Shown here one piece after another: positions 1-64,000 of a DNA stretch of 64,000 nt; the stretch's first letter is position 1, and each line of letters begins with the position of its first letter. Made by a program: the position numbers and the translations under genes. This DNA is from an uncultured Bacteroidota bacterium (GTDB lineage Bacteria > Bacteroidota > Bacteroidia > JABEUT01): the NCBI GenBank assembly GCA_963767125.1, contig CAVYDB010000002.1, positions 71,991 through 135,990 of the forward strand, in the 5' to 3' direction. The notes below the pieces were generated by a model. That model was not told the DNA's origin. It saw nothing but the letters and a program-made list of their open reading frames with translations, and searched no databases.

Positions 1-29
1 AAAGAGTAGCAAGAGACCTTGCTAATGCA

Positions 30-1481
30 ATGAAGAATAAGGAACTTAAAACCGTGAAAAAGGATGAAATAGATTCTAGTATTCCATTTGAAGATAATAC
101 CTTAAAACAGTTAAAGAGTATTGGTGTGAACCCAAAGGAAGATTCCAATAAAGCCGAAAATGCCATAGGGGAAATTAACACTAGTTCTGACTTAAACCTT
201 TTTCCTGTCGAGGTTTTTCCAAATACTCTACAAGAAGTAATTAATGCAACAAATAAGGATTTAAACTATCCGATTGATTTTATTGGTTCTGCAATTCTTG
301 CGGCTTCCTCAGCTGCAATAGGCAATACTTGTAAGGTAGTTGTCAAAAAGGGCTGGATTGAATCTGCATTAATATATATTGTGATAATCGGAAGACCAGG
401 AACAGGTAAAAGTCATCCCTTAAAGTTTGCTTTTAGACCAATACAAAAACGAGACACCGACTCATTTAAAAAGTTCAAAGAGGAAAAGGCACGGATTGAA
501 GCAATGGAAAAAGAAGAAAGAAAAAAATATGAAAGTGAAAATGAAAAACCAGTCTGGAATAGAATACTTGTAACGGATTTCACAATTGAAGCCCTGACTT
601 CTGTAATGAATAATAATTACAGGGGTGTTGCTGTTTTTGTAGATGAATTAGCTGGATGGATTAAAAGTTTCAACCGCTATACGAAAGGTAAGGGAAATGA
701 ACAAGAATTTTGGTTAACAGTTTGGAGTGGAGGCACAATTCGAGTTGATAGGAAAAATTCTGACCCCATTTTAATTGAATATCCCTTTGTGCCTGTTTGC
801 GGTACAATTCAGCCATCTATACTTGAAAAGATAGGAAAAATTGATTTATCTGAAAACGGGTTTATAGATAGGATTCTGTTTACAATTTCCAGTAACAACA
901 AAAAACATTATTTGAATGATAATCAAATCCCTGAATCTATTGAAGAAAATTGGAATAACATCGTTTCTAAAATGCTCGATATTCCTTTGATGATAGATGA
1001 AGGAGAGTTAAAACCTAAGTTACTTATATTTTCTGTAGATGGTTATAAAGCTTGGGCTAGATGGAATAAATTGAATACAGATAGGTGTAATAGTGAAGAA
1101 AGCGACATCCTTACAAATGTATTTAGTAAGCTTGATATGTATGTAGTGCGTCTTTCTTTAATCTTACAAATATTGTACTGGGCTTGTAAAAATGAAAGTG
1201 ATTACGAGATTAGTTTAGAGGCTGTACAGGGGGCAATCAAACTTGTAGAATACTTTCGAATTAATGCAATAAAGGCTAATGCAATTATTTCAAATCTAGT
1301 TGAAAGTCTTCCAACCGGCAAGAGGAAGATATACGAGGCCCTAACAGATGAATTTACAACAGCAGATGGCTTAATTGTTGCTCGTGAATTCGGAATGCCA
1401 GAAAAAACTTTTAAGAATTTTTTGAATGATAAGAATCTGTTTGAAAAAATCAGACATGGATTTTATTCAAAGAAGTACTAG
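30..1481 (+). CDS. DUF3987-like P-loop NTPase (primase/helicase-associated protein of Bacteroidota integrative/mobilizable elements)
   Basis: 483-aa ORF with Walker A 'GRPGTGKS' and Walker B-like 'VFVDELAGW'. It lies directly upstream of a Zn-ribbon/Toprim gene and a tyrosine integrase. The frame stays open back to base 3, so the true start may lie left of the window. Confidence 0.6.
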   Translation: MKNKELKTVKKDEIDSSIPFEDNTLKQLKSIGVNPKEDSNKAENAIGEINTSSDLNLFPVEVFPNTLQEVINATNKDLNYPIDFIGSAILAASSAAIGNTCKVVVKKGWIESALIYIVIIGRPGTGKSHPLKFAFRPIQKRDTDSFKKFKEEKARIEAMEKEERKKYESENEKPVWNRILVTDFTIEALTSVMNNNYRGVAVFVDELAGWIKSFNRYTKGKGNEQEFWLTVWSGGTIRVDRKNSDPILIEYPFVPVCGTIQPSILEKIGKIDLSENGFIDRILFTISSNNKKHYLNDNQIPESIEENWNNIVSKMLDIPLMIDEGELKPKLLIFSVDGYKAWARWNKLNTDRCNSEESDILTNVFSKLDMYVVRLSLILQILYWACKNESDYEISLEAVQGAIKLVEYFRINAIKANAIISNLVESLPTGKRKIYEALTDEFTTADGLIVAREFGMPEKTFKNFLNDKNLFEKIRHGFYSKKY

Positions 1482-1536
1482 TAGGTAGAATTATTGACCT
1501 TATCGGCTTTTTAAAAAAATAAATAAAATAACAAAT

Positions 1537-1779
1537 ATGGAACAAAATCATAGATTCTCTTTAGAGAAATACAAAGGAATTACTAGTCGCTTTACTTGCC
1601 CTAATTGCGGGCATAAAAATATTTTCAGTCGCTATATCGATAATGATACTGGAGCCTATCTACATGAGAAAGTAGGTAGATGTAATCGTGAAGATAAATG
1701 TGGTTATCATTATAAGCCGAACGAGTTTTTTAAGGACACTCCGACATATATATTAAGCGAATCAACTGGAAATTATATA
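1537..1779 (+). pseudogene. 5' fragment of a Zn-ribbon/Toprim (primase-like) gene, interrupted by an IS
   Basis: Contains 'CPNCGHKN...GRCNREDKCGYHYKP', the Cys4 zinc-ribbon N-terminus typical of Bacteroidota mobile-element primase-like proteins. The ORF runs into the IS left inverted repeat and stops at 1809 inside the IS. Confidence 0.6.
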
Positions 1780-1841
1780 GTGTACCCCAAAATTAGGGCA
1801 GGTTGTTAAGGTGGAAAAATAAACCTTAAATTTACCTGACT

Positions 1842-2132
1842 ATGGAAAGAAAACCAAGACGTAATTTCAGTTCAGACTTCAAGGCTAAAGTAGTCATTGA
1901 AGCATTAAAAGAGCGGAGCAGTATGGAAGAACTTGCCCGCAAGTATGAACTACATCCTAATCAAATCAGTACCTGGAAGAAAGACTTTTTAGAAAAAGCG
2001 GCTACTGTTTTTGAGGACAGCTCAAGCAGGAAAGAAGAGCGACAACAAGAGCAGGCGGATATAGAAAAACTATATGCCCAGATAGGAAGGTTGAAGATGG
2101 ATAATGAATGGCTCAAAAAAAAATTACAGTAA
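1842..2132 (+). CDS. IS3-family transposase OrfA (HTH)
   Basis: 96 aa beginning 'RRNFSSDFKAKVVIEALKE', followed by a leucine-zipper-like C-terminus. This is the typical IS3 OrfA. Confidence 0.85.
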   Translation: MERKPRRNFSSDFKAKVVIEALKERSSMEELARKYELHPNQISTWKKDFLEKAATVFEDSSSRKEERQQEQADIEKLYAQIGRLKMDNEWLKKKLQ

Positions 2133-2959
2133 AACCATTACCGGAGCGCAGAGCAATGATAGAGAAAGATAAGGATATAAGTATACGCCATCAGTGTGAA
2201 CTTGCCTGTATTCACCGTAGCGGGTTGTATTATAAACCTATGCAGGAGAGCGAAGATAATCTCCACCTGATGCGATTGGTGGATGAGAAGTATCTGCAAA
2301 CCCCTTTTTACGGAGTGCGCAAACTCACATACTGGCTCAGAACCGAAGGGCATCGTGTTAATGCAAAACGCGTCAAACGACTAATGGACCTAATGGGCTG
2401 GCAAACCCTCTATCGCAAGCCCAATACCAGCAAGCCAGGTAAAAGACAGTTAATATATGAATACTTGCTTAAAGGCTTGAAAACCACCCACAGCAATCAG
2501 GCATGGGCTGTGGATATAACCTATATTCCCATGCGTAGAGGGTTTATGTATTTATGTGCCATTATAGACCTTCATACCCGGTATGTGGTGAACTGGAGCA
2601 TTAGCAATACCATGACCTCCCAATGGTGCTGTCAGGTACTTAACGAAGCCATAGAACAATATGGCAAACCGGAAATTATCAACTCTGACCAAGGTAGTCA
2701 GTTTACTTCTGATGAATGGTTTAAAGCCTGTGAGGGAATAAAAATAAGCATGGATGGTAAAGGTAGAGCGTTAGATAATATATTTATAGAGCGCTTATGG
2801 AAGTCCGTCAAATATGAATGTGTATACTTACATGCCTTTGAAGATGGCGTAGAACTCTATAACGGAATACATCGGTATTTTACCTTTTACAACCATGAAC
2901 GAATCCATCAATCTCTGGACTATAAAACACCCGCATCCATGTACCCACAGGCAGCTTAA
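2108..2959 (+). CDS. IS3-family transposase OrfB (DDE integrase core), probably made as an OrfAB fusion by -1 frameshifting
   Basis: DDE residues sit in 'WAVDITY', 'INSDQGSQF' and 'ERLWKSVKYE'. The frame is -1 relative to orfA and overlaps it across the A-run. Confidence 0.85.
   Translation: MAQKKITVKPLPERRAMIEKDKDISIRHQCELACIHRSGLYYKPMQESEDNLHLMRLVDEKYLQTPFYGVRKLTYWLRTEGHRVNAKRVKRLMDLMGWQTLYRKPNTSKPGKRQLIYEYLLKGLKTTHSNQAWAVDITYIPMRRGFMYLCAIIDLHTRYVVNWSISNTMTSQWCCQVLNEAIEQYGKPEIINSDQGSQFTSDEWFKACEGIKISMDGKGRALDNIFIERLWKSVKYECVYLHAFEDGVELYNGIHRYFTFYNHERIHQSLDYKTPASMYPQAA
2115..2123 (+). promoter_or_regulatory. Programmed -1 ribosomal frameshift slippery run (A9) of the IS3 transposase
   Basis: A run of 9 A residues lies in the orfA/orfB overlap, with orfB in the -1 frame. 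This is standard IS3-family architecture. Confidence 0.6.
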
Positions 2960-3077
2960 AAGTTATTAACAAATTAACACTTATCAACAAAGAAAAAAGA
3001 AGCAAAAAAGAAAATGACAACAACAATAACAAAACAACTTAACTTTGACTTACTCCTGTCCTAACATTGGGGTACAC

Positions 3078-3833
3078 TATAATTATTCAACTACTAAGCA
3101 ACCTAAAAAAGATAATTGTTTCTCCTATATCTTATTTGATTATGTACGATGGAGCATTGATCCGTCGGATAAGAATTACTTCTTAGAATATCTATCAAGC
3201 CTATTCGACAATAAATCGGTTGATACTATTAAGAATCGATATTATATCGGTGCCTCAAATCATTGGAATGGAGCAACAATATTTTGGCAAATCAACTTTG
3301 AAAGTGAAGTAAAGACCGGAAGAATTATGTTGTACAATTCTAAAACTGGTAAAAGAGTAAAGGAACCATTTAATCATATTACATGGTATCATGTAATAGA
3401 AGAAATTGAATGTCCCTATGGCAGTAATAGAAAGTTTTTATTGGAGCAATGTTTCTTTGGTGAACATCTTCTGAAATTAGAACCGAATAAACCTGTTGCA
3501 ATAGTAGAGAGTGAAAAAACAGCAGTAATAGCAAGTGTCTATTATCCCGAATATATATGGTTAAGTGCAGGAGGCATTAATGGGCTTACCCTCGAAAAAT
3601 GCCAGGTATTGAAGGGTAGGGATGTTTGTTTGTATCCAGATTTAAACGCTTACAATAAATGGAATGAAAAGATGAAAACCATATCATATTTAGGAAATTT
3701 TACAATTTCTGACTTATTGGAAAAGATAGCCAACCCAGAGGAAAAAGGAAATGGGCTGGATCTGGCGGATTACCTCACTAAATATCCCCTTGAACTATTT
3801 ATTCGAGATGCCGAGAATGCCAATAATTTCTAA
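3078..3833 (+). pseudogene. 3' fragment of the Zn-ribbon/Toprim (primase-like) gene
   Basis: Contains 'GATIFWQINFESEVKTGRIMLYN', 'KPVAIVESEKTAVIAS' and 'WLSAGGINGL', a Toprim-like acidic core. It continues the domain order begun at 1537. The TTG start at 3045 in the ORF track lies inside the IS. Confidence 0.55.
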
Positions 3834-3919
3834 AATAATTTAGAAAACCGTTGCGTATTATGTTTTATAGGAGGGACTTTGCCCTATGAAATAATAATAA
3901 AAATCATCTGAAATAAATT

Positions 3920-5203
3920 ATGGCACATTTAAAATTTATCGTTAGAACGCAGAAAAATGTACTAAACCAAGACGGAAGTTCAATTATCTTTTTAAGATAT
4001 ACGCACCGCAGTAAAGTGACTTTATTCTCCGCAGAAAGAACAATAAACCCAGATTTCTGGGACAAAAAAAGAGGTTGTGTTAAACAATCTTATAAAGGTT
4101 TCAGCGCATTTAATATGTATTTAGATAAGTTTCGACAGGGGATAGAAGATTATGTTCACAAAGCATTATCTGATGAGATTGAACCTACTATTGAATACAT
4201 TAGAAGTAAGGTCAGATTAAAAATTGAAAAGAAAGAGGCAAAAGCTTCTCAACTTGGTTTCTTCTCATTTGTTGAGCAGTATATTGAAGGTGCAAAGGTT
4301 AACAAGAAAAAGTCTACCATAACTGCCTATAAAAACTCCCTAAGACATCTGCGAGAATTTAAAGTTTATAATAGAGAGCCGTTAACTTTTGATTCTTTCG
4401 GTTTGGATTTTTACGACAAGTTTAACTATTACATTATTGAAGTTAAACATTGCGGAAATAACGCCTTTGGAAAGCAAATAAAGACGTTAAAAACCTTCTT
4501 AAATGAAGCGATTGAAAGAGGATATGAGGTAAACCCTTCTTTCCGAAGTAAAAAATTCAAGATAGTAACGGAAGATGTTGAGAATATTTACCTGACGGAA
4601 GCGGAATTAGGAAAATTACTTGCTCTTGACCTTTCTCACGATTTACGTTTAGAAAAAATACGGGATTTATTTATTGTAGGCTGTTACACAGGATTAAGGT
4701 TTTCGGATTTTTCAGAAATTAAACCTGAAAATATAAGGAATGAATGTATCTACATCAGAACTATTAAAACACAGCAAAATGTTGTAATTCCCTTTCACCC
4801 TTATGTCCGTCAAATAATGGCAAAATACGAAGGTAAATACCCTAATCATTTACCTCCTTCCATAAGTAACCAAAAGATGAATAACTACTTGAAAGAAATT
4901 GGAAAACTGGCAAAACTAGATGAAAATATACTTCTTTCAAGAACTAAAGGAAGTAGGTTAGTTGAGAATATCTACAAAAAATACGAATTAATAACTACCC
5001 ACACAGCAAGAAGGTCATTTGCTACTAACCTTTTTAAACAAGGCTTTCCAAGTTTGAATATTATGAAAATCACAGGACATAAAACGGAAAAATCGTTTAT
5101 GCGCTATGTTAAGGTCAAGGAAGAAGAGGCTGCACTAATGTTAAAGAAGCATTGGGATTCATATTACCAAAATACACCTTCACTCCTATCGAAAATTGCC
5201 TAG
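3920..5203 (+). CDS. Tyrosine site-specific recombinase/integrase (Bacteroidota type with an N-terminal arm-binding domain)
   Basis: 427 aa with catalytic-region motifs 'GLRFSD' (Arg), 'HTARRSFATN' (HxxR) and 'GHKTEKSFMRYV' (His/Tyr). Confidence 0.9.
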   Translation: MAHLKFIVRTQKNVLNQDGSSIIFLRYTHRSKVTLFSAERTINPDFWDKKRGCVKQSYKGFSAFNMYLDKFRQGIEDYVHKALSDEIEPTIEYIRSKVRLKIEKKEAKASQLGFFSFVEQYIEGAKVNKKKSTITAYKNSLRHLREFKVYNREPLTFDSFGLDFYDKFNYYIIEVKHCGNNAFGKQIKTLKTFLNEAIERGYEVNPSFRSKKFKIVTEDVENIYLTEAELGKLLALDLSHDLRLEKIRDLFIVGCYTGLRFSDFSEIKPENIRNECIYIRTIKTQQNVVIPFHPYVRQIMAKYEGKYPNHLPPSISNQKMNNYLKEIGKLAKLDENILLSRTKGSRLVENIYKKYELITTHTARRSFATNLFKQGFPSLNIMKITGHKTEKSFMRYVKVKEEEAALMLKKHWDSYYQNTPSLLSKIA

Positions 5204-5304
5204 TTGAATTAACTTATCCGGAACGCATTTGACAGATTTTGATAAACAAGTTGAAGATTCATTCGTAAAATCAAAGAAAACGCTTAAAATCCATATTGGA
5301 ATAT

Positions 5305-5334
5305 GAAATTAGGGAAATCCAAGCCAGTATTAAG
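5305..5334. repeat. att-like imperfect direct repeat, copy A
   Basis: GAAATTAGGGAAATCCAAGCCAGTATTAAG resembles 15256-15294. Shared blocks are GAAATT, GGG, AAA, CCAAG and CAGTATTAAG. It lies about 100 bp past the integrase stop. Confidence 0.3.
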
Positions 5335-5421
5335 ATATATTTGCCATAGAATTCAAAAACTAAAAAACAAAGACATAGAAAAAACATAAAATAATTACAT
5401 ATCAGCGTTATCTGATTCTTT

Positions 5422-5532
5422 GTAGTTAAAAACTGCGAAAATTTCAACAGAACAAAGGATAGGATGAACGCTCACGCAAAGCGTGGGCTTTATCTTGTCT
5501 GTTCTGTAGGTGCTTCGCAGTACCTTAACTAC
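5422..5532 (+). other. Long imperfect hairpin (~111 nt); candidate structured RNA, leader or ssDNA origin element
   Basis: Nested stems: 5422-5429/5525-5532, 5433-5439/5514-5520, 5448-5454/5500-5506, then a near-continuous helix 5458-5477/5481-5499 closed by an AAA loop. Confidence 0.5.
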
Positions 5533-5605
5533 GGCAGGTAAATGTCCCACGCTGATTTTTTATATAAACACCTATTTGGGACATTGGGGATAAAGACCAA
5601 CACCC

Positions 5606-6097
5606 ATGAAAAAATTGCTGTTATTATTTGTTGCTTCATTTTTATTTTCAACTTCGCAGTCACAAACTCCCAAATCTCTGTTAGGACAGTTGAAAATAGT
5701 TCCTCCCAATTCTAATTTGGATTCTATCCCTGAATCTAAAAAAGTTAATGACAGAGAATGTCTCGCGAATAATCTCGCGGAAGATACATCAATTTATACA
5801 AAGGTTAAACAAAATCCTAAGTTTCCCGGTGACCTTTACTTATGGCTTTCAAATCATATTGAATACCCAGAACAAGCAAAGGATTCCAATTTACAGGGTA
5901 TTGTTTATGCATCTTTTGTTGTTGAAATGAATGGTTCAGTTTCACGGAGTAAAATTGTGAAGGGTATAAATAAATTGATAGATGAAGAGGTTTTAGAGGT
6001 CATTTCTGAAATGCCAAAGTGGGAGCCAGGGAGAAATAATAAAGGGCAAATTGTGAGAGTTCAATTCACTCTACCAATTCACTTTTCGAATAGATAG
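5606..6097 (+). CDS. Secreted TonB C-terminal-domain protein
   Basis: Signal peptide 'MKKLLLLFVASFLFSTSQS'. The C-terminus 'PKFPGD...YPEQAKDSNLQGIVYASFVVEMNGSV...PKWEPG...V' matches the TonB_C layout. Confidence 0.65.
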   Translation: MKKLLLLFVASFLFSTSQSQTPKSLLGQLKIVPPNSNLDSIPESKKVNDRECLANNLAEDTSIYTKVKQNPKFPGDLYLWLSNHIEYPEQAKDSNLQGIVYASFVVEMNGSVSRSKIVKGINKLIDEEVLEVISEMPKWEPGRNNKGQIVRVQFTLPIHFSNR

Positions 6098-6255
6098 ATA
6101 TTTAAATGACCAGATTCAATACACCCGAGCAGGATAACTGAACAAAGAGGAACAATCACCTTCATCTTTCCCTGCAATAAATTTTCTTGATTTTATTGGT
6201 TGGACATTCCAAATTAAGTAGGACTGTTGCCCCAATTATTAAAACAAATAAAATC

Positions 6256-6669
6256 ATGGAAACAAAAATCAACGCCAGTTTCATTAAGAGAGCATCCTAT
6301 GCTACCCTTAGTCAACTGTGCAAACAAATGAATGTTGAATTTGAAAATCAATCTAAAGAAAAATTGCAAGAACTTCTTATTACTCAACTTAAACCTGAAG
6401 AGAAGCAAGTGATAAGCCCCGAACTAAAAGAAGCTGCTAAGGGAAATTCGACTGTAAAGAAGGTAGTAAAAAAGATAATTCATACTAAACCCACACCAAT
6501 TAAAAAAGCTGATAATGCCAAAAAGGCATCTGGGGTTAAGGAAGAAACTAAGTCGAGTAAAATCCTTGCTCTTTATTTAAAAGGCAAAAAAGTAAGTGAG
6601 ATAAGTACAGCATTAAATGCCCACCCTTCCTTCTGTTATACTGTAATAACTAAGCATAAAAAGAAATAA
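6256..6669 (+). CDS. Lys-rich putative DNA-binding protein (SAP/Rho-N-like N-terminus, HTH-like C-terminus)
   Basis: I take the start at ATG 6256 rather than the TTG at 6187. 'ATLSQLCKQMNVEFENQSKEKLQELLITQL' resembles a helix-extended-helix motif. The centre is Lys-rich, and 'KKVSEISTALNAHPSFCYTVI' is HTH-like. A terminator follows. Confidence 0.4.
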   Translation: METKINASFIKRASYATLSQLCKQMNVEFENQSKEKLQELLITQLKPEEKQVISPELKEAAKGNSTVKKVVKKIIHTKPTPIKKADNAKKASGVKEETKSSKILALYLKGKKVSEISTALNAHPSFCYTVITKHKKK

Positions 6670-6683
6670 CATTAAGAAGACAG

Positions 6684-6710
6684 AATGCCACTCTTTTGGG
6701 TGGCATTTTT
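6684..6710 (+). terminator. Rho-independent terminator
   Basis: Stem AATGCCAC (6684-6691) pairs with GTGGCATT (6700-6707), followed by a T-run. Confidence 0.65.
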
Positions 6711-6734
6711 GCATCTTAACAATAACTTAGACAT

Positions 6735-7158
6735 ATGCTTATACCTGTAAACAAAAAACGGAGGGAAGAACCTATTCAAAGGGCTCTAGATATATATTTT
6801 ATTTTAAGAGAAATATTGTACTCTAAACATAAATTCGACCAAGAAAAAGAACACTTCTATAGTATAATTCTCTCCTCGAATAAAAGGATAAAATGTATCG
6901 ATGAAGTTTCAATCGGTAGTAGCCGTTCAACAATTGTTCATCGGAGAGAAGTATTCCGATTTGCAATTCTAAAAGGAGCCCAGGCGATTATAGTAGCCCA
7001 TAATCATCCTTCAGGAAGTCTTGTCCCAAGTGAAGAAGATAAAAAAGACCATTAAGATTCTAGTTGAGGCTGGTAAAATTCTGAATATACCTATTCTTGA
7101 TAGTCTAATTATCTCTCCTAGGAATTATTACAGCTTCTTGGGAGATAATTCTCTATAA
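6735..7158 (+). pseudogene. radC: RadC-like JAMM protein (DUF2466), frameshifted
   Basis: 'VAHNHPSGSLVPSEEDK' is the JAMM HxHxxxxxxxxxxD-type motif. The frame breaks in the A6 run at 7041-7046. The next frame continues with the expected RadC C-terminus 'TIKILVEAGKILNIPILDSLIISPRNYYSF' to the stop at 7156-7158. Confidence 0.75.
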
Positions 7159-7248
7159 ACTTTAGACCTCATTTAGCTAATTTATTACGTATTATTGCAT
7201 ATTGTTTCTCCACGTATTTATATTATTTATCCCTTTAGTTTCTAATGC

Positions 7249-7911
7249 ATGACTGTCTACTTGAGTTCATTTTATCCATTATGTTCGACAAGGTCAGGGA
7301 AAAAAGCATCAAAGAACTTTAAATTTCCTCCATATATTGATGGTTCATGTAGACGGGAGCCTGATTTTGAGAAACAACATCCTTCTATTACAGGACTTTG
7401 TCGTCCACCTTTTGCAGCAAAACTCTGCAAGGGAGATATAGTAGTTTACACAACAAACAAATTAGGTATTGGTGCACGTAAAGTAGTGGCGGTGTTAGAA
7501 GTTATACATGTTATTCAAAAATCCAATGAAAACCCTAAATTTTCAACACATAAAAAAGCAGCTAAATGGTACTTTGAGAAAAAATATAAATTACCAAATA
7601 ATTTAATGGTAAAAGATAATATCCCTCATCCATTAGTTGAAACAAGCCGGAAAGGTAGGTGGGTAGATTGGGTCGGAGGAAAAAGTCTAAAAGAATGGGA
7701 TAAACATTATTTGGAACGCTCAATAAATACTAATGTTGCGATTTGTAAAGTGCTCTGCAAAGAATTAAATAATCCTATTGAGTTGACAGAAAATGAAATG
7801 TTGAGAATATTTGGGAGAAGACCTGGCACACGAAACCCATCAAAGGTTCAACCTAAAGAATGGGATGATTTTAGGAAGTGGTTATTCAAAAATAGATACA
7901 ATATTAAATAA
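7249..7911 (+). CDS. Hypothetical protein, family not recognised
   Basis: 220-aa ORF with a Cys/Arg-rich N-terminus 'PPYIDGSCRREPDFE...GLCRPPFAAKLCKGDIVVYTT' and a basic, Trp-rich C-terminal half. No family motif that I can name with confidence. Confidence 0.5.
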   Translation: MTVYLSSFYPLCSTRSGKKASKNFKFPPYIDGSCRREPDFEKQHPSITGLCRPPFAAKLCKGDIVVYTTNKLGIGARKVVAVLEVIHVIQKSNENPKFSTHKKAAKWYFEKKYKLPNNLMVKDNIPHPLVETSRKGRWVDWVGGKSLKEWDKHYLERSINTNVAICKVLCKELNNPIELTENEMLRIFGRRPGTRNPSKVQPKEWDDFRKWLFKNRYNIK

Positions 7912-8090
7912 TAACTATAGTTTTTGTTGGGAAGAGGATTGGCAAGTTTGGAGTAATGGATGATAGTCCGAAATGATAGGCATTTTTGACCGTATGTTTG
8001 ACCGCACGCAGTATCTCCCTAATAAATCTTGCTATTTATGCCATATTTCGGAAGAGATACCTGTTCCAATTAGGACAATAGTAAAATTTC

Positions 8091-8098
8091 TACCTTTG
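8091..8098 (+). promoter_or_regulatory. Bacteroidota -7 promoter box (TAnnTTTG)
   Basis: TACCTTTG lies 37 nt upstream of ATG 8135. Confidence 0.4.
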
Positions 8099-8134
8099 CG
8101 GAGGCACTGCGTATCTTCCAATTTAGAGATTATT

Positions 8135-8602
8135 ATGAGGACATTCTTGGAGCAACCTGAAGCGACATTTTACCATGTAACGACAATTGAAAAGTGGGTC
8201 ATAATTCAAGCCAATGGTTTAATACCGAATAATGGACGACTTTTTGTTTCAAGAGTTGGCGAACTGCCAATTCTTCTCGCAATAGCTTTTGAACAATTAC
8301 CTGAAATTTATTCAACCGAAGAAATTATCTTTTTGAAACTACCTCAATCTAAGAATAATTTTATGATTGATGAACTCAAACCTGACAATCAGGCGAGAGT
8401 TGAATGGACTCAACCATTTCAGAATATTATTCTTCGTCAACACATTGCTATTCAAAATATAGAATTAATGATGAGATTGCAATTAGGGCAAGAACCACAG
8501 AGAACATTCACTATTAACTACTTGACCCGCATCGCAAATGCAGGAAGGGAAAATTATCAAAATCACAGTATCACTGCAAGAGCATTACAATTAATTTATT
8601 AA
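8135..8602 (+). CDS. Hypothetical protein with an ADP-ribosyltransferase-fold-like opening motif (speculative)
   Basis: I take the start at ATG 8135; the ORF track extends to 7973, but that stretch contains the promoter box. 'FYHVTTIEKWVIIQANGLIPNNGRLFVSRV' is followed by the strand 'EEIIFLKLP'. Confidence 0.5.
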   Translation: MRTFLEQPEATFYHVTTIEKWVIIQANGLIPNNGRLFVSRVGELPILLAIAFEQLPEIYSTEEIIFLKLPQSKNNFMIDELKPDNQARVEWTQPFQNIILRQHIAIQNIELMMRLQLGQEPQRTFTINYLTRIANAGRENYQNHSITARALQLIY

Positions 8603-8620
8603 AACTGAACCACCTAAAGT

Positions 8621-8851
8621 ATGGCAACAAAAATGATTACTGAAACTGTTCAAGTAACAATAAGTTCCACGGAAGAAGAAATTAGACAGGTAGTATTTGG
8701 GAGTTCGCTTACTCCAATAGGTAAATTGTATGAAAGATACAACAAATGTATAGAATCATATAAGGGTAATGGTTACACGATTGTTAGTGAAGATTCAGAA
8801 AAGCTTTCGTTTATTGCAGAGAAGAAATATCTGGAGGAGGAAAAGAATTAG
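8621..8851 (+). CDS. Small hypothetical protein (76 aa), likely co-transcribed with 8135-8602
   Basis: Starts 18 nt after the upstream stop on the same strand. The C-terminus is acidic. No recognisable family. Confidence 0.45.
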   Translation: MATKMITETVQVTISSTEEEIRQVVFGSSLTPIGKLYERYNKCIESYKGNGYTIVSEDSEKLSFIAEKKYLEEEKN

Positions 8852-8921
8852 GTTAACCATAGAGGATAGGTACAATTTTGTGGATAATAGAATTGCCTAG
8901 TTGGAAATGCTATTATTATTC

Positions 8922-11636
8922 TTAAGAGATTTTATCTCGTAATTCAGCGATGAATCCTTTTCTTTGTAAATATTCTAAGTAGAATGCTTTTAAAGGTAAT
9001 TCTTCAGTTTTAGTAATTTTCTCTAACCATTCCATTGGTGCTTTTTTCATTTCATCGGGAATATGATTGGATATTTTAATTGCAACCGACCTAGAGATTC
9101 CCCTTGAAATCATTATTAATACATCAATTTTACGAGTACCTAACTCTAACATTGTTGGTAAATTTAAAGTACGATGATATAGCTTTTTTTGCTCCTCAGT
9201 CATTAGAGAGGCAAGAATATCAGTATAGACCTTAAAATATTTTACTAAAATAAAAGTGACAAGAATTGAATTGTAGTTGATGACATGGTTAATAATATTA
9301 TTGACCATCCTTACTTCACCTTTAAGCTTCATTTCACTCGGGTACTCTTCACGATAGTATTGAATATCTTCTTGTATTAAATCAGCTAAAGATAAACTTT
9401 GCAACCAAACAAATCCGTAATAAGCCATTTGGCGTGCACCAGCACTAGTACTTCTTATTGAAGCCTCCTTCCACATTGCAAAGATTCTATCTAGTTTAAG
9501 GATTAAATTCTCAAATTGATAGTAAAAACTTGCTTGTTGTATAGATAATGCTTCAGCATTTTTTCTAGTCATAAATACTTTCCCGAAATTGTCATTTCCT
9601 AGCTCCTGATCAATGATTACCCATTCTTCAAAGCCGTCAGATTTTATTGTCTCATATAGTTTATTCTGGAGAATGGGGTCTATACTAGGATTTAAGCGTA
9701 CTACATCCTTAGGTATAGTAAATTTTCCTAGTTTTTCTGTAATTATATCCGATATTATATTTACCTTGTTTTTATCTAACCCTCTTCCTTCTAGATAACT
9801 AATAAAATTTGATGGTTCTTCAATATACTTCTGTTTTATATAATTACCTGTGTATTCATCACCCTTATGCTTTAAAAATCGAGGTTCCCTATTTAGTACA
9901 TCAACAATAGCTTGGGTATCTTGTTTCATTACTTCATCGGTAATTAGTTTGACTTCCTTAGTATATTGTTCAGTATTATAATATGAATCTGCCCAATTAT
10001 CTGAGGGACTAACCTCAAGGCAAAAAACTGTCCCAATCATTCTCGCACCTATCCTTCCTGCTCTTCCAATCAAATTACTAAATTCAAAATGACTTAATTC
10101 AGCTCCATCTTTCTTTGGTGAAATGATAAACATTCGAGGAGCTGGAAGATTAACCCCTTGTAATAGCGTACTAGTACAAAAAAGATACTTTATATAACCT
10201 TTTTCAAATAAATATTCAACTTCATTTCTTACAAAATCTGGGAGTTTACCATGATGAAACGCTACATTATACTCAAGGCAATATATTAAGTAATAGTCTT
10301 TATGTATCTCTTCTTTTAACAAGTCGATAAACCTCTTAATAGCAGGGTGTATATCTTTTGGTTTATCACCATATCTCCTTAATTCCCTAACAAATTCAAT
10401 TGCATAACTTACACAATAATTTGCCTTAGGGGAATAAATAAGATTCCCATCTGGCTTCCCAAACCTTCTAACAATCGGAGCTAGATAGAATTTATTTGCA
10501 ACGTAATTATTAACCTTTAAATCCTCGCTTATCTCTATAGAGTGAGTCTTCTTGTCATTTAAAAATAGATTGACTTTTATAGTGTCATTATTAATATATT
10601 TAACAGCAAGCCGTAATTGATATACAGGCGGCAAATAAGTATGTACCTCTTCCGCAGATAAAGACATCAATTTTGTATATAACTCTTTACCATTATTGAT
10701 AAAAGGTCCAGCGAAAAGAATCTTTGCATTTATCCATATTCGTGGCATTTCTGAAAGAATACTAATTAGGAGAACTGCCCTGTTATCGTTTGTTTCGACA
10801 TTTTGAATCTCATCTACAAAAATGAAGTTCGGGTAAAATTTTTTATTCCAACCTTGCTGTAGTAACTTCAAACATCTTTCTGGAGTTACACAGTAAATTT
10901 CCTTTAGATTATTCTTATTATTTTGAGATGTCTCTATAGCTTCCTGCGAATCTTCAACAAATGCAGTCTTTATTAACACATCTTTGTCTAAGATTTTCTT
11001 GAAATCATCACTTACTTGGCTAATTAACGCTCTTGTTGGAACTATATAAATTACTTTGAATTCGGAGTTAGTTGAAAATAGGCTACCAATAAATCGTTGT
11101 ATAAAAAATGATTTTCCAGCAGAAGTCGGGGCTGAAATTGCAATTCTATTATGTATTTGGAGATTATCCCATAATTCTCTTTGGAAATCAGTTACGAAAT
11201 ATGTTGTATTACCAGTTTCTATTTTATTAATATTACGCTTAGTACCCACTTCGAAATCCAATACAATTCCAAAGCTTTTCCGAAACTTTCTTATATTAGT
11301 ATCCGCGTTTTGTTCCTCATAGACTGTTTGAAGATGGTTCGCAGCAGCAAGATTCCCTGTTCTTGATAAAATAGTATATGATAACTGCGTTTTTGATTCA
11401 TCTTTGTTATATTGAAGAAACAGCAATTTTGCAAAAGAAGCTGCGATAAATTGATGCTTTTCCTCTGAGCTATTAGCAAGTATTGATGCTAACCAACCAG
11501 CTTGACGTAATTTCTCATCATCAATTGGTAAATACCCATTTACTTTGTAATCAGAACAAAACTGGTTTACCGCTAATGTTTTAATAGCGTCTAATAATAC
11601 TGGATGATTTCTTACTGAATCAAATGTGTTGGACAT
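8922..11636 (-). CDS. hamB: Hachiman HamB, superfamily-2 DEAD/DEAH-type helicase
   Basis: 904 aa. Helicase motifs: I 'APTSAGKS', Ia 'IVPTRALISQV', II 'FVDEIQNV', V 'STLLQGVNLPA' and VI 'LIGRAGRIG'. The start overlaps the stop of the upstream DUF1837-like gene by 25 nt. Confidence 0.7.
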   Translation of the reverse strand: MSNTFDSVRNHPVLLDAIKTLAVNQFCSDYKVNGYLPIDDEKLRQAGWLASILANSSEEKHQFIAASFAKLLFLQYNKDESKTQLSYTILSRTGNLAAANHLQTVYEEQNADTNIRKFRKSFGIVLDFEVGTKRNINKIETGNTTYFVTDFQRELWDNLQIHNRIAISAPTSAGKSFFIQRFIGSLFSTNSEFKVIYIVPTRALISQVSDDFKKILDKDVLIKTAFVEDSQEAIETSQNNKNNLKEIYCVTPERCLKLLQQGWNKKFYPNFIFVDEIQNVETNDNRAVLLISILSEMPRIWINAKILFAGPFINNGKELYTKLMSLSAEEVHTYLPPVYQLRLAVKYINNDTIKVNLFLNDKKTHSIEISEDLKVNNYVANKFYLAPIVRRFGKPDGNLIYSPKANYCVSYAIEFVRELRRYGDKPKDIHPAIKRFIDLLKEEIHKDYYLIYCLEYNVAFHHGKLPDFVRNEVEYLFEKGYIKYLFCTSTLLQGVNLPAPRMFIISPKKDGAELSHFEFSNLIGRAGRIGARMIGTVFCLEVSPSDNWADSYYNTEQYTKEVKLITDEVMKQDTQAIVDVLNREPRFLKHKGDEYTGNYIKQKYIEEPSNFISYLEGRGLDKNKVNIISDIITEKLGKFTIPKDVVRLNPSIDPILQNKLYETIKSDGFEEWVIIDQELGNDNFGKVFMTRKNAEALSIQQASFYYQFENLILKLDRIFAMWKEASIRSTSAGARQMAYYGFVWLQSLSLADLIQEDIQYYREEYPSEMKLKGEVRMVNNIINHVINYNSILVTFILVKYFKVYTDILASLMTEEQKKLYHRTLNLPTMLELGTRKIDVLIMISRGISRSVAIKISNHIPDEMKKAPMEWLEKITKTEELPLKAFYLEYLQRKGFIAELRDKIS

Positions 11637-12595
11637 TTAACTTCATATTTAGATTGGACAGGCTTAGGTCTCCATTCGACACTATGAAAAGTCTTGTAGA
11701 GTAAATGTTTAAAATCATCAACGCTTTTCATCGGAATAAAGAAAAAATCGAGATAAACCTCTGAAACCTCCCTAAATTCCTTGCACAGTTCTTTAACATT
11801 AGAAGCGTAAGAGTTTAAGTTCTGATTTATTATTTCTTTTATCTTGTTTTCTCCGTCCTGATTATTTAATGCGTTAATTCCATCAATATTTTCGTCATCA
11901 TAAATTATTAAAACTGGATGTACCTTAACCCTAGCTTTATGCTCTTGTGTAGAGGGAATGAAACACTGGTATATGTAGTCAAGTTCTTCCTTACTTAGAT
12001 CAATACGAATATTTTTAGTCGCTACAAATAATTCGTAATTAAGCGCGCTATATTCATATTCTTTGTAGAACTTGTCCAATGAGACAAAGGCATCTTTTAG
12101 AGCATCTTTGAAAGAAGACCAGGTCTTTGCTTCACCAATTAATATTGCTGGTAATCCCTTGTAATCTCCGCAAAATAAACCGTCACCACCTTTTATTTGG
12201 TCGTTAGGATTTGTGGGGAGTTTAAAAATAACCATTGGGACTTTTAAAACCGCTTCGGTAAGTAGGTAAAGAACTAATTCTCCATACTTACCATCGTATG
12301 TAGGATTCTTATTACCGAAGTATTGTAGAGCATAAATAAATGGTTCGAGCTTTGCCTTCTTGATTCTTTCAATCTCCTTGTCATTCAAAACATATTTTTG
12401 AATTGAAGCAGCAATAAATTGGGCAAAACTGTTGGTATCATATTTAGTTCCAGTAAATTGAATACTATAAGTTCGAATAATTAGCTTTCCTTCCTCAATT
12501 ATAGTATGCTCGGTAAGATGTTCAGCCACCCATCCGCCATCTACAGTAATAAATTTTTCCCAATCTATTTTCATTGTTTTCATTAAGGAGAACAT
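11612..12595 (-). CDS. hamA: Hachiman HamA (DUF1837-like, PD-(D/E)xK nuclease motif)
   Basis: 327 aa with 'GGDGLFCGDYKGLPAILIGEAKTW', a D...ExK-type motif. Its size, its position immediately upstream of the helicase and the translational coupling all fit the HamA/HamB operon layout. Confidence 0.6.
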   Translation of the reverse strand: MFSLMKTMKIDWEKFITVDGGWVAEHLTEHTIIEEGKLIIRTYSIQFTGTKYDTNSFAQFIAASIQKYVLNDKEIERIKKAKLEPFIYALQYFGNKNPTYDGKYGELVLYLLTEAVLKVPMVIFKLPTNPNDQIKGGDGLFCGDYKGLPAILIGEAKTWSSFKDALKDAFVSLDKFYKEYEYSALNYELFVATKNIRIDLSKEELDYIYQCFIPSTQEHKARVKVHPVLIIYDDENIDGINALNNQDGENKIKEIINQNLNSYASNVKELCKEFREVSEVYLDFFFIPMKSVDDFKHLLYKTFHSVEWRPKPVQSKYEVKCPTHLIQ

Positions 12596-12659
12596 TAAAT
12601 TTCAAGTATTGCTCTCTAATATTGATTTACTATAAACAGAATAATTAGTGAATTCGCCC

Positions 12660-12667
12660 CAAAAATA
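12660..12667 (-). promoter_or_regulatory. Bacteroidota -7 box for hamAB (TAnnTTTG on the minus strand)
   Basis: The plus strand reads CAAAAATA, which is TATTTTTG on the minus strand. It lies about 65 nt upstream of the hamA start. Confidence 0.35.
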
Positions 12668-12707
12668 GCATTTTTAGTAGGATACTAACAAAATTGACAA
12701 TTGTTTA

Positions 12708-12715
12708 TACATTTG
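12708..12715 (+). promoter_or_regulatory. Bacteroidota -7 box for the DUF262/DUF1524 gene
   Basis: TACATTTG lies 39 nt upstream of ATG 12754. It is part of the 15-mer TGTTTATACATTTGC, which recurs at 15352-15366. Confidence 0.4.
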
Positions 12716-12753
12716 CCTACTTTCTTATAGTAATATATAATAAAAAATGAAGC

Positions 12754-14589
12754 ATGAACAAACAACTGATAAATAAAATTGATGCCAATGATACAAACAT
12801 CAATTTGCTATTGAAAGACCAGAAGTTCTTTATTGATTATTTTCAGCGTGAATACCGTTGGGCAGAGAAACATATTAAGCAGCTTGTTGAAGATTTAACA
12901 ACTACATTTTTAAAATCTTATAAAGCAGGTGATAAGCGTTCGGAAATTGCTAACTATCAAAATTATTATTTGGGTCCAATAGTATTCAGTATTAATCCAG
13001 AGAATAATAAAAAATCTATCATTGATGGTCAGCAACGGATTACATCCATTACTTTGGTACTTATATACCTAAATCATTTACAAGCAAATAATCCTAAGAA
13101 GGTATCTATTAGTGAATTGATATTCTCAGAAAAGTTTGATGAGAAATCTTTCAATATGTCTGATGAACCTAGGGAAGAATGTCTAACGGCATTGTTTGAA
13201 AATGGAGAATATGAATTGCAAGAGAAGGATGAGGAAACTGTTAAGAATATGGTGGAACGGTATGAGGATATTGGAAATTCGTTCCCCGAAGAAATTGATA
13301 CTATTGCTTTACCCTATTTCATAGACTGGTTTATTCAAAATGTTGTTGTTGTAACAATTACAGCCTATTCAGATGAAAATGCTTATACAATTTTTGAAAC
13401 CATGAATGACCGTGGGTTGAATCTCACTTCAACTGAAATGCTCAAGGGTTACGTACTTTCGAAGATTAAAGATAAAGTAAAAAGAAACGAAATAAATGAA
13501 CTTTGGAAATCCGAAATCAAGAAACTTCATCAGTATGGTGAAACAGTTGACCAAACTTTCTTTCAAGCATGGTTCCGAGGTAAATACGCTAAAACTATTC
13601 GTCCCGGTAAAGTTGGTTCCGAAAATAAAGATTTTGAATTAATAGGTTCCCGTTTTCATAGTTGGTTTAGAGATAACCATGAATCCCTATTCAAGCTCAA
13701 AAAGTCAGATGACTTCTATGATTTCTTCAAAAACCAATTCCCGTTTTATGTTAAATGGTATATGAAGTCCATGGATTTTCAAGTAATTTATAATCCTGAT
13801 GCACCGCATCTTTACTATATTCATCAATGGGGAATAGCTGAATCATTACAAGAACCACTTTTATTAGCTCCTATAAATTATGGGGATAATAATAGTGAAA
13901 TAAATAGCAAAATGGATTTTGTTGCAAGGTATATTGAAACATTCACCGTTAGAAGGGGAATAAGTTTTAGAAAATTTGGTCAAACTGCTATTAAATATAC
14001 GATGTTTAATCTAATAAAGCTAATAAGAGATAACGATTTAGAAACACTGGGCAATAATCTTTCAAATGAAATAGTAAGTATTGATGAGAACTGGGATAAA
14101 GTTTATTATTTCAGATTGCATGGGATGAACCGAAAGTTTGTTAAACATTTACTTTGTCGTATTTCAAGCTATCTAGATAATTTGGTTGGTAAAGGCACTA
14201 ATTATGTAACTTATCATCATCCTAATGGACGACAATTTGAGATTGAACATTTATGGGCAGATAAATTTAAAGAACATAAGGATGAGATTGACCAGGAAAC
14301 TGAATTTCAGGAATGGCGGAATGCTATAGGTGCATTAATACTTCTTCCCCAAGGGACAAATCAATCTTTTAATAGTGATAAATATGAGGATAAGCTAGAG
14401 CATTATTTAAAAGAAAATACCTATGCACAAACTTTGCATCCAGCATTTTACAAGAAAAATCCCAATTTTTTGAATTCAAAAGAAATTCAAAGCTTGGAGT
14501 TCATTTCGCACCCTCATATGAAAACCGCAGATATTGAAGAAAGGCTTTATTTAGTTCAACGTATATGTGAACAAATATGGTCATTCTAA
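12754..14589 (+). CDS. GmrSD-like type IV restriction endonuclease (DUF262 + DUF1524)
   Basis: 611 aa. N-terminal DUF262/ParB-like motifs 'DYFQREYRW' and 'IDGQQRITS'. C-terminal His-Me/HNH-like DUF1524 motifs 'FEIEHLWA' and 'NAIGALILLPQGTNQSFN'. Confidence 0.75.
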   Translation: MNKQLINKIDANDTNINLLLKDQKFFIDYFQREYRWAEKHIKQLVEDLTTTFLKSYKAGDKRSEIANYQNYYLGPIVFSINPENNKKSIIDGQQRITSITLVLIYLNHLQANNPKKVSISELIFSEKFDEKSFNMSDEPREECLTALFENGEYELQEKDEETVKNMVERYEDIGNSFPEEIDTIALPYFIDWFIQNVVVVTITAYSDENAYTIFETMNDRGLNLTSTEMLKGYVLSKIKDKVKRNEINELWKSEIKKLHQYGETVDQTFFQAWFRGKYAKTIRPGKVGSENKDFELIGSRFHSWFRDNHESLFKLKKSDDFYDFFKNQFPFYVKWYMKSMDFQVIYNPDAPHLYYIHQWGIAESLQEPLLLAPINYGDNNSEINSKMDFVARYIETFTVRRGISFRKFGQTAIKYTMFNLIKLIRDNDLETLGNNLSNEIVSIDENWDKVYYFRLHGMNRKFVKHLLCRISSYLDNLVGKGTNYVTYHHPNGRQFEIEHLWADKFKEHKDEIDQETEFQEWRNAIGALILLPQGTNQSFNSDKYEDKLEHYLKENTYAQTLHPAFYKKNPNFLNSKEIQSLEFISHPHMKTADIEERLYLVQRICEQIWSF

Positions 14590-14671
14590 TACTTTGCTTC
14601 GTAAAATGTAGATTTTTATGAGAAAAATAAAATAACCCCGAGAAAATTTGGAAAATTCAATATTTATGTGT

Positions 14672-14679
14672 TAATTTTG
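14672..14679 (+). promoter_or_regulatory. Bacteroidota -7 box (TAATTTTG)
   Basis: Its 3' end (14679) lies 22 nt upstream of ATG 14701. Confidence 0.35.
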
Positions 14680-14700
14680 TAGTTACTAAACCCATTTACT

Positions 14701-15195
14701 ATGGAAATATATACTTATGACTTTGATGTGTATAATAGGCATGTCACGCTTTATTTCGACAACGGACAACAATTGAAGGTGTTCCTAAATCAGGACTCGG
14801 GTAAGATTTATATGCGCCCTAAAATAGGCAGCACGTTTGGTGTATATCATAAGGGAATATACTTAGGGTACTCTGAAAAGGGACAACAAATAATGATTCA
14901 TAATCACAGCACCCCAGGAAGGGCTGTAATAACGACTTGGGGAGACTTTTTACAGAATCAATCATCATTTCTTGATGATAAGGTATGTTCAAATGCTCCA
15001 ATTGAAAGACTTAAAATTGCTTTAGCAAACGTTTTACAACGGGAGCCATACGATTTACTTAATAACTCCTGCCAAACCTTTGTAAACGAAACCTGTACAA
15101 ATGAACGTAAAAACGATGATACAGGAAAAGTTCTTCTTGGTATCGCAGCCACAGGTTTGATTATAGCAGGGCTAAATGCTTTATTTGGAGAATGA
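14701..15195 (+). CDS. LRAT/PLAAT-like NlpC/P60-superfamily protein with a C-terminal membrane anchor
   Basis: His box 'YHKGIYLGY...IMIHNHS' and Cys box 'NSCQTFVNE' (compare NCEHF in LRAT/H-RAS-like suppressors). A hydrophobic helix 'VLLGIAATGLIIAGLNALF' sits at the extreme C-terminus. Confidence 0.6.
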   Translation: MEIYTYDFDVYNRHVTLYFDNGQQLKVFLNQDSGKIYMRPKIGSTFGVYHKGIYLGYSEKGQQIMIHNHSTPGRAVITTWGDFLQNQSSFLDDKVCSNAPIERLKIALANVLQREPYDLLNNSCQTFVNETCTNERKNDDTGKVLLGIAATGLIIAGLNALFGE

Positions 15196-15255
15196 CTGAA
15201 TCAAACCCCTAATCTTTGTGATTTATTGGTATTTAACCACTAAACAATACTCCAA

Positions 15256-15294
15256 GGAAATTTGGGGAAACCAAGTGATTCAAACAGTATTAAG
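15256..15294. repeat. att-like imperfect direct repeat, copy B
   Basis: GGAAATTTGGGGAAACCAAGTGATTCAAACAGTATTAAG shares ordered blocks with 5305-5334. It lies about 60 bp past the last cargo gene. Confidence 0.3.
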
Positions 15295-15357
15295 TGCAAC
15301 TTGATACTCATTAGAATCTTTTTATTGTATTCAGTCCCGAATTCAGTCAAATGTTTA

Positions 15358-15365
15358 TACATTTG
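15358..15365 (+). promoter_or_regulatory. Orphan promoter-like -7 box (TACATTTG) within the repeated 15-mer
   Basis: The same 15-mer occurs at 12702-12716. No annotated plus-strand ORF lies downstream, and a terminator follows at 15488. Confidence 0.3.
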
Positions 15366-15487
15366 CATAGGTACACCTAGTATTTTATTCTAAAGAGAAA
15401 TCCTTTTGAGCTGCTCTATAAGGGTGCATATGAGTTTACACGTATGTTTAAAACCTTCCAGGTCGGACAACATTTAATAACTTCAAG

Positions 15488-15517
15488 GCACTTAATATTA
15501 AGTGCTCTTTTTGTTTT
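15488..15517 (+). terminator. Rho-independent terminator (plus-strand orientation)
   Basis: Perfect palindrome GCACTTAATATTAAGTGC (15488-15505) followed by TCTTTTTGTTTT. Confidence 0.6.
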
Positions 15518-15520
15518 CTA

Positions 15521-16639
15521 TCAAAGGTTTGTCCATTTTATTCCATCCCATTGGGAAACGTAATTGGAGTCCAATTTGTTTGATACGAATACACTCACTA
15601 TCCCATATAGGTTATTATTGTAATTAGCCAACGAGAAAACCGAATTATTTATTCCTGAACCAACAGTAGACCATAATGTTCCATTCCATTGAACAATTCC
15701 TGAGCCGGTATTTCCATTATCACAAAACACCCCCGCAAAAAGATTATTGTTATATGAACCCAAAGCAAACGACTCATTCACTCCAGAACCTAAAGCTGAC
15801 CAATTTGTCCCATTCCATTCTGCTACTGAATTAGCAGAAATTCCACCTGCTACGCCAAAGTATCCTCCAGCGTAAAGATTACCATTGCATACTGTTAATG
15901 CTACAACTGGAAAATCATCAACAGAGTCATTAATTCCACTCCCGACTGTTGACCATATAGTATCATTCCATTTCGCAATGTTATTAACAGCAATATAGCC
16001 ATTAGCCCACGAAAATCCACCACAAGCATATAAAAATCCCTCATAAATAGCTAATGCATTTACTGTACCAGTTGCTCCAATTATGGTTAAACCATTGTCG
16101 ACCGACGACCATGTGGAACCATTCCATTTGGCAATTGAATTCACAGCATTCCCACTAACGTTGTAGAAATTACCACCAACATAGAGGTTTCCATTATATA
16201 CTGCCATGGTATTAAATACAACAGTACTATATAGGTAGGGAGACTGGAAACCACCTGGAATCGAATCCCATGTTGTGCCATCCCATTTCGCAAATTGGCT
16301 ATTCGAGTTGCTATTTCCAATAGTAAACTCTCCGGCAGCTATAAGATTACCATTATATACCGCTAATGCAGTGACATTTCCATTCAATCCTAAACCCAAT
16401 GCAGACCATGATGTTCCATTCCATTCTACAATGCTATTGCACGGTGTCCCATGAATATTTGAGAATTTGCCACCAACAACAAGGTTACCATTATAATCGA
16501 TTAATGCGTTCATAAGTGGACCGGATTTTACAGGTGTAGCAATTTTTGGCGTTACTGTTACAGTTTTTTTATCACACGCAATTATGTAAGCACACACTAT
16601 TACAAACATGAGAATTCGAATCAATCTGAAGTATTTCAT
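15521..16639 (-). CDS. Secreted or lipoprotein repeat protein (beta-propeller-like 'WNGT.WS.LG.G.N' repeats)
   Basis: I take the start at ATG 16639 ('MKYFRLIRILMFVIVCAYIIAC', lipoprotein-like signal). About 7 repeats of 'A.WNGT.WS..G.G.N..V.AL..YNGNLY.GG.F' follow. Confidence 0.6.
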   Translation of the reverse strand: MKYFRLIRILMFVIVCAYIIACDKKTVTVTPKIATPVKSGPLMNALIDYNGNLVVGGKFSNIHGTPCNSIVEWNGTSWSALGLGLNGNVTALAVYNGNLIAAGEFTIGNSNSNSQFAKWDGTTWDSIPGGFQSPYLYSTVVFNTMAVYNGNLYVGGNFYNVSGNAVNSIAKWNGSTWSSVDNGLTIIGATGTVNALAIYEGFLYACGGFSWANGYIAVNNIAKWNDTIWSTVGSGINDSVDDFPVVALTVCNGNLYAGGYFGVAGGISANSVAEWNGTNWSALGSGVNESFALGSYNNNLFAGVFCDNGNTGSGIVQWNGTLWSTVGSGINNSVFSLANYNNNLYGIVSVFVSNKLDSNYVSQWDGIKWTNL

Positions 16640-16879
16640 AAACACGCTCTCGCCATATCTTAGCAATTATAGTCATTTTTTTGTACTTCATAGCCACTAT
16701 CTTGCAATAACCATTTAAGCTGCACATAATGCTTTTCCCCCTTTTCATCACTACCGCCCTTCCCTTTCCCCCCATTCAACTATCAATTACCCCATCTTAA
16801 CGAATAAGAAGAAATAATGCCATTCCCCGGGCTAACTTCGTATAGATAAAAGATAGAAATGTAGTTAAATACACACATT

Positions 16880-18547
16880 ATGCCACGGACTAAATTAAGT
16901 AAGAAAAATGTGGAAGCTCCGGCAGAAATTAAGAAGGTAGAAGTAAGATTGCTCCGGGTTACTGATTATTTAGGGCTTTTTGATTCTATGAAAGAAGCCT
17001 ATAAGAATTGGCATGGTACATTATGGCCCGAGAAAACGATAGAGCGGCTGATAGAGGTATTTCCCGAAGGGCAAATTGTAGTGCTTGTAAATGAGAGAGT
17101 AGTTGGAGTAGCCCTTTCCATCATTGTGAATTATGAAGATTTTGGAGACGAGCATACCTATAAAGAAATTACAGGCAATTATACCTTCGATACTCATAAT
17201 CCGGATGGAGATGTGTTATATGGAATAGAGGTTTTTGTGCATCCCGATTACCGTGGACTAAGGCTCGCAAGGCGCTTGTACGATGCCCGCAAAGACCTCT
17301 GCGTAAAATTGAATTTGAAAGCTATTGTATTTGGCGGAAGGATACCCAATTTTAAAGAACACTCTGTCAAATTAAACCCCCGCCAGTATATTGAAAAAGT
17401 AAAAACCAAGGAAATATATGACCCGGTGCTGTCTTTTCAACTGTCTAATGAATTTCATGTGGTTAAACTATTGAATGATTATATGCCTCATGATGAGGAA
17501 TCGAAAGCTTATGCAACACTAATGGAATGGAACAATGTGCTGTATGAAAAACAAACCAAACACCCTCAGCAAAAAAAGAGTTCTGTGCGGGTAGGTTTGG
17601 TACAGTGGCAAATGCGCTCCTTTAAAACGTTTGAAATGCTCTGCGAACAAATCGAATTCTTTATAGATTCGGTCGCCGGATATAAATCTGATTTTATTTT
17701 GTTTCCGGAATTATTTAATGCCCCGCTGATGGCTGAATTTAACCACCAGAGCCAGGCAGAAGCCATACGTAGCCTTACCCAATATACAGAGCCGTTGCGC
17801 GATATATTCAGCAAGTACGCCGTTACCTTCAATATCAATATTATTACCGGGAGTATGCCTGTTCTTTTTGACGGGAAACTTTATAATGTAGGCTACCTGT
17901 GCAGAAGAGACGGTTCTATTGAAAGTTACATAAAAATACATGTGACACCCAACGAAGTAAACGCCTGGGGAATAGTAGGCGGAAGTAAATTGAAAGTATT
18001 TGATACCGATGCCGGAAAAATTGGAATACTGGTGTGCTACGATGTGGAGTTTCCGGAACTTTCGAGGCTGCTTGCCTTGCAGGGTATGGAAATATTATTT
18101 GTGCCTTTCCTTACCGATACTCCTAACGCTTTTACACGGGTAAGGTCATGTGCAATGGCGAGAGCGATAGAAAACGAATGTTTTGTGGCTATTGCCGGAT
18201 GTGTGGGTAATTTGCCCAAAGTACATAACATGGATATACAATATGCCCAATCTTCTGTTTTCACCCCTGCTGATTTTGCTTTTCCAACTAATGGAATAAG
18301 AGCGGAAGCTACCCCAAATTCAGAGGCTGTAGTGATAGCCGACCTGGATCTTGATATGTTAAAAAAAATGCGCTCGCATGGCAGCGTGCGTAACCTGCTT
18401 GACCGGCGAACAGACCTATATGAATTAAAGCAGCTTATACCTGCCGGAAAATGGGATATTGTAAACCAGCCTACAAAACCAGGTGAAGCCAAAATATCCA
18501 TAGGACGGAATGGCGTAATTAATATTCACCATCCCGATAGCCCGTAA
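16880..18547 (+). CDS. Bifunctional GNAT acetyltransferase / carbon-nitrogen hydrolase (nitrilase superfamily) protein
   Basis: N-terminal GNAT motif 'VHPDYRGLRLARRLY'. The C-terminal half carries the E-K-C triad context: 'FPELFNAP', 'IKIHVTPNE' and 'ILVCYDVEFPE'. Confidence 0.8.
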   Translation: MPRTKLSKKNVEAPAEIKKVEVRLLRVTDYLGLFDSMKEAYKNWHGTLWPEKTIERLIEVFPEGQIVVLVNERVVGVALSIIVNYEDFGDEHTYKEITGNYTFDTHNPDGDVLYGIEVFVHPDYRGLRLARRLYDARKDLCVKLNLKAIVFGGRIPNFKEHSVKLNPRQYIEKVKTKEIYDPVLSFQLSNEFHVVKLLNDYMPHDEESKAYATLMEWNNVLYEKQTKHPQQKKSSVRVGLVQWQMRSFKTFEMLCEQIEFFIDSVAGYKSDFILFPELFNAPLMAEFNHQSQAEAIRSLTQYTEPLRDIFSKYAVTFNINIITGSMPVLFDGKLYNVGYLCRRDGSIESYIKIHVTPNEVNAWGIVGGSKLKVFDTDAGKIGILVCYDVEFPELSRLLALQGMEILFVPFLTDTPNAFTRVRSCAMARAIENECFVAIAGCVGNLPKVHNMDIQYAQSSVFTPADFAFPTNGIRAEATPNSEAVVIADLDLDMLKKMRSHGSVRNLLDRRTDLYELKQLIPAGKWDIVNQPTKPGEAKISIGRNGVINIHHPDSP

Positions 18548-18900
18548 GGACTATAGTTCAGGCTGCCTATAATCAATAGTTTATAACTTTTTAGTCGCAT
18601 TTCAATCTGTAAATCTATAGCTTATCCCAAAAAACAGGTATTAAATTTGAATTGTAAACTTTACATTATATAATAGGAGTGTGACTTCTTACAGTCTAAA
18701 ATGGCTTGTAACTATAGGTAGTTATCAACATGGGGGGCATTTTGCATTCTGTATAATTTATAAAAGTGTAAAACTAAACGTTGTTTTTTCGAGGCAATTT
18801 AATCTATGGGGGATAAGTATAAAGCCGTCTTTTATCCAAGAATGTCGATACTTTCTTCCTGAAATATTTTTATTTTTGACCTGTCATTTAATAAAGGCTA

Positions 18901-19719
18901 ATGAAACCAAAGGCAATTATTCCATTAAGTTTATTTTTCTCCATTGGCTTACCAACTATTTATGCCCAATCAAAGACCAGCAAGGGTACTCAATCAGATA
19001 TAACCATCAGCCGCAATGTTTCAGCGACCCAATATAATCCTTCGGGAGAAGCGGTAGTAATAGTTACTATCACTATAAATAAAAATACTTCAAGAGGCAA
19101 GGCTATGCTGGAAGAAGACTTCTCAAGTGACCTGGAAGCAACAGTAATAAAAGGTGACGGGGCAGTATTTCAAACTAAAAATGGCGAAGCAGATTTTGAA
19201 TGGGTTAATATTCCCCTGGATAAGGATGTGACTATTTCTTACCAACTGAAAGCAGTAAAAAAGACAACTGATGACCAAGCCGTTTTTGGGAAATTTTCGT
19301 ACCAAAATCATACCTATGCCATAAGCCCCTCTTCCTTTTCGTTAAAAATTGTTTCGGGAGCAACCAAGCCTCGGCCTATGTCCAAGGATTCTGTAATTTC
19401 CGCCAATACAATACCTTCTCATACGGCTTCTCCGTCAAAGCCCGGGGAGCTAATTTACCGTATCCAGCTTGCAGCGGTTCCCGATAAATTGAAAGCACAG
19501 GAATTGTTGAAAGAATATAAAATTACAGATGAGCCTTACCTGGAAACGGTTAATGCATCCACCATGCGCTTGATGATAGGTAGCTATTCAAACTTCAGTT
19601 CAGCTAAAGCTAAGATAGATGAATTAAGAAGTAAGGGAGTAACGGGGGCTTTTGTTGTACCTTACTATAAAGGGAAAAGGACCAACCTACAGGATGCTGC
19701 AATGCACACCCAGCAGTAG
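18901..19719 (+). CDS. Secreted protein with a C-terminal SPOR (peptidoglycan-binding) domain
   Basis: Has a signal peptide. The C-terminus 'YRIQLAAVPDKLKAQELL...MIGSYSNFSSAKAKIDELRSKGVTGAFVVPY' fits the SPOR pattern. Confidence 0.6.
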   Translation: MKPKAIIPLSLFFSIGLPTIYAQSKTSKGTQSDITISRNVSATQYNPSGEAVVIVTITINKNTSRGKAMLEEDFSSDLEATVIKGDGAVFQTKNGEADFEWVNIPLDKDVTISYQLKAVKKTTDDQAVFGKFSYQNHTYAISPSSFSLKIVSGATKPRPMSKDSVISANTIPSHTASPSKPGELIYRIQLAAVPDKLKAQELLKEYKITDEPYLETVNASTMRLMIGSYSNFSSAKAKIDELRSKGVTGAFVVPYYKGKRTNLQDAAMHTQQ

Positions 19720-19734
19720 TGGAAAAAAGGAATA

Positions 19735-21531
19735 TTAATTTCCTGCAGCCACTCCGTTTTCGTATTTCACTTTTCTCTGAATGTTCCCGTTTTTATCATA
19801 AAAAATCCATTCCCCGGAAGGAAGGCTGCGAAGTGAGCCGTTTTTTTCTTTTTCTACAGAATAATCTGTACTACTTTCCATTTTAGCATTTGGGAAATAA
19901 GAGGTACATTTTCCCGAAAGCAACCCATTAGTAAGGGTCTGGTCTTCCATCAGCACGCCACTCTCATAATAAAAACTCCAGTGACCATCTGGTTTATCCC
20001 GGCTATAATTTCCTTCCTGAACCTTGATGCCTGAGGGTTGTAGAAAAATCCAATGTCCCTCTTTTAAATCCTTACTGAAGTCGCCTTCATCTTGCAAAGC
20101 GCCATTGTCATACCAATACTTCCAATGTCCTTGTTTTAAATTATTATTGCGGTTGCCTTCGTATTTAAGTTTACCATTTTCCGACCAACCTTTCCAATCT
20201 CCTTCCATACTTCCGGCTTTATATCCGCCCTCATCTTTTTCCTGTCCGTTTTCATAGTAAGATTTCCAGGTTCCTTCTTCCAAATCGTTCAAATAATTCC
20301 CCTGTTCGCTAACCTGTTTTCCGGGATACCAAATAGTACAGAGTCCATTTCGTAAATTACTTTTATAGTAACATTCTTTCAGTTTGGCGCTACTGCTGTC
20401 GTAATAGTAAGTCCATAGGCTATCTTGCTCATCATTTTTAAAATATCCCTTTACAGTAGTATCGCCCGTAGTTTCAAAGTATATCCAAAATCCCTCTCTC
20501 TTTTTATTGTGCATATCGCCGGACAATTTCAATTTGCCATTTTCAAAATACCAATCCCAGTGACCTTCTTTTTCACCATTGGTGAAATTTCCTTTTGATT
20601 TTATCTTATTCCCTCTGTACCACGAGGTATAGGGGCCATTTTGTTTTCCGCCCGAATAAGTCGTTTCATTATCCCCGCTTCCATCCGGGAAATTATATTT
20701 CCACAATCCGTCTTTCAAGCCATTTACATATTTCCCGTTGGCCTGAACAGCCCCGCCGGGGTAATAAAGAGTAATAGAACCATTGCCGCCTGAAACAGTT
20801 TGCTTACCTTCGGGTGTATAGTATTCTTCCATATAAACGAGTGTGTCGGAATGTGTGACGATATCTTTTAGTTTCCCATTTTCATACCACTCGTGCCATT
20901 TGCCCGTTTCTTTGTCGTCATGGAAATCTCCTTCACTTTCCTTATTTCCGTTTTCGTACCACGATGTATAATGTCCTTCTTTTTTATCCTGCGTAAATGT
21001 TCCCCGGTTTTTAGTTTTCCCGTTATTGTAATAATAAGTCCAGAGACCTTCTTTCTTCCCCTTTTGAAAAGGGGTTATGCTGGTGAGAACGCCGGTGCTA
21101 TCCCACGATTTCCAAATGCCATCTTTTATATTCTCTTTAAAAGAATTAATCAGGGCGGTATCCCCATCCAAATAGAAAAGAATAAAAGTTCCGTTGGCTT
21201 TGCCGGATTGGTAATGCTTAATGGATTTTATTTTCCCGTTTTTGAAAAAATATTTCCAAACACTGTCTTTTTCACCTTTCTTAAAAAAACCTGATTGGTC
21301 CAATTGGCCGTTTTCATACCATAACTTAGAGGAGCCATGTTGCATCCCATTCAGATAATTGATTTCACTTTTTTTTATACCTGCTGCGCTATCCCAATAT
21401 TCTATTACAGGTTGAGAGAATGAAGAAAAATAAAGGAAGAGAAAACCAACGAATAGTAGTTTCTCCAAGCCCGAAACTATGAAAGGGGATCTTACCATCT
21501 TATTCATATCGCAATGCTTCAATCGGGTCAA
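19735..21531 (-). CDS. MORN-variant (YwqK-like) repeat protein
   Basis: Many tandem 'G.K.G.W..WYENGK...EG.Y..D...G.W' repeats. The exact start is uncertain (several Met codons between 21498 and 21531). Confidence 0.7.
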
Positions 21532-22777
21532 GCCTCGATGCTTTTATGGCGGGATATAATCCGGAAGCTACCCCTACAATAAGGCAAATGGCTACGGCGG
21601 ATATAATCCACAGCCAGGGTACAATAAATCCAATTCCGAAAAAGAAGGCCATTATATTTCCTATAACTAATCCAAGCAAGATACCAAGTAAGCCACCCAT
21701 TTGAGAAATTACAATAGCTTCAATCAGGAACTGGTTTCTTATAATTGCCCTATTTGCGCCCATAGATTTGCGGATGCCTATCTCCATAGTCCGCTCGGTT
21801 ACCGATACAAGCATAATATTCATTAAGCCTATGGCTGCCCCAAGCAAGGTAATCAACCCTATTACTGTGGCTCCAAGAGTAAGGGTGGACATTTTGCTGA
21901 TAAGCACATTGGAGAGGTCGTCGCTTTTCAGAATACCGAAATCTTCATCGTCGCCTATTTTATCCCGCCGAATAACTCGAAATGTTCCTTTAGCTTCGCT
22001 AATAGCAGCATCTATCAGGTTGGGATTGTGTACAAATACGCTTATAGTGAAGGTCATATCACCCACATCTATTAAATGAGAATAGGACCTTACAATTTGA
22101 ATAGGTAATAAAGCTACCCTGTCTCCTCCAAATCCAAAACTATTTCCTTTCGATTGGAGCACCCCAATTATTCTATATTCCCCAACCTCTCCTATAGTTA
22201 TCAACTTATCAATAGGGTCTTCGTGGTTCTTAAATAAACTTTTCACAATATCCTGTCCTACAATAATTACCCTTCTTCCATCTGAAATTTCTTCGGGAGA
22301 AAAATTTCTACCCTCACTTAACTGATAACCTGATGTGGAAATAAAATTTTGGTCGGTGCCATCTATTTCGATATTTGGATCGGTTTTTTCGTTTTGATAT
22401 TTCAGGGTTGCAATGTCTGAAGCATCGTTGGTAATGGATACATCGGCAGGAAACGTAAATTGTTGGGCAAAGGCTGTAGCTTCTTCATACGATATGTTTC
22501 TATACACTTTAGGGCGCTTGCCCTTATGCCCTATTCTTATATTGGCATCCCTGTTACGAATAGCAAAAGTATTGGCTCCCATCATGGAAAAGTTGCTGTT
22601 GATAGCCTGTTTCATCGCATCAATAGAGGTGAGGATACCTACCAGTGCAGTAATACCTATGGCAATGATAATGATGGTGAGAATAGTCCGCAACAGTTGA
22701 CCCGCAATGGACGAGAAGGCAATACCGAGGTTTGTTTTAAAAAGTCCGGACTTCATACAGGGTTTTGTTCCCTGCAA
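21500..22777 (-). CDS. ABC transporter permease, MacB/FtsX family
   Basis: An N-terminal TM segment, a large periplasmic domain and a C-terminal FtsX 4-TM region ('[15 protein letters not shown]'). The start may be ATG 22756. Confidence 0.8.
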
Positions 22778-22802
22778 ATATAATCTCTTTTATGTTTGTC
22801 TA

Positions 22803-23318
22803 TTACTGGGGTCCGGGTTCGTCATCGCCCCGGTCTCTTCCACCTTGTTCACGACGCTTTTTAAGCTGATTTAAAAGATAGCGTTTAAATTCATCTTCTG
22901 CAATGAAAAACTTTGCCACCTTGCGTACCGGAATAGCTTGCTGGAATTTTACCACATACTGTTTGCGTAACTCCAATTCACGGGTTTCAAGATCAGTTTC
23001 GTCGGCAATAAGTTTTTGTACATCAGCATCGCTCATATTATCTATCCCATCTACTTTTTTTACCGCTTGTATATTACCCTGGCGTTGTTTTCTCAGTTCA
23101 TCCTGGCCGGCTTTATATTGATTGTAAATAGGCCAGAATTTTTCAGCCTCTCCTGAAGTTAAATTTAACCGTTGGGAAAGATAAGCAATGTGCATGGTTT
23201 CAATTTTATCTTTTCTGTCTTGCCTGCCCTGGGAAAAAACAACAACCGGCAGGAACGTTAGGGAAAGCAATAAAAATTGTATGATGAGTTTTGATTTCAT
23301 GGGTTTAAGTTCATTCAT
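22803..23318 (-). CDS. Periplasmic Spy/CpxP-like helical protein (third gene of the ECF sigma operon)
   Basis: Signal peptide, then 'LNLTSGEAEKFWPIYNQY' (LTxxQ-like) and a charged helical sequence. It overlaps the upstream anti-sigma gene by 8 nt. Confidence 0.5.
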   Translation of the reverse strand: MNELKPMKSKLIIQFLLLSLTFLPVVVFSQGRQDRKDKIETMHIAYLSQRLNLTSGEAEKFWPIYNQYKAGQDELRKQRQGNIQAVKKVDGIDNMSDADVQKLIADETDLETRELELRKQYVVKFQQAIPVRKVAKFFIAEDEFKRYLLNQLKKRREQGGRDRGDDEPGPQ

Positions 23319-23832
23319 TTTCTATATCAGAAACATTTATGTTGTGGTCAACAAGATAACCTATAATATCCTGGTCGGTATTAGCCGAATCAGATACACT
23401 TTTAACCGGTGCAGAAACATTTTCCGATTCCTGCAAATCCTCCAATGTAGATTCGTTTATAGCATTAATATTCATAGCCAGGTGTTCCACAATCAGGCTA
23501 TCCGGTATTGTTTCAGCCATTGCTTCATAAGAAACAGGGCGGTCATTTATGCGGCTTATGAAGAAACCAAGTAGAGCCACACAACCCGTTATTGTCAAAA
23601 GCCTCCACTTATAACCCAAAACAAACAATTTAAGATTTATGATATACGATTTCCCGGGGAATGGTTTCAACCCATTCTCTACTTCCCTGCATTTTTCCAG
23701 TATCTCCGAAGGTAGGCTGTCAAAATAATCTGCGGGTACAGAAAACGGGTTTTCCTTTGAAATGGAATGGAGTAGGGGGGCCTCTTTTTCTAAAAATTCT
23801 TCGTCGTGTACTATGTCTTGTTTCTTGCTCAT
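23311..23832 (-). CDS. Putative anti-sigma factor (single-pass membrane protein)
   Basis: 173 aa with one central TM segment ('WRLLTITGCVALLGFFI'), immediately downstream of an ECF sigma gene. Confidence 0.5.
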   Translation of the reverse strand: MSKKQDIVHDEEFLEKEAPLLHSISKENPFSVPADYFDSLPSEILEKCREVENGLKPFPGKSYIINLKLFVLGYKWRLLTITGCVALLGFFISRINDRPVSYEAMAETIPDSLIVEHLAMNINAINESTLEDLQESENVSAPVKSVSDSANTDQDIIGYLVDHNINVSDIENE

Positions 23833-23865
23833 AACAGTCTTTTGACGCCTCTAAGGTAGCGAAGT

Positions 23866-24417
23866 TTAATTATTCTTTAAAAAAGCCTCTATTTTCTTCA
23901 CCGCATGATGATATGATGCCTTCAATGCCCCTACAGATGTATCAAGCACTTGCGACATTTGTTCATACTTAATATTGTCGTAGTATTTCATGTTAAACAC
24001 TATGCGTTGCTTATCGGGCAGGGTGAGGATAGCCTTTTGCAGCTTTTTCTGTATTGCATCGCCGCTGAAATAGGCATCATCCTCTAACTTGCGCGACAGG
24101 GAACGTGAAACACTATCAAATGGCACATACAGATTTGCCCTTTTCTGTTTCAGGAAGGTGAGAGATTCATTGGTGGCTATTCGGTAGAGCCATGTATAAA
24201 GGCTCGATGCCTCTTTAAAACTATCCAGGTTTTTCCAGACCTTTAGAAATACATTTTGAACAACGTCATTTGCATCGTCGTGGTCAACAATGATGCGGCG
24301 TACCTGCCAGTAAACCCGCTTTTGGTATTTGGTAACAAGGATATGGAAAGCATGGTTCCGGGTACTCTCTATACGGAACTGCTCTAATATATCGCTATCG
24401 CTTATTTCATCTGACAT
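23866..24417 (-). CDS. RNA polymerase ECF-type sigma-70 factor
   Basis: Region 2 'DANDVVQNVFLKVW...YTWLYRIATN' and region 4 'LPDKQRIVFNMKYYDNIKYEQMSQVLDTSVGALKASYHHAVKKI'. Confidence 0.85.
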   Translation of the reverse strand: MSDEISDSDILEQFRIESTRNHAFHILVTKYQKRVYWQVRRIIVDHDDANDVVQNVFLKVWKNLDSFKEASSLYTWLYRIATNESLTFLKQKRANLYVPFDSVSRSLSRKLEDDAYFSGDAIQKKLQKAILTLPDKQRIVFNMKYYDNIKYEQMSQVLDTSVGALKASYHHAVKKIEAFLKNN

Positions 24418-24788
24418 AGTTCCCAGGGGTATGGGATAAGGAGTAAGTGGTAAGTAATATTACCAGTTTTTGACTATCTGTCATTTACTCTTTACCTCGC
24501 ATCATTTATCCCTAAAATTTTGGGTTAAATAAGAGATGTTACATGAAGATAGGATGAACTGAAAAAAAACGGCATAAAACGGCTATTGCTCCCATAGCTA
24601 AGTAATTGGTTGCCAGTTTGTATCCCGCCAGCCGTTGTCCCCATTGGGTTTCAGAGGGGGTGATTATGCGAGCAAAGATTAATGAAAAATGGGGTGGTTT
24701 GTGAGAGTATTGGGGGAGAAATGAATAGATAAATAGGGATGCTATATGGATAGGGTGGGGGCTATGAGGTATTTTCTATAGATAAAAT

Positions 24789-27005
24789 TTATGGTATCGT
24801 ATAAATAGTATATGTTACTCCAGCATACACTCCGAATGAAAATTTAGTATATGTTGGTACAGCAGTAAGTCCGGCAGGAATAATAGAATTTGGTGTTCGT
24901 CCATTAGAAGAAACATCAGATGATAGAAGGGTTTGGTTCCCAAAACAAGTACCAATTGAAAAACAAAATTGTTTTAGTTTCCCTGCAATTAAGCAACCTC
25001 CAGCCATATACTGGGTGGTAGCATCTAGGAATGATAGCGATACTCCCAATGAGACACCGACTTTTAAACCAGGGTTAATTCTAGAAGTTATATTCATTAA
25101 AGCACCTATTGCTAAATTACAAGGAATAACATGATTAACACCGATGCTTCCAGGTGTAGTGGTAGTAGTAGTACCCGTAGTAGTAGTGGTATTAGTATTA
25201 CTGGTAGTAGTAACTGTATTTGTACTAGTAGTAGTAACTGTGTTAGTTGTGGTGGTGGTGTTAGTTATCGTGTTCGTAATAGTATTAGTGTTCGTAACTG
25301 TATTAGCAATAGGCGTAGGCGCAGGAATCAAGTAATACGTTTTACTATAAAGACTGTTCCAAAAAAAGCCGGTAGTAAAATCAAATTTTATGCTTTTACA
25401 TTTAGGACCTTCACAATTATAAAATGGTGTCTTGAATTTTAAAGTATCTTTTCCAATCTGGTCAACTATATTAACATATAATTCAGTTACGTCAGTGAGA
25501 TTAATAAAGGTAGGTGATTGTATCTTAACATCGGTTTTATCTACAGAATAAACGAAAGATATAACTTTGGAAAGTGTATCTATATTTTTTTCAACAAATT
25601 GGTTACAAAATTCTAGTTTCATTAAATATGTTTCCAGTTCATTATCAGACCCTAAGGGTTTTAGCGCTTTCATCCAAATAAGAAAGGTTGAATACCGAGC
25701 AAAGAAATCACGTACATAATAAGTTGAGTGTGCAATGGCTGAATCCTTATTGTGAACATTGGATGGTAACGCCAATGTTTTCTCCATTTCTTGTTTAACT
25801 ATACTCGCCTCCTTTTTGCATGCTACGTTCTTGTTTTTATTTAAAAAAATATAATTCACTAAGAAAGTTGACTCCCTTCCAATGTCAATCATACGCTGAT
25901 AATCGGATAGTGCTATTTCTGCATCTTGAAATGTCTTATCGCCGAAACTATAAATTAGCGATAATTCAGTATTATAATCAATATTTTTTTTGTAATAATC
26001 TTTCAATTTAATAAATCCAGAAGCAACGGAATCTTTAAACTTTTCCTTCAATAAGAACGCCATATTTTTTGTGAAATCTGATTTTTTGTCCCTAATATCA
26101 TTCAAAATGAAATCTTCCGAAACCTGATTAAATTTTTGTTGAAGACTATATAATGAGTCTTCAGCTATATTGCATAAATAATCAATTGAAGAATCTCTTG
26201 ATTTATAAAGATTTAAAAGAGAATAATCAGAATCCACTAATATTAATAAGCGATAATCTAAAAGAGCTTCCTTGTGTTGAAAGGCTGTATCTATTTTTGT
26301 AATATTGCCTAACCCAGGATTGTAGGTTTTTATTTCTTGAAGTCTTTCTGTTGATAGAGGGGCATTATTATTAGTGGGTGCTGCCCCACTATTGGTGGTT
26401 GTTCCAGATATTGGCACGATAGGAAATAAGGTTGCTAATATAGGTGGGGTGGAACTCGTTAAAGAAATAGAATTCCACGAAAGCAATACTTTATATGTTA
26501 AGGTATTTATACTGTCAATTTCAAATTTATAATGTTCCGTATTTATCAGCTTATTCTTGCCAAGCAACACTAGCTTATTTGTAATTGTATCAAAACGGAG
26601 ATGAACCAACTTTACAGGATTGGAGATAAGATATATCTTATACCAATTCCCTTTGTGAATTGATACATCCTTTATAGACGATACACTTGTAGAGGAATCA
26701 TATTGTAGGAATAGTGTATCAGAAATATAATCACTGCTATTATAAGGAGGCAGGGAGTCAAACTTTTGAAATAAATTACCGGTAGTATTTGCAGATGAAT
26801 TACCCGATAGCCCGCTGCTACAGAGCCCAGTGTAGTTATATATCATTTTTTGTTTAATCATCAAGTCAGTATCCGCTTTCATTGTGACATTACTCTTTAT
26901 GTCCCACTCGGTACCGCTCCTGTATATATATTGGGAATAAGAAAATGGGCTAATTAGCAAGAAAGCCAAAATAAATAATAGGGTACTATTTCTATATGTT
27001 TTCAT
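24789..27005 (-). CDS. Large secreted/surface hypothetical protein with a Thr/Asn-rich linker and a beta-rich C-terminal domain
   Basis: 738 aa with a signal peptide. Contains about 55 aa of 'TNTITNTITNTTTTTNTVTTTS...TTTTTT'. The C-terminal ~130 aa is rich in Gly, Ser and aromatic residues and ends 'YTIYTIP'. Confidence 0.55.
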   Translation of the reverse strand: MKTYRNSTLLFILAFLLISPFSYSQYIYRSGTEWDIKSNVTMKADTDLMIKQKMIYNYTGLCSSGLSGNSSANTTGNLFQKFDSLPPYNSSDYISDTLFLQYDSSTSVSSIKDVSIHKGNWYKIYLISNPVKLVHLRFDTITNKLVLLGKNKLINTEHYKFEIDSINTLTYKVLLSWNSISLTSSTPPILATLFPIVPISGTTTNSGAAPTNNNAPLSTERLQEIKTYNPGLGNITKIDTAFQHKEALLDYRLLILVDSDYSLLNLYKSRDSSIDYLCNIAEDSLYSLQQKFNQVSEDFILNDIRDKKSDFTKNMAFLLKEKFKDSVASGFIKLKDYYKKNIDYNTELSLIYSFGDKTFQDAEIALSDYQRMIDIGRESTFLVNYIFLNKNKNVACKKEASIVKQEMEKTLALPSNVHNKDSAIAHSTYYVRDFFARYSTFLIWMKALKPLGSDNELETYLMKLEFCNQFVEKNIDTLSKVISFVYSVDKTDVKIQSPTFINLTDVTELYVNIVDQIGKDTLKFKTPFYNCEGPKCKSIKFDFTTGFFWNSLYSKTYYLIPAPTPIANTVTNTNTITNTITNTTTTTNTVTTTSTNTVTTTSNTNTTTTTGTTTTTTPGSIGVNHVIPCNLAIGALMNITSRINPGLKVGVSLGVSLSFLDATTQYMAGGCLIAGKLKQFCFSIGTCFGNQTLLSSDVSSNGRTPNSIIPAGLTAVPTYTKFSFGVYAGVTYTIYTIP
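25153..25315. repeat. Imperfect trinucleotide (GTA/GTG/GTT on the plus strand) tract encoding the Thr/Asn linker
   Basis: Seen directly: gtagtggtagtagtagtacccgtagtagtagtggtattagt... It also produces the Val-rich antisense shadow ORF at 25144-25335. Confidence 0.8.
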
Positions 27006-27410
27006 TTTTATAGTATTAGAGTTAACTTATTGAGTTGGAGTTATATATGTGTATTTCTTATTTCCCCGCCTACTCTCCCGGTTTTCGGCTTCCCCGTGTT
27101 AAAAAAATTGACGGGACAAAAGTGCTATCAGGCACTTGCTTTTTGCAAGGGTGTTTTATGCAAATCGGTGTGAGTATTTTCCCGTATGGCAATACGGGAG
27201 TTTATGCATAAAAGGATAGAAAGATTGATTTTGGGTAGCTGGAGCCTTTTATCTGATATATGTACAATAAAAATTTCTTTCTGCTGATAATCAGCCGAAT
27301 ATAAAAGTAATTTAAAAATAACATATAAATCACGTTTTTGGAATGAAAAGACCCTTAAATTTGTTCTCAACAAAGACGTTACTGAAATTCAATACTAAAC
27401 TATAAATACC

Positions 27411-28502
27411 ATGAAGACTAAATTACTTACTATTGCTTGTGCTTTATTTGCTGCATACGGAGTCAATGCCACGGTACACACGGTAGCTAACTTCCCTCCC
27501 AATTCTGCCCAGTATCCTACTATTACCAGTGCTATTGCTGCTGCCAGTGCAGGAGATACTATTTATATAAATGGTTCACCAACTGCGTATGATGCAGGCG
27601 GAGTGGATGTTACCAAACGCCTTGTATTTATTGGCACCGGCTATGCCGATAGCGCCGAAGGAAATTTAAATTCCATGATAAGCGGTACCGTAACGTTCGA
27701 TAGTGTTGCAGGGGTCAGCGGTTCATCGGCCTGCCAGTTTATAGGTATTTCATTTCAGGGAGGTATAAATAACGCCAATAACGAATATCCGAAGAACGTC
27801 TTTTTCTCGGGATGCCTTTTTACGAATGGTAACTTAGATGTTTATAATGATGGCTGGGTAATTCAAAACTGTATGTTTGCAAGTTGCTATGCCGGGCTAA
27901 TCATTGATTATTCCCCCGTAAATTCCTGTATCATTCAAAATAATTACTTCACAATCGGTAATTGCAATGGGTATTCCATCGGCTTCAGCGGCAATGTACT
28001 GGCTGCAGGTCTTATTGTAGACCATAATTTCTTCGAAGGTCATTTCGGGGGCAGTATTGGTTCTTACGCTATTATTACTAATAATGTATTTTTTTATGCA
28101 AGTGCAGTTAGCTCTACCAATTTGCAGAATTGCCAAATATCTAACAATCTTTTTATCGGTTCCACCAGAGACTCTCTCCCTCCCGGTTCCGGAATAACCA
28201 CCAATACCATATTCAATAATCTTATTGCCCCTGCTTCATTGGGGTTGCAATTGAATAATTCGCTGGCTGCCATACAGGGTTATCCTGGCTTATTATCCTA
28301 TAACTGGAAATTATTAGCGACAAGCATAGGGCATAATTCGGGAACAGACGGAACGGACGCGGGACCCTTTGGAGGTTTCTATCCTATTAATATGAACGGG
28401 TCGCCCATTCCGCCCCAGATGTTCCAGATGAACTTATCATCTCTTGTTCCCATCGGGGGGAACTTGCAGGTTCAATTTCAAGCAAGACAGCAAAAACAAT
28501 AA
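27411..28502 (+). CDS. Secreted protein, probable right-handed parallel beta-helix fold
   Basis: Has a signal peptide. Repetitive short strands are rich in N, G, I and F ('IIQNNYFT', 'IVDHNFFEG', 'IITNNVFF', 'ISNNLFIG'). Confidence 0.45.
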   Translation: MKTKLLTIACALFAAYGVNATVHTVANFPPNSAQYPTITSAIAAASAGDTIYINGSPTAYDAGGVDVTKRLVFIGTGYADSAEGNLNSMISGTVTFDSVAGVSGSSACQFIGISFQGGINNANNEYPKNVFFSGCLFTNGNLDVYNDGWVIQNCMFASCYAGLIIDYSPVNSCIIQNNYFTIGNCNGYSIGFSGNVLAAGLIVDHNFFEGHFGGSIGSYAIITNNVFFYASAVSSTNLQNCQISNNLFIGSTRDSLPPGSGITTNTIFNNLIAPASLGLQLNNSLAAIQGYPGLLSYNWKLLATSIGHNSGTDGTDAGPFGGFYPINMNGSPIPPQMFQMNLSSLVPIGGNLQVQFQARQQKQ

Positions 28503-28522
28503 CCCCATATAGATACACTATT

Positions 28523-31500
28523 ATGAAAAATAGTAGGCATCTATGGCTGCTTCTGATTTTTGTGTGGAGGATTTCTTCCGGGCAGTCTCATATTATGAAT
28601 GCGGAATACTTTTTCGATCATGACCCCGGGGTAGGACACGGTACTGCTCTCACTATTACTTTAAGCGGAGCTACTGTAACACAAACCTCTCTTATCCCCG
28701 TTAGCGGGTTGTCGCCGGGGCTACATTATCTTTTTATACGATGCAGAGATACCGTAAGAGGTAGCAAATTCGATACCTTGATGAAAAAAGATTCTACTTT
28801 AATGTGGAGCATTGTAATGGCTCGTGAATTCCTTATTCAGAACCCTGCTTCATTAACCCAAAGTAAGATAGCTAAAGCTGAATATTATTTTGACCATGAC
28901 CCCGGAGTAGGCAATGGAACAGCTCTTCCTTCTTTCACTTCTGCTTACACGGTAAATGTTGCAGCCGATAATATCCCAACAACAGGGTTAAGCCCGGGGT
29001 TACACTACTTATTTATACGTGCCCAGAATAATGCCGGAAGTGAATGGAGTTTGGTGCTTTCCCGTGAATTCCTTATCCAAAACGCCGCTTCATTAACCCA
29101 AAGTAAAATAGCTAAGGCAGAGTATTATTTTGACCATGATCCGGGTTTAGGCAACGGAACAGCCCTTCCTTCTTTCACTTCTGCCTACACGGTAAATGTT
29201 GCGGCCGATAATATTCCAACAACAGGGTTAAGCCCCGGCTTACACTACTTATTTATTCGCGCCCAGAATAATGCTGGAAGCGAGTGGAGTATTATTTTGG
29301 GTCGTGAATTCCTTATCCCCAATCCGGCCACCTTAGTGCAAAGCGATATTGTTAAGGCGGAATACTATATCGACCACGACCCGGGTGTAGGGCATGGTAC
29401 GGCTCTTCCATCTTTTACCGGAGCAAATACTGTTAATGTTGCGGCAGATAATATCCCAGTGACGGGTTATTCTCCAGGGGTACACTGGCTATTTATTCGC
29501 GCATTAAATAATGCCGGAAGTGAATGGAGTATCGTTCTTGAAAGGGCATTTCAGGTGTTGCCAAACATTCCACAGCCTAAAATTGTTAAAGCAGAGTATT
29601 TTGTTGATAATGACCCGGGTATTGGAAACGGGACTCCTATTACTCCTGCTTTTGCAGCAGGGGCTACAGTTGACACACTCCGCACACTGACAGTGTCAAA
29701 TTCGCTAAGTTTAGGCAGGCACTATTTATGTATGCGAGCAAAAAGTGACTCAGCGAAATGGAGTATTGTAATGGTTGATTCTTTTTATGTGGAAACGCCT
29801 GTAGTAGCCACCACCACCGTTACTGCAAATGTGATGTGCAATGGCGGTAATAATGGTGATGCTTCTGCAAACCCTTCCGGAGGAACAAGTCCTTATACTT
29901 ATTCCTGGTCGAACGGGACGTCAACTGTTTCCGTAACAAACCCTACGGGTTCGGTACTTAGTGCGGGTACATATACTGTAACAGTAACAGATAACTTAGG
30001 GAATAGTGGAACAGAATCTGTAACCATTACACAACCCACGGTTGTTGGAATAAGCCTGAGTTCCGTAACTAATGTAAGTTGCAATGTGGAAGGGACAGCT
30101 ACAGCCCATGCTGCAACGGGAGGGGTATCACCTTATACTTATTCCTGGACTTCGGGTGGAGGGACTAACCTTACGGCTACTGGTTTAAGCGGCGGAACTT
30201 ACACTATAACTGTTACTGATAACCATGGGTGTGCGGCTACAGCATCTGCTACTATAACACAATCGTCCTCGACCATAGCAATAAGCATATCTTCAGTAAC
30301 GGATGTTAGTTGTTATGGTGGAACAGGAACTGCTACGGCGAGCGCAGCAACCGGGGGGACATCACCATATACTTATTCCTGGTCATCGGGTGGGGGTACA
30401 AGTTTGGTAAGAACAGGACTAAGCGCCGGAACTTATACTATTACAGCAACTGATAATCACGGATGCTCCACCACAGCTTCAGCTACAATTACTCAACCGG
30501 CAAATGCATTGGGTACAAGCATCTATTATGTGGGCAATGTGTATTGCTTTGGCGGTCCGGGTTATATTACAGCCAATAGCGCCACCGGTGGCACTTCTCC
30601 TTATACTTACTCCTGGAGCGGAAGCGGTGGTACTAACCTAACTACGCTGTCTTTAACAGCCGGGACATACACTATTACTGTGAAAGATAACAACGGTTGC
30701 AGCACTACCGTATCTGCCACCATTACACAGCCGGCAACATCTTTGGGGACAACTATTACATCGGTAGAAAATGTTAGTTGCTATGGTGGAACCGGAAGCG
30801 TTACCGTTAATTCTACCGGTGGAACATCACCTTATACCTATATATGGTCTTCCACTTCAACCACAGAAACAGCCCCGACCATAACTACTACAGGGTTAAG
30901 CGCAGGGACTTACACTATAACCGTTACAGACAACAATGGCTGCGTGGAAACGATTTCTGTTACCATAACACAGCCCGCTTCGCCATTAGGTATCTCTGTA
31001 ACTTCAGTAACAAATGTAAGTTGCAGTGTACCGGGTAAGGCTATTGCCAGTGCAGCTACCGGAGGCACATCGCCTTATACCTACTCCTGGTCGCCCAGTG
31101 GAGGAACCAATTTGACGGCTACTGGACTTAGTGCCGGAACATATACTATTACATCAACCGATAACCACGGGTGTACCGCTACTGCATTAGCAACTATTAC
31201 ACAGGCTGCAAATACGGTGGAAATAACCATATCTTCTGTAACTAATGTAAGTTGCCGTGGAGGAACCGGCACCGTAAGAGCCAATGCAGCCAGCGGGGGT
31301 ACTTCACCCTATACGTACAGTTGGTCCCCGGGTGGAGGAACTAACTTGACAACTACAGCCATCAGCGCAGGGACATATACCATCACCGTGACCGATAATC
31401 ATGGGTGTACTTCTATAGTTTCTGCCACAATTACACAGCCTGCCGCCGCATTAGGAGTTGCACTGTCTTCCGTTACAGATGTAAGTTGTCACGGAGGAAC

Positions 31501-34039
31501 GGGAACTGCTACTGCCAGTGCTGCTACCGGGGGTACTTCACCGTATTCATATTCCTGGAGCGGAGGCGGAGGCACTACTGTTTCTGCAACAGGACTTACC
31601 GCGGGGACATATACTTTAACAACAACCGATAATCATGGGTGCAGTGCAACCATTACTACTACCGTTACTCAACCTGCATCTGTTTTGGGAATAACAATAG
31701 CATCAGTTACAAATGTAAGCTGTAATGGAGGAACAGGCACAGTTAGAGCTAATGCAGCAACCGGAGGTACTTCACCATATACCTACTCATGGTCGGCTAC
31801 AGGAGGAACTAACCTGACTACAACTGCCATTAGCGCAGGAACCTACACAATCACTGTAAAAGATAATCATGGGTGTACCGAAACAGTTTCTGCAACGGTT
31901 AGCCAACCCGCTTCCGCTTTGGGAGTAACTATTTCATCTGTTACTGATGTGAATTGTAATATACAAGGCAGCGCTACTGCCCACGCAGCTACCGGGGGTA
32001 CTTCACCATATACTTATTCATGGAGTGGGGGGAGGGGAAGTAACTTAACGGTAACAGGTCTTAGCGCCGGAACATATACTTTTGAAGCTACCGATAATCA
32101 CGGATGTACTTCAACTGTTTCCGCTACTATTACACAACCTGCTTCCTCGTTAGGGATAACTATTTCGTCTGTTAGCAATATAAGGTGCAATGGAGGGGTT
32201 GGCAGCGCTATTGCGAATACAGGTACAGGGGGCACTTCTCCTTATACTTACTCATGGTCGTCCGGGGGTGGTAGCAGCGTGACAGCATCGGGTCTTAGTG
32301 CAGGAGTTTATACAATTACTGCTACCGATAGCCACGGGTGTATTGCAACAGCCTCCGCTACTGTTACCCAACCTGCTTCTTCCTTAGGAATAACGTTGTC
32401 ATCTGTTATGGATGTCAGTTGCTATGGCGGAACAGGAAATGCTATTGCCAATCCAGGTACAGGGGGCACTTCCCCATATACTTATTCATGGAGTGGGGGA
32501 GGAGGAACCAATGTAACTGCGACCGGTCTTCTATCTGGTGTTTATACTATTACAGCAACGGATAATAATGGATGCCTTGCTACTGCATCGGTAACTATTA
32601 CCCAGCCGGCATTTGTTTTAGGCATCACTATATCAAGTGTAATAAATGTTAGTTGCAATGGAGGAGCAGGAACAGCAATAGCTAATACAGCTACCGGCGG
32701 AACATCGCCATATACCTATTCCTGGAGCGGGGGTGGTGGTACTAACGTGATATCATCAAATCTTACTGCGGGAATTTATACTATAACCACTACCGATAAT
32801 CATGGCTGCACAGCAAGCATTACTGCTACTATCACCCAGCCGGCTGTAATTGGAATAAGCATTTCATCACAAACGGATATTAGTTGCTTTGGAGACAGGG
32901 GTAGCGCAACAGCTACTGCTGCTACCGGTGGCACCTCTCCTTATACTTATAGTTGGTCGAGTGGCAGCAGCACAGTGACACAGACCAACCTGAGTGCCGG
33001 TATATACACTATTACAGCAACAGATAGTCATGGGTGCAGGGCCACTGCTTCAGTAACTATAACTTCACCTGTTTCTGCCTTAGGTGTAAGTATAGCAAGC
33101 CACATAAATATAAGCTGCAATGGAGGAATAGGAAGTGCGACAGTGAATGCAGCTACAGGGGGAACTTCACCCTATACGTATTCCTGGAGCGGGGGCGGAG
33201 GAACCAATTTATCGGCAACGGGGCTTAGTGCAGGGGTATATACGTTAACAACAACAGATAATCATGGTTGTACCGCCACCCTTAGTGTGAATATTACCCA
33301 ACCAGCAGCCCTTTCAATTGCTATTTCCAGTCAAGTAAATATTAGTTGTTACGGGGATAATAATGGTAAAATAATTTCACACGGTGCAGGTGGAGGTACA
33401 TCACCTTATACCTATAGCTGGTCCTCCGGCGGTGGCTCTTCTCTTACAGCATCTAATTTAACTGCCGGCATTTACATTATTACAGCAACCGATAGCCATG
33501 GATGTACTGCAACCACATCGGCAACTATCACACAGCCGGCATCTGCAATGATTATTACTACCGATTCGGTAAATCAAACCACTGATTTACCTTGCAATGG
33601 TAAAGCATCAGTTACTGTATTAAGCGGAGGTACTTTACCCTATACTTACAGGTGGACAACAGGCGGGCAAACTACCGATACTATCAAAAATCAATGCGGG
33701 GGACAGAGTTACTGCTGTGAAATTACAGATAACCACGGGTGCAGCCAATCTGTATGTGTAACCATCAGAAATACTACAGGAGTCGTGGACATAGATAACT
33801 CTGCGTTAATAAATATTTACCCCAATCCGAATACCGGGCAGTTTACTGTTGCCGGAGTGGAGGATGGAATGATGATAGAATTATACGATGCTATTGGCAG
33901 AAAAATAAGTGTTATTACTGCGGTTAATGAAACAATGCAAATAAATATCTCTGACCAGGCTGATGGAATCTATTTAATTAGAATAATAGACAAGAAGGGA
34001 AATTTTGTGACTGATAAGAAAATGATTAAGATACAATAA
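28523..34039 (+). CDS. Giant T9SS-secreted surface protein: 5 N-terminal ~80-aa repeats, 17 SprB-type repeats and a T9SS C-terminal sorting domain
   Basis: 1838 aa. The motif 'GGTSPYTYSWS...GL.AGTYT.TVTDN.GC....A.ITQP' occurs 17 times. The C-terminus 'INIYPNPNTGQFTV...GIYLIRIIDKKG' is a type A sorting-domain pattern. Confidence 0.85.
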   Translation: MKNSRHLWLLLIFVWRISSGQSHIMNAEYFFDHDPGVGHGTALTITLSGATVTQTSLIPVSGLSPGLHYLFIRCRDTVRGSKFDTLMKKDSTLMWSIVMAREFLIQNPASLTQSKIAKAEYYFDHDPGVGNGTALPSFTSAYTVNVAADNIPTTGLSPGLHYLFIRAQNNAGSEWSLVLSREFLIQNAASLTQSKIAKAEYYFDHDPGLGNGTALPSFTSAYTVNVAADNIPTTGLSPGLHYLFIRAQNNAGSEWSIILGREFLIPNPATLVQSDIVKAEYYIDHDPGVGHGTALPSFTGANTVNVAADNIPVTGYSPGVHWLFIRALNNAGSEWSIVLERAFQVLPNIPQPKIVKAEYFVDNDPGIGNGTPITPAFAAGATVDTLRTLTVSNSLSLGRHYLCMRAKSDSAKWSIVMVDSFYVETPVVATTTVTANVMCNGGNNGDASANPSGGTSPYTYSWSNGTSTVSVTNPTGSVLSAGTYTVTVTDNLGNSGTESVTITQPTVVGISLSSVTNVSCNVEGTATAHAATGGVSPYTYSWTSGGGTNLTATGLSGGTYTITVTDNHGCAATASATITQSSSTIAISISSVTDVSCYGGTGTATASAATGGTSPYTYSWSSGGGTSLVRTGLSAGTYTITATDNHGCSTTASATITQPANALGTSIYYVGNVYCFGGPGYITANSATGGTSPYTYSWSGSGGTNLTTLSLTAGTYTITVKDNNGCSTTVSATITQPATSLGTTITSVENVSCYGGTGSVTVNSTGGTSPYTYIWSSTSTTETAPTITTTGLSAGTYTITVTDNNGCVETISVTITQPASPLGISVTSVTNVSCSVPGKAIASAATGGTSPYTYSWSPSGGTNLTATGLSAGTYTITSTDNHGCTATALATITQAANTVEITISSVTNVSCRGGTGTVRANAASGGTSPYTYSWSPGGGTNLTTTAISAGTYTITVTDNHGCTSIVSATITQPAAALGVALSSVTDVSCHGGTGTATASAATGGTSPYSYSWSGGGGTTVSATGLTAGTYTLTTTDNHGCSATITTTVTQPASVLGITIASVTNVSCNGGTGTVRANAATGGTSPYTYSWSATGGTNLTTTAISAGTYTITVKDNHGCTETVSATVSQPASALGVTISSVTDVNCNIQGSATAHAATGGTSPYTYSWSGGRGSNLTVTGLSAGTYTFEATDNHGCTSTVSATITQPASSLGITISSVSNIRCNGGVGSAIANTGTGGTSPYTYSWSSGGGSSVTASGLSAGVYTITATDSHGCIATASATVTQPASSLGITLSSVMDVSCYGGTGNAIANPGTGGTSPYTYSWSGGGGTNVTATGLLSGVYTITATDNNGCLATASVTITQPAFVLGITISSVINVSCNGGAGTAIANTATGGTSPYTYSWSGGGGTNVISSNLTAGIYTITTTDNHGCTASITATITQPAVIGISISSQTDISCFGDRGSATATAATGGTSPYTYSWSSGSSTVTQTNLSAGIYTITATDSHGCRATASVTITSPVSALGVSIASHINISCNGGIGSATVNAATGGTSPYTYSWSGGGGTNLSATGLSAGVYTLTTTDNHGCTATLSVNITQPAALSIAISSQVNISCYGDNNGKIISHGAGGGTSPYTYSWSSGGGSSLTASNLTAGIYIITATDSHGCTATTSATITQPASAMIITTDSVNQTTDLPCNGKASVTVLSGGTLPYTYRWTTGGQTTDTIKNQCGGQSYCCEITDNHGCSQSVCVTIRNTTGVVDIDNSALINIYPNPNTGQFTVAGVEDGMMIELYDAIGRKISVITAVNETMQINISDQADGIYLIRIIDKKGNFVTDKKMIKIQ
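28595..29790. repeat. Five tandem ~240-bp coding repeats ('AEYYFDHDPGVGNGTAL...GLSPGLHYLFIRA.NNAGSEWS')
   Basis: Copies at about 28841-29080 and 29081-29320 are roughly 90% identical at the DNA level by eye. Confidence 0.8.
29800..33770. repeat. Tandem array of 17 SprB-type coding repeats (period ~245 bp)
   Basis: 'PYTYSW' recurs at intervals of about 82 aa within one continuous ORF. Confidence 0.85.
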
Positions 34040-34073
34040 ACTGCCATTATTGTATATCTCGAAAAAAAGTATG

Positions 34074-34724
34074 TTATCTTGAATTCAGCCCGAGAAAGGG
34101 GTTATTTATTTTTTCATACCCGATACTGGTAGGGATACCGTGTCCCGGAAAAACTTCTATATCATCGGGCAGGGTGAAAATTTTCGTCAGGATGTTATTT
34201 TCCAGCATATCATAATCTCCCCCTGGGAGGTCAGTCCTGCCGATACTTTCACGAAATAAAACATCTCCGCCCCATAGTTTTTTTTCTGCTGCATTATAAA
34301 AACAAATACTGCCGGGAGAATGACCGGGACAATAAATTACTTCCAGCATTATTTCGCCCAACACTATTTTTTCACCCTCCTCAATAAACCGCAATGGCTC
34401 AGGCGAAGGAGTTGCCTCAACGCCATAAAATGCAGCCACCTGGGTCAGGCTTTGTAAAATCACCAGTTCATCACGGTGAATTATGGGAGATAGCCCGTAC
34501 TCCCGATAGATAAAATGGTTTCCCAGGACATGGTCAATATGGCAATGCGTATTGAGAAGAAGTGCAGGGTTTAATTTCTCTGTACGTATGAAATTTGCCA
34601 GTTGGCTGCATTCTTCACCAGTGCTGCAACCGGGGTCAATAATGGCAGCCTCCCTGTCATTGTTATACAGGATATAGGTATTTTCGGTAAAAACATTAAA
34701 CTCAAAGCGCTTTTGATGTGTCAT
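34074..34724 (-). CDS. MBL-fold metallo-hydrolase (glyoxalase II-like)
   Basis: The 'NTHCHIDH' HxHxDH motif, plus 'CPGHSPGS' and 'GRTDLPGGD'. Confidence 0.85.
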   Translation of the reverse strand: MTHQKRFEFNVFTENTYILYNNDREAAIIDPGCSTGEECSQLANFIRTEKLNPALLLNTHCHIDHVLGNHFIYREYGLSPIIHRDELVILQSLTQVAAFYGVEATPSPEPLRFIEEGEKIVLGEIMLEVIYCPGHSPGSICFYNAAEKKLWGGDVLFRESIGRTDLPGGDYDMLENNILTKIFTLPDDIEVFPGHGIPTSIGYEKINNPFLGLNSR

Positions 34725-34770
34725 AAGGGTTCTTGTAAGGGCAAATTTACTATTTTAGCATTCTTATATA

Positions 34771-37700
34771 TTGGTTGAGGTGTATTTATTACGGAGATAT
34801 TCTGCAGCAGCATTTATAATTTTACTCTTTACCTGCAAAGGGTTTTGTCAATTCTATACAGGCTCGCAAATGCAGTTTGGCAAGAACAGGATGAAATATG
34901 AGAAATTTATCTGGACCTACTACAGTTACCCGAATTATAAAGTTTATTTTTACCAGGGTGGCGACCGGACAGCACAATATGTGGGGGAAAAAGCGGCGGG
35001 GTTTATCCGGCAAATTTGTTCTGATATGGACTACCAGACGGATAAGGAAATTGAGTTCATTGTATATGACAAGGAGTCGGAATACGCCGAAAGCAATTTG
35101 GGGTTATCCCTGGACGAAGATTATAACACAGGGGGCGAAAACCATATTGTTTCAAGAAAAGTGGTTGTTTATTTTGATGGTGACCACCGGAAATTAGACG
35201 AGCAGATAAAGCTTGGAATAGCTGAAGTTGTTTTTCGTGAAATGATGTATGGGGGGAGTTTCACCAATGTAATTAAAAGTTCAACATTATATACTATTCC
35301 GCCCTGGTTTGAACAGGGGTTTGTCCATTATATTGCTTCCGGATGGAATACAGATATAGATGGGTATGTACGTGATGGTATTCAATCGGGCAGGTACAAA
35401 AAGTTTAATCACCTTACAGGGGTAGATGCCACTTATGCAGGGGTTTCCATCTGGAATTATATAGCCCAGAGTTATGGGGAATCTGTTATTCCCCAGCTAT
35501 TATATATTGCCCGGAACAGCAGGAGTATTGAAAGCGCTTTTCTCTATTCATTAGGCACCTCGCTGAAAGCATTTTCTAACGACTGGATTGGATACTATCA
35601 AACGCAATACAAAAAAGAAATTTCTAAAGATGCGGTGCCCAAAAAACAGCCTGTTATTTTAAATCCGGGCGAGAATACCAAATACTATAGGATGGAAGCC
35701 GGCCCCGAAGGGAGATATGTGGCGTACGCAAGTAATAAATTAGGGCAATGCAGGGTTTGGCTCTATGATAATGTAACGGGAAAAACTAAATGTATCCTGA
35801 AACAAGGACAAAAGATAGACCGTGTTTACGATTACTCTTACCCTCTTATTGCCTGGCATCCGAGCGGGGAATTGTTTTCTATCATAATGGAATCGGAAGG
35901 GATTGAAAAATTATATACCTACACACTTTCCACCCATAAATTGGAGTGGAGGAGGATATTGAATTTCCAAAAAATAACAGACTTTTCTTATTCCGATGAT
36001 GGAACAAAATTTGTTATGTCAGCTATACAAGACGGGGAGTCTGACATTTTCTTATTTACCGCAGGATCGAATGCGTATGAGCAGGTTACAAAAGATGTAT
36101 ATGACGATATGTCACCCCGCTTAATTGACCATTCAACGAAAATAATCTTCAGCTCAAACCGGCCCGATGATACCCTGAGAAACGGTGGGGATATTCATTC
36201 CATGCAATCGCATTATGATATTTTCGAGTACAACCTTCTTACCCATTCCAGGGCATTAACAAGAATTACCAATACCCCGGATATAGATGAAACTTTTCCC
36301 GTTCCCTATTGCCCGGGCTATATTTCTTACCTCAGTAATGCGTATGGGGTAGTAAACCGCAATATAGCGCGTATAGACAGTTCAATCAGCTTTGTTGATA
36401 CGTCTGCGCACTATAGGTATGTCGTGAATTCCTTTAACATTACAGACTATAGCCATAATATACTTGAACAGGATGCTTCGCCTTATATGAGATATATTAC
36501 GGAAGTTTTTTATAAAAACGGGAAATACTTTCTCTATAAAGATACTTTGCCTGTTAGATTGGCATCGGTGCCGGTTTTAAGCCCGCAGCCCACCTCTTTT
36601 ATGCGCCAATATCTTGCCATAGAAAGAAGAAGAAAGTTTGATGATTCAAGCGCCAGGTTTACCAGGAGGGATACGAATTCAATTATTATAAAATACTCTA
36701 TTACCCCCCAGAAGAAAGAGCCTGTCAACCCTGACACAGCTAAAACCACCAAAGCAGATACTACCCATCAAGACCTTTTCCGCTTACCGGTAAATATTAA
36801 TTCCTATTCCTTTGATGAACCCTTAACTGCGCCTGAAAAACCTTCGGTTAAAACTATTCCTCCACCGGCGCCTGTTCAAAACACTATTAATTATCCTATG
36901 ATTAAACCCATTGGGCCAACAGCTAAAGATAGTGCATTGGCAAAACATATACTATCCAAGGAAAATTATCATGTAAGTTTTAAACCTTCTTATATTATTG
37001 CTCAGTTAAACAATACGTATCTATCTAATTTCTATATTCCTTATTCACCTAACGCAGGTTCGTCGCTATTTGATCCCGGTCTTGGGTTCAATCTTTCTGT
37101 AAACGGGTTACAGGACTTGTTTGAAGATTATAGTATTTCAGGCGGGGTGCGTATGGATTTCGGATTAGACAATAACAATTATTATTTAAGTTACGAAGAC
37201 CGTTCAGGCAGCCTGGAAAAAGAATTGATTTTTCAGCGGGGGGCATTTTTGGGTGTTTCAGATGGCAATTACCTGGCAAATATGTATTCACTCGACGCTA
37301 CCATTAAATTAAAATATCCGCTTAGTGAAGTTGCCCGTATTGAAGGGAGCGCCGGCATACTTAATGAGAAAAATATAACACTGGCAGAAGATATTACCAG
37401 CCTTGAAACCCCTGCCACTACCGATTATTTGCCACACCTTGAAATGGAGTATGTGTACGATGCCACTATTCCTGCCGGGCTGAATATTTATTATGGACTA
37501 AGGGCAAAAGGGTTCATACAATATTATGAGGACCTGAACCAGGCAAAAGCCGGAACATACGTCCTTGGATTAGATGTGCGTTATTACCAAAAAATCCATC
37601 GGGAATTAATCTGGGCTAACCGCTTTTCGGCAGGCACCTCTTTCGGACAGGAGCATGTATTGTATTATATGGGCGGAGCCGATGGATGGTTCAATCCTTC

Positions 37701-38166
37701 ATTTTCCAATGTAACAGGTGTTACCCCCGGGCAGAATTACCTTTTTCAAACTTTGGCCACACCCTTGAGGGGCTTTGACCAGAATGTTCGGAATGGCACA
37801 AATTTTATGCTTTACAACAGCGAATTAAGGTTTCCTATTTTCCGGTATTTGCTCAATCGCCCTATTAAGTCAGACTTTTTTAATAATTTCCAGCTGATTA
37901 CATTTGTAGATGTGGGAACCGCCTGGACAGGCGCAACACCATATACTACCGTTAATGCTATAAATACTACGGTAGCAGGCGCCCCCGGCAACCCTATTAC
38001 GGTGATTATTTCTACCCAGCAATATCCATTTGTAGAAGGCTTTGGTGAAGGGGTGAGGACCAGGATTTTAGGGTATTTCCTGAGGCTTGATGAGGCCTGG
38101 GGCATTAACAATGGCGTTATTTCAAGTTCCCCGGTTACCTATTTTTCATTCAGTTTAGATTTCTAA
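34771..38166 (+). CDS. Large envelope protein: N-terminal domain, PD40/TolB-like beta-propeller region and C-terminal beta-barrel-like domain
   Basis: 1131 aa with a TTG start in the ORF track. Propeller-like segments ('GRYVAYASNKLGQCRVWLYD', 'DGTKFVMSAIQDGESDIFLF', 'IIFSSNRPDD'). The C-terminal ~400 aa has alternating hydrophobic strands and ends 'YFSFSLDF'. Confidence 0.55.
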   Translation: MVEVYLLRRYSAAAFIILLFTCKGFCQFYTGSQMQFGKNRMKYEKFIWTYYSYPNYKVYFYQGGDRTAQYVGEKAAGFIRQICSDMDYQTDKEIEFIVYDKESEYAESNLGLSLDEDYNTGGENHIVSRKVVVYFDGDHRKLDEQIKLGIAEVVFREMMYGGSFTNVIKSSTLYTIPPWFEQGFVHYIASGWNTDIDGYVRDGIQSGRYKKFNHLTGVDATYAGVSIWNYIAQSYGESVIPQLLYIARNSRSIESAFLYSLGTSLKAFSNDWIGYYQTQYKKEISKDAVPKKQPVILNPGENTKYYRMEAGPEGRYVAYASNKLGQCRVWLYDNVTGKTKCILKQGQKIDRVYDYSYPLIAWHPSGELFSIIMESEGIEKLYTYTLSTHKLEWRRILNFQKITDFSYSDDGTKFVMSAIQDGESDIFLFTAGSNAYEQVTKDVYDDMSPRLIDHSTKIIFSSNRPDDTLRNGGDIHSMQSHYDIFEYNLLTHSRALTRITNTPDIDETFPVPYCPGYISYLSNAYGVVNRNIARIDSSISFVDTSAHYRYVVNSFNITDYSHNILEQDASPYMRYITEVFYKNGKYFLYKDTLPVRLASVPVLSPQPTSFMRQYLAIERRRKFDDSSARFTRRDTNSIIIKYSITPQKKEPVNPDTAKTTKADTTHQDLFRLPVNINSYSFDEPLTAPEKPSVKTIPPPAPVQNTINYPMIKPIGPTAKDSALAKHILSKENYHVSFKPSYIIAQLNNTYLSNFYIPYSPNAGSSLFDPGLGFNLSVNGLQDLFEDYSISGGVRMDFGLDNNNYYLSYEDRSGSLEKELIFQRGAFLGVSDGNYLANMYSLDATIKLKYPLSEVARIEGSAGILNEKNITLAEDITSLETPATTDYLPHLEMEYVYDATIPAGLNIYYGLRAKGFIQYYEDLNQAKAGTYVLGLDVRYYQKIHRELIWANRFSAGTSFGQEHVLYYMGGADGWFNPSFSNVTGVTPGQNYLFQTLATPLRGFDQNVRNGTNFMLYNSELRFPIFRYLLNRPIKSDFFNNFQLITFVDVGTAWTGATPYTTVNAINTTVAGAPGNPITVIISTQQYPFVEGFGEGVRTRILGYFLRLDEAWGINNGVISSSPVTYFSFSLDF

Positions 38167-38272
38167 CCAAAATAGGTTTAAATATTTCAATAGAAAGGAG
38201 TATTAGTCATAACGCATAACCAGTAATTAAAATACCACTACATTTGCCACTTATCATTAAAACAAATAACCT

Positions 38273-40000
38273 ATGAGAAAACTACTTTTTCTTTCTATTA
38301 CTGCTGTTTTGGCAGTAGCGGGCGACCGCATGAATGCCCAATGTACCATGACGGACACTGCTATCGTTACAGCCAATGTAAGATGTAACGGGGCAAATAC
38401 TGGCACCGATTCTGTTTCCGCTATTAGCGGAACATTACCATACACGTATATGTGGAGTGATGCCAACAGTCAAAATACTGCTACAGCCACCGGTTTAAGT
38501 GCCGGGACCTATTCTGTTTTAGTGACAGATAATAGCGGGTGTACTGCAACAGCTGCCAATATTATTATCCAGCCAAACCCGCTAAGCGCTTCGGCCACTG
38601 TTGTTACCAGTGTTAGTTGCCCCGGTTTCAGGAATGGAAGCGCCGAAGGATTTGCTTCAGGCGGAACATCTCCGTATCTTTATCAATGGAATAATGTGAA
38701 TGTTCAAACATCACAAACTGCCGGAGGATTAACCGCCGGTACATATTCTGTAACCATTACAGATTCCTGCGGCGCTATGGCGGTGGCTTCCATAGTTGTC
38801 ACACAACCTAATCCTTTGGTTGATTCTATAGTTGTAACTAACGTAAGTTGTTCAACTGCAAGTAACGGTAGCGCCACGGTAATTCCGGTGGGGGGAACAT
38901 ACCCTTTCACTTATTTGTGGAATGATGGTAACAGCCAAACAACGGCTGTTGCCAATGGGCTTAGTGCGGGCAGTTATACCATAACCGTTTCTGATTCTTG
39001 CGGAGGCTCTTCTACGGCTTCAGCTACTGTCGGACAGCCCAGTCCTTTGAATGCTATAACAATAGTGATAGCTAATGCCACCTGTAACCCTACCGGGTTA
39101 GATTCCGTATTTGCCAGCGGAGGGACTTCACCTTATACTTATCTGTGGAATGATGGGAGTAGCCAAACTACAGCTATTGCCGACGGACTTATTGCCGGAA
39201 ATTATACTGTTACTGTTTCTGATTCCTGCGGGAGCTCAACAACAGCTTCTGCTGTAATTACCCAACCGGCTTCCTTAAATATCACTACTTCAGTAACGGG
39301 TAATATTACCTGTAACGGTGCTAGCGATGGCAGCATTTCAGCATCTGCAAGCGGAGGTGTGGCTCCCTATACCTATTCCTGGTCGCCTACCGGGGGCACA
39401 AATGTAACTGCTACTGGCCTTAGTGCAGGGACATATACTGTAACCGTTACAGATATTAACGGGTGCAGTTCTACTGCCACTAAAGTGTTGGGTCAGCCAT
39501 CACTTATCGGGTTTACAATAACTGATTCTTCAAATGTAGTAGTCAGTAATGATACGGTTTGTAATGGAGCAATTCCGATGTTAGTTTATGGTGGTACGCC
39601 TCCCTATACTTATTTATGGAGCGGGGGACAAACAACAGATAGCATTGGAGGATTATGTTCTGACAGCATATATTGTTTAACGGCTAAGGATGCTAATGGT
39701 TGCACTGCAAGTACCTGTGTACAAATTATTGTTGCCGGGGTTCAAAATATTAGTAATGCTTCAAGCATAAAAGTTTATCCTGATCCTAACAATGGTTATT
39801 TTACTATTGCAGGAGTAACCCGTGGCCAGATTATTGTTCTTTATAATTATATGGGCGAGAAACTAAGCAGCATTACTGCAGGTAATTCTTCACCCGTGTA
39901 TTTTGATATATCCGGCAGGGCAAATGGAATCTACCTGATTAGGATTCAGACCAGCGACGGGGTATTAGTTACCCAGAAGAAAATGATTAAAGTGCAATAA
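38273..40000 (+). CDS. T9SS-secreted SprB-repeat surface protein
   Basis: 575 aa with a signal peptide and 6 'PYTY.W' SprB-type repeats. The C-terminus 'IKVYPDPNNGYFTI...GIYLIRIQTSDG' is a sorting-domain pattern. Confidence 0.8.
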   Translation: MRKLLFLSITAVLAVAGDRMNAQCTMTDTAIVTANVRCNGANTGTDSVSAISGTLPYTYMWSDANSQNTATATGLSAGTYSVLVTDNSGCTATAANIIIQPNPLSASATVVTSVSCPGFRNGSAEGFASGGTSPYLYQWNNVNVQTSQTAGGLTAGTYSVTITDSCGAMAVASIVVTQPNPLVDSIVVTNVSCSTASNGSATVIPVGGTYPFTYLWNDGNSQTTAVANGLSAGSYTITVSDSCGGSSTASATVGQPSPLNAITIVIANATCNPTGLDSVFASGGTSPYTYLWNDGSSQTTAIADGLIAGNYTVTVSDSCGSSTTASAVITQPASLNITTSVTGNITCNGASDGSISASASGGVAPYTYSWSPTGGTNVTATGLSAGTYTVTVTDINGCSSTATKVLGQPSLIGFTITDSSNVVVSNDTVCNGAIPMLVYGGTPPYTYLWSGGQTTDSIGGLCSDSIYCLTAKDANGCTASTCVQIIVAGVQNISNASSIKVYPDPNNGYFTIAGVTRGQIIVLYNYMGEKLSSITAGNSSPVYFDISGRANGIYLIRIQTSDGVLVTQKKMIKVQ

Positions 40001-40024
40001 AAATCATAGAGCTTACAAATGAAA

Positions 40025-40050
40025 GGAGGGTTAAATAACCCTCCTTTTTT
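40025..40050 (+). terminator. Rho-independent terminator
   Basis: GGAGGGTT-AAAT-AACCCTCC followed by T6. Confidence 0.75.
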
Positions 40051-40122
40051 ATTGTTTACTAATAAGACTGTTTGAAAATGCTTAATAAACGAAGGTAGTA
40101 GCGCTTATTAAATTCTATTTCT

Positions 40123-40210
<88 letters not shown>

Positions 40211-40534
40211 GGTAAGGGGCGCAAAGATAATATACCTATGTATTATAGATTCCTATATTTTCAAATAATTATATCCATCTATGGTTTTAGAGAACATTTC
40301 TCCTTTTATTATAGCGGAACAAGATTCAAATATTTCTGTGTAAATAATCTCATAAGCAGATAAGCCTTTGAAGATTTAACTTTACCACCTATTAAGCCGT
40401 TGGAGCTGATATATTCAGCTGCGTAGATATCTCCTGCCGTAAATAGTGTTTTTTAATATATAAACGTAAAAAGGCATGAATAAAGGAATCCTTAAAAACT
40501 CGTATATTAAATTATTCATCAGGAAAATACAAGT

Positions 40535-40625
40535 CAGGATTCGAATCCCCGAACCCAGTAAGGCTCAACGGTTTCTCCAAAGGAATTTATCCGGGGAAGA
40601 CAGCGACAATTGGTCGCTCGGTTAT
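40535..40625 (-). pseudogene. Decayed tRNA-Ser-like copy
   Basis: Matches the D-arm, anticodon stem, variable arm and T-arm of the neighbouring tRNA-Ser. It carries a ~21-nt insertion in the anticodon loop and has no pairing acceptor stem. Confidence 0.55.
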
Positions 40626-40647
40626 ATGTACCGAGTTCGTTAAAAGC

Positions 40648-40689
40648 AAAAAGTTCATAAAGTGAAAACTTTCACTTTATGAACTTTTT
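40648..40689. terminator. Bidirectional terminator-like 20-bp perfect inverted repeat
   Basis: AAAAAGTTCATAAAGTGAAA-AC-TTTCACTTTATGAACTTTTT has A/T runs on both sides. It lies just downstream of the minus-strand M13 peptidase stop at 40705. Confidence 0.7.
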
Positions 40690-40704
40690 GCTCCTTCGTG
40701 TCTG

Positions 40705-42732
40705 TTACCAGATAGAAACTCTTGTAGTGCTGTCCCTATACATTCCGTCACCGGATTTTACACCGAATGCTGTATAAAACTGGGGAAGGTCGGACAAAGG
40801 ACCATTCGCCCTGAACATGCCAGGGGAGTGTGGGTTATTTTCCATTTGCTGCCTGGCAAAAGCCGGGCGCAGTTCCGTTCTCCAAACTTGTGCAAAGGCA
40901 ATAAAGAAACGTTGGTCAGCAGTAAACCCGTCTTTTACAGGTTCAGGATGTTTTTTCATTTCCATTTGCAAGGCTTCGTAGGCTATAGTAATTCCACCAA
41001 GGTCTGCTGTGTTTTCACCTAAAGTAAGGTGACCGTTTACGTGCATAGAATCTAAAACATACCCATTAAACTGGTTAATTAAATTTCCCAGGCGGTTAAA
41101 GTAGTTTATGGAATCTTTATTTGTCCACCATTTACTCATGTTGCCTTCAGCATCGTATTGTGAACCCTGGTCATCAAATCCATGTGTCATTTCGTGACCG
41201 ATAACAGCGCCCATTCCACCATAATTCATGGCAACATCTCTGTTTGCATCAAAGAAAGGAAGTTGCATGATAGCAGCCGGGAAAACAATTTCATTAGCCG
41301 TTGGATTGTAATAAGCATTTACAGTTTGAGGAGACATTCCCCATTCTGTTTTATCAACAGGCTTGCCATATTTCTGAATATTGTAATTAAATTCAAATTC
41401 ATTTACACGCATCGCATTCAGTACCCATGCATCACGTTTAATCTGAAGCGAGGAATAATCTTTCCATTTGTCAGGATAGCAAAGCTTAAGGGTAACTTTA
41501 TCCAGTTTAGCAATAGCTTTTCTCTTGGTAGCAGTGTCCATCCAGGCGGCAGCATTAATCCGTACCTTGTAGGCAGCAATAATATTATGAACCATATCAT
41601 ACACCTTTTGTTTAGCTTCGGGACTAAAGTATTGTTTTACATAAAGCTGTCCTAATAATTCACCAAGTGCGCGGCTGGTAGCGTCAGACATGCGTTTCCA
41701 TCTTGCACGGGGCTGTTGCTGACCCATAAAGGTTCTTCCCCAAAAGTCGAAATAGATATTGTATATAGAATCACCAAGCATAGTAGCACTGCTGCTAAGC
41801 AAATGAAATTTCATATACGTTTTCCAGTCATCTAAAGAAACTGACTTTGTAAGGGTATCTAACTTGCTCATGAAAGCGGGTTCCCCAACCAAAGCAGTGT
41901 CAACGCCTTTTATTCCAAATGTATCGAAACAGGTTTTCCAGTCAATGTTTGTTGTCATAGCTGCCAATTGAGCCATCGACATTTTGTTATATTCAGCATG
42001 AACGTCTCTGCGTTCTTCCGGGGTTTTAGAACCCTTTGCCATTTCCGTTTCGATATTCATTACGGTTTGAATGTCTTTGGTAGCAGCAGCTTCATTTTCA
42101 TTCATCTGCATAAACATCTTTTTGCCATAATCTAAAAACGCCCCTCTTAGCATTTGCATCCTTGGATTATCAAGCAGGTAGTAAGTTTTATTAGGCAGTG
42201 ACATGCCTCCCTGACCAAATTCGCATACTTCTTTGGTGCTGATTTTATCATCGGGAGAAACACCAAAATCAAACATTACATCTGTTCCCATTTTGTCGAG
42301 ACGGGCAGCTTCACTCCATAACGATTGATTATCATGAATAGCGTCTATTTTTTTAAATTCATCCATCAGGGGAGTGACACCGGCTTTGGTCATCCCTGCA
42401 GAATCCATAGCAGTGGCAAAATAGTCTCCTATTTTTTGCTCTATGCTACCGGGAGTAGCCTGTTGTTTTGCAACGGCACGCAACATATCACGCAAACGAT
42501 ATGTAACTGTATCACGTACGATGTAAAAACTTCCCCATGCAGCCTCAGAAGCAGGAATAGGGTTATTCTTCACCCAATTTCCGTTCACATATTCATAAAA
42601 ATCATTAGCGGGGTTTACTGTAGTATCAAAATTCGCCTTGTTGATATTTGCCGGAAGATTATCAGGCTCACTACAAGATGAAATACCTAATGCAACACTT
42701 GCAAAAGATAGATAAAAAAATGCTTTTTTCAT
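40705..42732 (-). CDS. pepO: M13 family zinc metallopeptidase (PepO / endothelin-converting-enzyme-like), lipoprotein
   Basis: 'VIGHEMTHGFDD' (HExxH), 'NAYYNP', 'GENTADLGG', and the lipobox-like signal 'GISSC'. Confidence 0.9.
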   Translation of the reverse strand: MKKAFFYLSFASVALGISSCSEPDNLPANINKANFDTTVNPANDFYEYVNGNWVKNNPIPASEAAWGSFYIVRDTVTYRLRDMLRAVAKQQATPGSIEQKIGDYFATAMDSAGMTKAGVTPLMDEFKKIDAIHDNQSLWSEAARLDKMGTDVMFDFGVSPDDKISTKEVCEFGQGGMSLPNKTYYLLDNPRMQMLRGAFLDYGKKMFMQMNENEAAATKDIQTVMNIETEMAKGSKTPEERRDVHAEYNKMSMAQLAAMTTNIDWKTCFDTFGIKGVDTALVGEPAFMSKLDTLTKSVSLDDWKTYMKFHLLSSSATMLGDSIYNIYFDFWGRTFMGQQQPRARWKRMSDATSRALGELLGQLYVKQYFSPEAKQKVYDMVHNIIAAYKVRINAAAWMDTATKRKAIAKLDKVTLKLCYPDKWKDYSSLQIKRDAWVLNAMRVNEFEFNYNIQKYGKPVDKTEWGMSPQTVNAYYNPTANEIVFPAAIMQLPFFDANRDVAMNYGGMGAVIGHEMTHGFDDQGSQYDAEGNMSKWWTNKDSINYFNRLGNLINQFNGYVLDSMHVNGHLTLGENTADLGGITIAYEALQMEMKKHPEPVKDGFTADQRFFIAFAQVWRTELRPAFARQQMENNPHSPGMFRANGPLSDLPQFYTAFGVKSGDGMYRDSTTRVSIW

Positions 42733-42832
42733 GATTAAAAATTGAATAATTTAAATTTTAATGGGGCGCAAAGTTAAAAAAATTAGCAGTCAATTAGTTA
42801 ATTTTAACGTACAATTAACTTTTAACAGCTCA

Positions 42833-44875
42833 CTACCAAATAACAGCCCTCGAACTATCTGCTCTATACATTGCATCGCCGGGTTTTACACTAAATGCAG
42901 TATAAAACTCTTTCATGTCGGAGGTTGGACCATTTGCCCTGAATACTTCCGGGGAATGAGGGTCATTTTGTACTTGGCTTTTAACACTTTCAGGGCGATC
43001 ATTACTCCTCCATATCTGTGCAAATGAGATGAAAAACCTTTGTTCGGGGGTAAATCCGTCTTTCACTTCTTCAGGATGTTCTTTCATTTCATTTTGAAGT
43101 GCATAATAAGCAATGGTAATGCCGCCGAGGTCGGCTGTATTTTCTCCAATGGTAAGTTTTCCTTGTACATGAACTGAGTCAATGATATAATTATCAAACT
43201 GTTTTATCAAAACTCCGAGGTGTTTAAAATAGTTTACAGAATCTTTAATGGTCCACCATTTAATCATATTGCCACTGGCATCATATTGTGAACCCTGGTC
43301 ATCAAAACCGTGGGTCATTTCATGTCCTATAACTGCCCCAATGCCGCCATAGTTCATAGGAATATCCCTGTTTGGGTCAAAGAAAGGAGGTTGTAGAATA
43401 GCAGCAGGGAAAGTAATTTCGTTTTTAGTAGGGTTGTAATATGCATTGACGGTTTGAGGGGACATTCCCCATTCCGTTTTGTCAACCGGTTTGCCATATT
43501 TACTCATATTATAAGCTGTTTCAAATTCATTTACACGAATAGAATTAAGCACCCATGCATCTCTTTTTAATTGCAGTTTTGAATAATCTCTCCATTTGTC
43601 AGGATAGCAAAGTTTGAGCGTAACTTTATCTAATTTATCTAATGCAGCTTTTTTGGTGGCAGGGTCCATCCAATCAAGGTTATTAATTCTTTCCTTATAA
43701 GCTGCAATAAGATGTTGTACCATATCATATACTTTTTGTTTGGCTTCCGGGCTAAAGTATTTCTTTACATATAGTTGTCCTAACAATTCCCCCATGCTTC
43801 CGCTTGTATTGCCTACTACTCTTTTCCACATAGGCTCAATATGCTCCTGTCCGCCAAATGTGCGGTTCCAAAAATTGAAACTTATCATTTCAAGCGTATC
43901 TCCGAGTTTAGTGGCAAAATGGCTAACGAGGTGGTATTTCAAATAAACCTTCCAGTCATCAACGGAAGTTGACTTAACAACAGAATCAAGTTTCACAAAA
44001 AAACGGGGCATATTTACTATCACCGTATCAATATTGCTTAACCCAACACTATCCATACAGGTTTTCCATCCTATGGAAGGGGCAGTGGCAGTAAATTGTG
44101 CATAGGTCATTTTGTTATAAAGGGCATGTACATCTCTTTCTTCAATGGGCGACATAGCTCCTTTTGAAAGTTCTGTTTCAATAGCCATAACAGTATGAGC
44201 ATCTTTAGAAGCCTGGTCAGCATTTTCATGCATTTGCCCGAAAATATTTTTCAGGTAAACCATGTACTTATCTCTTATTTTTTGCATGGCTGAATCGGGA
44301 CTCAGGTAGTAAAATTTGTTAGGTAACGACATACCTCCCTGCGAAAAGGTAAGAGCCTCCTTATTAGAAATCTTTTGGTCAGCTTCTATATCAAAACCGA
44401 ACATAATATCGGGACCCATTTTAAGTAATCTTGCAGTTTCACTCCAGAATGAAGGCATATCCTTAATAGCATCTATTTTACCTAATTCATCATCTAAAGG
44501 ATGAATGCCGTCTTTGGTTGCTTTAACAGAGTCCATAGCCACAGCATAATAATCGCCTAATTTTTGTTCCATAGTGCCGGGTTGTGCCTGTTGAGATGCA
44601 GCATCCTGTAGTATAGTTTTCAATTGATCGAGAACACTATAATATAAAATGTCGAAACTTCCCCAGGTAGCCTGGTCAGAAGGGATAGGGTTGTTTTTCA
44701 ACCAGGAACCGTTTGCATACTTATAAAAATCTTGCTGGGGTTTTACGGTTGTATCAAAGTTTGCTTTGCTTATTCCCGTAGGCAACTTATCTGCACTATT
44801 AGTGCAAGAGGTATTAATAATTACTAAACCAGCTGCCAGGCAGCCGAACGAACTGAATATCAATGTTTTTTTCAT
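42833..44875 (-). CDS. M13 family zinc metallopeptidase, tandem paralog
   Basis: Same motifs ('VIGHEMTHGFDD', 'GENTADLGG'). I take the start at ATG 44875 ('MKKTLIFSSFGCLAAG'), because the longer ORF-track start would overlap lipB. Confidence 0.9.
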   Translation of the reverse strand: MKKTLIFSSFGCLAAGLVIINTSCTNSADKLPTGISKANFDTTVKPQQDFYKYANGSWLKNNPIPSDQATWGSFDILYYSVLDQLKTILQDAASQQAQPGTMEQKLGDYYAVAMDSVKATKDGIHPLDDELGKIDAIKDMPSFWSETARLLKMGPDIMFGFDIEADQKISNKEALTFSQGGMSLPNKFYYLSPDSAMQKIRDKYMVYLKNIFGQMHENADQASKDAHTVMAIETELSKGAMSPIEERDVHALYNKMTYAQFTATAPSIGWKTCMDSVGLSNIDTVIVNMPRFFVKLDSVVKSTSVDDWKVYLKYHLVSHFATKLGDTLEMISFNFWNRTFGGQEHIEPMWKRVVGNTSGSMGELLGQLYVKKYFSPEAKQKVYDMVQHLIAAYKERINNLDWMDPATKKAALDKLDKVTLKLCYPDKWRDYSKLQLKRDAWVLNSIRVNEFETAYNMSKYGKPVDKTEWGMSPQTVNAYYNPTKNEITFPAAILQPPFFDPNRDIPMNYGGIGAVIGHEMTHGFDDQGSQYDASGNMIKWWTIKDSVNYFKHLGVLIKQFDNYIIDSVHVQGKLTIGENTADLGGITIAYYALQNEMKEHPEEVKDGFTPEQRFFISFAQIWRSNDRPESVKSQVQNDPHSPEVFRANGPTSDMKEFYTAFSVKPGDAMYRADSSRAVIW

Positions 44876-44933
44876 ACGAAATTTTTTTAAGGGGCTGCAA
44901 ATATAAAAAAATATAGAAGATACAGTTAGAACT

Positions 44934-45683
44934 TTAACTAACTTTAGCAATCTCAAAAACCGTTGCAAGATATTGTTTGACACAATTTTTCACCTCTTCC
45001 ATATCCGGAATGGTTTTAAGCTCTTCAGCCATAGATGTTACTGCCTTATCGGTTATTCCGCAGGGCACAATTAATGAAAAATAATTCAAATCGGGATTCA
45101 CATTAAATGCCAAGCCATGCATGGTTACCCAATGGCTTGACCGTACCCCCATTGCACAAATTTTACGCACTTTCCCCGGATGCCCTACGTCTAGCCAAAC
45201 CCCTGTTGAGCCCGCTAATCTTTCCCCTTTTATTGCATAATCTGCCAATGTAAGAATCACCGCTTCTTCGAGGGTCCTCATATATTTATGAATATCGGTG
45301 AAAAAGTAATCCAGGTTAAAAATGGGATATACCACCAATTGTCCCGGACCATGATAGGTAATATCCCCGCCCCGGTTGATACGGTGATAGGCAATATTCC
45401 TTTTTTTTAGTTGCTCTTCATTTATGAGCAAGTTACTTTCAGAACCGCTTTTACCAAGTGTAAACACATGTGGGTGCTCGCAAAAAATGAGATAATTCCC
45501 CGTGGGTTCTTGTTGTTCCAAGGGAAGCCCCCTATTGGCTAATTTTTTATCTATTACTTCCCTGAAAAGCTTCTCCTGGAAATCCCAGGCTTCTTTATAA
45601 TCAATTAGTCCTAAGTCAATAAATTTTACGTTAGTGACGCTCCGGTCAACTTCAGAATTTTTGTCTGTAACGACGGAATTCAT
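44934..45683 (-). CDS. lipB: Octanoyltransferase (lipoyl(octanoyl) transferase)
   Basis: 'RGGDITYHGPGQLVVYPIF' and 'RKICAMGVR' are the LipB signature motifs. Confidence 0.9.
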   Translation of the reverse strand: MNSVVTDKNSEVDRSVTNVKFIDLGLIDYKEAWDFQEKLFREVIDKKLANRGLPLEQQEPTGNYLIFCEHPHVFTLGKSGSESNLLINEEQLKKRNIAYHRINRGGDITYHGPGQLVVYPIFNLDYFFTDIHKYMRTLEEAVILTLADYAIKGERLAGSTGVWLDVGHPGKVRKICAMGVRSSHWVTMHGLAFNVNPDLNYFSLIVPCGITDKAVTSMAEELKTIPDMEEVKNCVKQYLATVFEIAKVS

Positions 45684-46690
45684 TTGCTTGCCAGTTCCTG
45701 CTTTAAGTTATCGATTACTTTAATATCCATAGCGTCTACATTTCTTTCTTCGGAAAGAAAGAGGGAAATCCAATCGCCGAGGTGAATCCAATAAATTTTC
45801 TTTTCAATAACATTTTCTCCCTGGCTTGGTATTTCAATTATTTCAGAGGCATATTTATCAAATATATTCCGGCAAAAATCCATACGCAAAGCGTTACGGG
45901 GATTTTCGCCGGCATCTTTAAACAGCAGAACAACCGTATCGGGATATGGTTGGCTCCACCCTACTAATTCATTATGGTTCATTTCAGGAACTACATGATG
46001 CCAGGATAATATTTTGGCATTCTCATTTAACTGCTGCCTGAATCGTATGGCAATGCCTTCATGAAGGGCAGTACAATAAATAACCGGCAATTTGTGGTTT
46101 ATTTTCTTAGCAATGTGGCGGGCAGTATCCATTATTGTTTCCTTTCCTTTTATCAGCATTTCAGCCGCAGCAGCAATATCGGTAGTCTTTTTCGGGGACA
46201 AATGATAATAAGAAAGAATATGCAAAAGTTGGGTGAGGGAGTATCCCAAACAACTTCTTGGGGGCATTCCACCAGGTACGACTATAGAATCGTTCCCATC
46301 CTTTTTAGCTAATTCCAGTAATTTTCCGCCGGAAGTGATACAAACTATTTTTGCTTTTTGCTGTTGTGCTAAGGAATAGCATTCCAGCGTTTCCTCCGTA
46401 TTTCCGGAATAGGAAGAACAAACGATAAGGGTATGCTCATTTACATAAGAGGGGAGAGAGTAACTTTTTAAAACCTCAATGGGTACTGCACATTCATCAA
46501 ATAAAGTTTCCTTGACTATCGTTCCGCCAATACCGGAGCCCCCCAAGCCACAAATAATTACATTGGCAATAGGTTTTTGTAATGGAGACAGGTTGGCTTT
46601 ATTAGCAATTTCAACTGCTTCTTTCAGTTGGGCAGGGAACCCTTGTATCAAGTCTTTCATCATAAAGTTCGGGCGTAAATCTATTTGCAA
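45680..46690 (-). CDS. SIS-domain bifunctional phosphoglucose/phosphomannose isomerase-like protein
   Basis: 'ICGLGGSGIGG' and 'SSYSGNTEET' are SIS motifs. It overlaps the lipB start by 4 nt. Confidence 0.7.
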   Translation of the reverse strand: MQIDLRPNFMMKDLIQGFPAQLKEAVEIANKANLSPLQKPIANVIICGLGGSGIGGTIVKETLFDECAVPIEVLKSYSLPSYVNEHTLIVCSSYSGNTEETLECYSLAQQQKAKIVCITSGGKLLELAKKDGNDSIVVPGGMPPRSCLGYSLTQLLHILSYYHLSPKKTTDIAAAAEMLIKGKETIMDTARHIAKKINHKLPVIYCTALHEGIAIRFRQQLNENAKILSWHHVVPEMNHNELVGWSQPYPDTVVLLFKDAGENPRNALRMDFCRNIFDKYASEIIEIPSQGENVIEKKIYWIHLGDWISLFLSEERNVDAMDIKVIDNLKQELASK

Positions 46691-46740
46691 AAATAAGATT
46701 CTCCATTGAATTCAATGATAAAAGCATGTTTTCCTCTTTA

Positions 46741-47253
46741 TTAATGATGGATGAGGGGTGTTCTCAAGTGCTTTAGTAATGATTCAATCATACTTGCATC
46801 ATCGGGAGAAATAACGATTTTGTCCTTCTTACCTTTAAGTATTATCAATAGCTTGTTTTTTCCATTGGTGGCATACATTCTGAAACTTCCAAGTTTTGTA
46901 TTAGCATAGTACCCCGTATAGCCAAATAATCCTCCGTTTCCGGCGGTCCTTATAGTCCATTTAAAATCCTCTTTGGTGAGCAATCTGGCGCTTTCGATAT
47001 CTGATAATAGAATCTCTTTATTAAACATTGAAAATGGTCTGTCAATAATTAATTTCTCATCAGTTATCTGGTAAGATACTACCCTATAAGGATAAAGACA
47101 TAGTATTAATAAAGCGGGTACAACACTAACAATTAAACCACTATACCAGGGATCAAGAATTAAAGACATAATTATTCCGCCAATTAACATAAGGAAAATA
47201 AATCCTGTTAATATTTTAGATGCAGTGTCCAGACTTGCAGAGTATGTTTCCAT
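46741..47253 (-). CDS. Membrane protein with a bacterial PH-like domain
   Basis: Two N-terminal TM helices, then a ~100-aa soluble domain. It is the last gene of the DUF2089 operon. Confidence 0.45.
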   Translation of the reverse strand: METYSASLDTASKILTGFIFLMLIGGIIMSLILDPWYSGLIVSVVPALLILCLYPYRVVSYQITDEKLIIDRPFSMFNKEILLSDIESARLLTKEDFKWTIRTAGNGGLFGYTGYYANTKLGSFRMYATNGKNKLLIILKGKKDKIVISPDDASMIESLLKHLRTPLIHH

Positions 47254-47257
47254 AATT

Positions 47258-47830
47258 TTATTTGAATAGTAAAGTGAGCAATACTTTTGAAAAAACCTCT
47301 GCTATGAATAGCGAAACAATGAAAGACCAAACCGCTTTAGTTCCCTTTAAATTTGTGGAAACGGAATAAGCATTAAACATAAGTGCAACAGTCCATATTA
47401 TAAATGGCAGAACAGCAAGACCCATAATTGCCAGTTTGACTATTAGATCCGGATTGGTTTGAATGGCATTCAGCACCTCCTGAGGGGTTTTAATATCAGG
47501 TATAAAGAATATCGTAATAATTGCCGCAAAAAATAATGGATACCGTGCCAGGGCAGTGGTTCCGGCTACATCAATAAAACGAACGGATGAAACCGATAGC
47601 ATACGCCCGAATATGTAAAGAGTGACAGCAAATGAGAGCCAGTCGAGCGCAGGTTCAATTAATAATGCAGAAAAATTAATAGTAGCTGACTTGTGCATAT
47701 CAATAATCCCGTCCAAATGAATTGCGCCAAAATAACAGGCAATGGAAGTGATGAGCATCCCTGCTATACCCAATAGCAAAGACTTTCCGCCTGCTATATA
47801 CTTAAAAGGATTGAACAACCATGTTTTCAT
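47258..47830 (-). CDS. Polytopic membrane protein (hypothetical)
   Basis: 190 aa with 5 to 6 hydrophobic segments. Its start overlaps the upstream stop by 4 nt. Confidence 0.5.
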   Translation of the reverse strand: MKTWLFNPFKYIAGGKSLLLGIAGMLITSIACYFGAIHLDGIIDMHKSATINFSALLIEPALDWLSFAVTLYIFGRMLSVSSVRFIDVAGTTALARYPLFFAAIITIFFIPDIKTPQEVLNAIQTNPDLIVKLAIMGLAVLPFIIWTVALMFNAYSVSTNLKGTKAVWSFIVSLFIAEVFSKVLLTLLFK

Positions 47831-48150
47831 TTCTTAGGAGATTTTTGTGGTTTTTCAATTTCATCCATTCTTGTTATCAGGTCATCCAGCATATTACGGA
47901 CGGTGGGATAGCTTAATTTCATTTTTTCTGCCATCACTTTCAGGCTGCCACTGCATTTTACAAATGCGATAATAAATACCTGGTCATCTGCATTGAGCCT
48001 TGCTAAGAGCGGCAAATCAAACTCACCTGTTACTTCCGTTGCGCAGTTTCCGCACACAAGACTTTTCACATTCAGCGGAGAGGAGCAAGAAGGGCAATTA
48101 TGAGGCAGTCTTTTTAACATATCATTCTGATTAGGATGCAAAATTAACAA
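47827..48150 (-). CDS. DUF2089-like Zn-ribbon/HTH protein
   Basis: 'CPSCSSPL...LVCGNCATEVTGEF' is followed by the HTH-like 'MAEKMKLSYPTVRNMLDDL'. Confidence 0.6.
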   Translation of the reverse strand: MLILHPNQNDMLKRLPHNCPSCSSPLNVKSLVCGNCATEVTGEFDLPLLARLNADDQVFIIAFVKCSGSLKVMAEKMKLSYPTVRNMLDDLITRMDEIEKPQKSPKK

Positions 48151-48231
48151 GTATTTTAATATAATTAAGTATGTATTTAATATTATTTAGTTTTTATTTG
48201 TATTTTTGCATTCCCATTTAATTTAAATGAT

Positions 48232-49197
48232 ATGAAAAACACATCGCTTTTTATTGCAGTCTTTGCTGCATTAGTTCATATTACCCCTGTGAATGGGGCT
48301 ACAGACACCACATGGACAGAAACTAAAATTACCCTTGAAACTAAAACCGGGCAGATATTCGGGACACTATGCACACCCAAAAATTTTGTGACAGGTCCGG
48401 TTGCAATTATAATTGCGGGTTCAGGTCCAACAGACAGGGATGGCAATAATACGATGGGTTTATCTACAGATGCTTATAAATTACTTGCCCATAAATTATC
48501 CGCTTCTAACATTGCAACTGTACGATATGATAAGAGGGGCATAGCTGAAAGCCGCGCCTCAATGAAGAGTGAATCTGAGTTGCGATTTGATGATTATGTG
48601 AACGATGCTACTGATTGGATTGAGATGCTTAAATCGGACAAGCGATTTACCAATATTATTGTGATAGGGCATAGTGAAGGTTCGCTTATCGGTATGATAG
48701 CGGCTAAAAATGGTGCTGCTGATAAATATATCTCTATTGCAGGAGCAGGAGAAAGCGCTGATAAAATATTAAAGACCCAATTAAAATCATGGCCACAACA
48801 GGGTAGGGATACTGCGTATAAAATTCTTGATAGCCTTGCAGCAGGAAAAACTGTGAGTCATGTGGACCCCACGCTGTATTCCCTTTTCAGACCGAGTGTA
48901 CAACCCTATATGATTTCCTGGATAAAATATAATCCGGCAGTGGAAATTGGCAAACTTTCCATTCCTGTTTTAATTCTTCAAGGCACAAAAGATATACAGG
49001 TAACAGTAGATGATGCGAAGGAACTTAGTGCAGGGAATAAAAATGCCACGTTGGTTTTGCTGGATAACATGAATCATATTTTCAGAGTCGTGGAAGGGAA
49101 CGACAGGCAGGGGAATATTGCTACTTATTCTATGCCAGCGTTACCAATTGACCCGGAATTAGTAACTGCCATTAGTAGTTTTATAAATAAGAAATAA
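48232..49197 (+). CDS. Secreted alpha/beta hydrolase
   Basis: Has a signal peptide and the nucleophile elbow 'GHSEGS'. The late 'D...H' ('GTKDIQV', 'NMNHIF') fits a Ser-Asp-His triad. Confidence 0.7.
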   Translation: MKNTSLFIAVFAALVHITPVNGATDTTWTETKITLETKTGQIFGTLCTPKNFVTGPVAIIIAGSGPTDRDGNNTMGLSTDAYKLLAHKLSASNIATVRYDKRGIAESRASMKSESELRFDDYVNDATDWIEMLKSDKRFTNIIVIGHSEGSLIGMIAAKNGAADKYISIAGAGESADKILKTQLKSWPQQGRDTAYKILDSLAAGKTVSHVDPTLYSLFRPSVQPYMISWIKYNPAVEIGKLSIPVLILQGTKDIQVTVDDAKELSAGNKNATLVLLDNMNHIFRVVEGNDRQGNIATYSMPALPIDPELVTAISSFINKK

Positions 49198-49202
49198 AGC
49201 GC

Positions 49203-49685
49203 TTAACTTAGTTTTTTATAAACCGTCCCTATGTAGTCAACAAAATCGGGTTCAAAGCCCTGTTGTCGTATTAGAGTTTGTATTTGCGCACGGTGATGGA
49301 TAGAGTGGTAGTTAAGTTGCAATGCAATATCTTGTGGTTTAGCGCTCCATTGCCCTCCGTCAAGACCAACATACGTTACCCATTCTGAAATTTCAACATC
49401 TGTTTTGTTGGAGAGATAATCGAGCCATAGTTGCAAGCTTTTATCCCACTCTTTGGTCCACCCATCTATAGAATAAAGCGGTTCCCACCAACTCATCTCA
49501 ATAGCCTTGGGGTCTTGTAAAATCCTTGCCATCCATTTGTATTGGCAATTTGCCAGATGGCTTAAAAATTTCATCGCTTGTTCCTTATCAGGAAGCAGTT
49601 GTACTTTTTCAAATACTTTTTTATTAGCATTGCTATTGTAATTGAAAGTTTCAATGAGGTATTTGGTCATTTCCATAATGAACAA
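49203..49685 (-). CDS. DinB-family protein
   Basis: Four-helix-bundle pattern with 'LSHLANCQYKW' and 'LNYHSIHHRAQI', the His-containing DinB motifs. Confidence 0.65.
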   Translation of the reverse strand: MFIMEMTKYLIETFNYNSNANKKVFEKVQLLPDKEQAMKFLSHLANCQYKWMARILQDPKAIEMSWWEPLYSIDGWTKEWDKSLQLWLDYLSNKTDVEISEWVTYVGLDGGQWSAKPQDIALQLNYHSIHHRAQIQTLIRQQGFEPDFVDYIGTVYKKLS

Positions 49686-49694
49686 CTATTTATT

Positions 49695-50084
49695 TTAAGT
49701 TTTTTTCTTCTTCTTCTTAGGTTTTGGTATTTTCCCTATTCGTTTATCTCCTTTCAACACAAGTTCACAAGCCCTGATAGCAGATGATTCAAAATCATCA
49801 CTATCGGAATGGAGCATTTGCCAGGATGTTTCGCGGGAGCCGTCATTTAAAACGGAAACAGTGGTGAGTGAGGGAAATTCCTTTTTCAGGCTTTTATGAT
49901 GCTCATAAGAAGTGGCAATCCAAAGCCCATTGGCTTCAGGGTGCGAATCCTTTTCACGAATGATAAATACAATTTGTTCTCCCACATACACTCCATAACA
50001 ACCGAAGAATGGTTTCAGATTTGGGTCCAGGGGAAGCAAACAATCAAGAATAAAAGGAAAGGGTATGTTTTTAGTTTTGGGCAT
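49695..50084 (-). CDS. Hypothetical protein (possibly TfoX-N-like) with a poly-Lys tail
   Basis: 129 aa. 'FFGCYGVYVGEQIVFIIREKD' loosely resembles the TfoX N-terminal domain. The C-terminus is 'KPKKKKKKT'. Confidence 0.35.
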   Translation of the reverse strand: MPKTKNIPFPFILDCLLPLDPNLKPFFGCYGVYVGEQIVFIIREKDSHPEANGLWIATSYEHHKSLKKEFPSLTTVSVLNDGSRETSWQMLHSDSDDFESSAIRACELVLKGDKRIGKIPKPKKKKKKT

Positions 50085-50085
50085 A

Positions 50086-50418
50086 TTATTTTAAATATTT
50101 CTTCGGTAGCTTAGCTTTAATATGTTCGTATGATTTGTAAATATACGCCTTAAGTGCTTTATCACTTATAGCATTTCTGTCTTTCAGGGTGACCCATTTG
50201 GCCCGGGCAAGATACGCTGCCGGAATAAATCCTTCAGTACTTACTATATCATCAAATTCATCTGGGCCGGTTTTAAATGTTACCTTTAAATCACCCTCTA
50301 AAGGAACTATGCAAAACATTTTACCACCGATACAAAAACACAAATCAGTTTCCCATTTTATGTCTTCGGTAACTCCCTTCAGAGATTTGCAATAATTCCG
50401 TATTTCTTCAATATTCAC
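50086..50418 (-). CDS. MmcQ/YjbR-family protein
   Basis: 110 aa with 'YCKSLKGVTEDIKWETDLCFCIGGKMFCI' and 'PAAYLARAKWVTL', which fit the YjbR family pattern. Confidence 0.6.
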   Translation of the reverse strand: MNIEEIRNYCKSLKGVTEDIKWETDLCFCIGGKMFCIVPLEGDLKVTFKTGPDEFDDIVSTEGFIPAAYLARAKWVTLKDRNAISDKALKAYIYKSYEHIKAKLPKKYLK

Positions 50419-52397
50419 GGGCTTGATTTCTTTTCAATAAAGAGAACCACTTTATTAAAATCAGCAGAAGCGTTAATCACATTGCGAAATTCCTCATATA
50501 TGCTAATTGGGTAACGGATTTCACGATAATCTTCATCAATAACTACCGTAATTTTATTCCCGTCTGTTTTATAATAGGAATGAAATTCCATATCTCTTTC
50601 TCCATTCGTTTCATGAAAAACATCCATGTTTACAGCATTTAAATTAGTTATTTTATATCCATCAGGTATTTCAAATTCAAGTTCCCTGAGGTATCCGTGG
50701 TTATGGTGATTTTCTACCGGGGTATGTCTTGTGGTATCATCATATAACTGTTGTTGTGGCCCGATTAAATCACCTATTTTAAATAAAAATTTATTTCCGG
50801 CTTGCTCTAATACACTATTCGTACTCAAATCTGCTTCCACCGAAAAAGGCTGCCTGAATAATTCACTTTCTTTATCTCCCGACACTTTAATATTGGAGGG
50901 CTTTGCATCCTGGAAAATTAATTGAACAAGTCTATTAATGACATCCTTTTTATCTTGATCTGATAAAGTAAAGTAAAGCGGCTGTATCTGGTATGCCTCA
51001 TAGCCGGTAAATGTTTCTTTCAAATGGATATTTGCCATACCCATGTCCAAATCAAATTTTAGGCTTTCAAATAAGTTATTCATACTTTGCTTCCAATCGT
51101 TGCAGCTAATTTCTTTTACCTCTGATATACCAGTTTTGAAATCTTTTCCGATAGTGATGGGGCGCATAAATAAACCTTGCTGACAAATCCAGTCTTCAGG
51201 TACAAAGCTATAGCGTGACAGGGGCTCTAAAGGTGCAATATAATTATCGGTACCGGGAAAATAAATGAGGTATTTCTGCAAATATGTCCAGGAATCAAAA
51301 TCGCCGTCGAAAGGTTTATCGAAGCGGTCAGACGTAAGTACAAACTCATGCTTTATTCCGACCGAGTTAAATAATTCATCATATACTTTTAGTATGCCTA
51401 ATTCATCGGTAGCGTGGTTGGCTAATATTGCCTGCAATGTATTACTGTTTTTACCAGTAATGTTTTCTTTTAAAGTAACCGAATGCTTCAGCATTTCCTC
51501 AATCTTCCTGATTTTTTCTTCTTCCTTTAAGCTACCTAATTTCATGGTGTCAGTCACTTTAGCTGCTAACTTCATATCTTTTTTAATAGTTTCTGAAGTT
51601 AGAGCTTCATAAAATTTCTGGCAGAAATCACTCCAGGTATCCAGCCTTACGTTAATATTTCCGTTTGCATTATAAGCATATTTATATTCCATTCGCATCA
51701 AAGCACCTTCTTCCCCGGAATACTCCTCACGGTCGTAACCTTTAATGTCTGTTCCTTCGCAAAAAATATGTCTTTTGCCGGTTGTAATGGTATCTAACTG
51801 TGCATCGGGAAACCCATTATAGCACTTGGTATCAAATATAAGACCCGGGGGAGAATAAATATCCAATCGCATATCCTTCACTAGGCTATTTACCTGGATG
51901 TAATCAGTACCGCTTTTCCGCGAAGGCTCTAAAAGGGTGTACATATATTCCACCTCGCAACCCGGCTCTATTCCATCTATCGCAAATATTTTGAAATGCC
52001 CCATATTCTGGTAATTATCCACATCTTTAATATTCGCTGAATTAAGCGTAGTTACCTTCCCATCCTTAGTAACAGACCTTGCTTGCACATTCTCTAAGGT
52101 AGTGCCTTCCTGCATGGGAATATAAACCGTATTAGCCTCATCTATGGCTTTCTCCGAGTTGACCCTGATAATCATGTGACGGGTGATGTACATTACAATA
52201 TCTCCTTCCTGTAGGTAATATTCTAGTATCCTTTTATCCTTAATTACAACCATTCCCATTTTTTGTTCATCGGCAGATAATAGATGGAGCTTGGGGATAG
52301 AATCCCAATGATAGCCTATATATTCAGGGATTGTTGGGGGTATCGAATCGTGGCTTTGTGCAAAGATATTTTGCAATAAGATAATGCAAAATAACAA
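50415..52397 (-). CDS. DUF3857/DUF3858-like protein (paralog of the adjacent transglutaminase-like gene, no obvious catalytic Cys box)
   Basis: 660 aa. Its size and position parallel 52428-54368. I did not find a 'DCKD'-type transglutaminase core. Confidence 0.45.
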   Translation of the reverse strand: MLFCIILLQNIFAQSHDSIPPTIPEYIGYHWDSIPKLHLLSADEQKMGMVVIKDKRILEYYLQEGDIVMYITRHMIIRVNSEKAIDEANTVYIPMQEGTTLENVQARSVTKDGKVTTLNSANIKDVDNYQNMGHFKIFAIDGIEPGCEVEYMYTLLEPSRKSGTDYIQVNSLVKDMRLDIYSPPGLIFDTKCYNGFPDAQLDTITTGKRHIFCEGTDIKGYDREEYSGEEGALMRMEYKYAYNANGNINVRLDTWSDFCQKFYEALTSETIKKDMKLAAKVTDTMKLGSLKEEEKIRKIEEMLKHSVTLKENITGKNSNTLQAILANHATDELGILKVYDELFNSVGIKHEFVLTSDRFDKPFDGDFDSWTYLQKYLIYFPGTDNYIAPLEPLSRYSFVPEDWICQQGLFMRPITIGKDFKTGISEVKEISCNDWKQSMNNLFESLKFDLDMGMANIHLKETFTGYEAYQIQPLYFTLSDQDKKDVINRLVQLIFQDAKPSNIKVSGDKESELFRQPFSVEADLSTNSVLEQAGNKFLFKIGDLIGPQQQLYDDTTRHTPVENHHNHGYLRELEFEIPDGYKITNLNAVNMDVFHETNGERDMEFHSYYKTDGNKITVVIDEDYREIRYPISIYEEFRNVINASADFNKVVLFIEKKSSP

Positions 52398-52427
52398 TAA
52401 TATATATTTTTTAAAAATACATAGAAG

Positions 52428-54368
52428 TTATTCTTTGGTCAGAGTCAATGTTTCGTTATAAGCTTTGGTAAGGCGTCGAATCATTTGGTTCCACTTGTCA
52501 AAATCTTCCGTATTTAGCATCAGTGTATTAATATAAATATAGCTCCGGTATATAACTTCGTTATCCTTCACTTCATAATTAATCTGAAACCCGAACATAG
52601 GGTCGGAATAACTGCTGTTAGCAGGAAGATAGGAGACCTTATATCCTTCCGGAATATCAAGAATATTTACATTTTTGTTAATGTTTTTATATTCAAATTC
52701 CAGCGGAGTTTCCCTGTCAGGTTCCATGAGATAATTACGGTATTCTTTTTCAAGTTGCATATTGATATATATGTCTTTTTCATTTTTCTGGAGGTAATCA
52801 TTAATTTCAAATTTATAGCGGATACCTAAATCTTTGTCTTTATCTTCGAGGTTATCAAAAGAGGAGGAATCAATCCTGAATTTATTATTGCCCTTTCCTA
52901 ACAAGGCTACCAGCAAGTCTTGCTTATCCTTATTTTCATAATTCAGGAGCTGCCTTCCTGTTATTATTTTTTCATAGCCCTTTGCTTTTAGATAGCCCTG
53001 TCCATTTATCACTGCATTATGGATAGTTAAAATAGCAGAGTCAATAAATTCATTTTTATCCGTGTCCATTTCAGGGACTTTCAAAATCTCATACTTTCCG
53101 GGTCCCTCACCTACCAGGGCATCTTTTCCCTGAATCATGGATGTATAAAAATTAAAAGGGGCATCCTTCCCGGTAGCATCTAAAAAATAATTCTTCCCGC
53201 CTTCGACATAGGTACAAATCATGTGATTAGTAGCCATGGGGGAAGGGACATCCGTGAATGAATATGGAATATCTCTTGTACCTATCCATGTTTTATAGGC
53301 TTCCAGACCTGCCGCCCTTATCATCTCTACCAACGTGCTTGCCATGTCTTTACAATCGCCAAACCGGCGGGAACATACCAACGTAGCTTCACGTGGAACA
53401 AAGCCCCCGAGACTATCTTCATAAGCTACGTAAGTTATATTATCCTGAACCCAGTAAAATATACGTTTCACTTTTTCAACATTGCTTGTTGCTCCTGCAG
53501 TAATGGAATCAACCAACTTTTTAACCTCCGGCGATATGGTTTTATTTACATCCTTAACATCGTTGTAAAACCAATCATACAAAGCGTCAGGGTCAGTCAT
53601 CACTTTTTTTTCTACTCCATTTTCTTTGTAGGAATCTAACAGTACAACAATATGAGGGGCATAATAAGCCAATGCGGGAGCATTATCATCAAACTTTAAT
53701 TTCCCGGCATTCTTAAGGCTCCATGTATATATCGTGTTTTCGCCGGCTTGTTTCATGGAGAATAGAATGTTGCTGTCCCTCACATTAAATAGTTTATATC
53801 GAATCTTAACTCCATTTGGTACCGTTACAGAATACGCTGCTTCGTTCGCAGGGGAATATGTTTTGAAAAAAAACCTTCCGAACAGGTGTGGGTCAGTAAT
53901 TTTTTCCGTGTAGGATAATACTTCTCTTGCTCCATTTTTTAATTCAGGGTAAGCAAACCTGTATGCCCGCTGATTATCATAAAATACACCTTCTGTTATT
54001 TCATTCGTGCGTGCAAAGTCTTTTACTTTTATCGTCTTGTATTTATCACCTTCAGGAATTAAGGAAAGGGCATCGAGGTTTTTTATAGATGAGAAATCTT
54101 CCCAATAAACCTCCCTGTTCATATATTCGGAAGTGTTGTCTGTCAATAACAAAAGCTCTTCATAAGTATTGGAATAAATAACAGGTGCATTATTTTCTAT
54201 CTTAATCACTGCATCTTCTTTGCGTGAAACAAATACGGCAGTTTCTGAAGAGTATTTTTTCCTCAACTGCGAATAAAAATCTTCCTTTTGAGAAAATCCG
54301 GTAATACTGCATAGCAGGAAAAACAAGCTGAGAATCTTATTTAAGCCTGATATTTTATTGCTGCACAT
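52428..54368 (-). CDS. DUF3857 / transglutaminase-like cysteine protease family protein
   Basis: I take the start at ATG 54368 ('MCSNKISGLNKILSLFFLLCS'). The transglutaminase core box is 'RRFGDCKDMASTLVEMIRAAG'. Confidence 0.65.
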   Translation of the reverse strand: MCSNKISGLNKILSLFFLLCSITGFSQKEDFYSQLRKKYSSETAVFVSRKEDAVIKIENNAPVIYSNTYEELLLLTDNTSEYMNREVYWEDFSSIKNLDALSLIPEGDKYKTIKVKDFARTNEITEGVFYDNQRAYRFAYPELKNGAREVLSYTEKITDPHLFGRFFFKTYSPANEAAYSVTVPNGVKIRYKLFNVRDSNILFSMKQAGENTIYTWSLKNAGKLKFDDNAPALAYYAPHIVVLLDSYKENGVEKKVMTDPDALYDWFYNDVKDVNKTISPEVKKLVDSITAGATSNVEKVKRIFYWVQDNITYVAYEDSLGGFVPREATLVCSRRFGDCKDMASTLVEMIRAAGLEAYKTWIGTRDIPYSFTDVPSPMATNHMICTYVEGGKNYFLDATGKDAPFNFYTSMIQGKDALVGEGPGKYEILKVPEMDTDKNEFIDSAILTIHNAVINGQGYLKAKGYEKIITGRQLLNYENKDKQDLLVALLGKGNNKFRIDSSSFDNLEDKDKDLGIRYKFEINDYLQKNEKDIYINMQLEKEYRNYLMEPDRETPLEFEYKNINKNVNILDIPEGYKVSYLPANSSYSDPMFGFQINYEVKDNEVIYRSYIYINTLMLNTEDFDKWNQMIRRLTKAYNETLTLTKE

Positions 54369-55431
54369 TTCCTTTCGTATTACTTTTATCTTCGAGCAAA
54401 ATTTTATCAGCCCATTGGGCAAATTCCCGGATATTTTTTTTGTTTTTCACAATATCTTTAGATATCGTTATATCATTTGTAGATGAGAGGATAAAGCAAA
54501 GATAAGGTTCGAGATATTGCTTCTGTTGCATTCGGGTGAAAAATGGCACATATTTTTCCATCCAATAATTGCCTGTGTTAGGGATATATTTTAGTTCCTC
54601 CATAAATAGTTGCAATTGCTTTGCCACATCATAGGTTAGTTTGGTTGTTGCTTTATACCCTTTGTTAGTGGCAATTTTTGAACGCACTATGAGGTCCAGC
54701 TCCATAAAGGCGCTGTCATGATACGCTGAGGGTGATACCTGGTACAATTTATTATAAGGGTAACTATTCTCAGTCATTTGTTCTATCAACGCTACTGCGG
54801 AATATGATCGGGGTGATTGAGGTTGGAGAACAAGATAAAACTGCAGGGAAAGCAAGGCAGGTACTAAACGACCTTGCTCTAAACAACAGACCCCTAAATA
54901 ATAATGGCTAAGGGCATCGTAGTTATCCATATCTATTGATTTTTCAAACGAGATTATTGCATCGGAAAAATTATGCATTTTATATTGAGCTAACCCAAGC
55001 GTAAAATATAGCTTGCGCACTCCCGGATATTGGGACAAAGCGGTATCCTTCAGTAATTTTATAGCATCGGCATAATTGTTATTGTCAATATAATAAGCGG
55101 AAGCCAATAAATTATAAAAATCAGGAGTATATTGACTTTTCAGGCTAATTCCTTTGCGGCATATAATTGTAGCCAAGCTATCCTGGTTTGATAAATCTTT
55201 CGCTATCGCATCTTCCAAAAGAGCCAGTTTATAATTTGTATCTGTAGGGGATACAGCTTCAAATAAAGCGCCGGCTTTAGTATATGCCCCGGTATCAGCA
55301 TACGAAATACCGAGGGAAATAGAATCAATTGAGTGGGAATTGGAGTCTTTCACCTGCCCTTTAGCAGGGGAGAGTATTAAAGAAAATGAAAGAATTGTAA
55401 GGCAAAAGCCGGAGGCGCGTATTATACTCAT
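54355..55431 (-). CDS. TPR-repeat protein (secreted)
   Basis: I take the start at ATG 55431, which gives a signal-like N-terminus. Several 34-aa TPR-like units are present ('YYIDNNNYADAIKLL', 'AQYKMHNFSDAIISFEKSI', 'HYYLGVCCLEQGRL'). Confidence 0.6.
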   Translation of the reverse strand: MSIIRASGFCLTILSFSLILSPAKGQVKDSNSHSIDSISLGISYADTGAYTKAGALFEAVSPTDTNYKLALLEDAIAKDLSNQDSLATIICRKGISLKSQYTPDFYNLLASAYYIDNNNYADAIKLLKDTALSQYPGVRKLYFTLGLAQYKMHNFSDAIISFEKSIDMDNYDALSHYYLGVCCLEQGRLVPALLSLQFYLVLQPQSPRSYSAVALIEQMTENSYPYNKLYQVSPSAYHDSAFMELDLIVRSKIATNKGYKATTKLTYDVAKQLQLFMEELKYIPNTGNYWMEKYVPFFTRMQQKQYLEPYLCFILSSTNDITISKDIVKNKKNIREFAQWADKILLEDKSNTKGNVQQ

Positions 55432-55566
55432 CAAATTATTATCCCGTAGTGTTCCACCGTCAATATTACGAAATAAGGGTAGTGTACCTATAGTTAGGGA
55501 TAGCAAATGTAGGCTAAATAACTTTTTTGCAAGTCATAAAAAAGGTTAATCCCAAAAATAGGTCTC

Positions 55567-56313
55567 TTATTGAGAAAGCAAGGACAACAATTCCACCTTT
55601 TTGTGCCGTGAAACTTCCAGCGATGAGCCCTCCGACATTACTACTTCTCCTCCTTCCCCTTTTAGGTATTTGCTTACATAACTCAGGTTGATAATGTAGG
55701 CTTTGTGGATGCGGAAAAATTGTTTGGAATTCAATAACGGCTCAAACTCTTTCAGGGTTTTTGAAGATGTTATTTTATGCCCCTGTATAAGATGGATATG
55801 GGTGTAATTAATGTCTCCCTTGAGATAAACGATGCTTTCCGTGTCCAGGTAAACTATTCCATCGGCTGAAGGTACAGGCAACCTATGTACTTTTTGAGAA
55901 AGGGTAGAAATAATTTTTTCCAGGTTTTTGTAGCCTTGAGGCTCACCTTTTCTTTTTTCTTCACATTTTTTTACGGCTGCCACCAACTCATCGGGAACGA
56001 TAGGTTTTAAGAGGTAATCAAGCGCATTGTGTTTAATGGCTTTTACGGCATATTCATTGTAAGCTGTGGTGAAAATCACTTCAAAGGAATGATTTTCAAA
56101 TCGCCGGAGAAGGTCAAAACCATTGGCAAAAGGCATTTCAATATCAAGGAAAACCACATCGGGTGAAGTTGCCGTTATACTCTTTTCTGCACTTTCTACC
56201 GAGTTGGCAATCCCGAGTAAATTTACATTGCTGCAATGCATTTTCAGGAGAGCCTCTAATGTCTTGGCGCCTAACACTTCATCATCCACAATTAGTGCAT
56301 TAAGCATACACAA
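55567..56313 (-). CDS. LytTR-family two-component response regulator
   Basis: Receiver domain ('LIVDDE', 'VFLDIEMP', 'ALDYLLKP') plus a C-terminal LytTR domain ('FFRIHKAYIINLSYV'). Confidence 0.85.
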   Translation of the reverse strand: MCMLNALIVDDEVLGAKTLEALLKMHCSNVNLLGIANSVESAEKSITATSPDVVFLDIEMPFANGFDLLRRFENHSFEVIFTTAYNEYAVKAIKHNALDYLLKPIVPDELVAAVKKCEEKRKGEPQGYKNLEKIISTLSQKVHRLPVPSADGIVYLDTESIVYLKGDINYTHIHLIQGHKITSSKTLKEFEPLLNSKQFFRIHKAYIINLSYVSKYLKGEGGEVVMSEGSSLEVSRHKKVELLSLLSQ

Positions 56314-58264
56314 GTTTGTTTAAAATTACCGGCATAAACAGCTCCACAATAGTGCCGGATGGAGTACCGTCAGTATTTGTTTTATCAATAAGGTTCACGC
56401 TCGTTTTGGCTTTATTCAGCATATTTACTATTTGTAATCTTTCATTCGCAATAGATAACCCCATGGATTGATGCAGGGTTCCTTTCTTTAATTCCAGCGA
56501 ACGTTTCCTGCCTATTCCGTTATCATTAATAATGCATTTCAAATTGCCATTTATTTTTTCAAATCCAATTAAAAGTTCCCCTTGTTTGTTTTCGAGATGC
56601 ATTAATCCATGCCATATTGCATTTTCCACAAAGGGTTGTATTATGAGCGGTGAAATTAAAAAATTCTCTGCATCAATAGAATTTTCCACCGAAATACGGT
56701 AATTAAATTTTGATGAGAATCGTAACGATTCAAGCTCCAAATAAAGCTCCAGCATTCTTATTTCTTCCGCCAGCGGGATGCTTTCAAACCTGGAATTTTC
56801 CAGTACCTTGCGAATGAGTTGGGAAAATTTTGTCAAATGCAAATGCGCTGCCTTTGAATCATTATTAAGGATAAAATGTTGTATGGAGTTAATGGCATTA
56901 AAAATAAAATGAGGGTTCATTTGCGCCCGGAGGGCTTTTAGCTCCATCGCAATTTTTTGTTTTTCCACATTCAGTTTTTCCTTGCGGGTAGTTCTCCATA
57001 GACGAAATATTAATACTGCTATTAAAGCAATGGAAACAGCGATTGCAGCAACCAGGAAGGTTATTACTTTTTGTTTTGTGCTGGCTGCTTCAGCCAGCGC
57101 TTTGGTTTTTTCCGCGTCAGCCTGTTGAAGTGCCAGTTGTTTGTCATACTCATATTTAGCTTCCAGCTTTCCAAGTTGCTTGCTCTTTTGTTCATTTATC
57201 AGCGAATCTTTGGAATTGGTATATCTCTTATAACTCTCGTATGCCTTTTGCCATTCGCCAGTTTGGGCATATAATTCGCTTAACCTTTTATTGCCTTCGT
57301 TCTCAACATTTTTATTACTAATGCTATCAGCAATTTTTACCGATTTAGTGATATATTCTTCAGCAGTCTTATATTTCTTCTGTTCAAGATAGACCTGCCC
57401 GATGTTGTACACATATTTTGCTACCTCTGCCTGGTTTCCCATAGCTTCCGATTGTTTCAACACAGAAGTGAAATTATTCATTGCCTGCTTATAGTTACTA
57501 TCGGCAGCATAAACTCTTCCAATATTCCCCAATGCTGACGAAATGGCACGCTTGTTATGAATTTCTTCTCCTATTTTCAATGCCTTGCTGTAGTAATCGA
57601 GGGCTTTAGGGAATTCTTGTTTTTTAAAATAAACATTTCCCATGCATTCCAGGTTATAAGTTTCCCCATTTTTATTTCCTATTTCTTCATCAAGCCTGTA
57701 AGATTTTTGAAAGTAGGTCAAGGCATCTGCAAAATCATCCTCGTATAGATAAGCATCTCCAATGTTTCCTGTACAATTGGCAATTAACTTTTTATCATTT
57801 ATTTCTTCTGCAATTTTCAGGGCTTTAAAGAAATTAGAAAATGCATCGGGCAGTTTTCCCTGTGCATCATAAATCAATCCTACACTTGATGTGATAGATG
57901 CAACACTATACTGATTGCCCAGTTGCCCTGCAATATCCAATGCTTTAGAATAAAAATCTAATGCTTTAGGATAATCCGCCTGTAGATAATTGGCATACGC
58001 CATGTTCGCATAAGCCCTTTCCAGACCGGGGAAATAATAAATTCTTTGAGCAAGAGCGGAGGCGTTTTTCCCGCAATCAAGGGCATGTTGCATTTCGCCC
58101 TGGTCGCAGTATGCAAGGGCAAGCTTATTCAGGTGGACTACTTTTAGAGAATCTTCATGGTCAAAAATTATTTCTAATTTGAGCGAGTCAATCTGCCGTT
58201 GCTGTGCAGCAAGAAATGGAATAAAGAAGAGTAAAAAAGAAAAACAAGTAAATAACTTTTTCAT
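56300..58264 (-). CDS. TPR-repeat sensor histidine kinase (LytS/YehU-type His_kinase domain)
   Basis: Signal peptide, about 8 TPR units, a coiled coil and one TM segment. These are followed by 'LRAQMNPHFIFNAINSI' and a GHKL-type C-terminus. Confidence 0.85.
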   Translation of the reverse strand: MKKLFTCFSFLLFFIPFLAAQQRQIDSLKLEIIFDHEDSLKVVHLNKLALAYCDQGEMQHALDCGKNASALAQRIYYFPGLERAYANMAYANYLQADYPKALDFYSKALDIAGQLGNQYSVASITSSVGLIYDAQGKLPDAFSNFFKALKIAEEINDKKLIANCTGNIGDAYLYEDDFADALTYFQKSYRLDEEIGNKNGETYNLECMGNVYFKKQEFPKALDYYSKALKIGEEIHNKRAISSALGNIGRVYAADSNYKQAMNNFTSVLKQSEAMGNQAEVAKYVYNIGQVYLEQKKYKTAEEYITKSVKIADSISNKNVENEGNKRLSELYAQTGEWQKAYESYKRYTNSKDSLINEQKSKQLGKLEAKYEYDKQLALQQADAEKTKALAEAASTKQKVITFLVAAIAVSIALIAVLIFRLWRTTRKEKLNVEKQKIAMELKALRAQMNPHFIFNAINSIQHFILNNDSKAAHLHLTKFSQLIRKVLENSRFESIPLAEEIRMLELYLELESLRFSSKFNYRISVENSIDAENFLISPLIIQPFVENAIWHGLMHLENKQGELLIGFEKINGNLKCIINDNGIGRKRSLELKKGTLHQSMGLSIANERLQIVNMLNKAKTSVNLIDKTNTDGTPSGTIVELFMPVILNKLVYA

Positions 58265-58433
58265 AAAAGAAATGCAATTTTACTATGCTTGTATAGCAAA
58301 GATAGGAATAAAAGCTTGATTTTGTGAGAAAAGCCCGGTAAGCTTTATTCCTCATAGAAATAAATATTGGGAACGCTTCTCGCAAAGTACGCAAAGAAGC
58401 AAAAAAAAGCAGAAGGTTACCTGCAAGAACGCT

Positions 58434-59162
58434 TTAAAGGTTGGTAGCTTTGCCTAATAAAAAAACAGCCGGGTGGTCATTGAACAGTGACTTAGAAGTT
58501 TTCCAATTTCGTATAGGTTGAGTTTTTATTATTTCAGTGGGAAGTGTAATATCAGCGGCTACACACAATAGGGTTTCTTCCCTGCATGTATTCAGAATGT
58601 CTTTTAAAAGAGAGTCATTACGGTAAGGTGTTTCAATAAAAATCTGGGTCTGGTTTTTTTGCCATACCAGCGTTTCCAACTGGCGGAGAGCCTTTATTCT
58701 ATCTGGTTCTTTTTTAGGAAGGTATCCGTTAAAAGTAAAATTTTGCCCGTTCAACCCGGAAGAAATAAGCGCTAATAATATGGAAGAGGGGCCTACTAAT
58801 GGGATAACCCGAATATTGTTTTTATGTGCAAATAATATTATTTCTGCACCGGGGTCGGCAATGGAGGGGCAGCCGGCTTCACTTATCAATCCTGCGTTTT
58901 TGCCATTCATTAACCCCTTCATAATGAAATTAATATCCACATTTTTCGAATGCTCATTATACAAGTGGAAGGTAAGGGAATCTATGGGTTTATCAATCTT
59001 CGCTTTTATCAAAAAACGCCTGGCGCTTCGTATATCCTCTACAATATATTCATCAATAGAGCGTATTATTTCTATATTAAATGAAGGTAGAGAATTTTCT
59101 ACAGGGGCATCGCCAAGCAGGGATGGTATAAGATATAATATTCCTTTTGATTCCTTACTCAC
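58434..59162 (-). CDS. SAM-dependent methyltransferase, tetrapyrrole-methylase (RsmI-like) fold
   Basis: 'GILYLIPSLLGD', 'SEAGCPSIADPG' and 'GPSSILLALISSGL' are characteristic motifs of this fold. Confidence 0.65.
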   Translation of the reverse strand: MSKESKGILYLIPSLLGDAPVENSLPSFNIEIIRSIDEYIVEDIRSARRFLIKAKIDKPIDSLTFHLYNEHSKNVDINFIMKGLMNGKNAGLISEAGCPSIADPGAEIILFAHKNNIRVIPLVGPSSILLALISSGLNGQNFTFNGYLPKKEPDRIKALRQLETLVWQKNQTQIFIETPYRNDSLLKDILNTCREETLLCVAADITLPTEIIKTQPIRNWKTSKSLFNDHPAVFLLGKATNL

Positions 59163-59164
59163 AG

Positions 59165-59659
59165 TTATTCACCAAGTTGAATTTTATCAGCGATTGTATC
59201 ACAGGCTTTGTACAGCAAATTAAAAACTATTTCAAAATCTCTTTCACCTCCAAACCAGGGGTCAGGGACAGATAAATTAGCCCCGGGGTTGATTTCATCC
59301 AATATTAATTTTACTTTATTAATATCATCTTCGTTGGCTGCCTGGTGAATTACATCGGAATAATTTTCAGTGTCCATTACATAAATTTGGTCATATTTGC
59401 CAAAATCCCTTGGAGTGAGTTGCCTTGCCCTATGAGTAGATAAATCAATTCCGTGTTTCAATCCATTTTCTATAGTTCGTTGGTCGGCTTCGGCACCGGA
59501 ATGGTAATCAGAAGTGCCTGCGGAATCTACTTCTACCCAGGTAATATTTTTCTCCTCTAATTTCTTAATGAGTATTGCCTTTGCCATAGGGGAGCGGCAA
59601 ATATTTCCGAGGCATACCATTAGTATCTTTTTCTTCATAGGGGATACAAATGTATGCAA
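59165..59659 (-). CDS. Low-molecular-weight protein tyrosine phosphatase
   Basis: P-loop 'CLGNICRSPMA' and the 'DPW' Asp loop ('VPDPWFGG'). Confidence 0.9.
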   Translation of the reverse strand: MHTFVSPMKKKILMVCLGNICRSPMAKAILIKKLEEKNITWVEVDSAGTSDYHSGAEADQRTIENGLKHGIDLSTHRARQLTPRDFGKYDQIYVMDTENYSDVIHQAANEDDINKVKLILDEINPGANLSVPDPWFGGERDFEIVFNLLYKACDTIADKIQLGE

Positions 59660-59664
59660 TAGAT

Positions 59665-60132
59665 TTAGTGGTGATAAGGCTCTCCCTTTAAAATGGTCAT
59701 AGCCCGGTATAGCTGTTCCAGGAAAAAGAGCCTTGCCATTTGGTGATTGAAGGTCATGTTGGATAGGGAAAGGGTTTGAGATGCCCGCTCCCTTATTTCC
59801 GGCGCAAACCCATAAGGCCCACCGATGATAAATACCATTCTTTTACCTGGCATATTCAAGTATTTTTGGACTTGTTTGGCAAATTCTACCGAAGAGTATT
59901 GCTTGCCCGCTTCATCTAATAATATTACTAAATCAGATGGAGTTATTTTTTTCATAATTTCCTTACTCTCAGCCTGCATAGCAGCTTCTTTGCTATTTGA
60001 TTTATTCTTTTGAGATGATATTATTACCATATCAAAAGAGACATAGTGTTGCAACCGTTTGGCATAAAGTTCAAAGCCGGTGGCAAGATACCTGTCTTCA
60101 TTGTCTCCTATGGTGATTAATAATATTTTCAT
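59665..60132 (-). CDS. rlmH: 23S rRNA (pseudouridine1915-N3)-methyltransferase RlmH
   Basis: 155 aa SPOUT protein with 'FIIGGPYGF' and 'LSLSNMTFNHQMARLFFLEQLYRA'. Confidence 0.9.
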   Translation of the reverse strand: MKILLITIGDNEDRYLATGFELYAKRLQHYVSFDMVIISSQKNKSNSKEAAMQAESKEIMKKITPSDLVILLDEAGKQYSSVEFAKQVQKYLNMPGKRMVFIIGGPYGFAPEIRERASQTLSLSNMTFNHQMARLFFLEQLYRAMTILKGEPYHH

Positions 60133-60184
60133 TGAAAGAATACCTGAATAGTTTAATTTTGCATCTTCACAAATGTAACCTGTT

Positions 60185-61078
60185 TTGAAATCAGCTAAAA
60201 ATATTCCTCCGGTTTTTCATTCCAAAGATTTCCAAAAAAAGCTGGATTCCCTTATAGATTTAGCTTTGAAAGAGGATATTGGTGAAAGGGATCATACCTC
60301 TTTTGCCTGCATTCCTGTTGCTATTAAAGCCGAAGGCAGGTTATTAGTCAAGGATGACGGTGTAATAGCCGGAATAGAAGTGGCGAAACGCATTTTAAAA
60401 AAATTAGATAAAAAAATTACTATTGATACATTTTTCAATGATGGGGATGAAGTAAAAAAAGGAGATATTGCTTTTATGGTTAATGGTAATGCCCGTATGC
60501 TTCATACGGGGGAACGACTTGTACTTAATGTGATGCAACGAATGAGCGGAATTGCTACTACAGCTCACCGTCTTACCGCATTATGCAAAGGAACAAATGC
60601 CATTGTGTTAGATACCCGAAAAACTACGCCGGGTATCAGAATTCTAGAAAAATGGGCTGTATGCCTTGGTGGAGCAAGCAATCTCCGCTGGGGACTATAT
60701 GATATGATACTTATTAAAGATAACCACATTCATTGTTCAGGGGGAGTAAAAAAAGCCATAGTAAATACACATTCATATCTTAAACAGATAAAAAAGAAAT
60801 TACAAATTGAAATCGAAGTATCTAACCTTGAAGAATTGAAGGAAGTGATGGAAGTGGGTGGCATCCAGCGGATACTATTAGATAATTTTACTACGGCGTA
60901 CATTTCAAAAGCATTGAAGATTGTCGGTGGGAAATATAAAACTGAAGCATCGGGTGGAATAACGGAAAAGAATATTAGGAAATACGCCTTGACGGGTGTA
61001 GATTTTATTTCAGTCGGGGCGCTTACCCATAGTGTTAAGAGTTTGGATTTGAGCCTGAAAATTTATCCCTTAGATTGA
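60185..61078 (+). CDS. nadC: Nicotinate-nucleotide pyrophosphorylase (carboxylating)
   Basis: 'LDTRKTTPGIRILEKWAV', 'LIKDNH' and 'ASGGIT' are QPRTase motifs. The ORF track gives a TTG start. Confidence 0.9.
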   Translation: MKSAKNIPPVFHSKDFQKKLDSLIDLALKEDIGERDHTSFACIPVAIKAEGRLLVKDDGVIAGIEVAKRILKKLDKKITIDTFFNDGDEVKKGDIAFMVNGNARMLHTGERLVLNVMQRMSGIATTAHRLTALCKGTNAIVLDTRKTTPGIRILEKWAVCLGGASNLRWGLYDMILIKDNHIHCSGGVKKAIVNTHSYLKQIKKKLQIEIEVSNLEELKEVMEVGGIQRILLDNFTTAYISKALKIVGGKYKTEASGGITEKNIRKYALTGVDFISVGALTHSVKSLDLSLKIYPLD

Positions 61079-61503
61079 ATAAAATCGGAAAAACAGTTAA
61101 ACAACCTAATGAAGAAGAATTTGAGCAAGTAAAAAAACTTGCTAAAGAATTGTGGCTCGATATGGAAGACCTGAAACGAGAGCAATTTTATGTTCTATCC
61201 GATAACGGAAATGTTATTGCCTTTGGCAGATTGAGAGAACATCATGATTCTACAGAACTTTGCACCTTGGGAGTTTCTACAAAAGAACAAGCGAAGGGAT
61301 ACGGAATACAGATGGTGAATCACCTCCTGAAACAGGCTAAACGGGATGTGCACCTGGTAACTGTAATACCCGGATTCTTTACGAAACAGGGCTTTAATTT
61401 TGTAGAAAAATATCCGGCTTCATTGCAAAAAAAAGTGGATATGTGCTCTACTCACCATAATGTAGGAGAGATTTACCGGGTGATGAAATGGGAGAAGAAA
61501 TGA
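61075..61503 (+). CDS. GNAT-family N-acetyltransferase
   Basis: 142 aa with the acetyl-CoA binding motif 'VSTKEQAKGYGIQMVNHLL'. It overlaps the nadC stop by 4 nt. Confidence 0.7.
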   Translation: MNKIGKTVKQPNEEEFEQVKKLAKELWLDMEDLKREQFYVLSDNGNVIAFGRLREHHDSTELCTLGVSTKEQAKGYGIQMVNHLLKQAKRDVHLVTVIPGFFTKQGFNFVEKYPASLQKKVDMCSTHHNVGEIYRVMKWEKK

Positions 61504-61533
61504 AGTAGTATAAATATTTACTAAATTTGCGAC

Positions 61534-61710
61534 ATGAATAAGAAGCCGTCATTAAAAGTTTTATTGTCTAAGGCGGCAAGGTCTGCAAGACTTAAAGCAT
61601 CGCGGAAGAATTTGCCTATTGCCATTTCGGAAAATGGTGAAATAAAATTACTCTATCCTGATAATAAAATAAGAATACTGCACAGGAAAAAGCATAAAAA
61701 AGTTTCTTAA
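61534..61710 (+). CDS. Small basic ORF (58 aa), not in the ORF track; candidate antitoxin partner of the zeta-like gene
   Basis: Runs from ATG at 61534 to TAA at 61708-61710 and encodes MNKKPSLKVLLSKAARSARLKASRKNLPIAISENGEIKLLYPDNKIRILHRKKHKKVS. It ends 5 nt before the next start codon. Confidence 0.4.
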   Translation: MNKKPSLKVLLSKAARSARLKASRKNLPIAISENGEIKLLYPDNKIRILHRKKHKKVS

Positions 61711-61715
61711 TCTTA

Positions 61716-62441
61716 ATGCCGAAATTCAGACTATTTGCCGGTCCGAATGGTTCAGGTAAAACCCACTTATTTAAATACCTCAAAAGCCAATCGTATATTC
61801 ATACGGAGATCTATGTAAATGCAGATGACATTGAGGAGAAACTAAATAGAAAGAAAGAGTTTAACTTCAATGCTTACCGTGTTAAAGTATCAGATGATGA
61901 CTTTAAAAAGCATATTGAAAATTCAGGGATATTGAGCAAGATTAAAGCTTCATTTAACTTAAATCAGATGAAGATACAAAGCGGGGTTTTGAGATTAAGG
62001 CTGGGGAAAACTAAATTGAATTCGTATATTGCTTCTTTTGTAACCACATATCTTGCGGAGAAACTTATTCAAACAGGGCAATCATTTTGCTACGAAACGG
62101 TATTGTCCCATTCTTCCAAGATTGAATTAATGAACAAAGCCTGCCAAAAGGGATATAAGACTTATTTATATTTTATAGTTACAAATGATTGGCGCTTAAA
62201 TGTGGAGCGTGTCAAGTTAAGAGTAATGCAGGGAGGTCATAAGGTTGATAGACAGAAAATAGAATCACGTTATTACAAATCATTTGAAAATTTTCCCAAA
62301 GCGGCTGAACTTGCTGATACAGCCTTTCTTATTAATAATTCAAAAGAATTTAACCTTATTGCCGAATTAAAAAATGGAAAAATGTTTAAATTAAATGAGC
62401 CCATCCCTGATTGGTTTAAAAAATATTATCGTACTACATAA
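61716..62441 (+). CDS. Zeta-toxin-like P-loop kinase family protein
   Basis: 241 aa with the N-terminal Walker A 'FAGPNGSGKTH'. The size and 'ETVLSH', 'RVKLRVMQGGHKV' fit zeta/AAA-kinase-like proteins. Confidence 0.55.
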   Translation: MPKFRLFAGPNGSGKTHLFKYLKSQSYIHTEIYVNADDIEEKLNRKKEFNFNAYRVKVSDDDFKKHIENSGILSKIKASFNLNQMKIQSGVLRLRLGKTKLNSYIASFVTTYLAEKLIQTGQSFCYETVLSHSSKIELMNKACQKGYKTYLYFIVTNDWRLNVERVKLRVMQGGHKVDRQKIESRYYKSFENFPKAAELADTAFLINNSKEFNLIAELKNGKMFKLNEPIPDWFKKYYRTT

Positions 62442-62497
62442 CTACAAAAAATTGACTTTAGAATAATTAATATAACTTTGACTATCATATTACTGTC

Positions 62498-63211
62498 ATG
62501 AAAAAGCTTTTTTTATTCCTCCTGCTTTCTGTCTTATTCCTCTCTTTCAAAATTGAGGAACCAGGCTCCTATACCTACCAGATTGCCCGTATGAAATACC
62601 GGGGCGGAGGCAATTGGTATGTGAGCCCTACATCCTTGCCTAACCTGATAAGTTTTTGTAATAAAAATCTCGGCATGAATATTAACCCGCAGGAAGCAAC
62701 GGTAGAGCCGGGCAGTCCTGAGATATTTAACTATCCCTTAGTGCATATTTCGGGTAATGGGAATATTACTTTTTCGGGAGATGAAGCGGAGAACCTGAGG
62801 AATTACCTTATTGGTGGCGGGTTTTTGGAGGTGAATGACAGCTATGGTATGGATTCAGCATTTAAAAGGGAAATTAAAAAAGTGTTTCCTGAACTTACTC
62901 TTGTTGAATTGCCATTCACCTTTCCCATTTATCATCAGAAATATGATTTCCCAAACGGTTTGCCTAAGATACACCAGCACGACGGCAAAAGACCCATTGG
63001 CTGGGGGCTTATTTATAATGGTCGCCTGGTTTGCTTTTATAATTACGATGCCGACTTAGGCGATGGATGGGAAGACCAGGATGTATATAACGACCCTCCG
63101 GACATGCACGAAAAAGCCCTTGAAATGGGCGCAAATATATTGCAGTATTTTATGCTGGGGCAAATGCCCGCCCGTGCCGGTTCGGACGGGGACGGGAATA
63201 AAAAGCCTTAG
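62498..63211 (+). CDS. DUF4159-like secreted protein
   Basis: Has a signal peptide. 'ARMKYRGGGNWYVSPTSLPNL' and 'PLVHISGNGNITFS' fit the DUF4159 pattern as I recall it. Confidence 0.45.
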   Translation: MKKLFLFLLLSVLFLSFKIEEPGSYTYQIARMKYRGGGNWYVSPTSLPNLISFCNKNLGMNINPQEATVEPGSPEIFNYPLVHISGNGNITFSGDEAENLRNYLIGGGFLEVNDSYGMDSAFKREIKKVFPELTLVELPFTFPIYHQKYDFPNGLPKIHQHDGKRPIGWGLIYNGRLVCFYNYDADLGDGWEDQDVYNDPPDMHEKALEMGANILQYFMLGQMPARAGSDGDGNKKP

Positions 63212-63702
63212 GAGAACCAACCAGTTTTTAATATATTACGTTTCTTCAGGTAATCCCATAACTCAAAAAAGACTTCTTCTTTTTTCCAATTCCACTGATA
63301 ATATTGAGTTAAAGAGTATCGATTTTCATAAGTTATTTCAATACAACAACGGGCAGGGCTTAAGGTATTCTTTAGCCTAAACGAGAATTTTTCTATCGTA
63401 TTAGTAATTGCATGTTTCTTGTTTCTTTTCGTGAAAACAATATGTACATTATTTTCATTTATTTCAATTAAGGTTATAAAGGTAGAACATACTGAATCGC
63501 AAAGAAAAGCTACAAAAATTAAAACGATAATGCAGTATATAATAATGCCAAATGGTATTTCAATAGGTTTGTGCGAGTAAATATCCAGAACAGGACGCAC
63601 CATAAGTATGAATAATACAAAAACCAAAGGGAATATAAGTGCTTTTCTCATCCTTTGCCAATAGGTCTTATTTTCAACAACTTCTATTTTTAGATTTTCC
63701 AT
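63208..63702 (-). CDS. Hypothetical membrane protein
   Basis: 164 aa with two TM helices in the N-terminal half. Confidence 0.4.
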   Translation of the reverse strand: MENLKIEVVENKTYWQRMRKALIFPLVFVLFILMVRPVLDIYSHKPIEIPFGIIIYCIIVLIFVAFLCDSVCSTFITLIEINENNVHIVFTKRNKKHAITNTIEKFSFRLKNTLSPARCCIEITYENRYSLTQYYQWNWKKEEVFFELWDYLKKRNILKTGWFS

Positions 63703-63720
63703 TCATGCAAAAATATGTTT

Positions 63721-64000
63721 TTATTCTTGCAACGATGTGCGATGTTTACTTACCATCTCCCACACCACTATCCCCACACTTACTGCAAGATTTAATGAAT
63801 GCTTAGTACCGTATTGGGGTATTTCAATACAGCCATCGCAAGCATTTATTACAGTCTGCTCTACTCCCGTAATTTCATTGCCAAATATTAAAGCGATTTT
63901 TCCAGGCGCAACGGTGAACTTATCCAGCATAATACTTTCTTCAGCTTGCTCTACGGCATAAATTTTAAAGCCTTCGTTTTTCAGTGAATTGACGGCTTCT
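63721..64000 (-). CDS. SpoU/TrmH-family RNA 2'-O-methyltransferase, C-terminal part (gene continues beyond the window)
   Basis: 'IALIFGNEITGVEQ...IEIPQYGTKHSLNLAVSVGIVVWE' are SPOUT motifs 2 and 3. The frame stays open upstream of Met 63930 to the window edge. Confidence 0.7.
   Translation of the reverse strand, partial: EAVNSLKNEGFKIYAVEQAEESIMLDKFTVAPGKIALIFGNEITGVEQTVINACDGCIEIPQYGTKHSLNLAVSVGIVVWEMVSKHRTSLQE

Follow-up and report, generated by a model that had tools for sequence, protein, structure and literature searches.

The AT-rich block beside a tyrosine integrase in an uncultured Bacteroidota bacterium as the probable cargo end of a 16.2-kb island at tRNA-Gln

Gene content of the locus

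Here we report the analysis of a 64,000-nt stretch of DNA, hereafter the window, from the genome of an uncultured Bacteroidota bacterium (GCA_963767125.1, CAVYDB010000002.1:71991-135990), in which positions 5300-15520 had been described as an AT-rich cargo and defence island downstream of an integrase. The assembly is a draft of 3.55 Mb in 49 contigs with 79% completeness, and the block lies inside a contig of 229 kb. Coordinates are those of the window, negative values lying to its left. As far as the integrase, the locus contains the following features.

-842 to -769, left of the window: tRNA-Gln, complete at attL
-782 to -769: attL, the last 14 nt of tRNA-Gln
-394 to -77, left of the window: Xis-like HTH gene
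30-1481, plus strand: DUF3987 (VirE/P4-type helicase-like) gene of a replication module; Pfam DUF3987 E 2.9e-57, PHROG DNA helicase E 7e-59
1537-1775, plus strand: 5′ part of a primase-like gene (zinc ribbon), cut by IS3; Pfam Zn_ribbon_16 E 6.6e-29
1776-3081, plus strand: IS3-family insertion sequence with orfA (1842-2132) and orfB (2108-2959); Pfam HTH_Tnp_1 and rve
3086-3833, plus strand: 3′ part of the primase-like gene (DUF6371); Pfam DUF6371 E 8.2e-61
3920-5203, plus strand: tyrosine integrase with Arm-binding, SAM-like and catalytic domains (Pfam Arm-DNA-bind_5, Phage_int_SAM_5 and Phage_integrase)

The IS3 copy ends in inverted repeats and is flanked by a duplicated 4-bp target (ATTA); the genome contains four identical copies, every one with a 4-bp duplication of its own. 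Its removal restores the primase, with 1537-1775 and 3086-3833 joining into one open frame of 328 aa. As this recent insertion has broken the primase gene, the island is probably in decay as a mobile unit.

Downstream of the integrase lie a short run of small genes, the defence genes and the right end of the island.

5385-5600, plus strand: structured leader RNA, immediately preceding the lipoprotein gene
5606-6097, plus strand: lipoprotein gene, encoding a small exported TonB_C-domain protein (Pfam TonB_C E 1.8e-15)
6256-6669, plus strand: Lys-rich protein, counted from the first ATG (6256); the listed ORF starts at TTG 6187
6735-7158, plus strand: RadC-like JAB gene (Pfam RadC E 6.6e-22, profile positions 12-85 of 121)
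7249-7911, plus strand: 220-aa protein with a predicted PUA-like (ASCH/EVE/YTH) fold; AF2 pLDDT 90.9
8135-8602, plus strand: 155-aa protein with a predicted ADP-ribosyltransferase (ART) fold, Tpt1/DarT-like; AF2 pLDDT 91.5
8621-8851, plus strand: acidic protein of 76 aa, encoded 18 nt after the ART-fold gene
8922-11636, minus strand: hamB, Hachiman SF2 helicase; PADLOC HamB1 E 4.4e-241, Pfam DEAD and Helicase_C
11612-12595, minus strand: hamA, Hachiman DUF1837 nuclease; PADLOC HamA1 E 1e-101, Pfam HamA E 1.8e-27
12754-14589, plus strand: GmrSD-like type IV restriction enzyme (DUF262 and DUF1524); Pfam GmrSD_N E 1e-33, GmrSD_C E 1.7e-7
14701-15195, plus strand: 164-aa putative tail-anchored permuted papain-like protein (LRAT/PLAAT- or PPPDE-like), from a sequence family profile
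15458-15471, plus strand: attR, repeat in direct orientation of the terminal 14 nt of tRNA-Gln, CCAGGTCGGACAAC
15486-15517, plus strand: terminator hairpin and T-run, interpreted as the former terminator of tRNA-Gln, which the insertion moved here

The covarying leader RNA forms a long rod capped by a conserved apical hairpin, with a closing helix that precedes a U-run, alternative pairings being possible. Across its 16 copies in the genus, 96.1% of the cells at 36 pairs are paired, and 72 cells carry double changes, compared with 10-18 in slid controls; the RNA had no match in Rfam. The TonB_C protein begins with a signal-like segment, MKKLLLLFVASFLFSTSQS. The Lys-rich protein has weak HTH-like matches at its C-terminus and only sub-threshold Pfam hits, and a homologue with 53% identity lies beside a related integrase in a congener (G006, contig C56). 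Because it is common to this related element, its gene probably belongs to the element backbone, and the unassigned genes at 5606-6669, which had been put forward as candidates for new defence or counter-defence functions, look like backbone rather than defence.

The RadC-like gene retains HNHPSG in a broken reading frame: the frame shifts within the A6 run at 7041-7046, and the remaining domain continues in the +1 frame up to 7158. It had been called a pseudogene; the domain match confirms RadC, and the break may be an assembly error, since the assembly has indel errors and infB is spread over four frames by three frameshifts.

Defence systems and candidate defence genes

The preliminary description had recognised a Hachiman operon and a GmrSD-like type IV enzyme without a cognate methyltransferase, and both identifications are confirmed. 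HamB matches positions 3-870 of the 871 in its PADLOC profile and has GKS, DEIQ and GRAGR motifs, while HamA spans positions 3-311 of 313 and has a GD...GEAK motif of PD-(D/E)xK type at residue 137; hamA overlaps the start of hamB by 25 nt in the same orientation. In its pairing of a DUF1837 nuclease with an SF2 helicase, its full-length HMM matches, overlapping genes and catalytic motifs, the operon resembles type I Hachiman with no notable difference. At the gene level it is a complete type I Hachiman, for which phage protection is predicted from homology. In this family the HamB helicase restrains the HamA nuclease until aberrant DNA is sensed (PMC12278908, PMC11914072).

For the GmrSD-like enzyme, GmrSD_N scores 117.6 bits against a cut-off of 33.2 and GmrSD_C 31.7 bits against 23, HEC-06, a candidate class, is the PADLOC model that fits best (E 4.9e-37), and the motifs DGQQR and EIEH...N...N occur at residues 91 and 496. 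GmrSD enzymes combine a DUF262 NTPase with a DUF1524 His-Me nuclease and cut modified phage DNA, and therefore need no methylase; no methyltransferase domain was found in any island ORF. As in the GmrSD/BrxU/SspE family, the DUF262 domain with DGQQR and the DUF1524 His-Me finger share one polypeptide without a methylase, but the enzyme differs in having a candidate class as its best PADLOC model and in being unlinked to BREX or Ssp genes. For these genes, as for every other gene of the island, defence activity is a prediction from homology.

Predicted folds turn unnamed genes of the island into testable defence candidates. Foldseek placed the model of the 7249-7911 protein closest to ASCH domains (E 2e-3, probability 1.0, TM(target) 0.56-0.59), followed by EVE, YTH, THYN1 and McrB-N. 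The protein itself belongs to none of the Pfam families EVE, ASCH and Nmad2; among its relatives, 5 of 29 match EVE weakly (best E 0.0046) and one matches Nmad2 at E 0.15. Relatives are found inside or adjoining type I R-M operons, and the protein is a candidate modified-base reader.

The ART-fold gene starts at 8135 and not at 7973, its homologues being 152-160 aa long, and the family reaches 80% identity across distant Bacteroidota. Against the PDB, Foldseek returned Tpt1 (E 1.4e-4, probability 1.0) and DarT1 (E 3e-3, probability 0.99), with MbcT and toxin ART domains lower, TM-scores to PDB entries being only 0.4-0.5; matches in BFVD include phage DarT (E 1.4e-6) and also Tpt1. By sequence the protein had no match in Pfam, NCBIfam, PADLOC or PHROG, and so falls in neither the DarT (DUF4433) nor the Tpt1 (PTS_2-RNA) family, and its family profile had no sequence match in the PDB. 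H14, R40 and E110 are invariant. The protein resembles DarT and Tpt1/KptA in its predicted fold, where the first strand carries a conserved His (FYHVT), the second S-R and a late strand a conserved Glu (E110); it differs from them in being shorter (155 aa), in having no adjacent macrodomain antitoxin and in its varying downstream partners.

The partners seen are a Ymh/HEPN-like protein together with one of 77 aa, a protein of 182 aa, one of 376 aa and a C-terminal fusion, whereas here there is the 76-aa protein only. In GCA_977068815 the genes form a 155-aa/Ymh/77-aa triple with the 77-aa gene last, and it is to this 77-aa protein that the 76-aa protein is homologous (39% identity over 36 aa, BLASTP E 6e-8). 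In six of eight distinct contexts examined, genes of defence systems, toxin-antitoxin systems or mobile elements lie nearby, among them Wadjet and Gabija-like genes, an integrase, a resolvase and a Macro/PARP-like cluster. On the strength of the structural models, it is plausible that the PUA-like protein, and the ART-fold protein with its 76-aa partner, are components of defence or toxin-antitoxin systems. The earlier suggestion that unassigned genes of the block are defence candidates is supported for 7249-7911 and 8135-8602, whose relatives are associated with R-M loci and defence islands. More tentatively, and with doubt prevailing, the ART-fold protein may represent the conserved core of a modular family, as yet undescribed, of defence or toxin-antitoxin systems in which an NAD+-using enzyme is paired with interchangeable downstream partners, and type I R-M loci may have in the PUA-like protein an accessory, likewise undescribed, that senses modified bases.

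The gene at 14701-15195 had been both labelled LRAT-like and listed among the candidates. Its product falls below the Pfam cut-offs for LRAT (E 0.41, 11.4 bits against 24.3) and PPPDE (E 0.02). The His/His/Cys boxes do not vary across the family: 47 relatives all retain H50, H67, H69 and C124, and of these relatives nine match PPPDE and three LRAT. The family comprises 125 cluster representatives, and its profile matches PLAAT/HRASLS structures at E 0.016-0.05, with the NC box aligned to the NCEHF box of PLAAT2/3. Like LRAT/PLAAT (HRASLS) and PPPDE proteins it has His...His...Cys in permuted order, together with the NCxxF-like box NSCQTF, and like PLAATs it has a C-terminal membrane anchor, here a hydrophobic segment at residues 144-162; the protein stands apart from these families in scoring below both Pfam thresholds and in being bacterial. 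Together these features hint, if weakly, at a tail-anchored LRAT/PPPDE-like thiol enzyme. Defence genes were not found in the one context examined, which does not favour its place among the defence candidates.

Extent and origin of the island

The impression that the block is more AT-rich than the sequence to its right is borne out by its GC content of 32.9%, against 39.9% for the genome, and by 1-kb windows that rise from 0.33-0.34 to 0.38-0.40 over 15.0-16.5 kb. Its right end lies at ∼15.47 kb, within 50 nt of the edge first proposed. The left edge, which had been placed just after the integrase, was wrong: GC is unchanged at 5.3 kb and remains low to ∼1 kb before the window start, spanning the integrase, primase and DUF3987 genes up to the tRNA-Gln 0.77 kb before the window, with the IS3 copy (39.9% GC) as the sole break, and the integrase lies inside the island.

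The terminal 14-mer of tRNA-Gln occurs only twice in the 3.55-Mb assembly, at the 3′ end of the tRNA and at 15458-15471, and no copy with up to three mismatches exists elsewhere in the island; a repeat of 14 bp is nevertheless short, and one further chance 14-mer match arose in the same comparison. The right-hand copy coincides with the GC step and is followed by the terminator hairpin, and a comparable hairpin and T-run directly follow tRNA-Gln in two congeners (G002 and G013). With the insertion, tRNA-Gln was rebuilt at attL, and its original 14-nt 3′ end and terminator were displaced to attR. The repeats delimit the following feature.

-768 to 15471 (G000 contig C2:71222-87461): island of 16,240 bp, bounded by the tRNA-Gln 14-nt repeats

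The island has a GC content of 33.4%, compared with 39.5 ± 1.9% across all 16.2-kb windows of the genome, none of which (0 of 1451) is as low. Since the integrase, the IS3-split primase, the DUF3987 gene and the Xis-like HTH gene share the composition of the flagged block and lie inside the tRNA-Gln repeats with it, the block is not a separate unit and forms the right-hand two thirds of the 16.2-kb element. We therefore read it, with a probability of about 0.85, as the cargo-bearing end of one integrative element of 16,240 bp, inserted through site-specific recombination by a tyrosine recombinase into the 3′ end of tRNA-Gln(UUG). Against this reading, the distance from the integrase to attL is ∼5 kb and to attR ∼10 kb, whereas many islands have the integrase beside an att site.

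The relatives available for comparison are congeners of different species (∼75-78% DNA identity), not strains, and at that level they show the presence and absence expected of an insertion. In G002 the site is empty, and the SPOR and MORN genes found to the right of the island in the window follow tRNA-Gln within 2.5 kb; in G013 tRNA-Gln is followed by a bare terminator, and in G006 the site is occupied by a different integrase (25% identity) with different genes. The cargo DNA had no match in any of 17 congeners. Together with the direct repeat of the tRNA end at the flank and a GC value that is the most extreme in the genome, these comparisons make it very improbable that the region is ancestral to the lineage, immobile and AT-rich through its gene content alone. 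The genes right of the island, which had been summarised as ordinary envelope genes, encode a secreted repeat protein, a GNAT-nitrilase fusion and one SPOR and one MORN protein, so that the label is only partly apt. The locus as a whole, comprising AT-rich DNA with two known defence systems and a tyrosine integrase followed by host-like genes, supports horizontal acquisition.

Misjoining of foreign DNA into a metagenome-assembled contig, by faulty assembly or binning, is the least credible explanation. The number of contigs, the completeness and the indel errors seen in infB would all lend it some colour, but the block is embedded in its long contig between precise att repeats, with a complete tRNA at attL and the displaced 14 nt and terminator at attR, and its IS3 is identical to the three other genomic copies, each with its own target duplication.

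A more substantial, though still unlikely, alternative is that two units lie in tandem, as the preliminary description implied, namely an integrase-bearing element on the left, reaching to ∼5.3 or 6.7 kb, and an older, independently acquired defence island on the right. It draws on the related element of G006 contig C56. That contig ends inside an integrase gene, the product of which shows 81% identity over the C-terminal 183 residues, and after this gene come the leader RNA, the lipoprotein gene, the homologue of the gene listed at 6187 and a tRNA-Asp. That element ends ∼130 nt after the 6187-like gene, leaving the 8.8 kb from RadC to attR without a counterpart; the cargo genes of the window are absent from it, and no defence cargo was recognised there by Pfam, the only database searched. 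Cargo genes also have promoter-like boxes of their own, as had been remarked of TAnnTTTG, although this holds for a strict box 29-72 nt upstream of only four of 13 genes (8135, hamA, gmrSD and 14701), and the overall density (16 observed, 20.9 ± 4.5 in shuffled sequence) is not raised. Against a junction stand the uniform GC across it and the lack of a tRNA-derived 14-mer, even with three mismatches, between the island ends; imperfect att-like repeats at 5305-5323 and 15257-15275 score 23, which is not above chance (shuffled mean 19, maximum 28). A conserved backbone with variable cargo at one end is, moreover, the usual pattern of a single element, and a single element remains our preferred reading.

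Relation to known elements

With a tyrosine integrase, a direct repeat of a tRNA 3′ end at both ends, deviant composition, and presence and absence among species-level relatives, the island is of an ordinary kind overall, with a few worthwhile candidates. It has three parts: the Xis-like HTH gene, the DUF3987 helicase-like gene, the zinc-ribbon/DUF6371 primase split by IS3 and the integrase form a maintenance module; the leader RNA, the exported TonB_C protein and the Lys-rich protein, the last of these probably, form a short backbone stretch; and the region between this backbone and attR, with its complete type I Hachiman and GmrSD-type enzyme, is a variable cargo region.

NBU1 inserts in the 3′ end of tRNA-Leu via a 14-bp common core and has an integrase and a primase. 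Elements of this type share with the island a tyrosine integrase, a primase gene, a tRNA 3′ end as target, 14 bp of identity, small size and AT-rich cargo. Identification as an NBU-type integrative mobilizable element was nevertheless rejected, as no Mob relaxase domain or oriT was found in the island: no ORF matched a relaxase at Pfam, PHROG or NCBIfam thresholds, and an oriT was not recognised. Further differences are the DUF3987 gene in their place, the tRNA-Gln target and the inactivation of the primase by IS3.

Integrative elements and phage satellites (P4-like satellites and PICIs) form defence hotspots, as Rousset and colleagues reportedly described in 2022. The island resembles these in coupling an integrase and a primase/helicase module to a variable slot beside an att site that holds several unrelated anti-phage systems, and differs from phage satellites in its Bacteroidota host and in that no capsid-hijacking, packaging or cos/pac functions were seen in it. 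The integrase lies mid-element, unlike that of NBU1-type elements.

Extent and composition of the island

The AT-rich defence block that had been described downstream of an integrase (5300-15520) is the right-hand part of a larger element inserted in a tRNA-Gln gene, an island of a known kind that carries defence genes on a tRNA-integrated element. The island is a classic example of an integrative element that targets a tRNA gene and carries defence genes, and it comes from an uncultured genus of Bacteroidota that has received little study; the analysis has corrected its edges and verified its contents relative to the sequence-only reading. Its practical value lies in the by-products: a PUA-like family found in type I restriction-modification operons, an ADP-ribosyltransferase (ART)-fold family with exchangeable partners, a tail-anchored LRAT/PPPDE-like family, and a covarying leader RNA without an Rfam family. 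The orphan genes of the cargo have been raised from "unknown" to hypotheses at the level of the fold, with defence-type contexts for two of them.

Features of the island and its ends (window positions; negative values lie left of the window)
-842 to -769 (C2:71148-71221): tRNA-Gln(UUG), called by ARAGORN
First gene after tRNA-Gln: Xis-like HTH gene (PHROG HTH/excisionase families, E 2e-10 and 3e-5)
30-1481: DUF3987 gene (E 2.9e-57)
1537-1809: zinc-ribbon ORF, before the IS3 element in gene order
Within 1776-3081: IS3 orfA and orfB; terminal inverted repeats on the IS
3045-3833: DUF6371 ORF (E 8e-61)
3920-5203: tyrosine integrase
5385-5600: leader RNA
6735-7055: RadC-like gene (profile positions 12-85 of 121)
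7249-7911: PUA-like protein gene
8135-8602: ART-fold protein gene
8621-8851: gene for its 76-aa partner
8922-11636, minus strand: hamB (PADLOC HamB1, E 4e-241, full length)
11612-12595, minus strand: hamA (PADLOC HamA1, E 1e-101, full length)
12754-14589: GmrSD-like enzyme gene (GmrSD_N 117.6 bits, GmrSD_C 31.7 bits, both above cut-off)
14701-15195: LRAT/PPPDE-like protein gene
15486-15517: hairpin and T-run, directly after the second copy of the tRNA end

The source assembly is a 49-contig draft of 3.55 Mb, 79% complete, with a genome GC content of 39.9%. In 1-kb windows GC stays at 0.31-0.35 from position 1 to ~15,000, the sole exception being 1.5-3.0 kb (0.39-0.41), and beyond 15.5 kb it climbs to 0.38-0.43. 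Of the two edges proposed in the preliminary description, the one on the right is borne out by this step at ~15.5 kb, but the profile has no shift at ~5.3 kb, and the low-GC stretch begins only ~1 kb left of window position 1. A second low-GC stretch (0.31-0.36) lies at 24500-27500.

When 600 bp around tRNA-Gln were compared with window 5000-20000, the terminal 14 nt of the tRNA gene, CCAGGTCGGACAAC, were found repeated at 15458-15471; the 14-mer occurs nowhere else in the assembly. Inside the island, no third att copy or remnant between integrase and cargo was found at up to 3 mismatches. In two congeners (G002 and G013) a terminator comparable to the hairpin at 15486-15517 stands directly 3′ of tRNA-Gln, and we read this hairpin as the original tRNA-Gln terminator, displaced 16 kb by the insertion. 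The 14-nt repeats at both ends and the displaced terminator thus delimit an island of 16,240 bp (C2:71222-87461; window -768 to 15471), so that the integrase lies within the element rather than marking its start. Island GC is 33.4% (32.8% without the IS), and none of 1451 genome windows of 16.2 kb is as low (mean 39.5%, s.d. 1.9%). Imperfect att-like repeats at ~5305 and ~15257 were rejected, their local alignment score of 23 being not above chance (shuffled mean 19, maximum 28). A 47-nt duplicate of the gmrSD promoter region (15348-15394 versus 12698-12744, 74% identity), which includes an exact 15-mer with the TACATTTG box, stands 60 nt ahead of attR and precedes no ORF; it might act as a promoter that faces outward, or be a remnant of cargo turnover.

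An interrupted replication gene and a shared backbone

The IS3-family element in the left module is 1306 bp long and present in four identical copies in this genome (window 1776-3081; C5, ~22.6-23.9 kb; C40, ~21.2-22.5 kb; C20, ~171.3-172.6 kb), each with its own 4-bp target duplication (ATTA for the window copy; CAAT, CCAA and CACC elsewhere); it is a recently active element. Taking out the IS and one ATTA fuses the zinc-ribbon and DUF6371 ORFs into one open, primase-like frame of 328 aa. Given the identity of the copies, their separate duplications and this restorable frame, the insertion is recent and probably inactivated the replication gene of the element. The island resembles an NBU-type mobilizable element, but no relaxase was found in it, and we therefore do not file it as one.

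A related element is present on contig C56 of another congener, G006. The contig breaks off inside its integrase gene, whose product shares 81% identity with that of the window over the C-terminal 183 residues. Next after that integrase comes a leader RNA (75% identity), followed by an unrelated lipoprotein gene, a 321-aa gene and a homologue (53% identity) of the Lys-rich protein gene that ends at 6669 in the window (the 6187-like gene). The element ends ~130 nt past this last gene, at tRNA-Asp, with housekeeping genes beyond. From this related element it follows that 5385-6669 is shared backbone; the variable cargo is 6735-15195, from the backbone to attR.

The tRNA-Gln site in related genomes

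The comparison set consisted of 17 congeners, all of different species, with flanks at ~65-78% DNA identity. In G002 a repeat-protein gene and the SPOR and MORN genes follow tRNA-Gln within 2.5 kb, and since these are the genes that adjoin the island's right end in the window, the G002 site is empty; G013 likewise has a bare terminator after tRNA-Gln. At the same tRNA in G006 (C107, 12.8-19.1 kb) there is another island, with a different integrase (394 aa, 25% identity to that of the window), a 643-aa protein that by eye is ATPase-like, and an IstB-like gene, before SPOR/MORN. As G006 holds a different island there, tRNA-Gln is a recurrent integration site in the genus. Only the integrase, the 6187-like gene and the leader RNA were matched when the cargo DNA was searched against the 17 congeners. 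Acquisition of the block, as suggested beforehand, is thus upheld, though only at the level of species, by the two empty sites and the other island. The source genome also has a second integrase-associated island (C8:35151-40761), with ORFs of 438, 315 and 241 aa of unknown function, a leader RNA copy and a small lipoprotein gene.

RadC and the indel errors of the assembly

The RadC-like frame stops after an A6 run (7041-7046), and the remaining domain continues in the +1 frame up to 7158. Upstream of the island the essential infB gene is split over four ORFs in three frames (C2:67581-70259), and yggS also appears split. With infB, and apparently yggS, broken across frames, the assembly must hold indel errors, which may account for its 79% completeness. 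We lean towards an assembly artefact rather than a true pseudogene for radC; single-frameshift "pseudogenes" of this sort in an indel-bearing assembly call for caution.

Known defence systems

The Hachiman operon is confirmed by the full-length PADLOC matches of HamA and HamB, whose genes overlap by 25 nt, and by intact motifs: the GD...GEAK nuclease motif in HamA and the GKS, DEIQ and GRAGR helicase motifs in HamB. According to published work, HamB keeps the nuclease HamA in check as long as no DNA damage is sensed (PMC12278908, PMC11914072). The GmrSD-like enzyme, whose best PADLOC match is HEC-06 (E 5e-37), has both the DGQQR and the His-Me box; no methyltransferase domain was found in the island, so the earlier reading as a type IV enzyme without a methylase stands. 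Individual TAnnTTTG boxes had also been ascribed to the short genes. Strict boxes occur upstream of the 8135, hamA, gmrSD and 14701 units only, and the motif is not enriched in density.

Fold-level hypotheses for the orphan genes

No match was found in PADLOC, PHROGs or NCBIfam for the genes at 6187, 7249, 8135, 8621 or 14701. All the unassigned neighbours had been put forward as defence candidates; two have defence-type contexts, but 14701-15195 shows no defence link in the one context seen and 5606-6669 is backbone.

The gene at 7249-7911 has 92 relatives of ~210 aa, none with a Pfam domain for that region, which share an invariant GSxRREPD box; Pfam EVE is weakly matched by 5 of 29. Its AlphaFold model (pLDDT 90.9) matches ASCH (E 2e-3, probability 1.0), EVE, YTH, THYN1 bound to 5mC DNA and the McrB N-terminal domain, all of them PUA-like readers of modified bases. 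Relatives lie between hsdS and hsdM in Mucilaginibacter CP188251 and several metagenome scaffolds, where their start overlaps the stop of hsdS; immediately upstream of hsdM in Flavobacterium ponti; and ~3.6 kb upstream of hsdM in Algoriphagus, with hsdS and an AAA_15 gene just beyond. On one JGI contig a relative is near AbiEii and HicA genes. Some sources label certain relatives "nucleotide modification associated domain", a name that DefensePredictor gives as a predicted, unvalidated defence domain (PMC13092281). The family was present in 1 of 400 sampled Bacteroidota genomes, too rare for statistics, and tblastn found no match in phage and plasmid records. We infer that this protein is a candidate modified-nucleic-acid binding accessory of restriction loci.

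For the ART-fold gene we set the start at 8135 because its homologues, up to 80% identical, are 152-160 aa long. Its model (pLDDT 91.5) matches Tpt1/KptA (E 1.4e-4), DarT1 (E 3e-3), MbcT and toxin ART domains in the PDB, with modest TM-scores of 0.4-0.5, and phage DarT (E 1.4e-6) and phage Tpt1 in BFVD. No sequence family was matched, the family profile found nothing among PDB sequences, and tblastn found no match in phages. H14 (FYHVT), R40 (VSR) and E110 are invariant. A scan of genome contigs for the family gave only 4 loci, and the downstream gene differs among genomes: it encodes 182 aa in Psychroserpens and Tenacibaculum and 376 aa in Mucilaginibacter. In GCA_977068815 the ART-fold gene is followed by a member of the Ymh family (Pfam E 1.3e-41) and a 77-aa homologue of 8621-8851, and this triple occurs twice beside an integrase. 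One copy stands between Wadjet and Gabija-like genes. In the window the sole partner is the 76-aa acidic protein, and the two form a plausible candidate toxin-antitoxin or sensor-effector pair. In a Bacteroidales MAG (CAYSIN010000079, 1575-4788) the domain is part of a 321-aa protein with a C-terminal fusion; 1-2 kb upstream of it are genes for a Macro-domain protein (E 1e-44), a CBS protein and a weakly PARP-like protein, neighbours which hint that the family belongs to ADP-ribosylation biology.

An exhaustive HMMER search gave 125 cluster representatives of ~160 aa for the family of 14701-15195, in which H50, H67, H69 and C124 (in NSCQTF) are invariant. The best PDB matches of the family profile are PLAAT2, PLAAT3 and HRASLS, aligned on the NC box at only E 0.016-0.05. 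Among 47 members Pfam PPPDE is matched by nine and LRAT by three; "LRAT-like" is a fair label at the level of the superfamily rather than for membership of LRAT itself. Residues 144-162 form a hydrophobic tail (mean Kyte-Doolittle hydropathy 2.17). Members were found in 8 of the 400 Bacteroidota genomes sampled, too rare for statistics, and the one context seen, in which a split copy neighbours gldC-like and HD-domain genes, has no defence link.

A covarying leader RNA

The island-DNA search matched a stretch of ~200 nt between the integrase and the lipoprotein gene in 8 of the 17 congeners at 73-79% identity, with at most three copies per congener genome and three more sites in the source genome.

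Copies of the leader RNA
Window 5385-5600
Source genome, C8:38595-38794
Source genome, C49:354320-354443
Source genome, C20:73877-74039
Congeners: 12 loci (L035-L046)

A same-strand ORF starts just downstream in the window and in all 15 other copies, and ~9 of those 15 ORFs have a signal-peptide-like N-terminus. The 16-copy alignment yields a consensus of 36 pairs, with 96.1% of cells paired versus 34-39% when partners are slid, and 72 double-change cells versus 10-18 slid; none of 500 shuffles reaches any of five measures. A MITE or an integron attC site was rejected as an explanation on account of the downstream same-strand ORFs, the dispersed single copies (no arrays) and the covarying helices. 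An Rfam search of 1-17000 at E ≤ 1 returned nothing credible, leaving the leader RNA without a match. A U-run follows the closing helix, CAGCG/CGCUG, and the RNA could also pair in two other ways: GCGUGGG of the apical hairpin with a downstream CCCACGC, and AUGUCCC with GGGACAU, a partner that varies only by changes compatible with G-U pairing.

Follow-up and report, generated by a model that had tools for sequence, protein, structure and literature searches.

The window, a stretch of 64,000 nucleotides from an uncultured Bacteroidota bacterium, encodes a 155-aa protein (A) which, judged by its predicted structure and by profile comparison, consists of little more than an ADP-ribosyltransferase (ART) domain and shares homology with the C-terminal NAD+ lobe of Tpt1/KptA and with DarT. 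With a probability of about one half, A represents a new ART-fold family which forms the constant part of a modular defence cassette, and the window holds a reduced form of it, consisting of A and a 76-aa protein (C). The locus is read as a reduced A-HEPN-C cassette because a divergent C directly follows A. Gene A is real and under purifying selection, as its dN/dS was about 0.05-0.11 compared to eight homologues. It moves as a tiny unit, made up of the ORF and a short conserved leader, within integrative elements and defence islands, and the family is rare, has no earlier annotation and is known to date solely from Bacteroidota.

Layout of the locus and its genomic island

Table 1. Features around genes A and C (positions in the window) and conserved positions of protein A (counts among 43 family representatives).
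Feature	Position	Strand	Evidence or remark
Integrative-element backbone, overall	30..7055	+	Pfam, GC profile
DUF3987	30-1481	+	Pfam; element backbone
Zn_ribbon_16 + DUF6371, interrupted by IS3 element	1537-3833	+	Pfam; element backbone
Tyrosine integrase	3920-5203	+	Pfam; element backbone
TonB_C	5606-6097	+	Pfam; element backbone
RadC JAB fragment	6735-7055	+	Pfam E 7e-22; element backbone
TAnnTTTG (TACCTTTG), Bacteroidota-type -7 promoter-like box	8091..8098	+	Read directly; 44 nt 5' of the gene A ATG
5' leader of gene A	8104..8134	+	Diverged copy of the ~30-nt leader ACGTTATATGCCATTTTAAAAGACGACA-ATG kept in the close clade
Gene A, 155-aa stand-alone ART-fold protein (predicted)	8135..8602	+	Homologues, AlphaFold, Foldseek, hhalign, conservation, dN/dS
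Gene C, 76-aa small protein, beta-alpha-alpha-beta-beta, acidic tail	8621..8851	+	Family alignment, contexts, model, dN
Hachiman hamB	8922-11636	-	PADLOC E 4e-241
Hachiman hamA	11612-12595	-	PADLOC E 1e-101
GmrSD-type (DUF262 + DUF1524) restriction enzyme	12754..14589	+	Pfam GmrSD_N E 1e-33, GmrSD_C E 2e-7
Protein A, Y13			40/43 representatives
Protein A, H14			42/43 representatives
Protein A, G28			41/43 representatives
Protein A, D84			42/43 representatives
Protein A, E90			E or D in 39/43 representatives
Protein A, position 96			Fifth strand of the model begins here; Q or H in every representative

The stop codon of gene A occupies positions 8600-8602. Its mechanical ORF reaches upstream to 7973 (209 aa), identical to the database call P0001; the approximately 48 homologues are all about 155 aa long and start at the MxTFL equivalent of the ATG at 8135, which was hence taken as the real start. 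Gene C follows on the same strand after 18 nt, and alignment with its homologues suggests that its true start may be the second Met, at 8633. The acidic tail of C reads KKYLEEEKN. The -7 box, the two ORFs, their 18-nt gap, the acidic tail and the opening peptide of A, all described in an earlier sequence-only reading of this DNA, were found in place by direct reading.

The TAnnTTTG motif occurs in the window at a background of 0.55 per kb per strand, which gives a chance of about 3% to find it within 60 nt of a given ATG; at this expectation, the box TACCTTTG is suggestive, not proof of a promoter. Of 16 homologous loci examined, 6 had similar boxes at other distances, and the remaining ones had no such box within 120 nt. 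The leader ACGTTATATGCCATTTTAAAAGACGACA-ATG is common to loci L001, L010, L011, L016, L023 and L027, and the window copy appears to agree with it at about 20 of 31 positions when matched by eye. Upstream of the leader, the sequences are unrelated between loci. An integron cassette was rejected as an explanation of the leader-plus-ORF unit, since only 1-10 nt lie between the stop codon of A and the start of the next gene, too few to hold an attC site. Downstream, hamB is convergent with gene C, 70 nt separating their stop codons, and an intrinsic terminator was sought between the two and not found.

The A-C locus lies within a low-GC integrative island, beside Hachiman and GmrSD. The GC content is 31-34% over most of positions 1-15000, with an exception of 41% at the IS3 element (2001-3000), versus 36-41% over 15001-24000. 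A search of positions 1-30000 for a tRNA at the island edge found none. GC profile, Pfam and PADLOC agree with the earlier placing of the gene pair in an AT-rich island, between a RadC remnant and Hachiman, and the proposed defence-island setting was seen both in the window and at most homologous loci. Neighbours of the A loci comprise Hachiman, GmrSD, McrBC, type I and type II restriction-modification systems, PLD nucleases, PDC-M29, nSTAND NTPases, integrases and CTn tra genes. In L009, A directly follows the tra genes of a CTn-like element; in L001 and L008 it lies 127-165 nt after an integrase or resolvase. Unrelated single-gene systems, when tightly packed in a defence island, could mimic operons.

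Fold, conserved positions and relatives of protein A

As the sequence-only reading had stated, neither protein could be placed in a family: A and C of the window had no significant match in Pfam, NCBIfam, PADLOC or PHROG, and A matched neither PF01885 nor PF14487 at the Pfam gathering thresholds. A search of 1.84 billion representative proteins yielded 53 clusters of the A family at 50% identity. Five loci were found in 185,579 GTDB species genomes, without exception in Bacteroidota. No homologue of A was detected in 50,697 INPHARED phage records, 72,556 PLSDB plasmids or 2.9 million IMG/VR contigs; the INPHARED and PLSDB collections contained no match to C or to a 162-aa partner of A (see below) either.

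The AlphaFold2 model of A (pLDDT 93.3, pTM 0.89) was compared to the PDB using Foldseek. Tpt1/KptA gave the best matches (E 2e-4, probability 1.0; 8tg3, 9ldi, 8tg4, 8tfi), followed by DarT1-NAD+ (8baq, rank 5), MbcT, cholera toxin, PltA and ParT. Ranks 1-12 were all ART-fold proteins (Tpt1, DarT1, MbcT), as was the majority of the next 30. Against BFVD, phage proteins labelled DarT (rank 3) and RNA 2'-phosphotransferase were obtained. TM-scores were modest (0.4-0.5), since the superposition covers only about 110 of the 155 residues of A; the alignments have about 110 columns and the targets are 177-206 residues long. When the A profile was aligned to the Tpt1 alignment with hhalign, a probability of 63% was reached over the motif YH[x]T...GL...VxS, and 82% (E 1e-5, residues 8-110) when only the Tpt1 C-lobe was used; A aligns only to KptA residues ~99-184, which belong to this lobe. 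Among 43 family representatives with identities down to about 20%, which also served for the conservation counts, sub-threshold Pfam matches were found to DUF7002 in six, to DarT in three (best E 0.0062; none for A of the window) and to PTS_2-RNA (PF01885) in one (E 0.092). One member weakly matched Tad8 (E 0.017). A match of the family profile to the Crov588 repeat protein in a sequence-profile search of the PDB (E 0.078) was regarded as spurious. On model and profile evidence, the Tpt1- and DarT-like ART fold which the sequence-only reading had suggested for the 155-aa protein holds: A is predicted to be a split beta-sheet ART-fold protein, kin to DarT and to the NAD+ lobe of Tpt1/KptA, with a core of residues ~8-118 and clade-specific C-terminal helices (122-151).

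Residues Y13-H14 of A align to YHGT of Tpt1 ([YF]-H-x-T in strand 1, then helix and strand 2). T92 is near-invariant together with D84 and E90, and all three lie in the loop and helix preceding position 96. E110 is invariant in the close clade and E or D in 35 of 43 members of the wider family. D84, E90 and Q/H96 were assigned to the putative ART active site by strand order, not by superposition in 3D. The Arg equivalent to the catalytic R125 of Tpt1 (E. coli KptA numbering) is unconserved in the family; the position facing it in A is a gap or R35, which is Arg in 12 of 43 representatives. R21, H22 and R69 of E. coli KptA are invariant in the Tpt1 alignment and belong to the lobe absent from A; together with R125 they form what we take to be the catalytic Arg-His-Arg-Arg tetrad of Tpt1.

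The C-lobe of Tpt1/KptA (PF01885) and A share the [FL]YH[GV]T strand, a helix ending in GL, an hVxS strand and a terminal h-x-x-x-h-E strand. Tpt1/KptA, however, is a housekeeping enzyme with an N-terminal winged-helix RNA lobe and the tetrad, whereas A has neither, carries two extra C-terminal helices and occurs in defence islands. DarT (PF14487) resembles A in its ART fold and as the first gene of a short operon in a defence setting, but A is about 50 residues shorter, and where DarTG has the DarG macrodomain protein, the partner of A is variable. Neither the window nor any of about 15 homologous contexts has a DarG-like macrodomain gene next to A; the sole macro gene (L010/L015) lies about 1.7 kb upstream of A beside another PARP-like ORF.

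Operon partners of gene A and the small protein C

Neighbours were counted over about 15 distinct A contexts, the distant members of 130-170 aa being left out. Gene A opens a short operon in nearly all cases and is separated from the next gene by -4 to +10 nt in L001, L003, L004, L011, L020, L023 and L036, while the second gene varies. It encodes an AbiJ_NTD-Ymh HEPN protein of PD-lambda-3B type, with or without C; a 162-aa protein (D), which is joined to A in one lineage and otherwise separate; a 182-aa protein carrying two R-x4-H motifs; or a 198-aa protein and a DnaB_C-like ATPase. A stands alone, without a co-oriented neighbour, in two lineages at least (L008/L013/L022 and L021), which speaks against constitutive toxicity of the enzyme. 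Two independent assemblies (L010 and L015) carry the A~D fusion, whereas the closest relative, L036, encodes A and D separately; L036 is also the nearest relative of A of the window (80% identity). In a neighbour-joining tree of A, partner swaps recur within a clade of 72-89% identity, which speaks against a fixed partner. Remnants of the Ymh gene or of the 162-, 182- and 198-aa partners were sought in the window using tblastn, and none was found.

The Ymh partner, found in two protein clusters 1 nt after A (L001/L002, L023-L026), matches PADLOC PD-Lambda-3_B over its full length (E 1e-83) and has an intact RNTTAH motif. PD-lambda-3 is an experimentally selected defence system (PMC9519451), and Ymh belongs to the HEPN families (PMC3710099). 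These A-Ymh relatives resemble PD-lambda-3 in their AbiJ_NTD3 plus Ymh HEPN protein (PD-Lambda-3_B) and differ in gene order: the E. coli system consists of a PD-(D/E)xK-like nuclease, Ymh and a WD40 protein (Vassallo et al. 2022, PMC9519451), the relatives of ART-fold A, Ymh and then the 77-aa C or a 309-aa protein. Neither a Ymh gene nor a PADLOC match of A links the window itself to PD-lambda-3. Ymh also occurs alone ahead of Hachiman on enterobacterial plasmids. The 182-aa protein and a 169-aa protein encoded 5' of Ymh in L032 were rejected as recognisable HEPN families, having no profile match, and are called HEPN-like by motif only (R-x4-H, with a weak local BLASTP match, E 0.006). The 169-aa gene was also rejected as a distant A (hhalign probability 0.2%).

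With its small nucleotide-using transferase gene directly 5' of a HEPN RNase gene, the A-Ymh arrangement may be likened to HEPN-MNT (type VII) systems; MNT is, however, a Pol-beta-fold nucleotidyltransferase, A a predicted ART, and the window has no HEPN gene. CmdTAC, ParST and MbcTA/RES-Xre also use ART-fold effectors encoded in small mobile operons, and MbcT and ParT are among the Foldseek matches of A. Their toxins have no detectable sequence kinship with A and possess dedicated conserved antitoxins (plus a chaperone in CmdTAC), of which A has none.

The C family has nine members. Elsewhere, C is the last gene after genes for Ymh-HEPN or DUF262-HNH nuclease proteins. It immediately follows A only in the window and in L009; together with A+Ymh+C in L001/L002, this amounts to about 3 of the approximately 15 distinct A contexts. 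More than ten other A contexts lack C, and C occurs without any A in L031 (Ymh+C), L032 and L033/L034. The two genes do not generally co-occur, and the dedicated toxin-antitoxin or DarTG-like pair proposed in the sequence-only reading was not upheld. C of the window is a divergent outlier, with dN of 0.75-0.83 to every other C versus 0.13-0.27 among those others, and may be decaying without any role. Its model (pLDDT 77) had no match in a fold search against the PDB (best E 0.67). In L009, the A of which is 73% identical to that of the window, the A-C gap is 18 nt as well. The identical gap was rejected as an ancestral arrangement, since the intergenic sequences are unalignable, the homologous start of C in the window may lie 12 nt further on, and the window and L009 are not sisters in the A tree.

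Competing readings and significance

Under the preferred reading of A as the constant part of a modular cassette, the conserved Y13-H14 strand would bind NAD+, and A would transfer ADP-ribose onto a nucleic-acid phosphate or base, or onto a protein. This step would either deliver the toxicity of an abortive-infection-type module or cooperate with the downstream effector, and C would be a small non-enzymatic accessory, e.g. a neutraliser or adaptor. That A and C instead form a dedicated type II, DarTG-like pair of toxin and binding antitoxin is unlikely. Such a pair would suit the ART fold of A, the characterised ART-fold proteins of toxin-antitoxin and defence systems all being toxins (DarT, ParT, MbcT/RES; CmdT, cited in PMC9519451), the small size and acidic tail of C, and its repeated position 18 nt behind A in L009. 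It does not account for the two contexts only with C directly behind A, for Ymh intervening in L001, for the 162-aa gene following A in its nearest relative (L036), for C behind Ymh-HEPN and DUF262-HNH genes without A, or for A without a co-oriented neighbour in L008 and L021; furthermore, the C of the window is an outlier, and in the A tree the two loci with A+C do not group as sisters. A could also be a type VII-like enzymatic antitoxin or regulator which ADP-ribosylates and thereby silences whatever effector lies downstream (HEPN or another), A-C of the window being the leftover after toxin loss; this was judged possible though doubtful. Such systems usually decay by losing the toxin while the antitoxin stays. 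In the seven loci with gaps of -4 to +10 nt, A leads the operon and shows translational coupling with the gene behind it, the genes downstream of A include the Ymh HEPN protein with RNTTAH (PD-Lambda-3_B) and the 182-aa protein with two R-x4-H motifs, and A is tolerated alone, as expected of an antitoxin and not of a toxin. ART-Macro-HEPN operons have been noted earlier for another HEPN family (PMC3710099). On the other side, partners D, F and C have no toxin signature, and A of the window is fully conserved under purifying selection despite having no effector gene or remnant beside it. Ymh is tolerated without A as well, as seen from Ymh+C in L031 and the solitary plasmid-borne Ymh. An ART-fold antitoxin would also be unprecedented; to our knowledge, none is known.

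It is quite improbable that A is a KptA-like modifier of RNA ends produced by a neighbouring metal-independent RNase, capping or processing phosphate termini with ADP-ribose and thereby blocking phage RNA repair or mending host RNA. Tpt1/KptA are the nearest structural and profile relatives of A, and KptA-type ARTs attack phosphate groups and process the ends left by metal-independent endoRNases (PMC9503650). Ymh is moreover a confirmed HEPN partner in two clusters, the R-x4-H motifs of the 182-aa partner being without profile support. However, A has no Tpt1 N-terminal RNA-binding lobe, three of the four tetrad residues are absent and the fourth is unconserved, and no RNase partner is present at many A loci, including the window. 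In a bolder and rather unlikely reading, the A family would constitute a novel class of NAD+-dependent enzymes that partner HEPN and other effectors, either as the first ART-fold "type VII" antitoxin, silencing its cognate RNase by ADP-ribosylation, or as a KptA-derived enzyme which caps RNase-made RNA ends with ADP-ribose and so keeps phage RNA repair from resealing them; the interchangeable downstream gene would then make a plug-and-play cassette with A as universal controller. We consider it scarcely probable that A serves integrative or conjugative elements as a counter-defence or element-benefit gene instead of defending the host, e.g. by modifying or sequestering NAD+-derived immune signals or host factors: its mobile settings (tra genes in L009, integrase or resolvase in L001 and L008), the small stand-alone Tpt1/DarT-like proteins common in phage proteomes and the weak Tad8 match would fit, but the Tad8 match is single and sub-threshold, the phage, plasmid and IMG/VR collections yielded no A homologue, and the operon partners of A are defence effectors (PD-Lambda-3_B). 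Very unlikely, finally, is a chance juxtaposition in a defence hotspot, in which A may be a non-catalytic NAD+- or ADP-ribose-binding pseudo-enzyme and C a decaying ORF. The independent neighbour sets of A and C, the high divergence of C of the window, its missing fold match and the want of a universally conserved acidic catalytic residue placed in 3D agree with it. It is opposed by the overlap or 1-10 nt spacing with the downstream gene at many loci and by the A~D fusion, which shows a physical cooperation between A and one or more of its downstream partners; also, D84, E90, T92 and Q/H96 are kept in a family otherwise diverged to about 20% identity, which argues for a functional site.

With about 50 clusters confined to Bacteroidota and a reduced, effector-less copy in the window, the immediate payoff of this locus is modest. 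The A family is new to Pfam, NCBIfam, PADLOC and PHROGs, and ART-fold enzymes (DarT, CmdT, ParT, RES toxins) are a growing theme of phage defence. On its predicted structure, A is the most reduced Tpt1/DarT-like protein placed here, consisting of the NAD+ lobe only. The architecture of its operons is unusual in that the first gene stays constant and the second is rapidly exchanged; one partner is the HEPN protein of the validated PD-lambda-3 system and another is fused to A. If A controls or complements its partners, it would represent a new logic for ADP-ribosylation-based immunity and would give a biochemical handle on the uncharacterised HEPN proteins of PD-lambda-3B type.

Gene A: start codon, surroundings and distribution

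The promoter-like box TACCTTTG and the two co-oriented ORFs described in the sequence-only reading were confirmed in the sequence, including both frames (see table). The start chosen there for the larger ORF, gene A, is correct, since all ~48 homologues are ~155 aa long and begin at the MxTFL equivalent of position 8135. The box therefore lies in the 5' region, outside gene A. The mechanical ORF, which is also the public gene call P0001 (209 aa), extends upstream to 7973. As its 54-residue N-terminal extension (7973-8134) spans the promoter-like box and has no counterpart in any homologue, P0001 is an over-extended annotation. The box is present, 44 nt before the ATG, and this position is suggestive only as promoter evidence, given a TAnnTTTG background of 0.55 per kb per strand in the window.

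The proposed context of a RadC remnant and Hachiman in an AT-rich island was borne out by the RadC fragment, hamB/hamA and low GC. GC is 31-34% over most of 1-15000, the IS3 element excepted; the low-GC stretch stops near 15000, and GC is 36-41% from there to 24000. The IS3-family element (GC 41% vs. 33% around it) lies within 1537-3833 between a Zn_ribbon_16 and a DUF6371 ORF, and its insertion probably splits one integrative-element gene (Zn_ribbon_16/DUF6371). Two further island ORFs (220 and 164 aa) flank the defence genes. Neither had a significant match in Pfam, NCBIfam, PADLOC or PHROGs, and the 164-aa protein gave weak PPPDE/LRAT-type and Acb1 matches only (E 0.02-0.4).

Features of the window and of homologous loci (L001-L037: loci outside the window, own numbering; D: 162-aa partner protein; Ymh: AbiJ_NTD3-Ymh HEPN protein)
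Feature	Position or locus	Strand	Remark
Tyrosine integrase, DUF3987 protein, IS3 insertion	window, upstream of A
Zn_ribbon_16 ORF	window 1537-1809
IS3 HTH_Tnp_1 ORF	window 1842-2132
IS3 rve ORF	window 2108-2959
DUF6371 ORF	window 3045-3833
RadC JAB fragment	window 6735-7055
220-aa ORF	window 7249-7911
Promoter-like box, TAnnTTTG type	window 8091-8098	+	sequence read
Leader of A	window 8104-8134		diverged
Gene A	window 8135-8602	+	ATG 8135, 155 codons; ORF and homologue start
Gene C	window 8621-8851	+	76 codons, 18 nt after A, co-oriented; ORF
Hachiman hamB/hamA	window 8922-12595
GmrSD enzyme	window 12754-14589
164-aa ORF	window 14701-15195
Leader of A	L001 7970-8000; L010, L011, L016, L023, L027
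After A: 268-aa Ymh protein	L001/L002; L023-L026		then 77-aa or 309-aa protein
After A: D	L036 186-1153		separate genes, 5 nt apart
A-D in-frame fusion	L010 3823-4788; L015 6001-6966		321 aa
After A: 182-aa protein	L003, L012		two R-x4-H motifs
After A: 198-aa protein	L004-L007
After A: DnaB_C-like ATPase	L027
After A: 62-aa and 77-aa ORFs	L011/L018
After A: no co-oriented gene	L008/L013/L022; L021
C after A	window, L009
C after A and Ymh	L001/L002
C after Ymh, without A	L031
C after 169-aa R-x4-H protein and Ymh	L032
C after DUF262(GmrSD_N)-HNH nuclease	L033 114-2542; L034 124-2552		behind EcoRI-like methylase

Gene A is a real gene under purifying selection: pairwise dN/dS against eight homologues was 0.05-0.11, with dS >1. 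In 5.8 billion proteins, a word-indexed search retrieved 48 relatives; all lack annotation, measure ~155 aa and show at least 49% identity. A profile run exhaustively against 1.84 billion cluster representatives matched only 53 clusters (E ≤ 1e-3). One genome each for 185,579 species yielded five loci (Bacteroidales, Cloacibacterium, Tenacibaculum, Ferruginibacter and an unclassified Bacteroidetes bacterium); a further member was found in Psychroserpens. By these searches the family is rare and so far confined to Bacteroidota. No relatives were present in the phage genomes, plasmids and IMG/VR viral contigs searched.

Fold and conserved residues of gene A

The window protein had no match in Pfam, NCBIfam, PADLOC or PHROGs, in line with the earlier statement that it could not be placed in a family. 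An AlphaFold2 model built with a 40-sequence alignment (pLDDT 93.3, pTM 0.89) has the topology b1-a-b2-a-a-b3-a-b4-a-b5-b6, followed by two helices. In Foldseek against the PDB, Tpt1/KptA structures ranked at the top (E 2e-4, probability 1.0), followed by DarT1 with NAD+, MbcT, cholera toxin, PltA, ParT, diphtheria toxin and PARP14; predicted viral structures returned phage proteins annotated as DarT or RNA 2'-phosphotransferase and many small uncharacterised phage proteins. Sub-threshold Pfam matches among 43 representatives were to DUF7002 (6/43), DarT (3/43) and PTS_2-RNA (1/43). With hhalign, the A profile was aligned to E. coli KptA plus three crystallised Tpt1 proteins at 63% probability, FYH[VI]T...GL...FVS falling onto LYHGT...GL...VHLS; the Tpt1 C-lobe alone, i.e. 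the NAD+ lobe, gave 82% (E 1e-5, residues 8-110). Independent evidence from structure and from profiles thus supports the Tpt1/DarT-like ART fold first guessed from the motif, and A is an ART-fold protein related to the Tpt1 NAD+ lobe and DarT.

Conservation was scored in 43 sequences covering the whole family down to ~20% identity. Y13 (40/43), H14 (42/43), G28 (41/43), Q54 (37/43), D84 (42/43), E90 (36 E and 3 D) and T92 (34/43) are conserved, and position 96, at the start of the fifth strand, is always Q or H. Mapped via strand order, these positions would fall on strand 1 of ARTs, which binds NAD+, on the ARTT-loop region and on the beginning of strand 5. A has a conserved putative NAD+ site. 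The conserved core stops near residue 118, and the C-terminal helices vary by clade.

A is neither a Tpt1 nor a DarT in the DarTG sense. In contrast to Tpt1, it aligns with the NAD+ lobe only and is without the N-terminal RNA lobe. R21, H22, R69 and R125 of KptA form the catalytic tetrad; the first three are invariant in the Tpt1/KptA alignment (A6) and all lie in the missing lobe, whereas R125 faces a gap or the poorly conserved R35 (R in 12/43). A macrodomain gene adjacent to A, as in DarTG, was found neither in the window nor in ~15 other contexts, which speaks against the DarTG-like system proposed earlier.

Changing partners of genes A and C

In the ~15 distinct contexts recovered, A nearly always heads a short group of co-oriented genes. 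The distance from its stop to the next start is -4 to +10 nt in L001, L003, L004, L011, L020, L023 and L036 and 18 nt in the window and L009. In a neighbour-joining tree the partners swap repeatedly inside a clade of 72-89% identity; A works with interchangeable downstream genes. In this clade a ~30-nt leader (ACGTTATATGCCATTTTAAAAGACGACA) directly 5' of the ATG is kept while sequence farther upstream is unrelated, hence the mobile unit is essentially leader plus ORF. The leader may act in translation or regulation, or else show where a recombination boundary lies. The strongest sign of physical partnership is the in-frame fusion with D, seen in two independent assemblies; in L036, the closest relative of window A (80% identity), the two are separate. 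D had no match in Pfam, NCBIfam or PADLOC.

A is surrounded by genes characteristic of defence islands and mobile elements: Hachiman and GmrSD in the window; elsewhere McrBC with a MORC-like ATPase, type I R-M systems, PLD nucleases, a PDC-M29 pair, nSTAND NTPases, integrases and resolvases; and at another locus a Vsr/Bse634I/methylase type II R-M system with AbiJ, adjoining CTn tra genes. L001/L002 (GCA_977068815.1, contig CDRUZD010000003.1, ~376-392 kb) are two identical A-Ymh-C triplets in direct repeat, 5.5 kb apart, the first beginning 127 nt after a tyrosine integrase gene; between them lie a 310-aa gene, a DUF695 gene and a PDC-M29 A/B candidate defence pair. L010 (1575-2883), and likewise the same region of L015, contains a second ADP-ribosylation module in the same island, 0.9-2.2 kb upstream of the fusion: a Macro-domain gene (E 1e-44), an ORF of 119 aa that looks CBS-like by eye, and one of 138 aa that weakly matches the PARP catalytic domain (E 0.005).

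The 268-aa Ymh partner, which retains an RNTTAH motif, is a full-length match to PADLOC PD-Lambda-3_B (E 1e-83) and also matches TIGR02391; Ymh is a HEPN family (PMC3710099). PD-lambda-3 was selected experimentally in E. coli (PMC9519451) and comprises a PD-(D/E)xK-like nuclease, an AbiJ_NTD3-Ymh protein and a WD40 protein (PMC9519451, supplement). In some Bacteroidota, A thus takes the place of the first gene in a PD-lambda-3-like arrangement. ART and Macro genes occur in operons with another HEPN family (PMC3710099). On a Klebsiella michiganensis plasmid (L037, NZ_OP378644.1, 84261-89436), a Hachiman hamA-hamB pair is preceded, 75 nt away, by a co-oriented PD-lambda-3B-like TIGR02391/Ymh gene, and several other enterobacterial plasmids carry the same protein at identical score; the A-C pair of the window likewise abuts Hachiman.

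A single-sequence search with C returned only itself. The ORF following A in L009 is a homologue (43% identity over the C-terminal 37 residues, E 5e-11), and a three-sequence profile gave a family of nine (74-82 aa). The other eight are 70-90% identical to each other and under purifying selection (dN/dS 0.07-0.1); window C is an outlier (~31% identity, dN 0.75-0.83 to every other member), although window A is no more diverged than other A proteins. The C model (pLDDT 77, b-a-a-b-b) had no significant match in the PDB. As C closes several different arrangements, some without A, it is promiscuous and not a specific partner of A. The 169-aa protein of L032 was ruled out as a relative of A. Methylase, DUF262-HNH nuclease (split into two ORFs in L034) and C form an uncharacterised three-gene arrangement in L033/L034.

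Competing models for gene A

In the model ranked highest, A would be the enzyme that stays constant in a modular defence cassette, the window carrying a reduced A-C version. A would use NAD+ to ADP-ribosylate something; its target, and the direction of control between A and its partner, we can only infer. The toxin/antitoxin pair of the sequence-only reading, with A as toxin and C as dedicated antitoxin, does not pass its own co-occurrence check, as the partners of A vary and C is also found without A; it retains a low probability because the order A then C is seen at one further locus. An attractive type VII-like model, in which A silences a downstream effector, is consistent with the order of the genes, with the HEPN partners and with solitary A being tolerated. 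Two observations weaken it, however: Ymh also occurs without A (L031; Klebsiella plasmids, adjoining Hachiman), and in the window itself A is intact and no effector gene or remnant was found.

Two further roles fit in part. KptA-type ARTs process ends left by metal-independent RNases (PMC9503650, a survey of NAD+-ADPr systems), and RNA-end-capping by A would suit a Tpt1 ancestry, but the RNA lobe is missing. A counter-defence role would agree with the mobile contexts, but not with the absence of A from phages and plasmids.

ART-fold effectors in defence are already known. The A family is in none of the curated libraries searched, and a literature search found no published description; what is new is an NAD+ lobe that stands alone, has a swappable partner and is linked to PD-lambda-3B HEPN proteins. 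This novel but rare family, whose mechanism we infer and of which the window copy is the least informative form, offers a testable and unusual architecture.

Follow-up and report, generated by a model that had tools for sequence, protein, structure and literature searches.

Which role does the small gene at the edge of this defence island play, and to which enzyme family does its product belong? The window, i.e. the whole stretch of DNA that was analysed, is 64,000 nucleotides long, and the gene is found at 14701..15195 on its forward strand. The ORF call, the homologs, profile searches, an AF2 model and dN/dS together describe the 164-residue product as a divergent, permuted NlpC/P60 enzyme of the LRAT/PLAAT type with a predicted tail anchor. 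The open reading frame is a real, functional gene under strong purifying selection, as a dN/dS of 0.065 (dS 0.8) is obtained when it is compared with the 90%-identical homolog at another locus, L002.

The protein can be divided into three parts. Residues 1-28 (14701..14784) form an N-terminal extension that is specific to the family and consists of three beta strands in the AF2 model, at residues 3-9, 14-19 and 24-28. The catalytic core, residues 29-135 (14785..15105), is supported by conservation counts, the PDB profile alignment and Foldseek. It contains a conserved SGK..R.K strand (G34, R39 and K41), the His box YHKGIYLG with H50 (codon 14848-14850), the strand IMIHNH with H67 and H69 (codons 14899-14901 and 14905-14907), the signature Tyr, Y117 (codon 15049-15051), and the Cys box NSCQTFVN with C124 (codon 15070-15072). 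The last part, residues 144-162 (15130..15186), is a hydrophobic helix and the predicted tail anchor. Here, the 19-residue Kyte-Doolittle mean reaches 2.17, the maximum of the protein, and the AF2 model, with a pLDDT of 94.6, contains a helix at 141-162. No signal peptide is present in the protein. The hydrophobic tail, 'VLLGIAATGLIIAGLNALF', is followed just by G163 and E164; the helix noted in the preliminary description is thus there, ending two and not three residues from the C-terminus.

A full HMMER scan reveals about 125 clusters (at 50% identity) of homologous proteins of about 160 amino acids; a word-index search found two proteins only. The boxes go beyond chance. Of the 96 aligned homologs used for all conservation counts, nearly all share the candidate catalytic residues: 94 have H50, 95 have H67, 94 have Y117 and 92 have C124. 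Close to these, Q125 is kept in 91, H69 in 89 and N68 in 76. Both boxes had been pointed out before, the His box as 'YHKGIYLGY...IMIHNHS' and the Cys box as 'NSCQTFVNE', and they are present as described. The Cys-box consensus of the family is NNCQT(F/L), where the window protein has NSCQTF, and the literal NCEHF box is absent from both. Across the homologs, hydrophobicity over 19 residues peaks in the C-terminal part, where the Kyte-Doolittle value is at least 1.6 in 70 of the 96. The helix is therefore best described as a single, conserved and predicted membrane anchor, and the proposed PLAAT-like tail-anchored topology agrees with this pattern and with the AF2 model.

The family escapes the common annotation resources. 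No Pfam, NCBIfam, PHROG or PADLOC model matched the family at threshold, and searches of Pfam, NCBIfam, PHROGs, PADLOC and the PDB with the window protein alone returned no significant match. In PADLOC-DB v2.0 the window protein matches JAB only (E=0.007, no passing stretch), and meaningful matches to PADLOC v2 are found in 0/96 family members and in 0/7 proteins of the sister family described below. In the literature on LRAT/NlpC-type defence genes no paper on the family was found either, in line with the earlier remark that this architecture is not a described defence gene. The distribution is patchy. Among 401 genomes of the phylum the family is carried by the window's own genome only, and among 18 genomes of the genus the only strong match is again the window's own. 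Some copies are pseudogenised, i.e. those of L001 (frameshifted), L030 and L069. No family copy was found in the phage collection, the plasmid collection or the viral-contig scan, and the idea of a phage gene or of a gene from sequenced plasmids was therefore dropped.

The relationship to LRAT and PLAAT had been suggested from the sequence of the window protein. In a search with this single sequence the Pfam LRAT model (PF04970) gives 11.4 bits (E=0.41), below the gathering threshold of 24.3 bits. The same model matches at E<=0.1 in 33/96 family members, at best with E=1.7e-6. As the single sequence falls below the threshold, it is the profiles at family level and the fold that carry the assignment, and at this level the suggested identity stands. 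When the family is aligned by hhalign to the tail-anchored sister proteins, the probability is 99.3% (E=1e-20), and the match begins only at residue 29 of the window protein. The family profile finds HRASLS2 in the PDB with E=2.9e-4 and PLAAT3 with E-values around 1e-3 (range of both together 3e-4 to 1.5e-3). These alignments cover the Tyr/Cys box as well as 'RSDQV', with the pattern 'pY.L.s.NC..fVN......rSdqV', and Y117 aligns with the 'PY.L' of HRASLS2 and PLAAT3. Structurally, the seven best Foldseek matches in the PDB (4fa0, 7zom, 4dot, 2kyt, 7c3z, 7zot and 4q95) are all PLAAT3, PLAAT4 or an HRASLS3/LRAT chimera, with probabilities of 0.8-1.0, E-values of only 8e-3 to 0.1 and TM-scores of 0.68-0.73 when normalised to the PLAAT3 chains.

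The permuted order that is typical of the group is present, with the catalytic-type His (H50) N-terminal to the Cys (C124). [quoted passage not shown] The vertebrate PLAAT/HRASLS1-5 and LRAT proteins (PF04970; 4dpz, 4fa0, 4dot, 7zom, 7zot and 4q95) share with the window family the permuted NlpC/P60 fold, the His box before the Cys box, the signature Tyr and the segment 'pY.L...NC..fVN......(R/K)S(D/E)', as well as one C-terminal hydrophobic helix in the same, predicted tail-anchored, layout. However, the sequence identity to PLAAT is about 18%, and the window family has the Cys box N(N/S)CQ(T)(F/L) in place of NCEHF, a conserved HNH strand (H67, N68, H69), an additional 28-residue N-terminal beta unit and the SGK..R.K strand, in a setting of bacterial mobile or defence islands. 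We have little doubt that the window protein has a divergent LRAT/PLAAT-type fold and catalytic set.

Related to the window family are bacterial tail-anchored Pfam-LRAT proteins from the same phylum (L013-L020), here called the sister family. These proteins of 133-180 amino acids contain the His box, the Tyr/Cys box and the hydrophobic C-terminal tail, and their genes are also located in defence or mobile islands. The sister family differs by a canonical NCE(H/S) box, by passing the Pfam LRAT threshold (7/7 proteins) and by the lack of the N-terminal extension. Of the third-residue strand it keeps the Asn, where the window family has HNH. Read by eye, the surroundings of the sister-family genes at L014 and L019 seem to contain ubiquitin-like operons.

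The LRAT-like gene belongs to an integrase island, together with Hachiman and a GmrSD-like gene, and no low-GC gene of the island comes after it. Until 15 kb the GC content ranges from 0.31 to 0.34, and past this point from 0.36 to 0.41, which agrees with the position at the island edge that had been proposed. In the comparison with genus relatives (an empty-site check) the sequence is conserved again from the GNAT-nitrilase gene onwards (about 16.9 kb). On the other side an integrase gene is located at 3920-5203, and no tRNA is found at the island edge. The Hachiman operon is encoded on the reverse strand at 8922..12595, with HamA at 11612-12595 (PADLOC HamA1, E=1e-101) and HamB at 8922-11636 (HamB1, E=4e-241). 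The GmrSD-like type IV restriction gene follows on the forward strand at 12754..14589, with the Pfam domains GmrSD_N (PF03235, E=1e-33) and GmrSD_C (PF07510) and matches to the PADLOC models HEC-06, Orf5 and SspE. As noted earlier, the LRAT-like gene comes directly after it, at a distance of 111 nt. Downstream, at 15256..15302 on the forward strand, there is an imperfect att-like direct repeat whose partner is located at about 5304-5342, just past the integrase gene; the two copies align over GAAATTwGGGrAAwCCAAGy ... CAGTATTAAG. If this repeat is real, the LRAT-like gene is the last cargo within the bracket.

The gene appears to have its own promoter. A Bacteroidota-type element, TTTG-N21-TAATTTTG, lies at 14647..14679 on the forward strand and ends 22 nt before the ATG. 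Since 7 such matches are observed in the whole window and 4.3 are expected, the pattern match by itself is weak evidence. However, a block of about 70 nt with both promoter boxes is conserved before the homologs of L002 and L012, although different genes precede them, and the LRAT-like gene is for this reason regarded as autonomous. The TAATTTTG box of the preliminary description is thus retained; its position 14672 is the start of this box, and the ATG is at 14701. Another motif, TTCAGTCAAATGTTTATACATTTGC, which contains a TAnnTTTG-type box, is located at 15340..15366 on the forward strand. It recurs at 12698-12744 before the GmrSD gene and is also conserved 3' of the homolog in L002. Terminator-like sites are no commoner in the window than expected by chance.

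The neighbourhoods of the relatives were compared at about 33 other loci with family homologs, located with a 10-sequence alignment. Defence and mobile-element genes recur among the neighbours. The L002 copy sits after a PtuB/PDC-M01B-like HNH gene, not GmrSD. L024 and L025 contain an AbiLi-like AAA_21 gene, the latter also RloB and NACHT; L038 contains mad2/mad8-like genes, L051 dCTP deaminase, Multi_ubiq/E2/ThiF-JAB and Tn7 genes, and L026/L030 have ParA and look plasmid-like. In 8 of the 20 informative loci an HTH+M78 regulator is found at most 3.5 kb upstream, and it matches PADLOC RmrA (E=1e-50) as well as capP/capH. As some of these loci are closely related to each other, they represent about 4-5 independent lineages. 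The sister family adjoins HTH+M78 or WYL-WCX regulators. A 73-aa zinc-ribbon gene, which overlaps the homolog start in six loci, was considered as a universal partner and rejected, as it is absent from the window clade (the window, L002, L012 and L038).

We suggest, tentatively and with a chance that we put a little below even, that the best explanation of the gene is an anchored LRAT/PLAAT-like enzyme that is carried as autonomous defence-island cargo and acts as a conditional membrane-damaging effector. The enzyme would face the cytoplasm and be held on the inner membrane by its single, predicted C-terminal helix. In the putative active site C124 would be the nucleophile, H50 the base and H67 the third residue, with Y117 as the signature Tyr of the superfamily. 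By analogy with the PLAAT enzymes and Tox-Act1, C124 may take over a fatty-acyl chain from a membrane phospholipid as an acyl-thioester. The thioester could then be hydrolysed, i.e. a phospholipase A1/2 reaction giving a lysolipid and a free fatty acid, or the acyl group could be passed to another acceptor. On balance we would expect a lipid as the substrate of the window enzyme. Such an enzyme may be toxic, and a role in defence or abortive infection is possible, although we consider it somewhat less than probable.

With its own promoter, the LRAT-like gene would be carried by mobile defence islands as a single, autonomous gene, and its product would most likely be an effector of the abortive-infection type. 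In many relatives expression is apparently placed behind DNA-damage- or phage-responsive repressors, of the HTH+M78 (RmrA/CapH-CapP-like) type, and the sister family would be controlled by HTH+M78 or WYL (CapW/BrxR-like) repressors. The idea of an abortive-infection effector is plausible, given the defence-island and mobile-element neighbours and the stress-type regulators in the relatives. Against it, a lipase with constitutive toxicity, its own promoter and no partner gene would be hard to carry, and some homologs are found in ordinary-looking neighbourhoods: the one in L022 adjoins nutrient-uptake and sigma-factor genes and the one in L028 three fatty-acid desaturase genes, both read by eye, and the one in L001 adjoins gldC.

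[quoted passage not shown] Tox-Act1 is a phospholipase that cleaves PG and PE, and its toxicity requires its His and Cys (PMC12994826). In contrast to the window protein, which has 164 residues, no N-terminal trafficking region and a predicted cytoplasm-facing core, these effectors are secreted, act from the periplasm and come with an immunity protein in the membrane; the tree of the same paper places them in different clades of the superfamily (PMC12994826). Neither in the window nor in the about 33 neighbour sets were T6SS, Rhs, PAAR or VgrG genes, a trafficking domain or an adjacent immunity gene found.

The regulators in the relatives could also be explained in another way, in which the LRAT-like protein is the toxin of a RosmerTA-like toxin-antitoxin or addiction module that stabilises mobile elements. 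In this case, the window copy would be left as an orphan after the loss of its HTH-M78 antitoxin or regulator, and it may be inert or only weakly expressed. The RmrA-like genes upstream of many relatives fit well to such a module, as do the integrases, ParA and Tn7 genes near homologs and the three pseudogenised copies. In RosmerTA one ImmA-type antitoxin is combined with many unrelated toxins, among them a membrane-depolarising one with a C-terminal membrane region (PMC10440598), and the likeness extends to CapH-CapP and CapW operons, as the HTH-M78 genes of the relatives match RmrA, capP and capH and the sister genes adjoin WYL-WCX. However, in the conserved cassette a DUF3368 PIN-like gene directly follows the HTH-M78 gene and the LRAT-like gene comes 2-4 genes further on. 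As the PIN-like gene is located immediately after the regulator, the actual toxin may be the PIN protein. Neither the window protein nor the family matched the RmrT models of PADLOC. Beside the window copy there is neither an RmrA-type gene nor any other regulator, antitoxin or partner, and the stretch at 5.3-15.5 kb of the window contains no HTH or M78 gene. The whole window clade lacks the HTH-M78 regulator, and still the strong purifying selection described above is seen. We regard a role as the toxin of such a module as unlikely.

The enzyme could also be harmless, i.e. a membrane-lipid remodelling enzyme that rides on mobile elements and has no part in defence. It would exchange acyl chains, synthesise N-acyl-PE or N-acylate lipoproteins in the manner of LnsA. 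That the window copy stands alone, without an immunity gene, suits such an enzyme, and so do the three putative desaturase genes next to the homolog in L028. PLAAT and LRAT enzymes are described as acyltransferases as well as lipases (PMC4624172). There is also a precedent in S. aureus, where the N-acylation of lipoproteins requires LnsA, an NlpC/P60 superfamily protein with permuted members as its best remote matches (PMC7387801). In contrast, the very patchy distribution with copies decaying to pseudogenes and the recurrent defence genes, mobile-element genes and stress-type repressors among the neighbours do not fit well to lipid remodelling. No lipid-metabolism gene is conserved as a neighbour in the about 33 loci. 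Taken together, lipid remodelling outside defence appears rather improbable.

If a lipid is the expected substrate of the effector that we favour, a peptide or isopeptide is the substrate in the next alternative. Here, the protein would be a PPPDE/DeSI-like membrane thiol peptidase or isopeptidase, which removes a ubiquitin-like or acyl modification or cleaves a lipoprotein or a lipid-linked peptide, and not a phospholipid. The PPPDE/DeSI enzymes (PF05903; 2wp7 and 3ebq) have the same permuted His...Cys papain-like core. Peptidase_C97 (PF05903) gives weak matches, all below the threshold, in 45/96 family members, with a best E-value of 7e-8. It is also the best enzyme-family Pfam match of the window protein, at residues 38-133 with 15.2 bits against a cut-off of 29.2 (E=0.02). 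As these weak matches outnumber those to LRAT, a peptide or isopeptide substrate is possible. The operon of ubiquitin-like genes (Multi_ubiq/Prok-E2/ThiF-JAB) that adjoins the homolog in L051, together with the similar ones near the two sister genes mentioned above, would agree with it, and an amidase function has been proposed for other permuted NlpC/P60 enzymes (PMC3142127). However, the family profile finds the PPPDE structures in the PDB with E=0.07 only, compared with 3e-4 for PLAAT, the top 50 Foldseek matches contain no PPPDE structure and the best seven of them are all PLAAT, and the hhalign probability of 99.3% refers to members of Pfam LRAT. Furthermore, the ubiquitin-like operons already carry a JAB peptidase and are not conserved as neighbours, and the solved PPPDE chains were found without a membrane-protein listing, whereas the window protein has a predicted tail anchor. 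This alternative is more doubtful still than lipid remodelling.

A role as accessory subunit, either of Hachiman or of the neighbouring GmrSD-like restriction enzyme, as the preliminary description had considered together with a linkage to DUF262/DUF1524 genes, is very improbable and the GmrSD partnership largely refuted, because, despite the same strand, the 111-nt gap with no terminator-like site in it and a 47-nt motif (the copy at 12698-12744) that flanks the block of the two genes, a DUF262/DUF1524 (GmrSD) or Hachiman gene is beside the homolog at none of the about 33 other loci, and the 90%-identical copy in L002 follows a different gene and retains only its own promoter block.

The reading as a membrane-damaging effector can be taken one step further. 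It can be speculated, although we find it unlikely as a whole, that tail-anchored PLAAT-type thiol phospholipases are an immune module shared by bacterial defence islands and animal innate immunity, like cGAS, gasdermin, viperin and TIR. The bacterial form would be a single-gene effector, silenced by repressors like CapH/CapP, RmrA or CapW or else latent until the membrane is disturbed, that destroys the membrane upon phage attack, and the NCQ/HNH subfamily would be a new, unannotated branch. This would mirror the animal proteins: it is by means of the C-terminal hydrophobic domain that PLAAT1 and PLAAT3 reach the organelle membranes which they degrade, and PLAAT4 is an interferon-stimulated restriction factor (PMC10102619).

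What the window adds is a divergent LRAT-like subfamily (NCQ/HNH) together with context data, from which we infer a function. Phospholipases are known as defence effectors in the form of patatin-type enzymes, e.g. in CBASS. If attack on lipids and a role in defence are both true, a papain-like acyl-enzyme lipase would be added to the defence effectors, and the animal PLAAT proteins, with their parts as picornavirus host factors, as an interferon-stimulated restriction factor and in lens organelle degradation, would be tied to an ancestry in bacterial conflict systems. At their thresholds Pfam, NCBIfam, PHROGs and PADLOC all miss this family of about 125 clusters, and naming it would improve the annotation of genomes that are probably Bacteroidota. 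With a single gene of 164 codons the candidate is also experimentally compact. Among the viral structures in BFVD, finally, the matches are picornavirus polyproteins and LRAT proteins of giant viruses.

The open reading frame occupies 14701-15195 of the + strand and encodes a protein of 164 residues. The preliminary description had set the gene start at 14672, which is the position of the TAATTTTG box; the start codon lies at 14701. Both active-site strings that it had listed are present, i.e., the His box YHKGIYLGY...IMIHNHS, holding H50, H67 and H69, and the Cys box NSCQTFVNE, holding C124. The hydrophobic C-terminal string VLLGIAATGLIIAGLNALF is found at residues 144–162, and no other 19-residue segment of the protein is as hydrophobic (Kyte-Doolittle mean 2.17). 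Only G163 and E164 follow it, so the stretch ends two residues from the C-terminus, not three as claimed. Compared with its 90% identical homolog at locus L002, the gene has a nucleotide identity of 85.6%, dS 0.80, dN 0.052 and dN/dS 0.065, and by this measure it encodes a working protein.

With the single sequence, a Pfam search gives Peptidase_C97 (E=0.02) and LRAT (E=0.41), both far short of the threshold, NCBIfam gives no match, and PHROGs, PDB and PADLOC give no meaningful match. Two relatives are found by a word-index search. Full HMMER scanning across 1.84 billion cluster representatives returns 125 homologs at E<=1e-3, of which 77 reach E<=1e-10; almost all have ~155–195 residues. Conservation was counted after aligning 96 of these homologs (A1, numbered as the window protein). 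Here the expected His and Cys positions are maintained: G34 is kept in 96/96, H67 in 95/96, H50 and Y117 in 94/96, C124 in 92/96, R39, K41 and Q125 in 91/96 and H69 in 89/96. Position 138, which is N in the window protein, is Ser in 89/96. The top hydrophobic segment of the homologs lies in the C-terminal part, scoring at least 1.6 in 70 of the 96.

When the A1 members are scanned singly, weak matches appear to three families, all of them permuted papain-like: PPPDE/Peptidase_C97 (45/96, best 7e-8), LRAT (33/96, best 1.7e-6) and YaeF/YiiX C92 (5/96). The A1 profile searched against the PDB matches HRASLS2 (4dpz, E=2.9e-4) and PLAAT3 (4fa0, 4dot and 7zom, E about 1e-3) over the Tyr/Cys box and the subsequent RSDQV segment, while PPPDE structures reach just 0.07. 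Structurally, the AF2 model built from A1 (pLDDT 94.6, pTM 0.85) has PLAAT3, PLAAT4 or an HRASLS3/LRAT chimera as all of its top seven Foldseek matches in the PDB, with target-normalised TM-scores of 0.68–0.73 against PLAAT3 crystal structures and modest E-values of 8e-3 or weaker. Among the predicted viral-protein structures of BFVD, picornavirus polyproteins match best, along with proteins of giant viruses named "lecithin retinol acyltransferase"; LRAT-like H-box/NC domains occur among picornavirus 2A proteins. The LRAT/PLAAT assignment first proposed is thus upheld by profile and fold, but not by the single-sequence Pfam LRAT threshold (E=0.41).

Across 401 genomes of the phylum, the window family is found in the window's own genome only, and the search also yields eight more distant proteins of 133–180 residues. 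This sister family has a canonical NCE(H/S) box, where the window family has N(N/S)CQ, and a C-terminal hydrophobic tail as well; all seven of the aligned sister proteins are above the Pfam LRAT threshold. Profile-profile alignment of A1 with the sister family (99.3% probability, E=1e-20, 143 columns) sets H50 opposite an invariant His of the sister proteins, and their Tyr and Cys opposite Y117 and C124. On the profile, fold and sister-family matches, we assign the window protein to the LRAT/PLAAT-like permuted NlpC/P60 enzymes, as a divergent branch outside the Pfam threshold. Compared with these enzymes, the family has as its own the N(N/S)CQ box and an HNH strand, a conserved SGK..R.K strand and an N-terminal 28-residue unit of three beta strands. 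The enzyme superfamily, the PLAAT layout and the bacterial Pfam-LRAT proteins in databases were known beforehand; new are the divergent unannotated subfamily and its mobile and defence contexts.

All open reading frames within 5 kb of a homolog were clustered at ~33 further loci. The commonest neighbour of the relatives is an Xre-type HTH with an M78 (ImmA/IrrE) peptidase, fused or as two genes, found within 3.5 kb upstream in 8/20 loci with sufficient upstream sequence. This is a raw count; the tree places the loci that carry the cassette described next as close kin, so only ~4–5 lineages are independent. The fused form matches RmrA in PADLOC at E=1e-50, and capP and capH too. The same pair adjoins sister-family genes at L013, L016 and L019. 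HTH+M78 (CapH/CapP; RmrA) and WYL (CapW/BrxR) proteins are known from the literature to control defence operons in response to DNA damage or phage (PMC13228613, PMC11662680, PMC10440598).

In one clade of metagenomic relatives an entire cassette is kept. It begins with an RmrA-like HTH-M78 gene and a PDC-S70-like DUF3368 PIN-like gene; next come genes for an 88-aa and a DUF2188 protein and a 73-aa zinc-ribbon gene (CxxC...CxC) that runs into the start of the LRAT-like gene; the LRAT-like anchored enzyme itself follows, and last a 207-aa protein whose N-terminal part holds a hydrophobic helix. The cassette has the look of a RosmerTA-related module not described before, and lies at L021:3090-6570, L039:1680-4853 and L050:5605-9128, and also at L042, L043, L046 and L049. 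The window clade (the window, L002, L012 and L038; support 100/99) has no regulator of this HTH+M78 type.

Other neighbours include AbiLi-like AAA_21 genes (L024 and L025), RloB and a NACHT protein of 2087 aa (L025), AbiEii (L021), mad2/mad8-like genes (L038), integrases and ParA, and at L051 dCTP deaminase, Multi_ubiq/Prok-E2/ThiF-JAB and Tn7 genes. At L066/L067:1-13142 a Tn7-like element (TnsA, TnsB, TniB, TniQ) adjoins a cargo block in which the LRAT-like gene is accompanied by a dCTP deaminase, a Multi_ubiq/Prok-E2/ThiF-JAB operon, a sigma-70 region-2 protein and a 76-aa gene. A ~1010-aa TrwB/VirD4-like ATPase (PADLOC mad8-like) with a shared N-terminal motif, QFYxWExRGRGW, occurs at L038:4489-7512, near a window-family member, and at L017:5324-8359, near a sister-family member. 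Some loci, L022 and L028, have ordinary-looking surroundings; at L028:3463-6824 three genes in tandem, which by eye look like membrane fatty-acid desaturases, come after the homolog, and this is the sole lipid-metabolism neighbourhood seen. Three homologs are broken (L001, 9803-10303; L030, 9804-10297; L069), two by frameshifts and one by an internal TAA, which suggests that homologs often decay after transfer. The L001 copy has housekeeping-looking surroundings and adjoins gldC.

By analogy to other permuted NlpC/P60 enzymes, the protein would use Cys-His acyl-enzyme chemistry on the fatty-acyl esters in membrane lipids. The PLAAT enzymes act as phospholipases A1/2 and acyltransferases (PMC4624172), Tox-Act1 cuts PG and PE with a toxicity that needs its His and Cys (PMC12994826), and YiiX binds a fatty acid (PMC3142127). 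Both PLAAT1 and PLAAT3 move to organelle membranes and degrade them, a move that depends on the hydrophobic domain at their C-terminus (PMC10102619). Since the window protein lacks a signal peptide and carries a single helix, at its extreme C-terminus, a cytoplasmic catalytic domain tethered to the inner membrane is predicted. The best reading, held tentatively at slightly less than an even chance, is that of an effector that attacks phospholipid conditionally and travels as cargo of defence islands; the analysis establishes the fold and the residues, while the substrate, toxicity and defence role of the window protein we infer. As first supposed, and in the sources checked, this is not a described defence gene: PADLOC v2 has no model for either family, and no publication on a defence gene of LRAT type came up in the literature searches. 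The main weakness of the effector reading is that the window copy is solitary, and a promoter with neither regulator nor immunity gene suits an enzyme that is latent or harmless no less than a toxin.

A toxin-antitoxin or addiction toxin of RosmerTA type, which overlaps with the effector reading, is unlikely: a PIN gene intervenes between the regulator and the LRAT-like gene in the cassette, and the window clade is regulator-free. Benign lipid remodelling or LnsA-like acylation (PMC7387801), compatible with the solitary copy, is distinctly improbable. It is very doubtful that the protein is a PPPDE-like peptidase or isopeptidase; the weak C97 matches and the nearby ubiquitin-like operons speak for this, but the PDB profile, the fold and hhalign all oppose it. 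The proposed accessory role to neighbouring systems is essentially refuted for GmrSD, as neither GmrSD-like nor Hachiman genes recur within 5 kb at the ~33 further loci, and the L002 copy lies behind a PtuB/PDC-M01B-like HNH gene in place of GmrSD.

In the window, the gene is part of an island. Upstream lie DUF3987, IS3-type transposase and DUF6371 genes, a tyrosine integrase (3920-5203), several unassigned genes, Hachiman (8922-12595, - strand; HamA E=1e-101, HamB E=4e-241) and the GmrSD-like gene (12754-14589, + strand). The island-edge location is borne out by a GC content of 0.31–0.34 to about 15 kb and 0.36–0.41 thereafter, and the chromosome is conserved in genus relatives only from a GNAT-nitrilase gene (~16.9 kb) onward. 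Imperfect att-like direct repeats (GAAATTwGGGrAAwCCAAGy ... CAGTATTAAG) at about 5304-5342, just after the integrase, and about 15256-15302, just after the window gene, flank a 10-kb low-GC block; if they are genuine, the gene is the final cargo gene of this block. No tRNA gene is found in window 1-20000. Among 18 genomes of the genus, many incomplete, a strong match occurs in the window's genome only and weak ones in two others, one with an internal stop.

The TAATTTTG box noticed earlier belongs to a block of ~70 nt 5' of the ATG that is common to the window, L002 and L012 and contains TTTG-N21-TAATTTTG; its conservation argues that the gene travels as a self-contained unit under its own promoter. 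The motif TTCAGTCAAAyGTTTATACrTTT is found 3' of the gene in the window and L002, and also 5' of the GmrSD gene. A 47-nt direct repeat (12698-12744 and 15348-15394, 74% identity) carries CAAnTGTTTATACATTTGC, which includes a TAnnTTTG-type box; one copy is 5' of the GmrSD gene, the other ~150 nt 3' of the LRAT-like gene, and the core is retained directly 3' of the L002 homolog (L002:1390-1422). It could mark the boundary of a module, or be the promoter of a transcript further 3' that is not annotated.

To the right of the island, a 381-aa lipoprotein-like gene (15521-16666, - strand) is made of ~140–160 nt internal repeats (D1-D5) with weak DUF5122 beta-propeller matches; in genus relatives the repeats match and the whole gene does not. 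In the sister family, two gene pairs (L014:9830-11334 and L015:8670-10174) have the LRAT gene (canonical NCEH box, tail-anchored) immediately 3' of a 334-aa WYL-WCX (CapW/BrxR-like) regulator, identified by search in L015 and by by-eye similarity in L014, and the two genes may form a regulator-effector module. The flanks of these two islands differ: by eye, one flank looks like type I restriction-modification genes and the other like an ATPase and a multiubiquitin/E2/E1-JAB operon. The L020 sister gene adjoins genes read by eye as patatin and cyclase.
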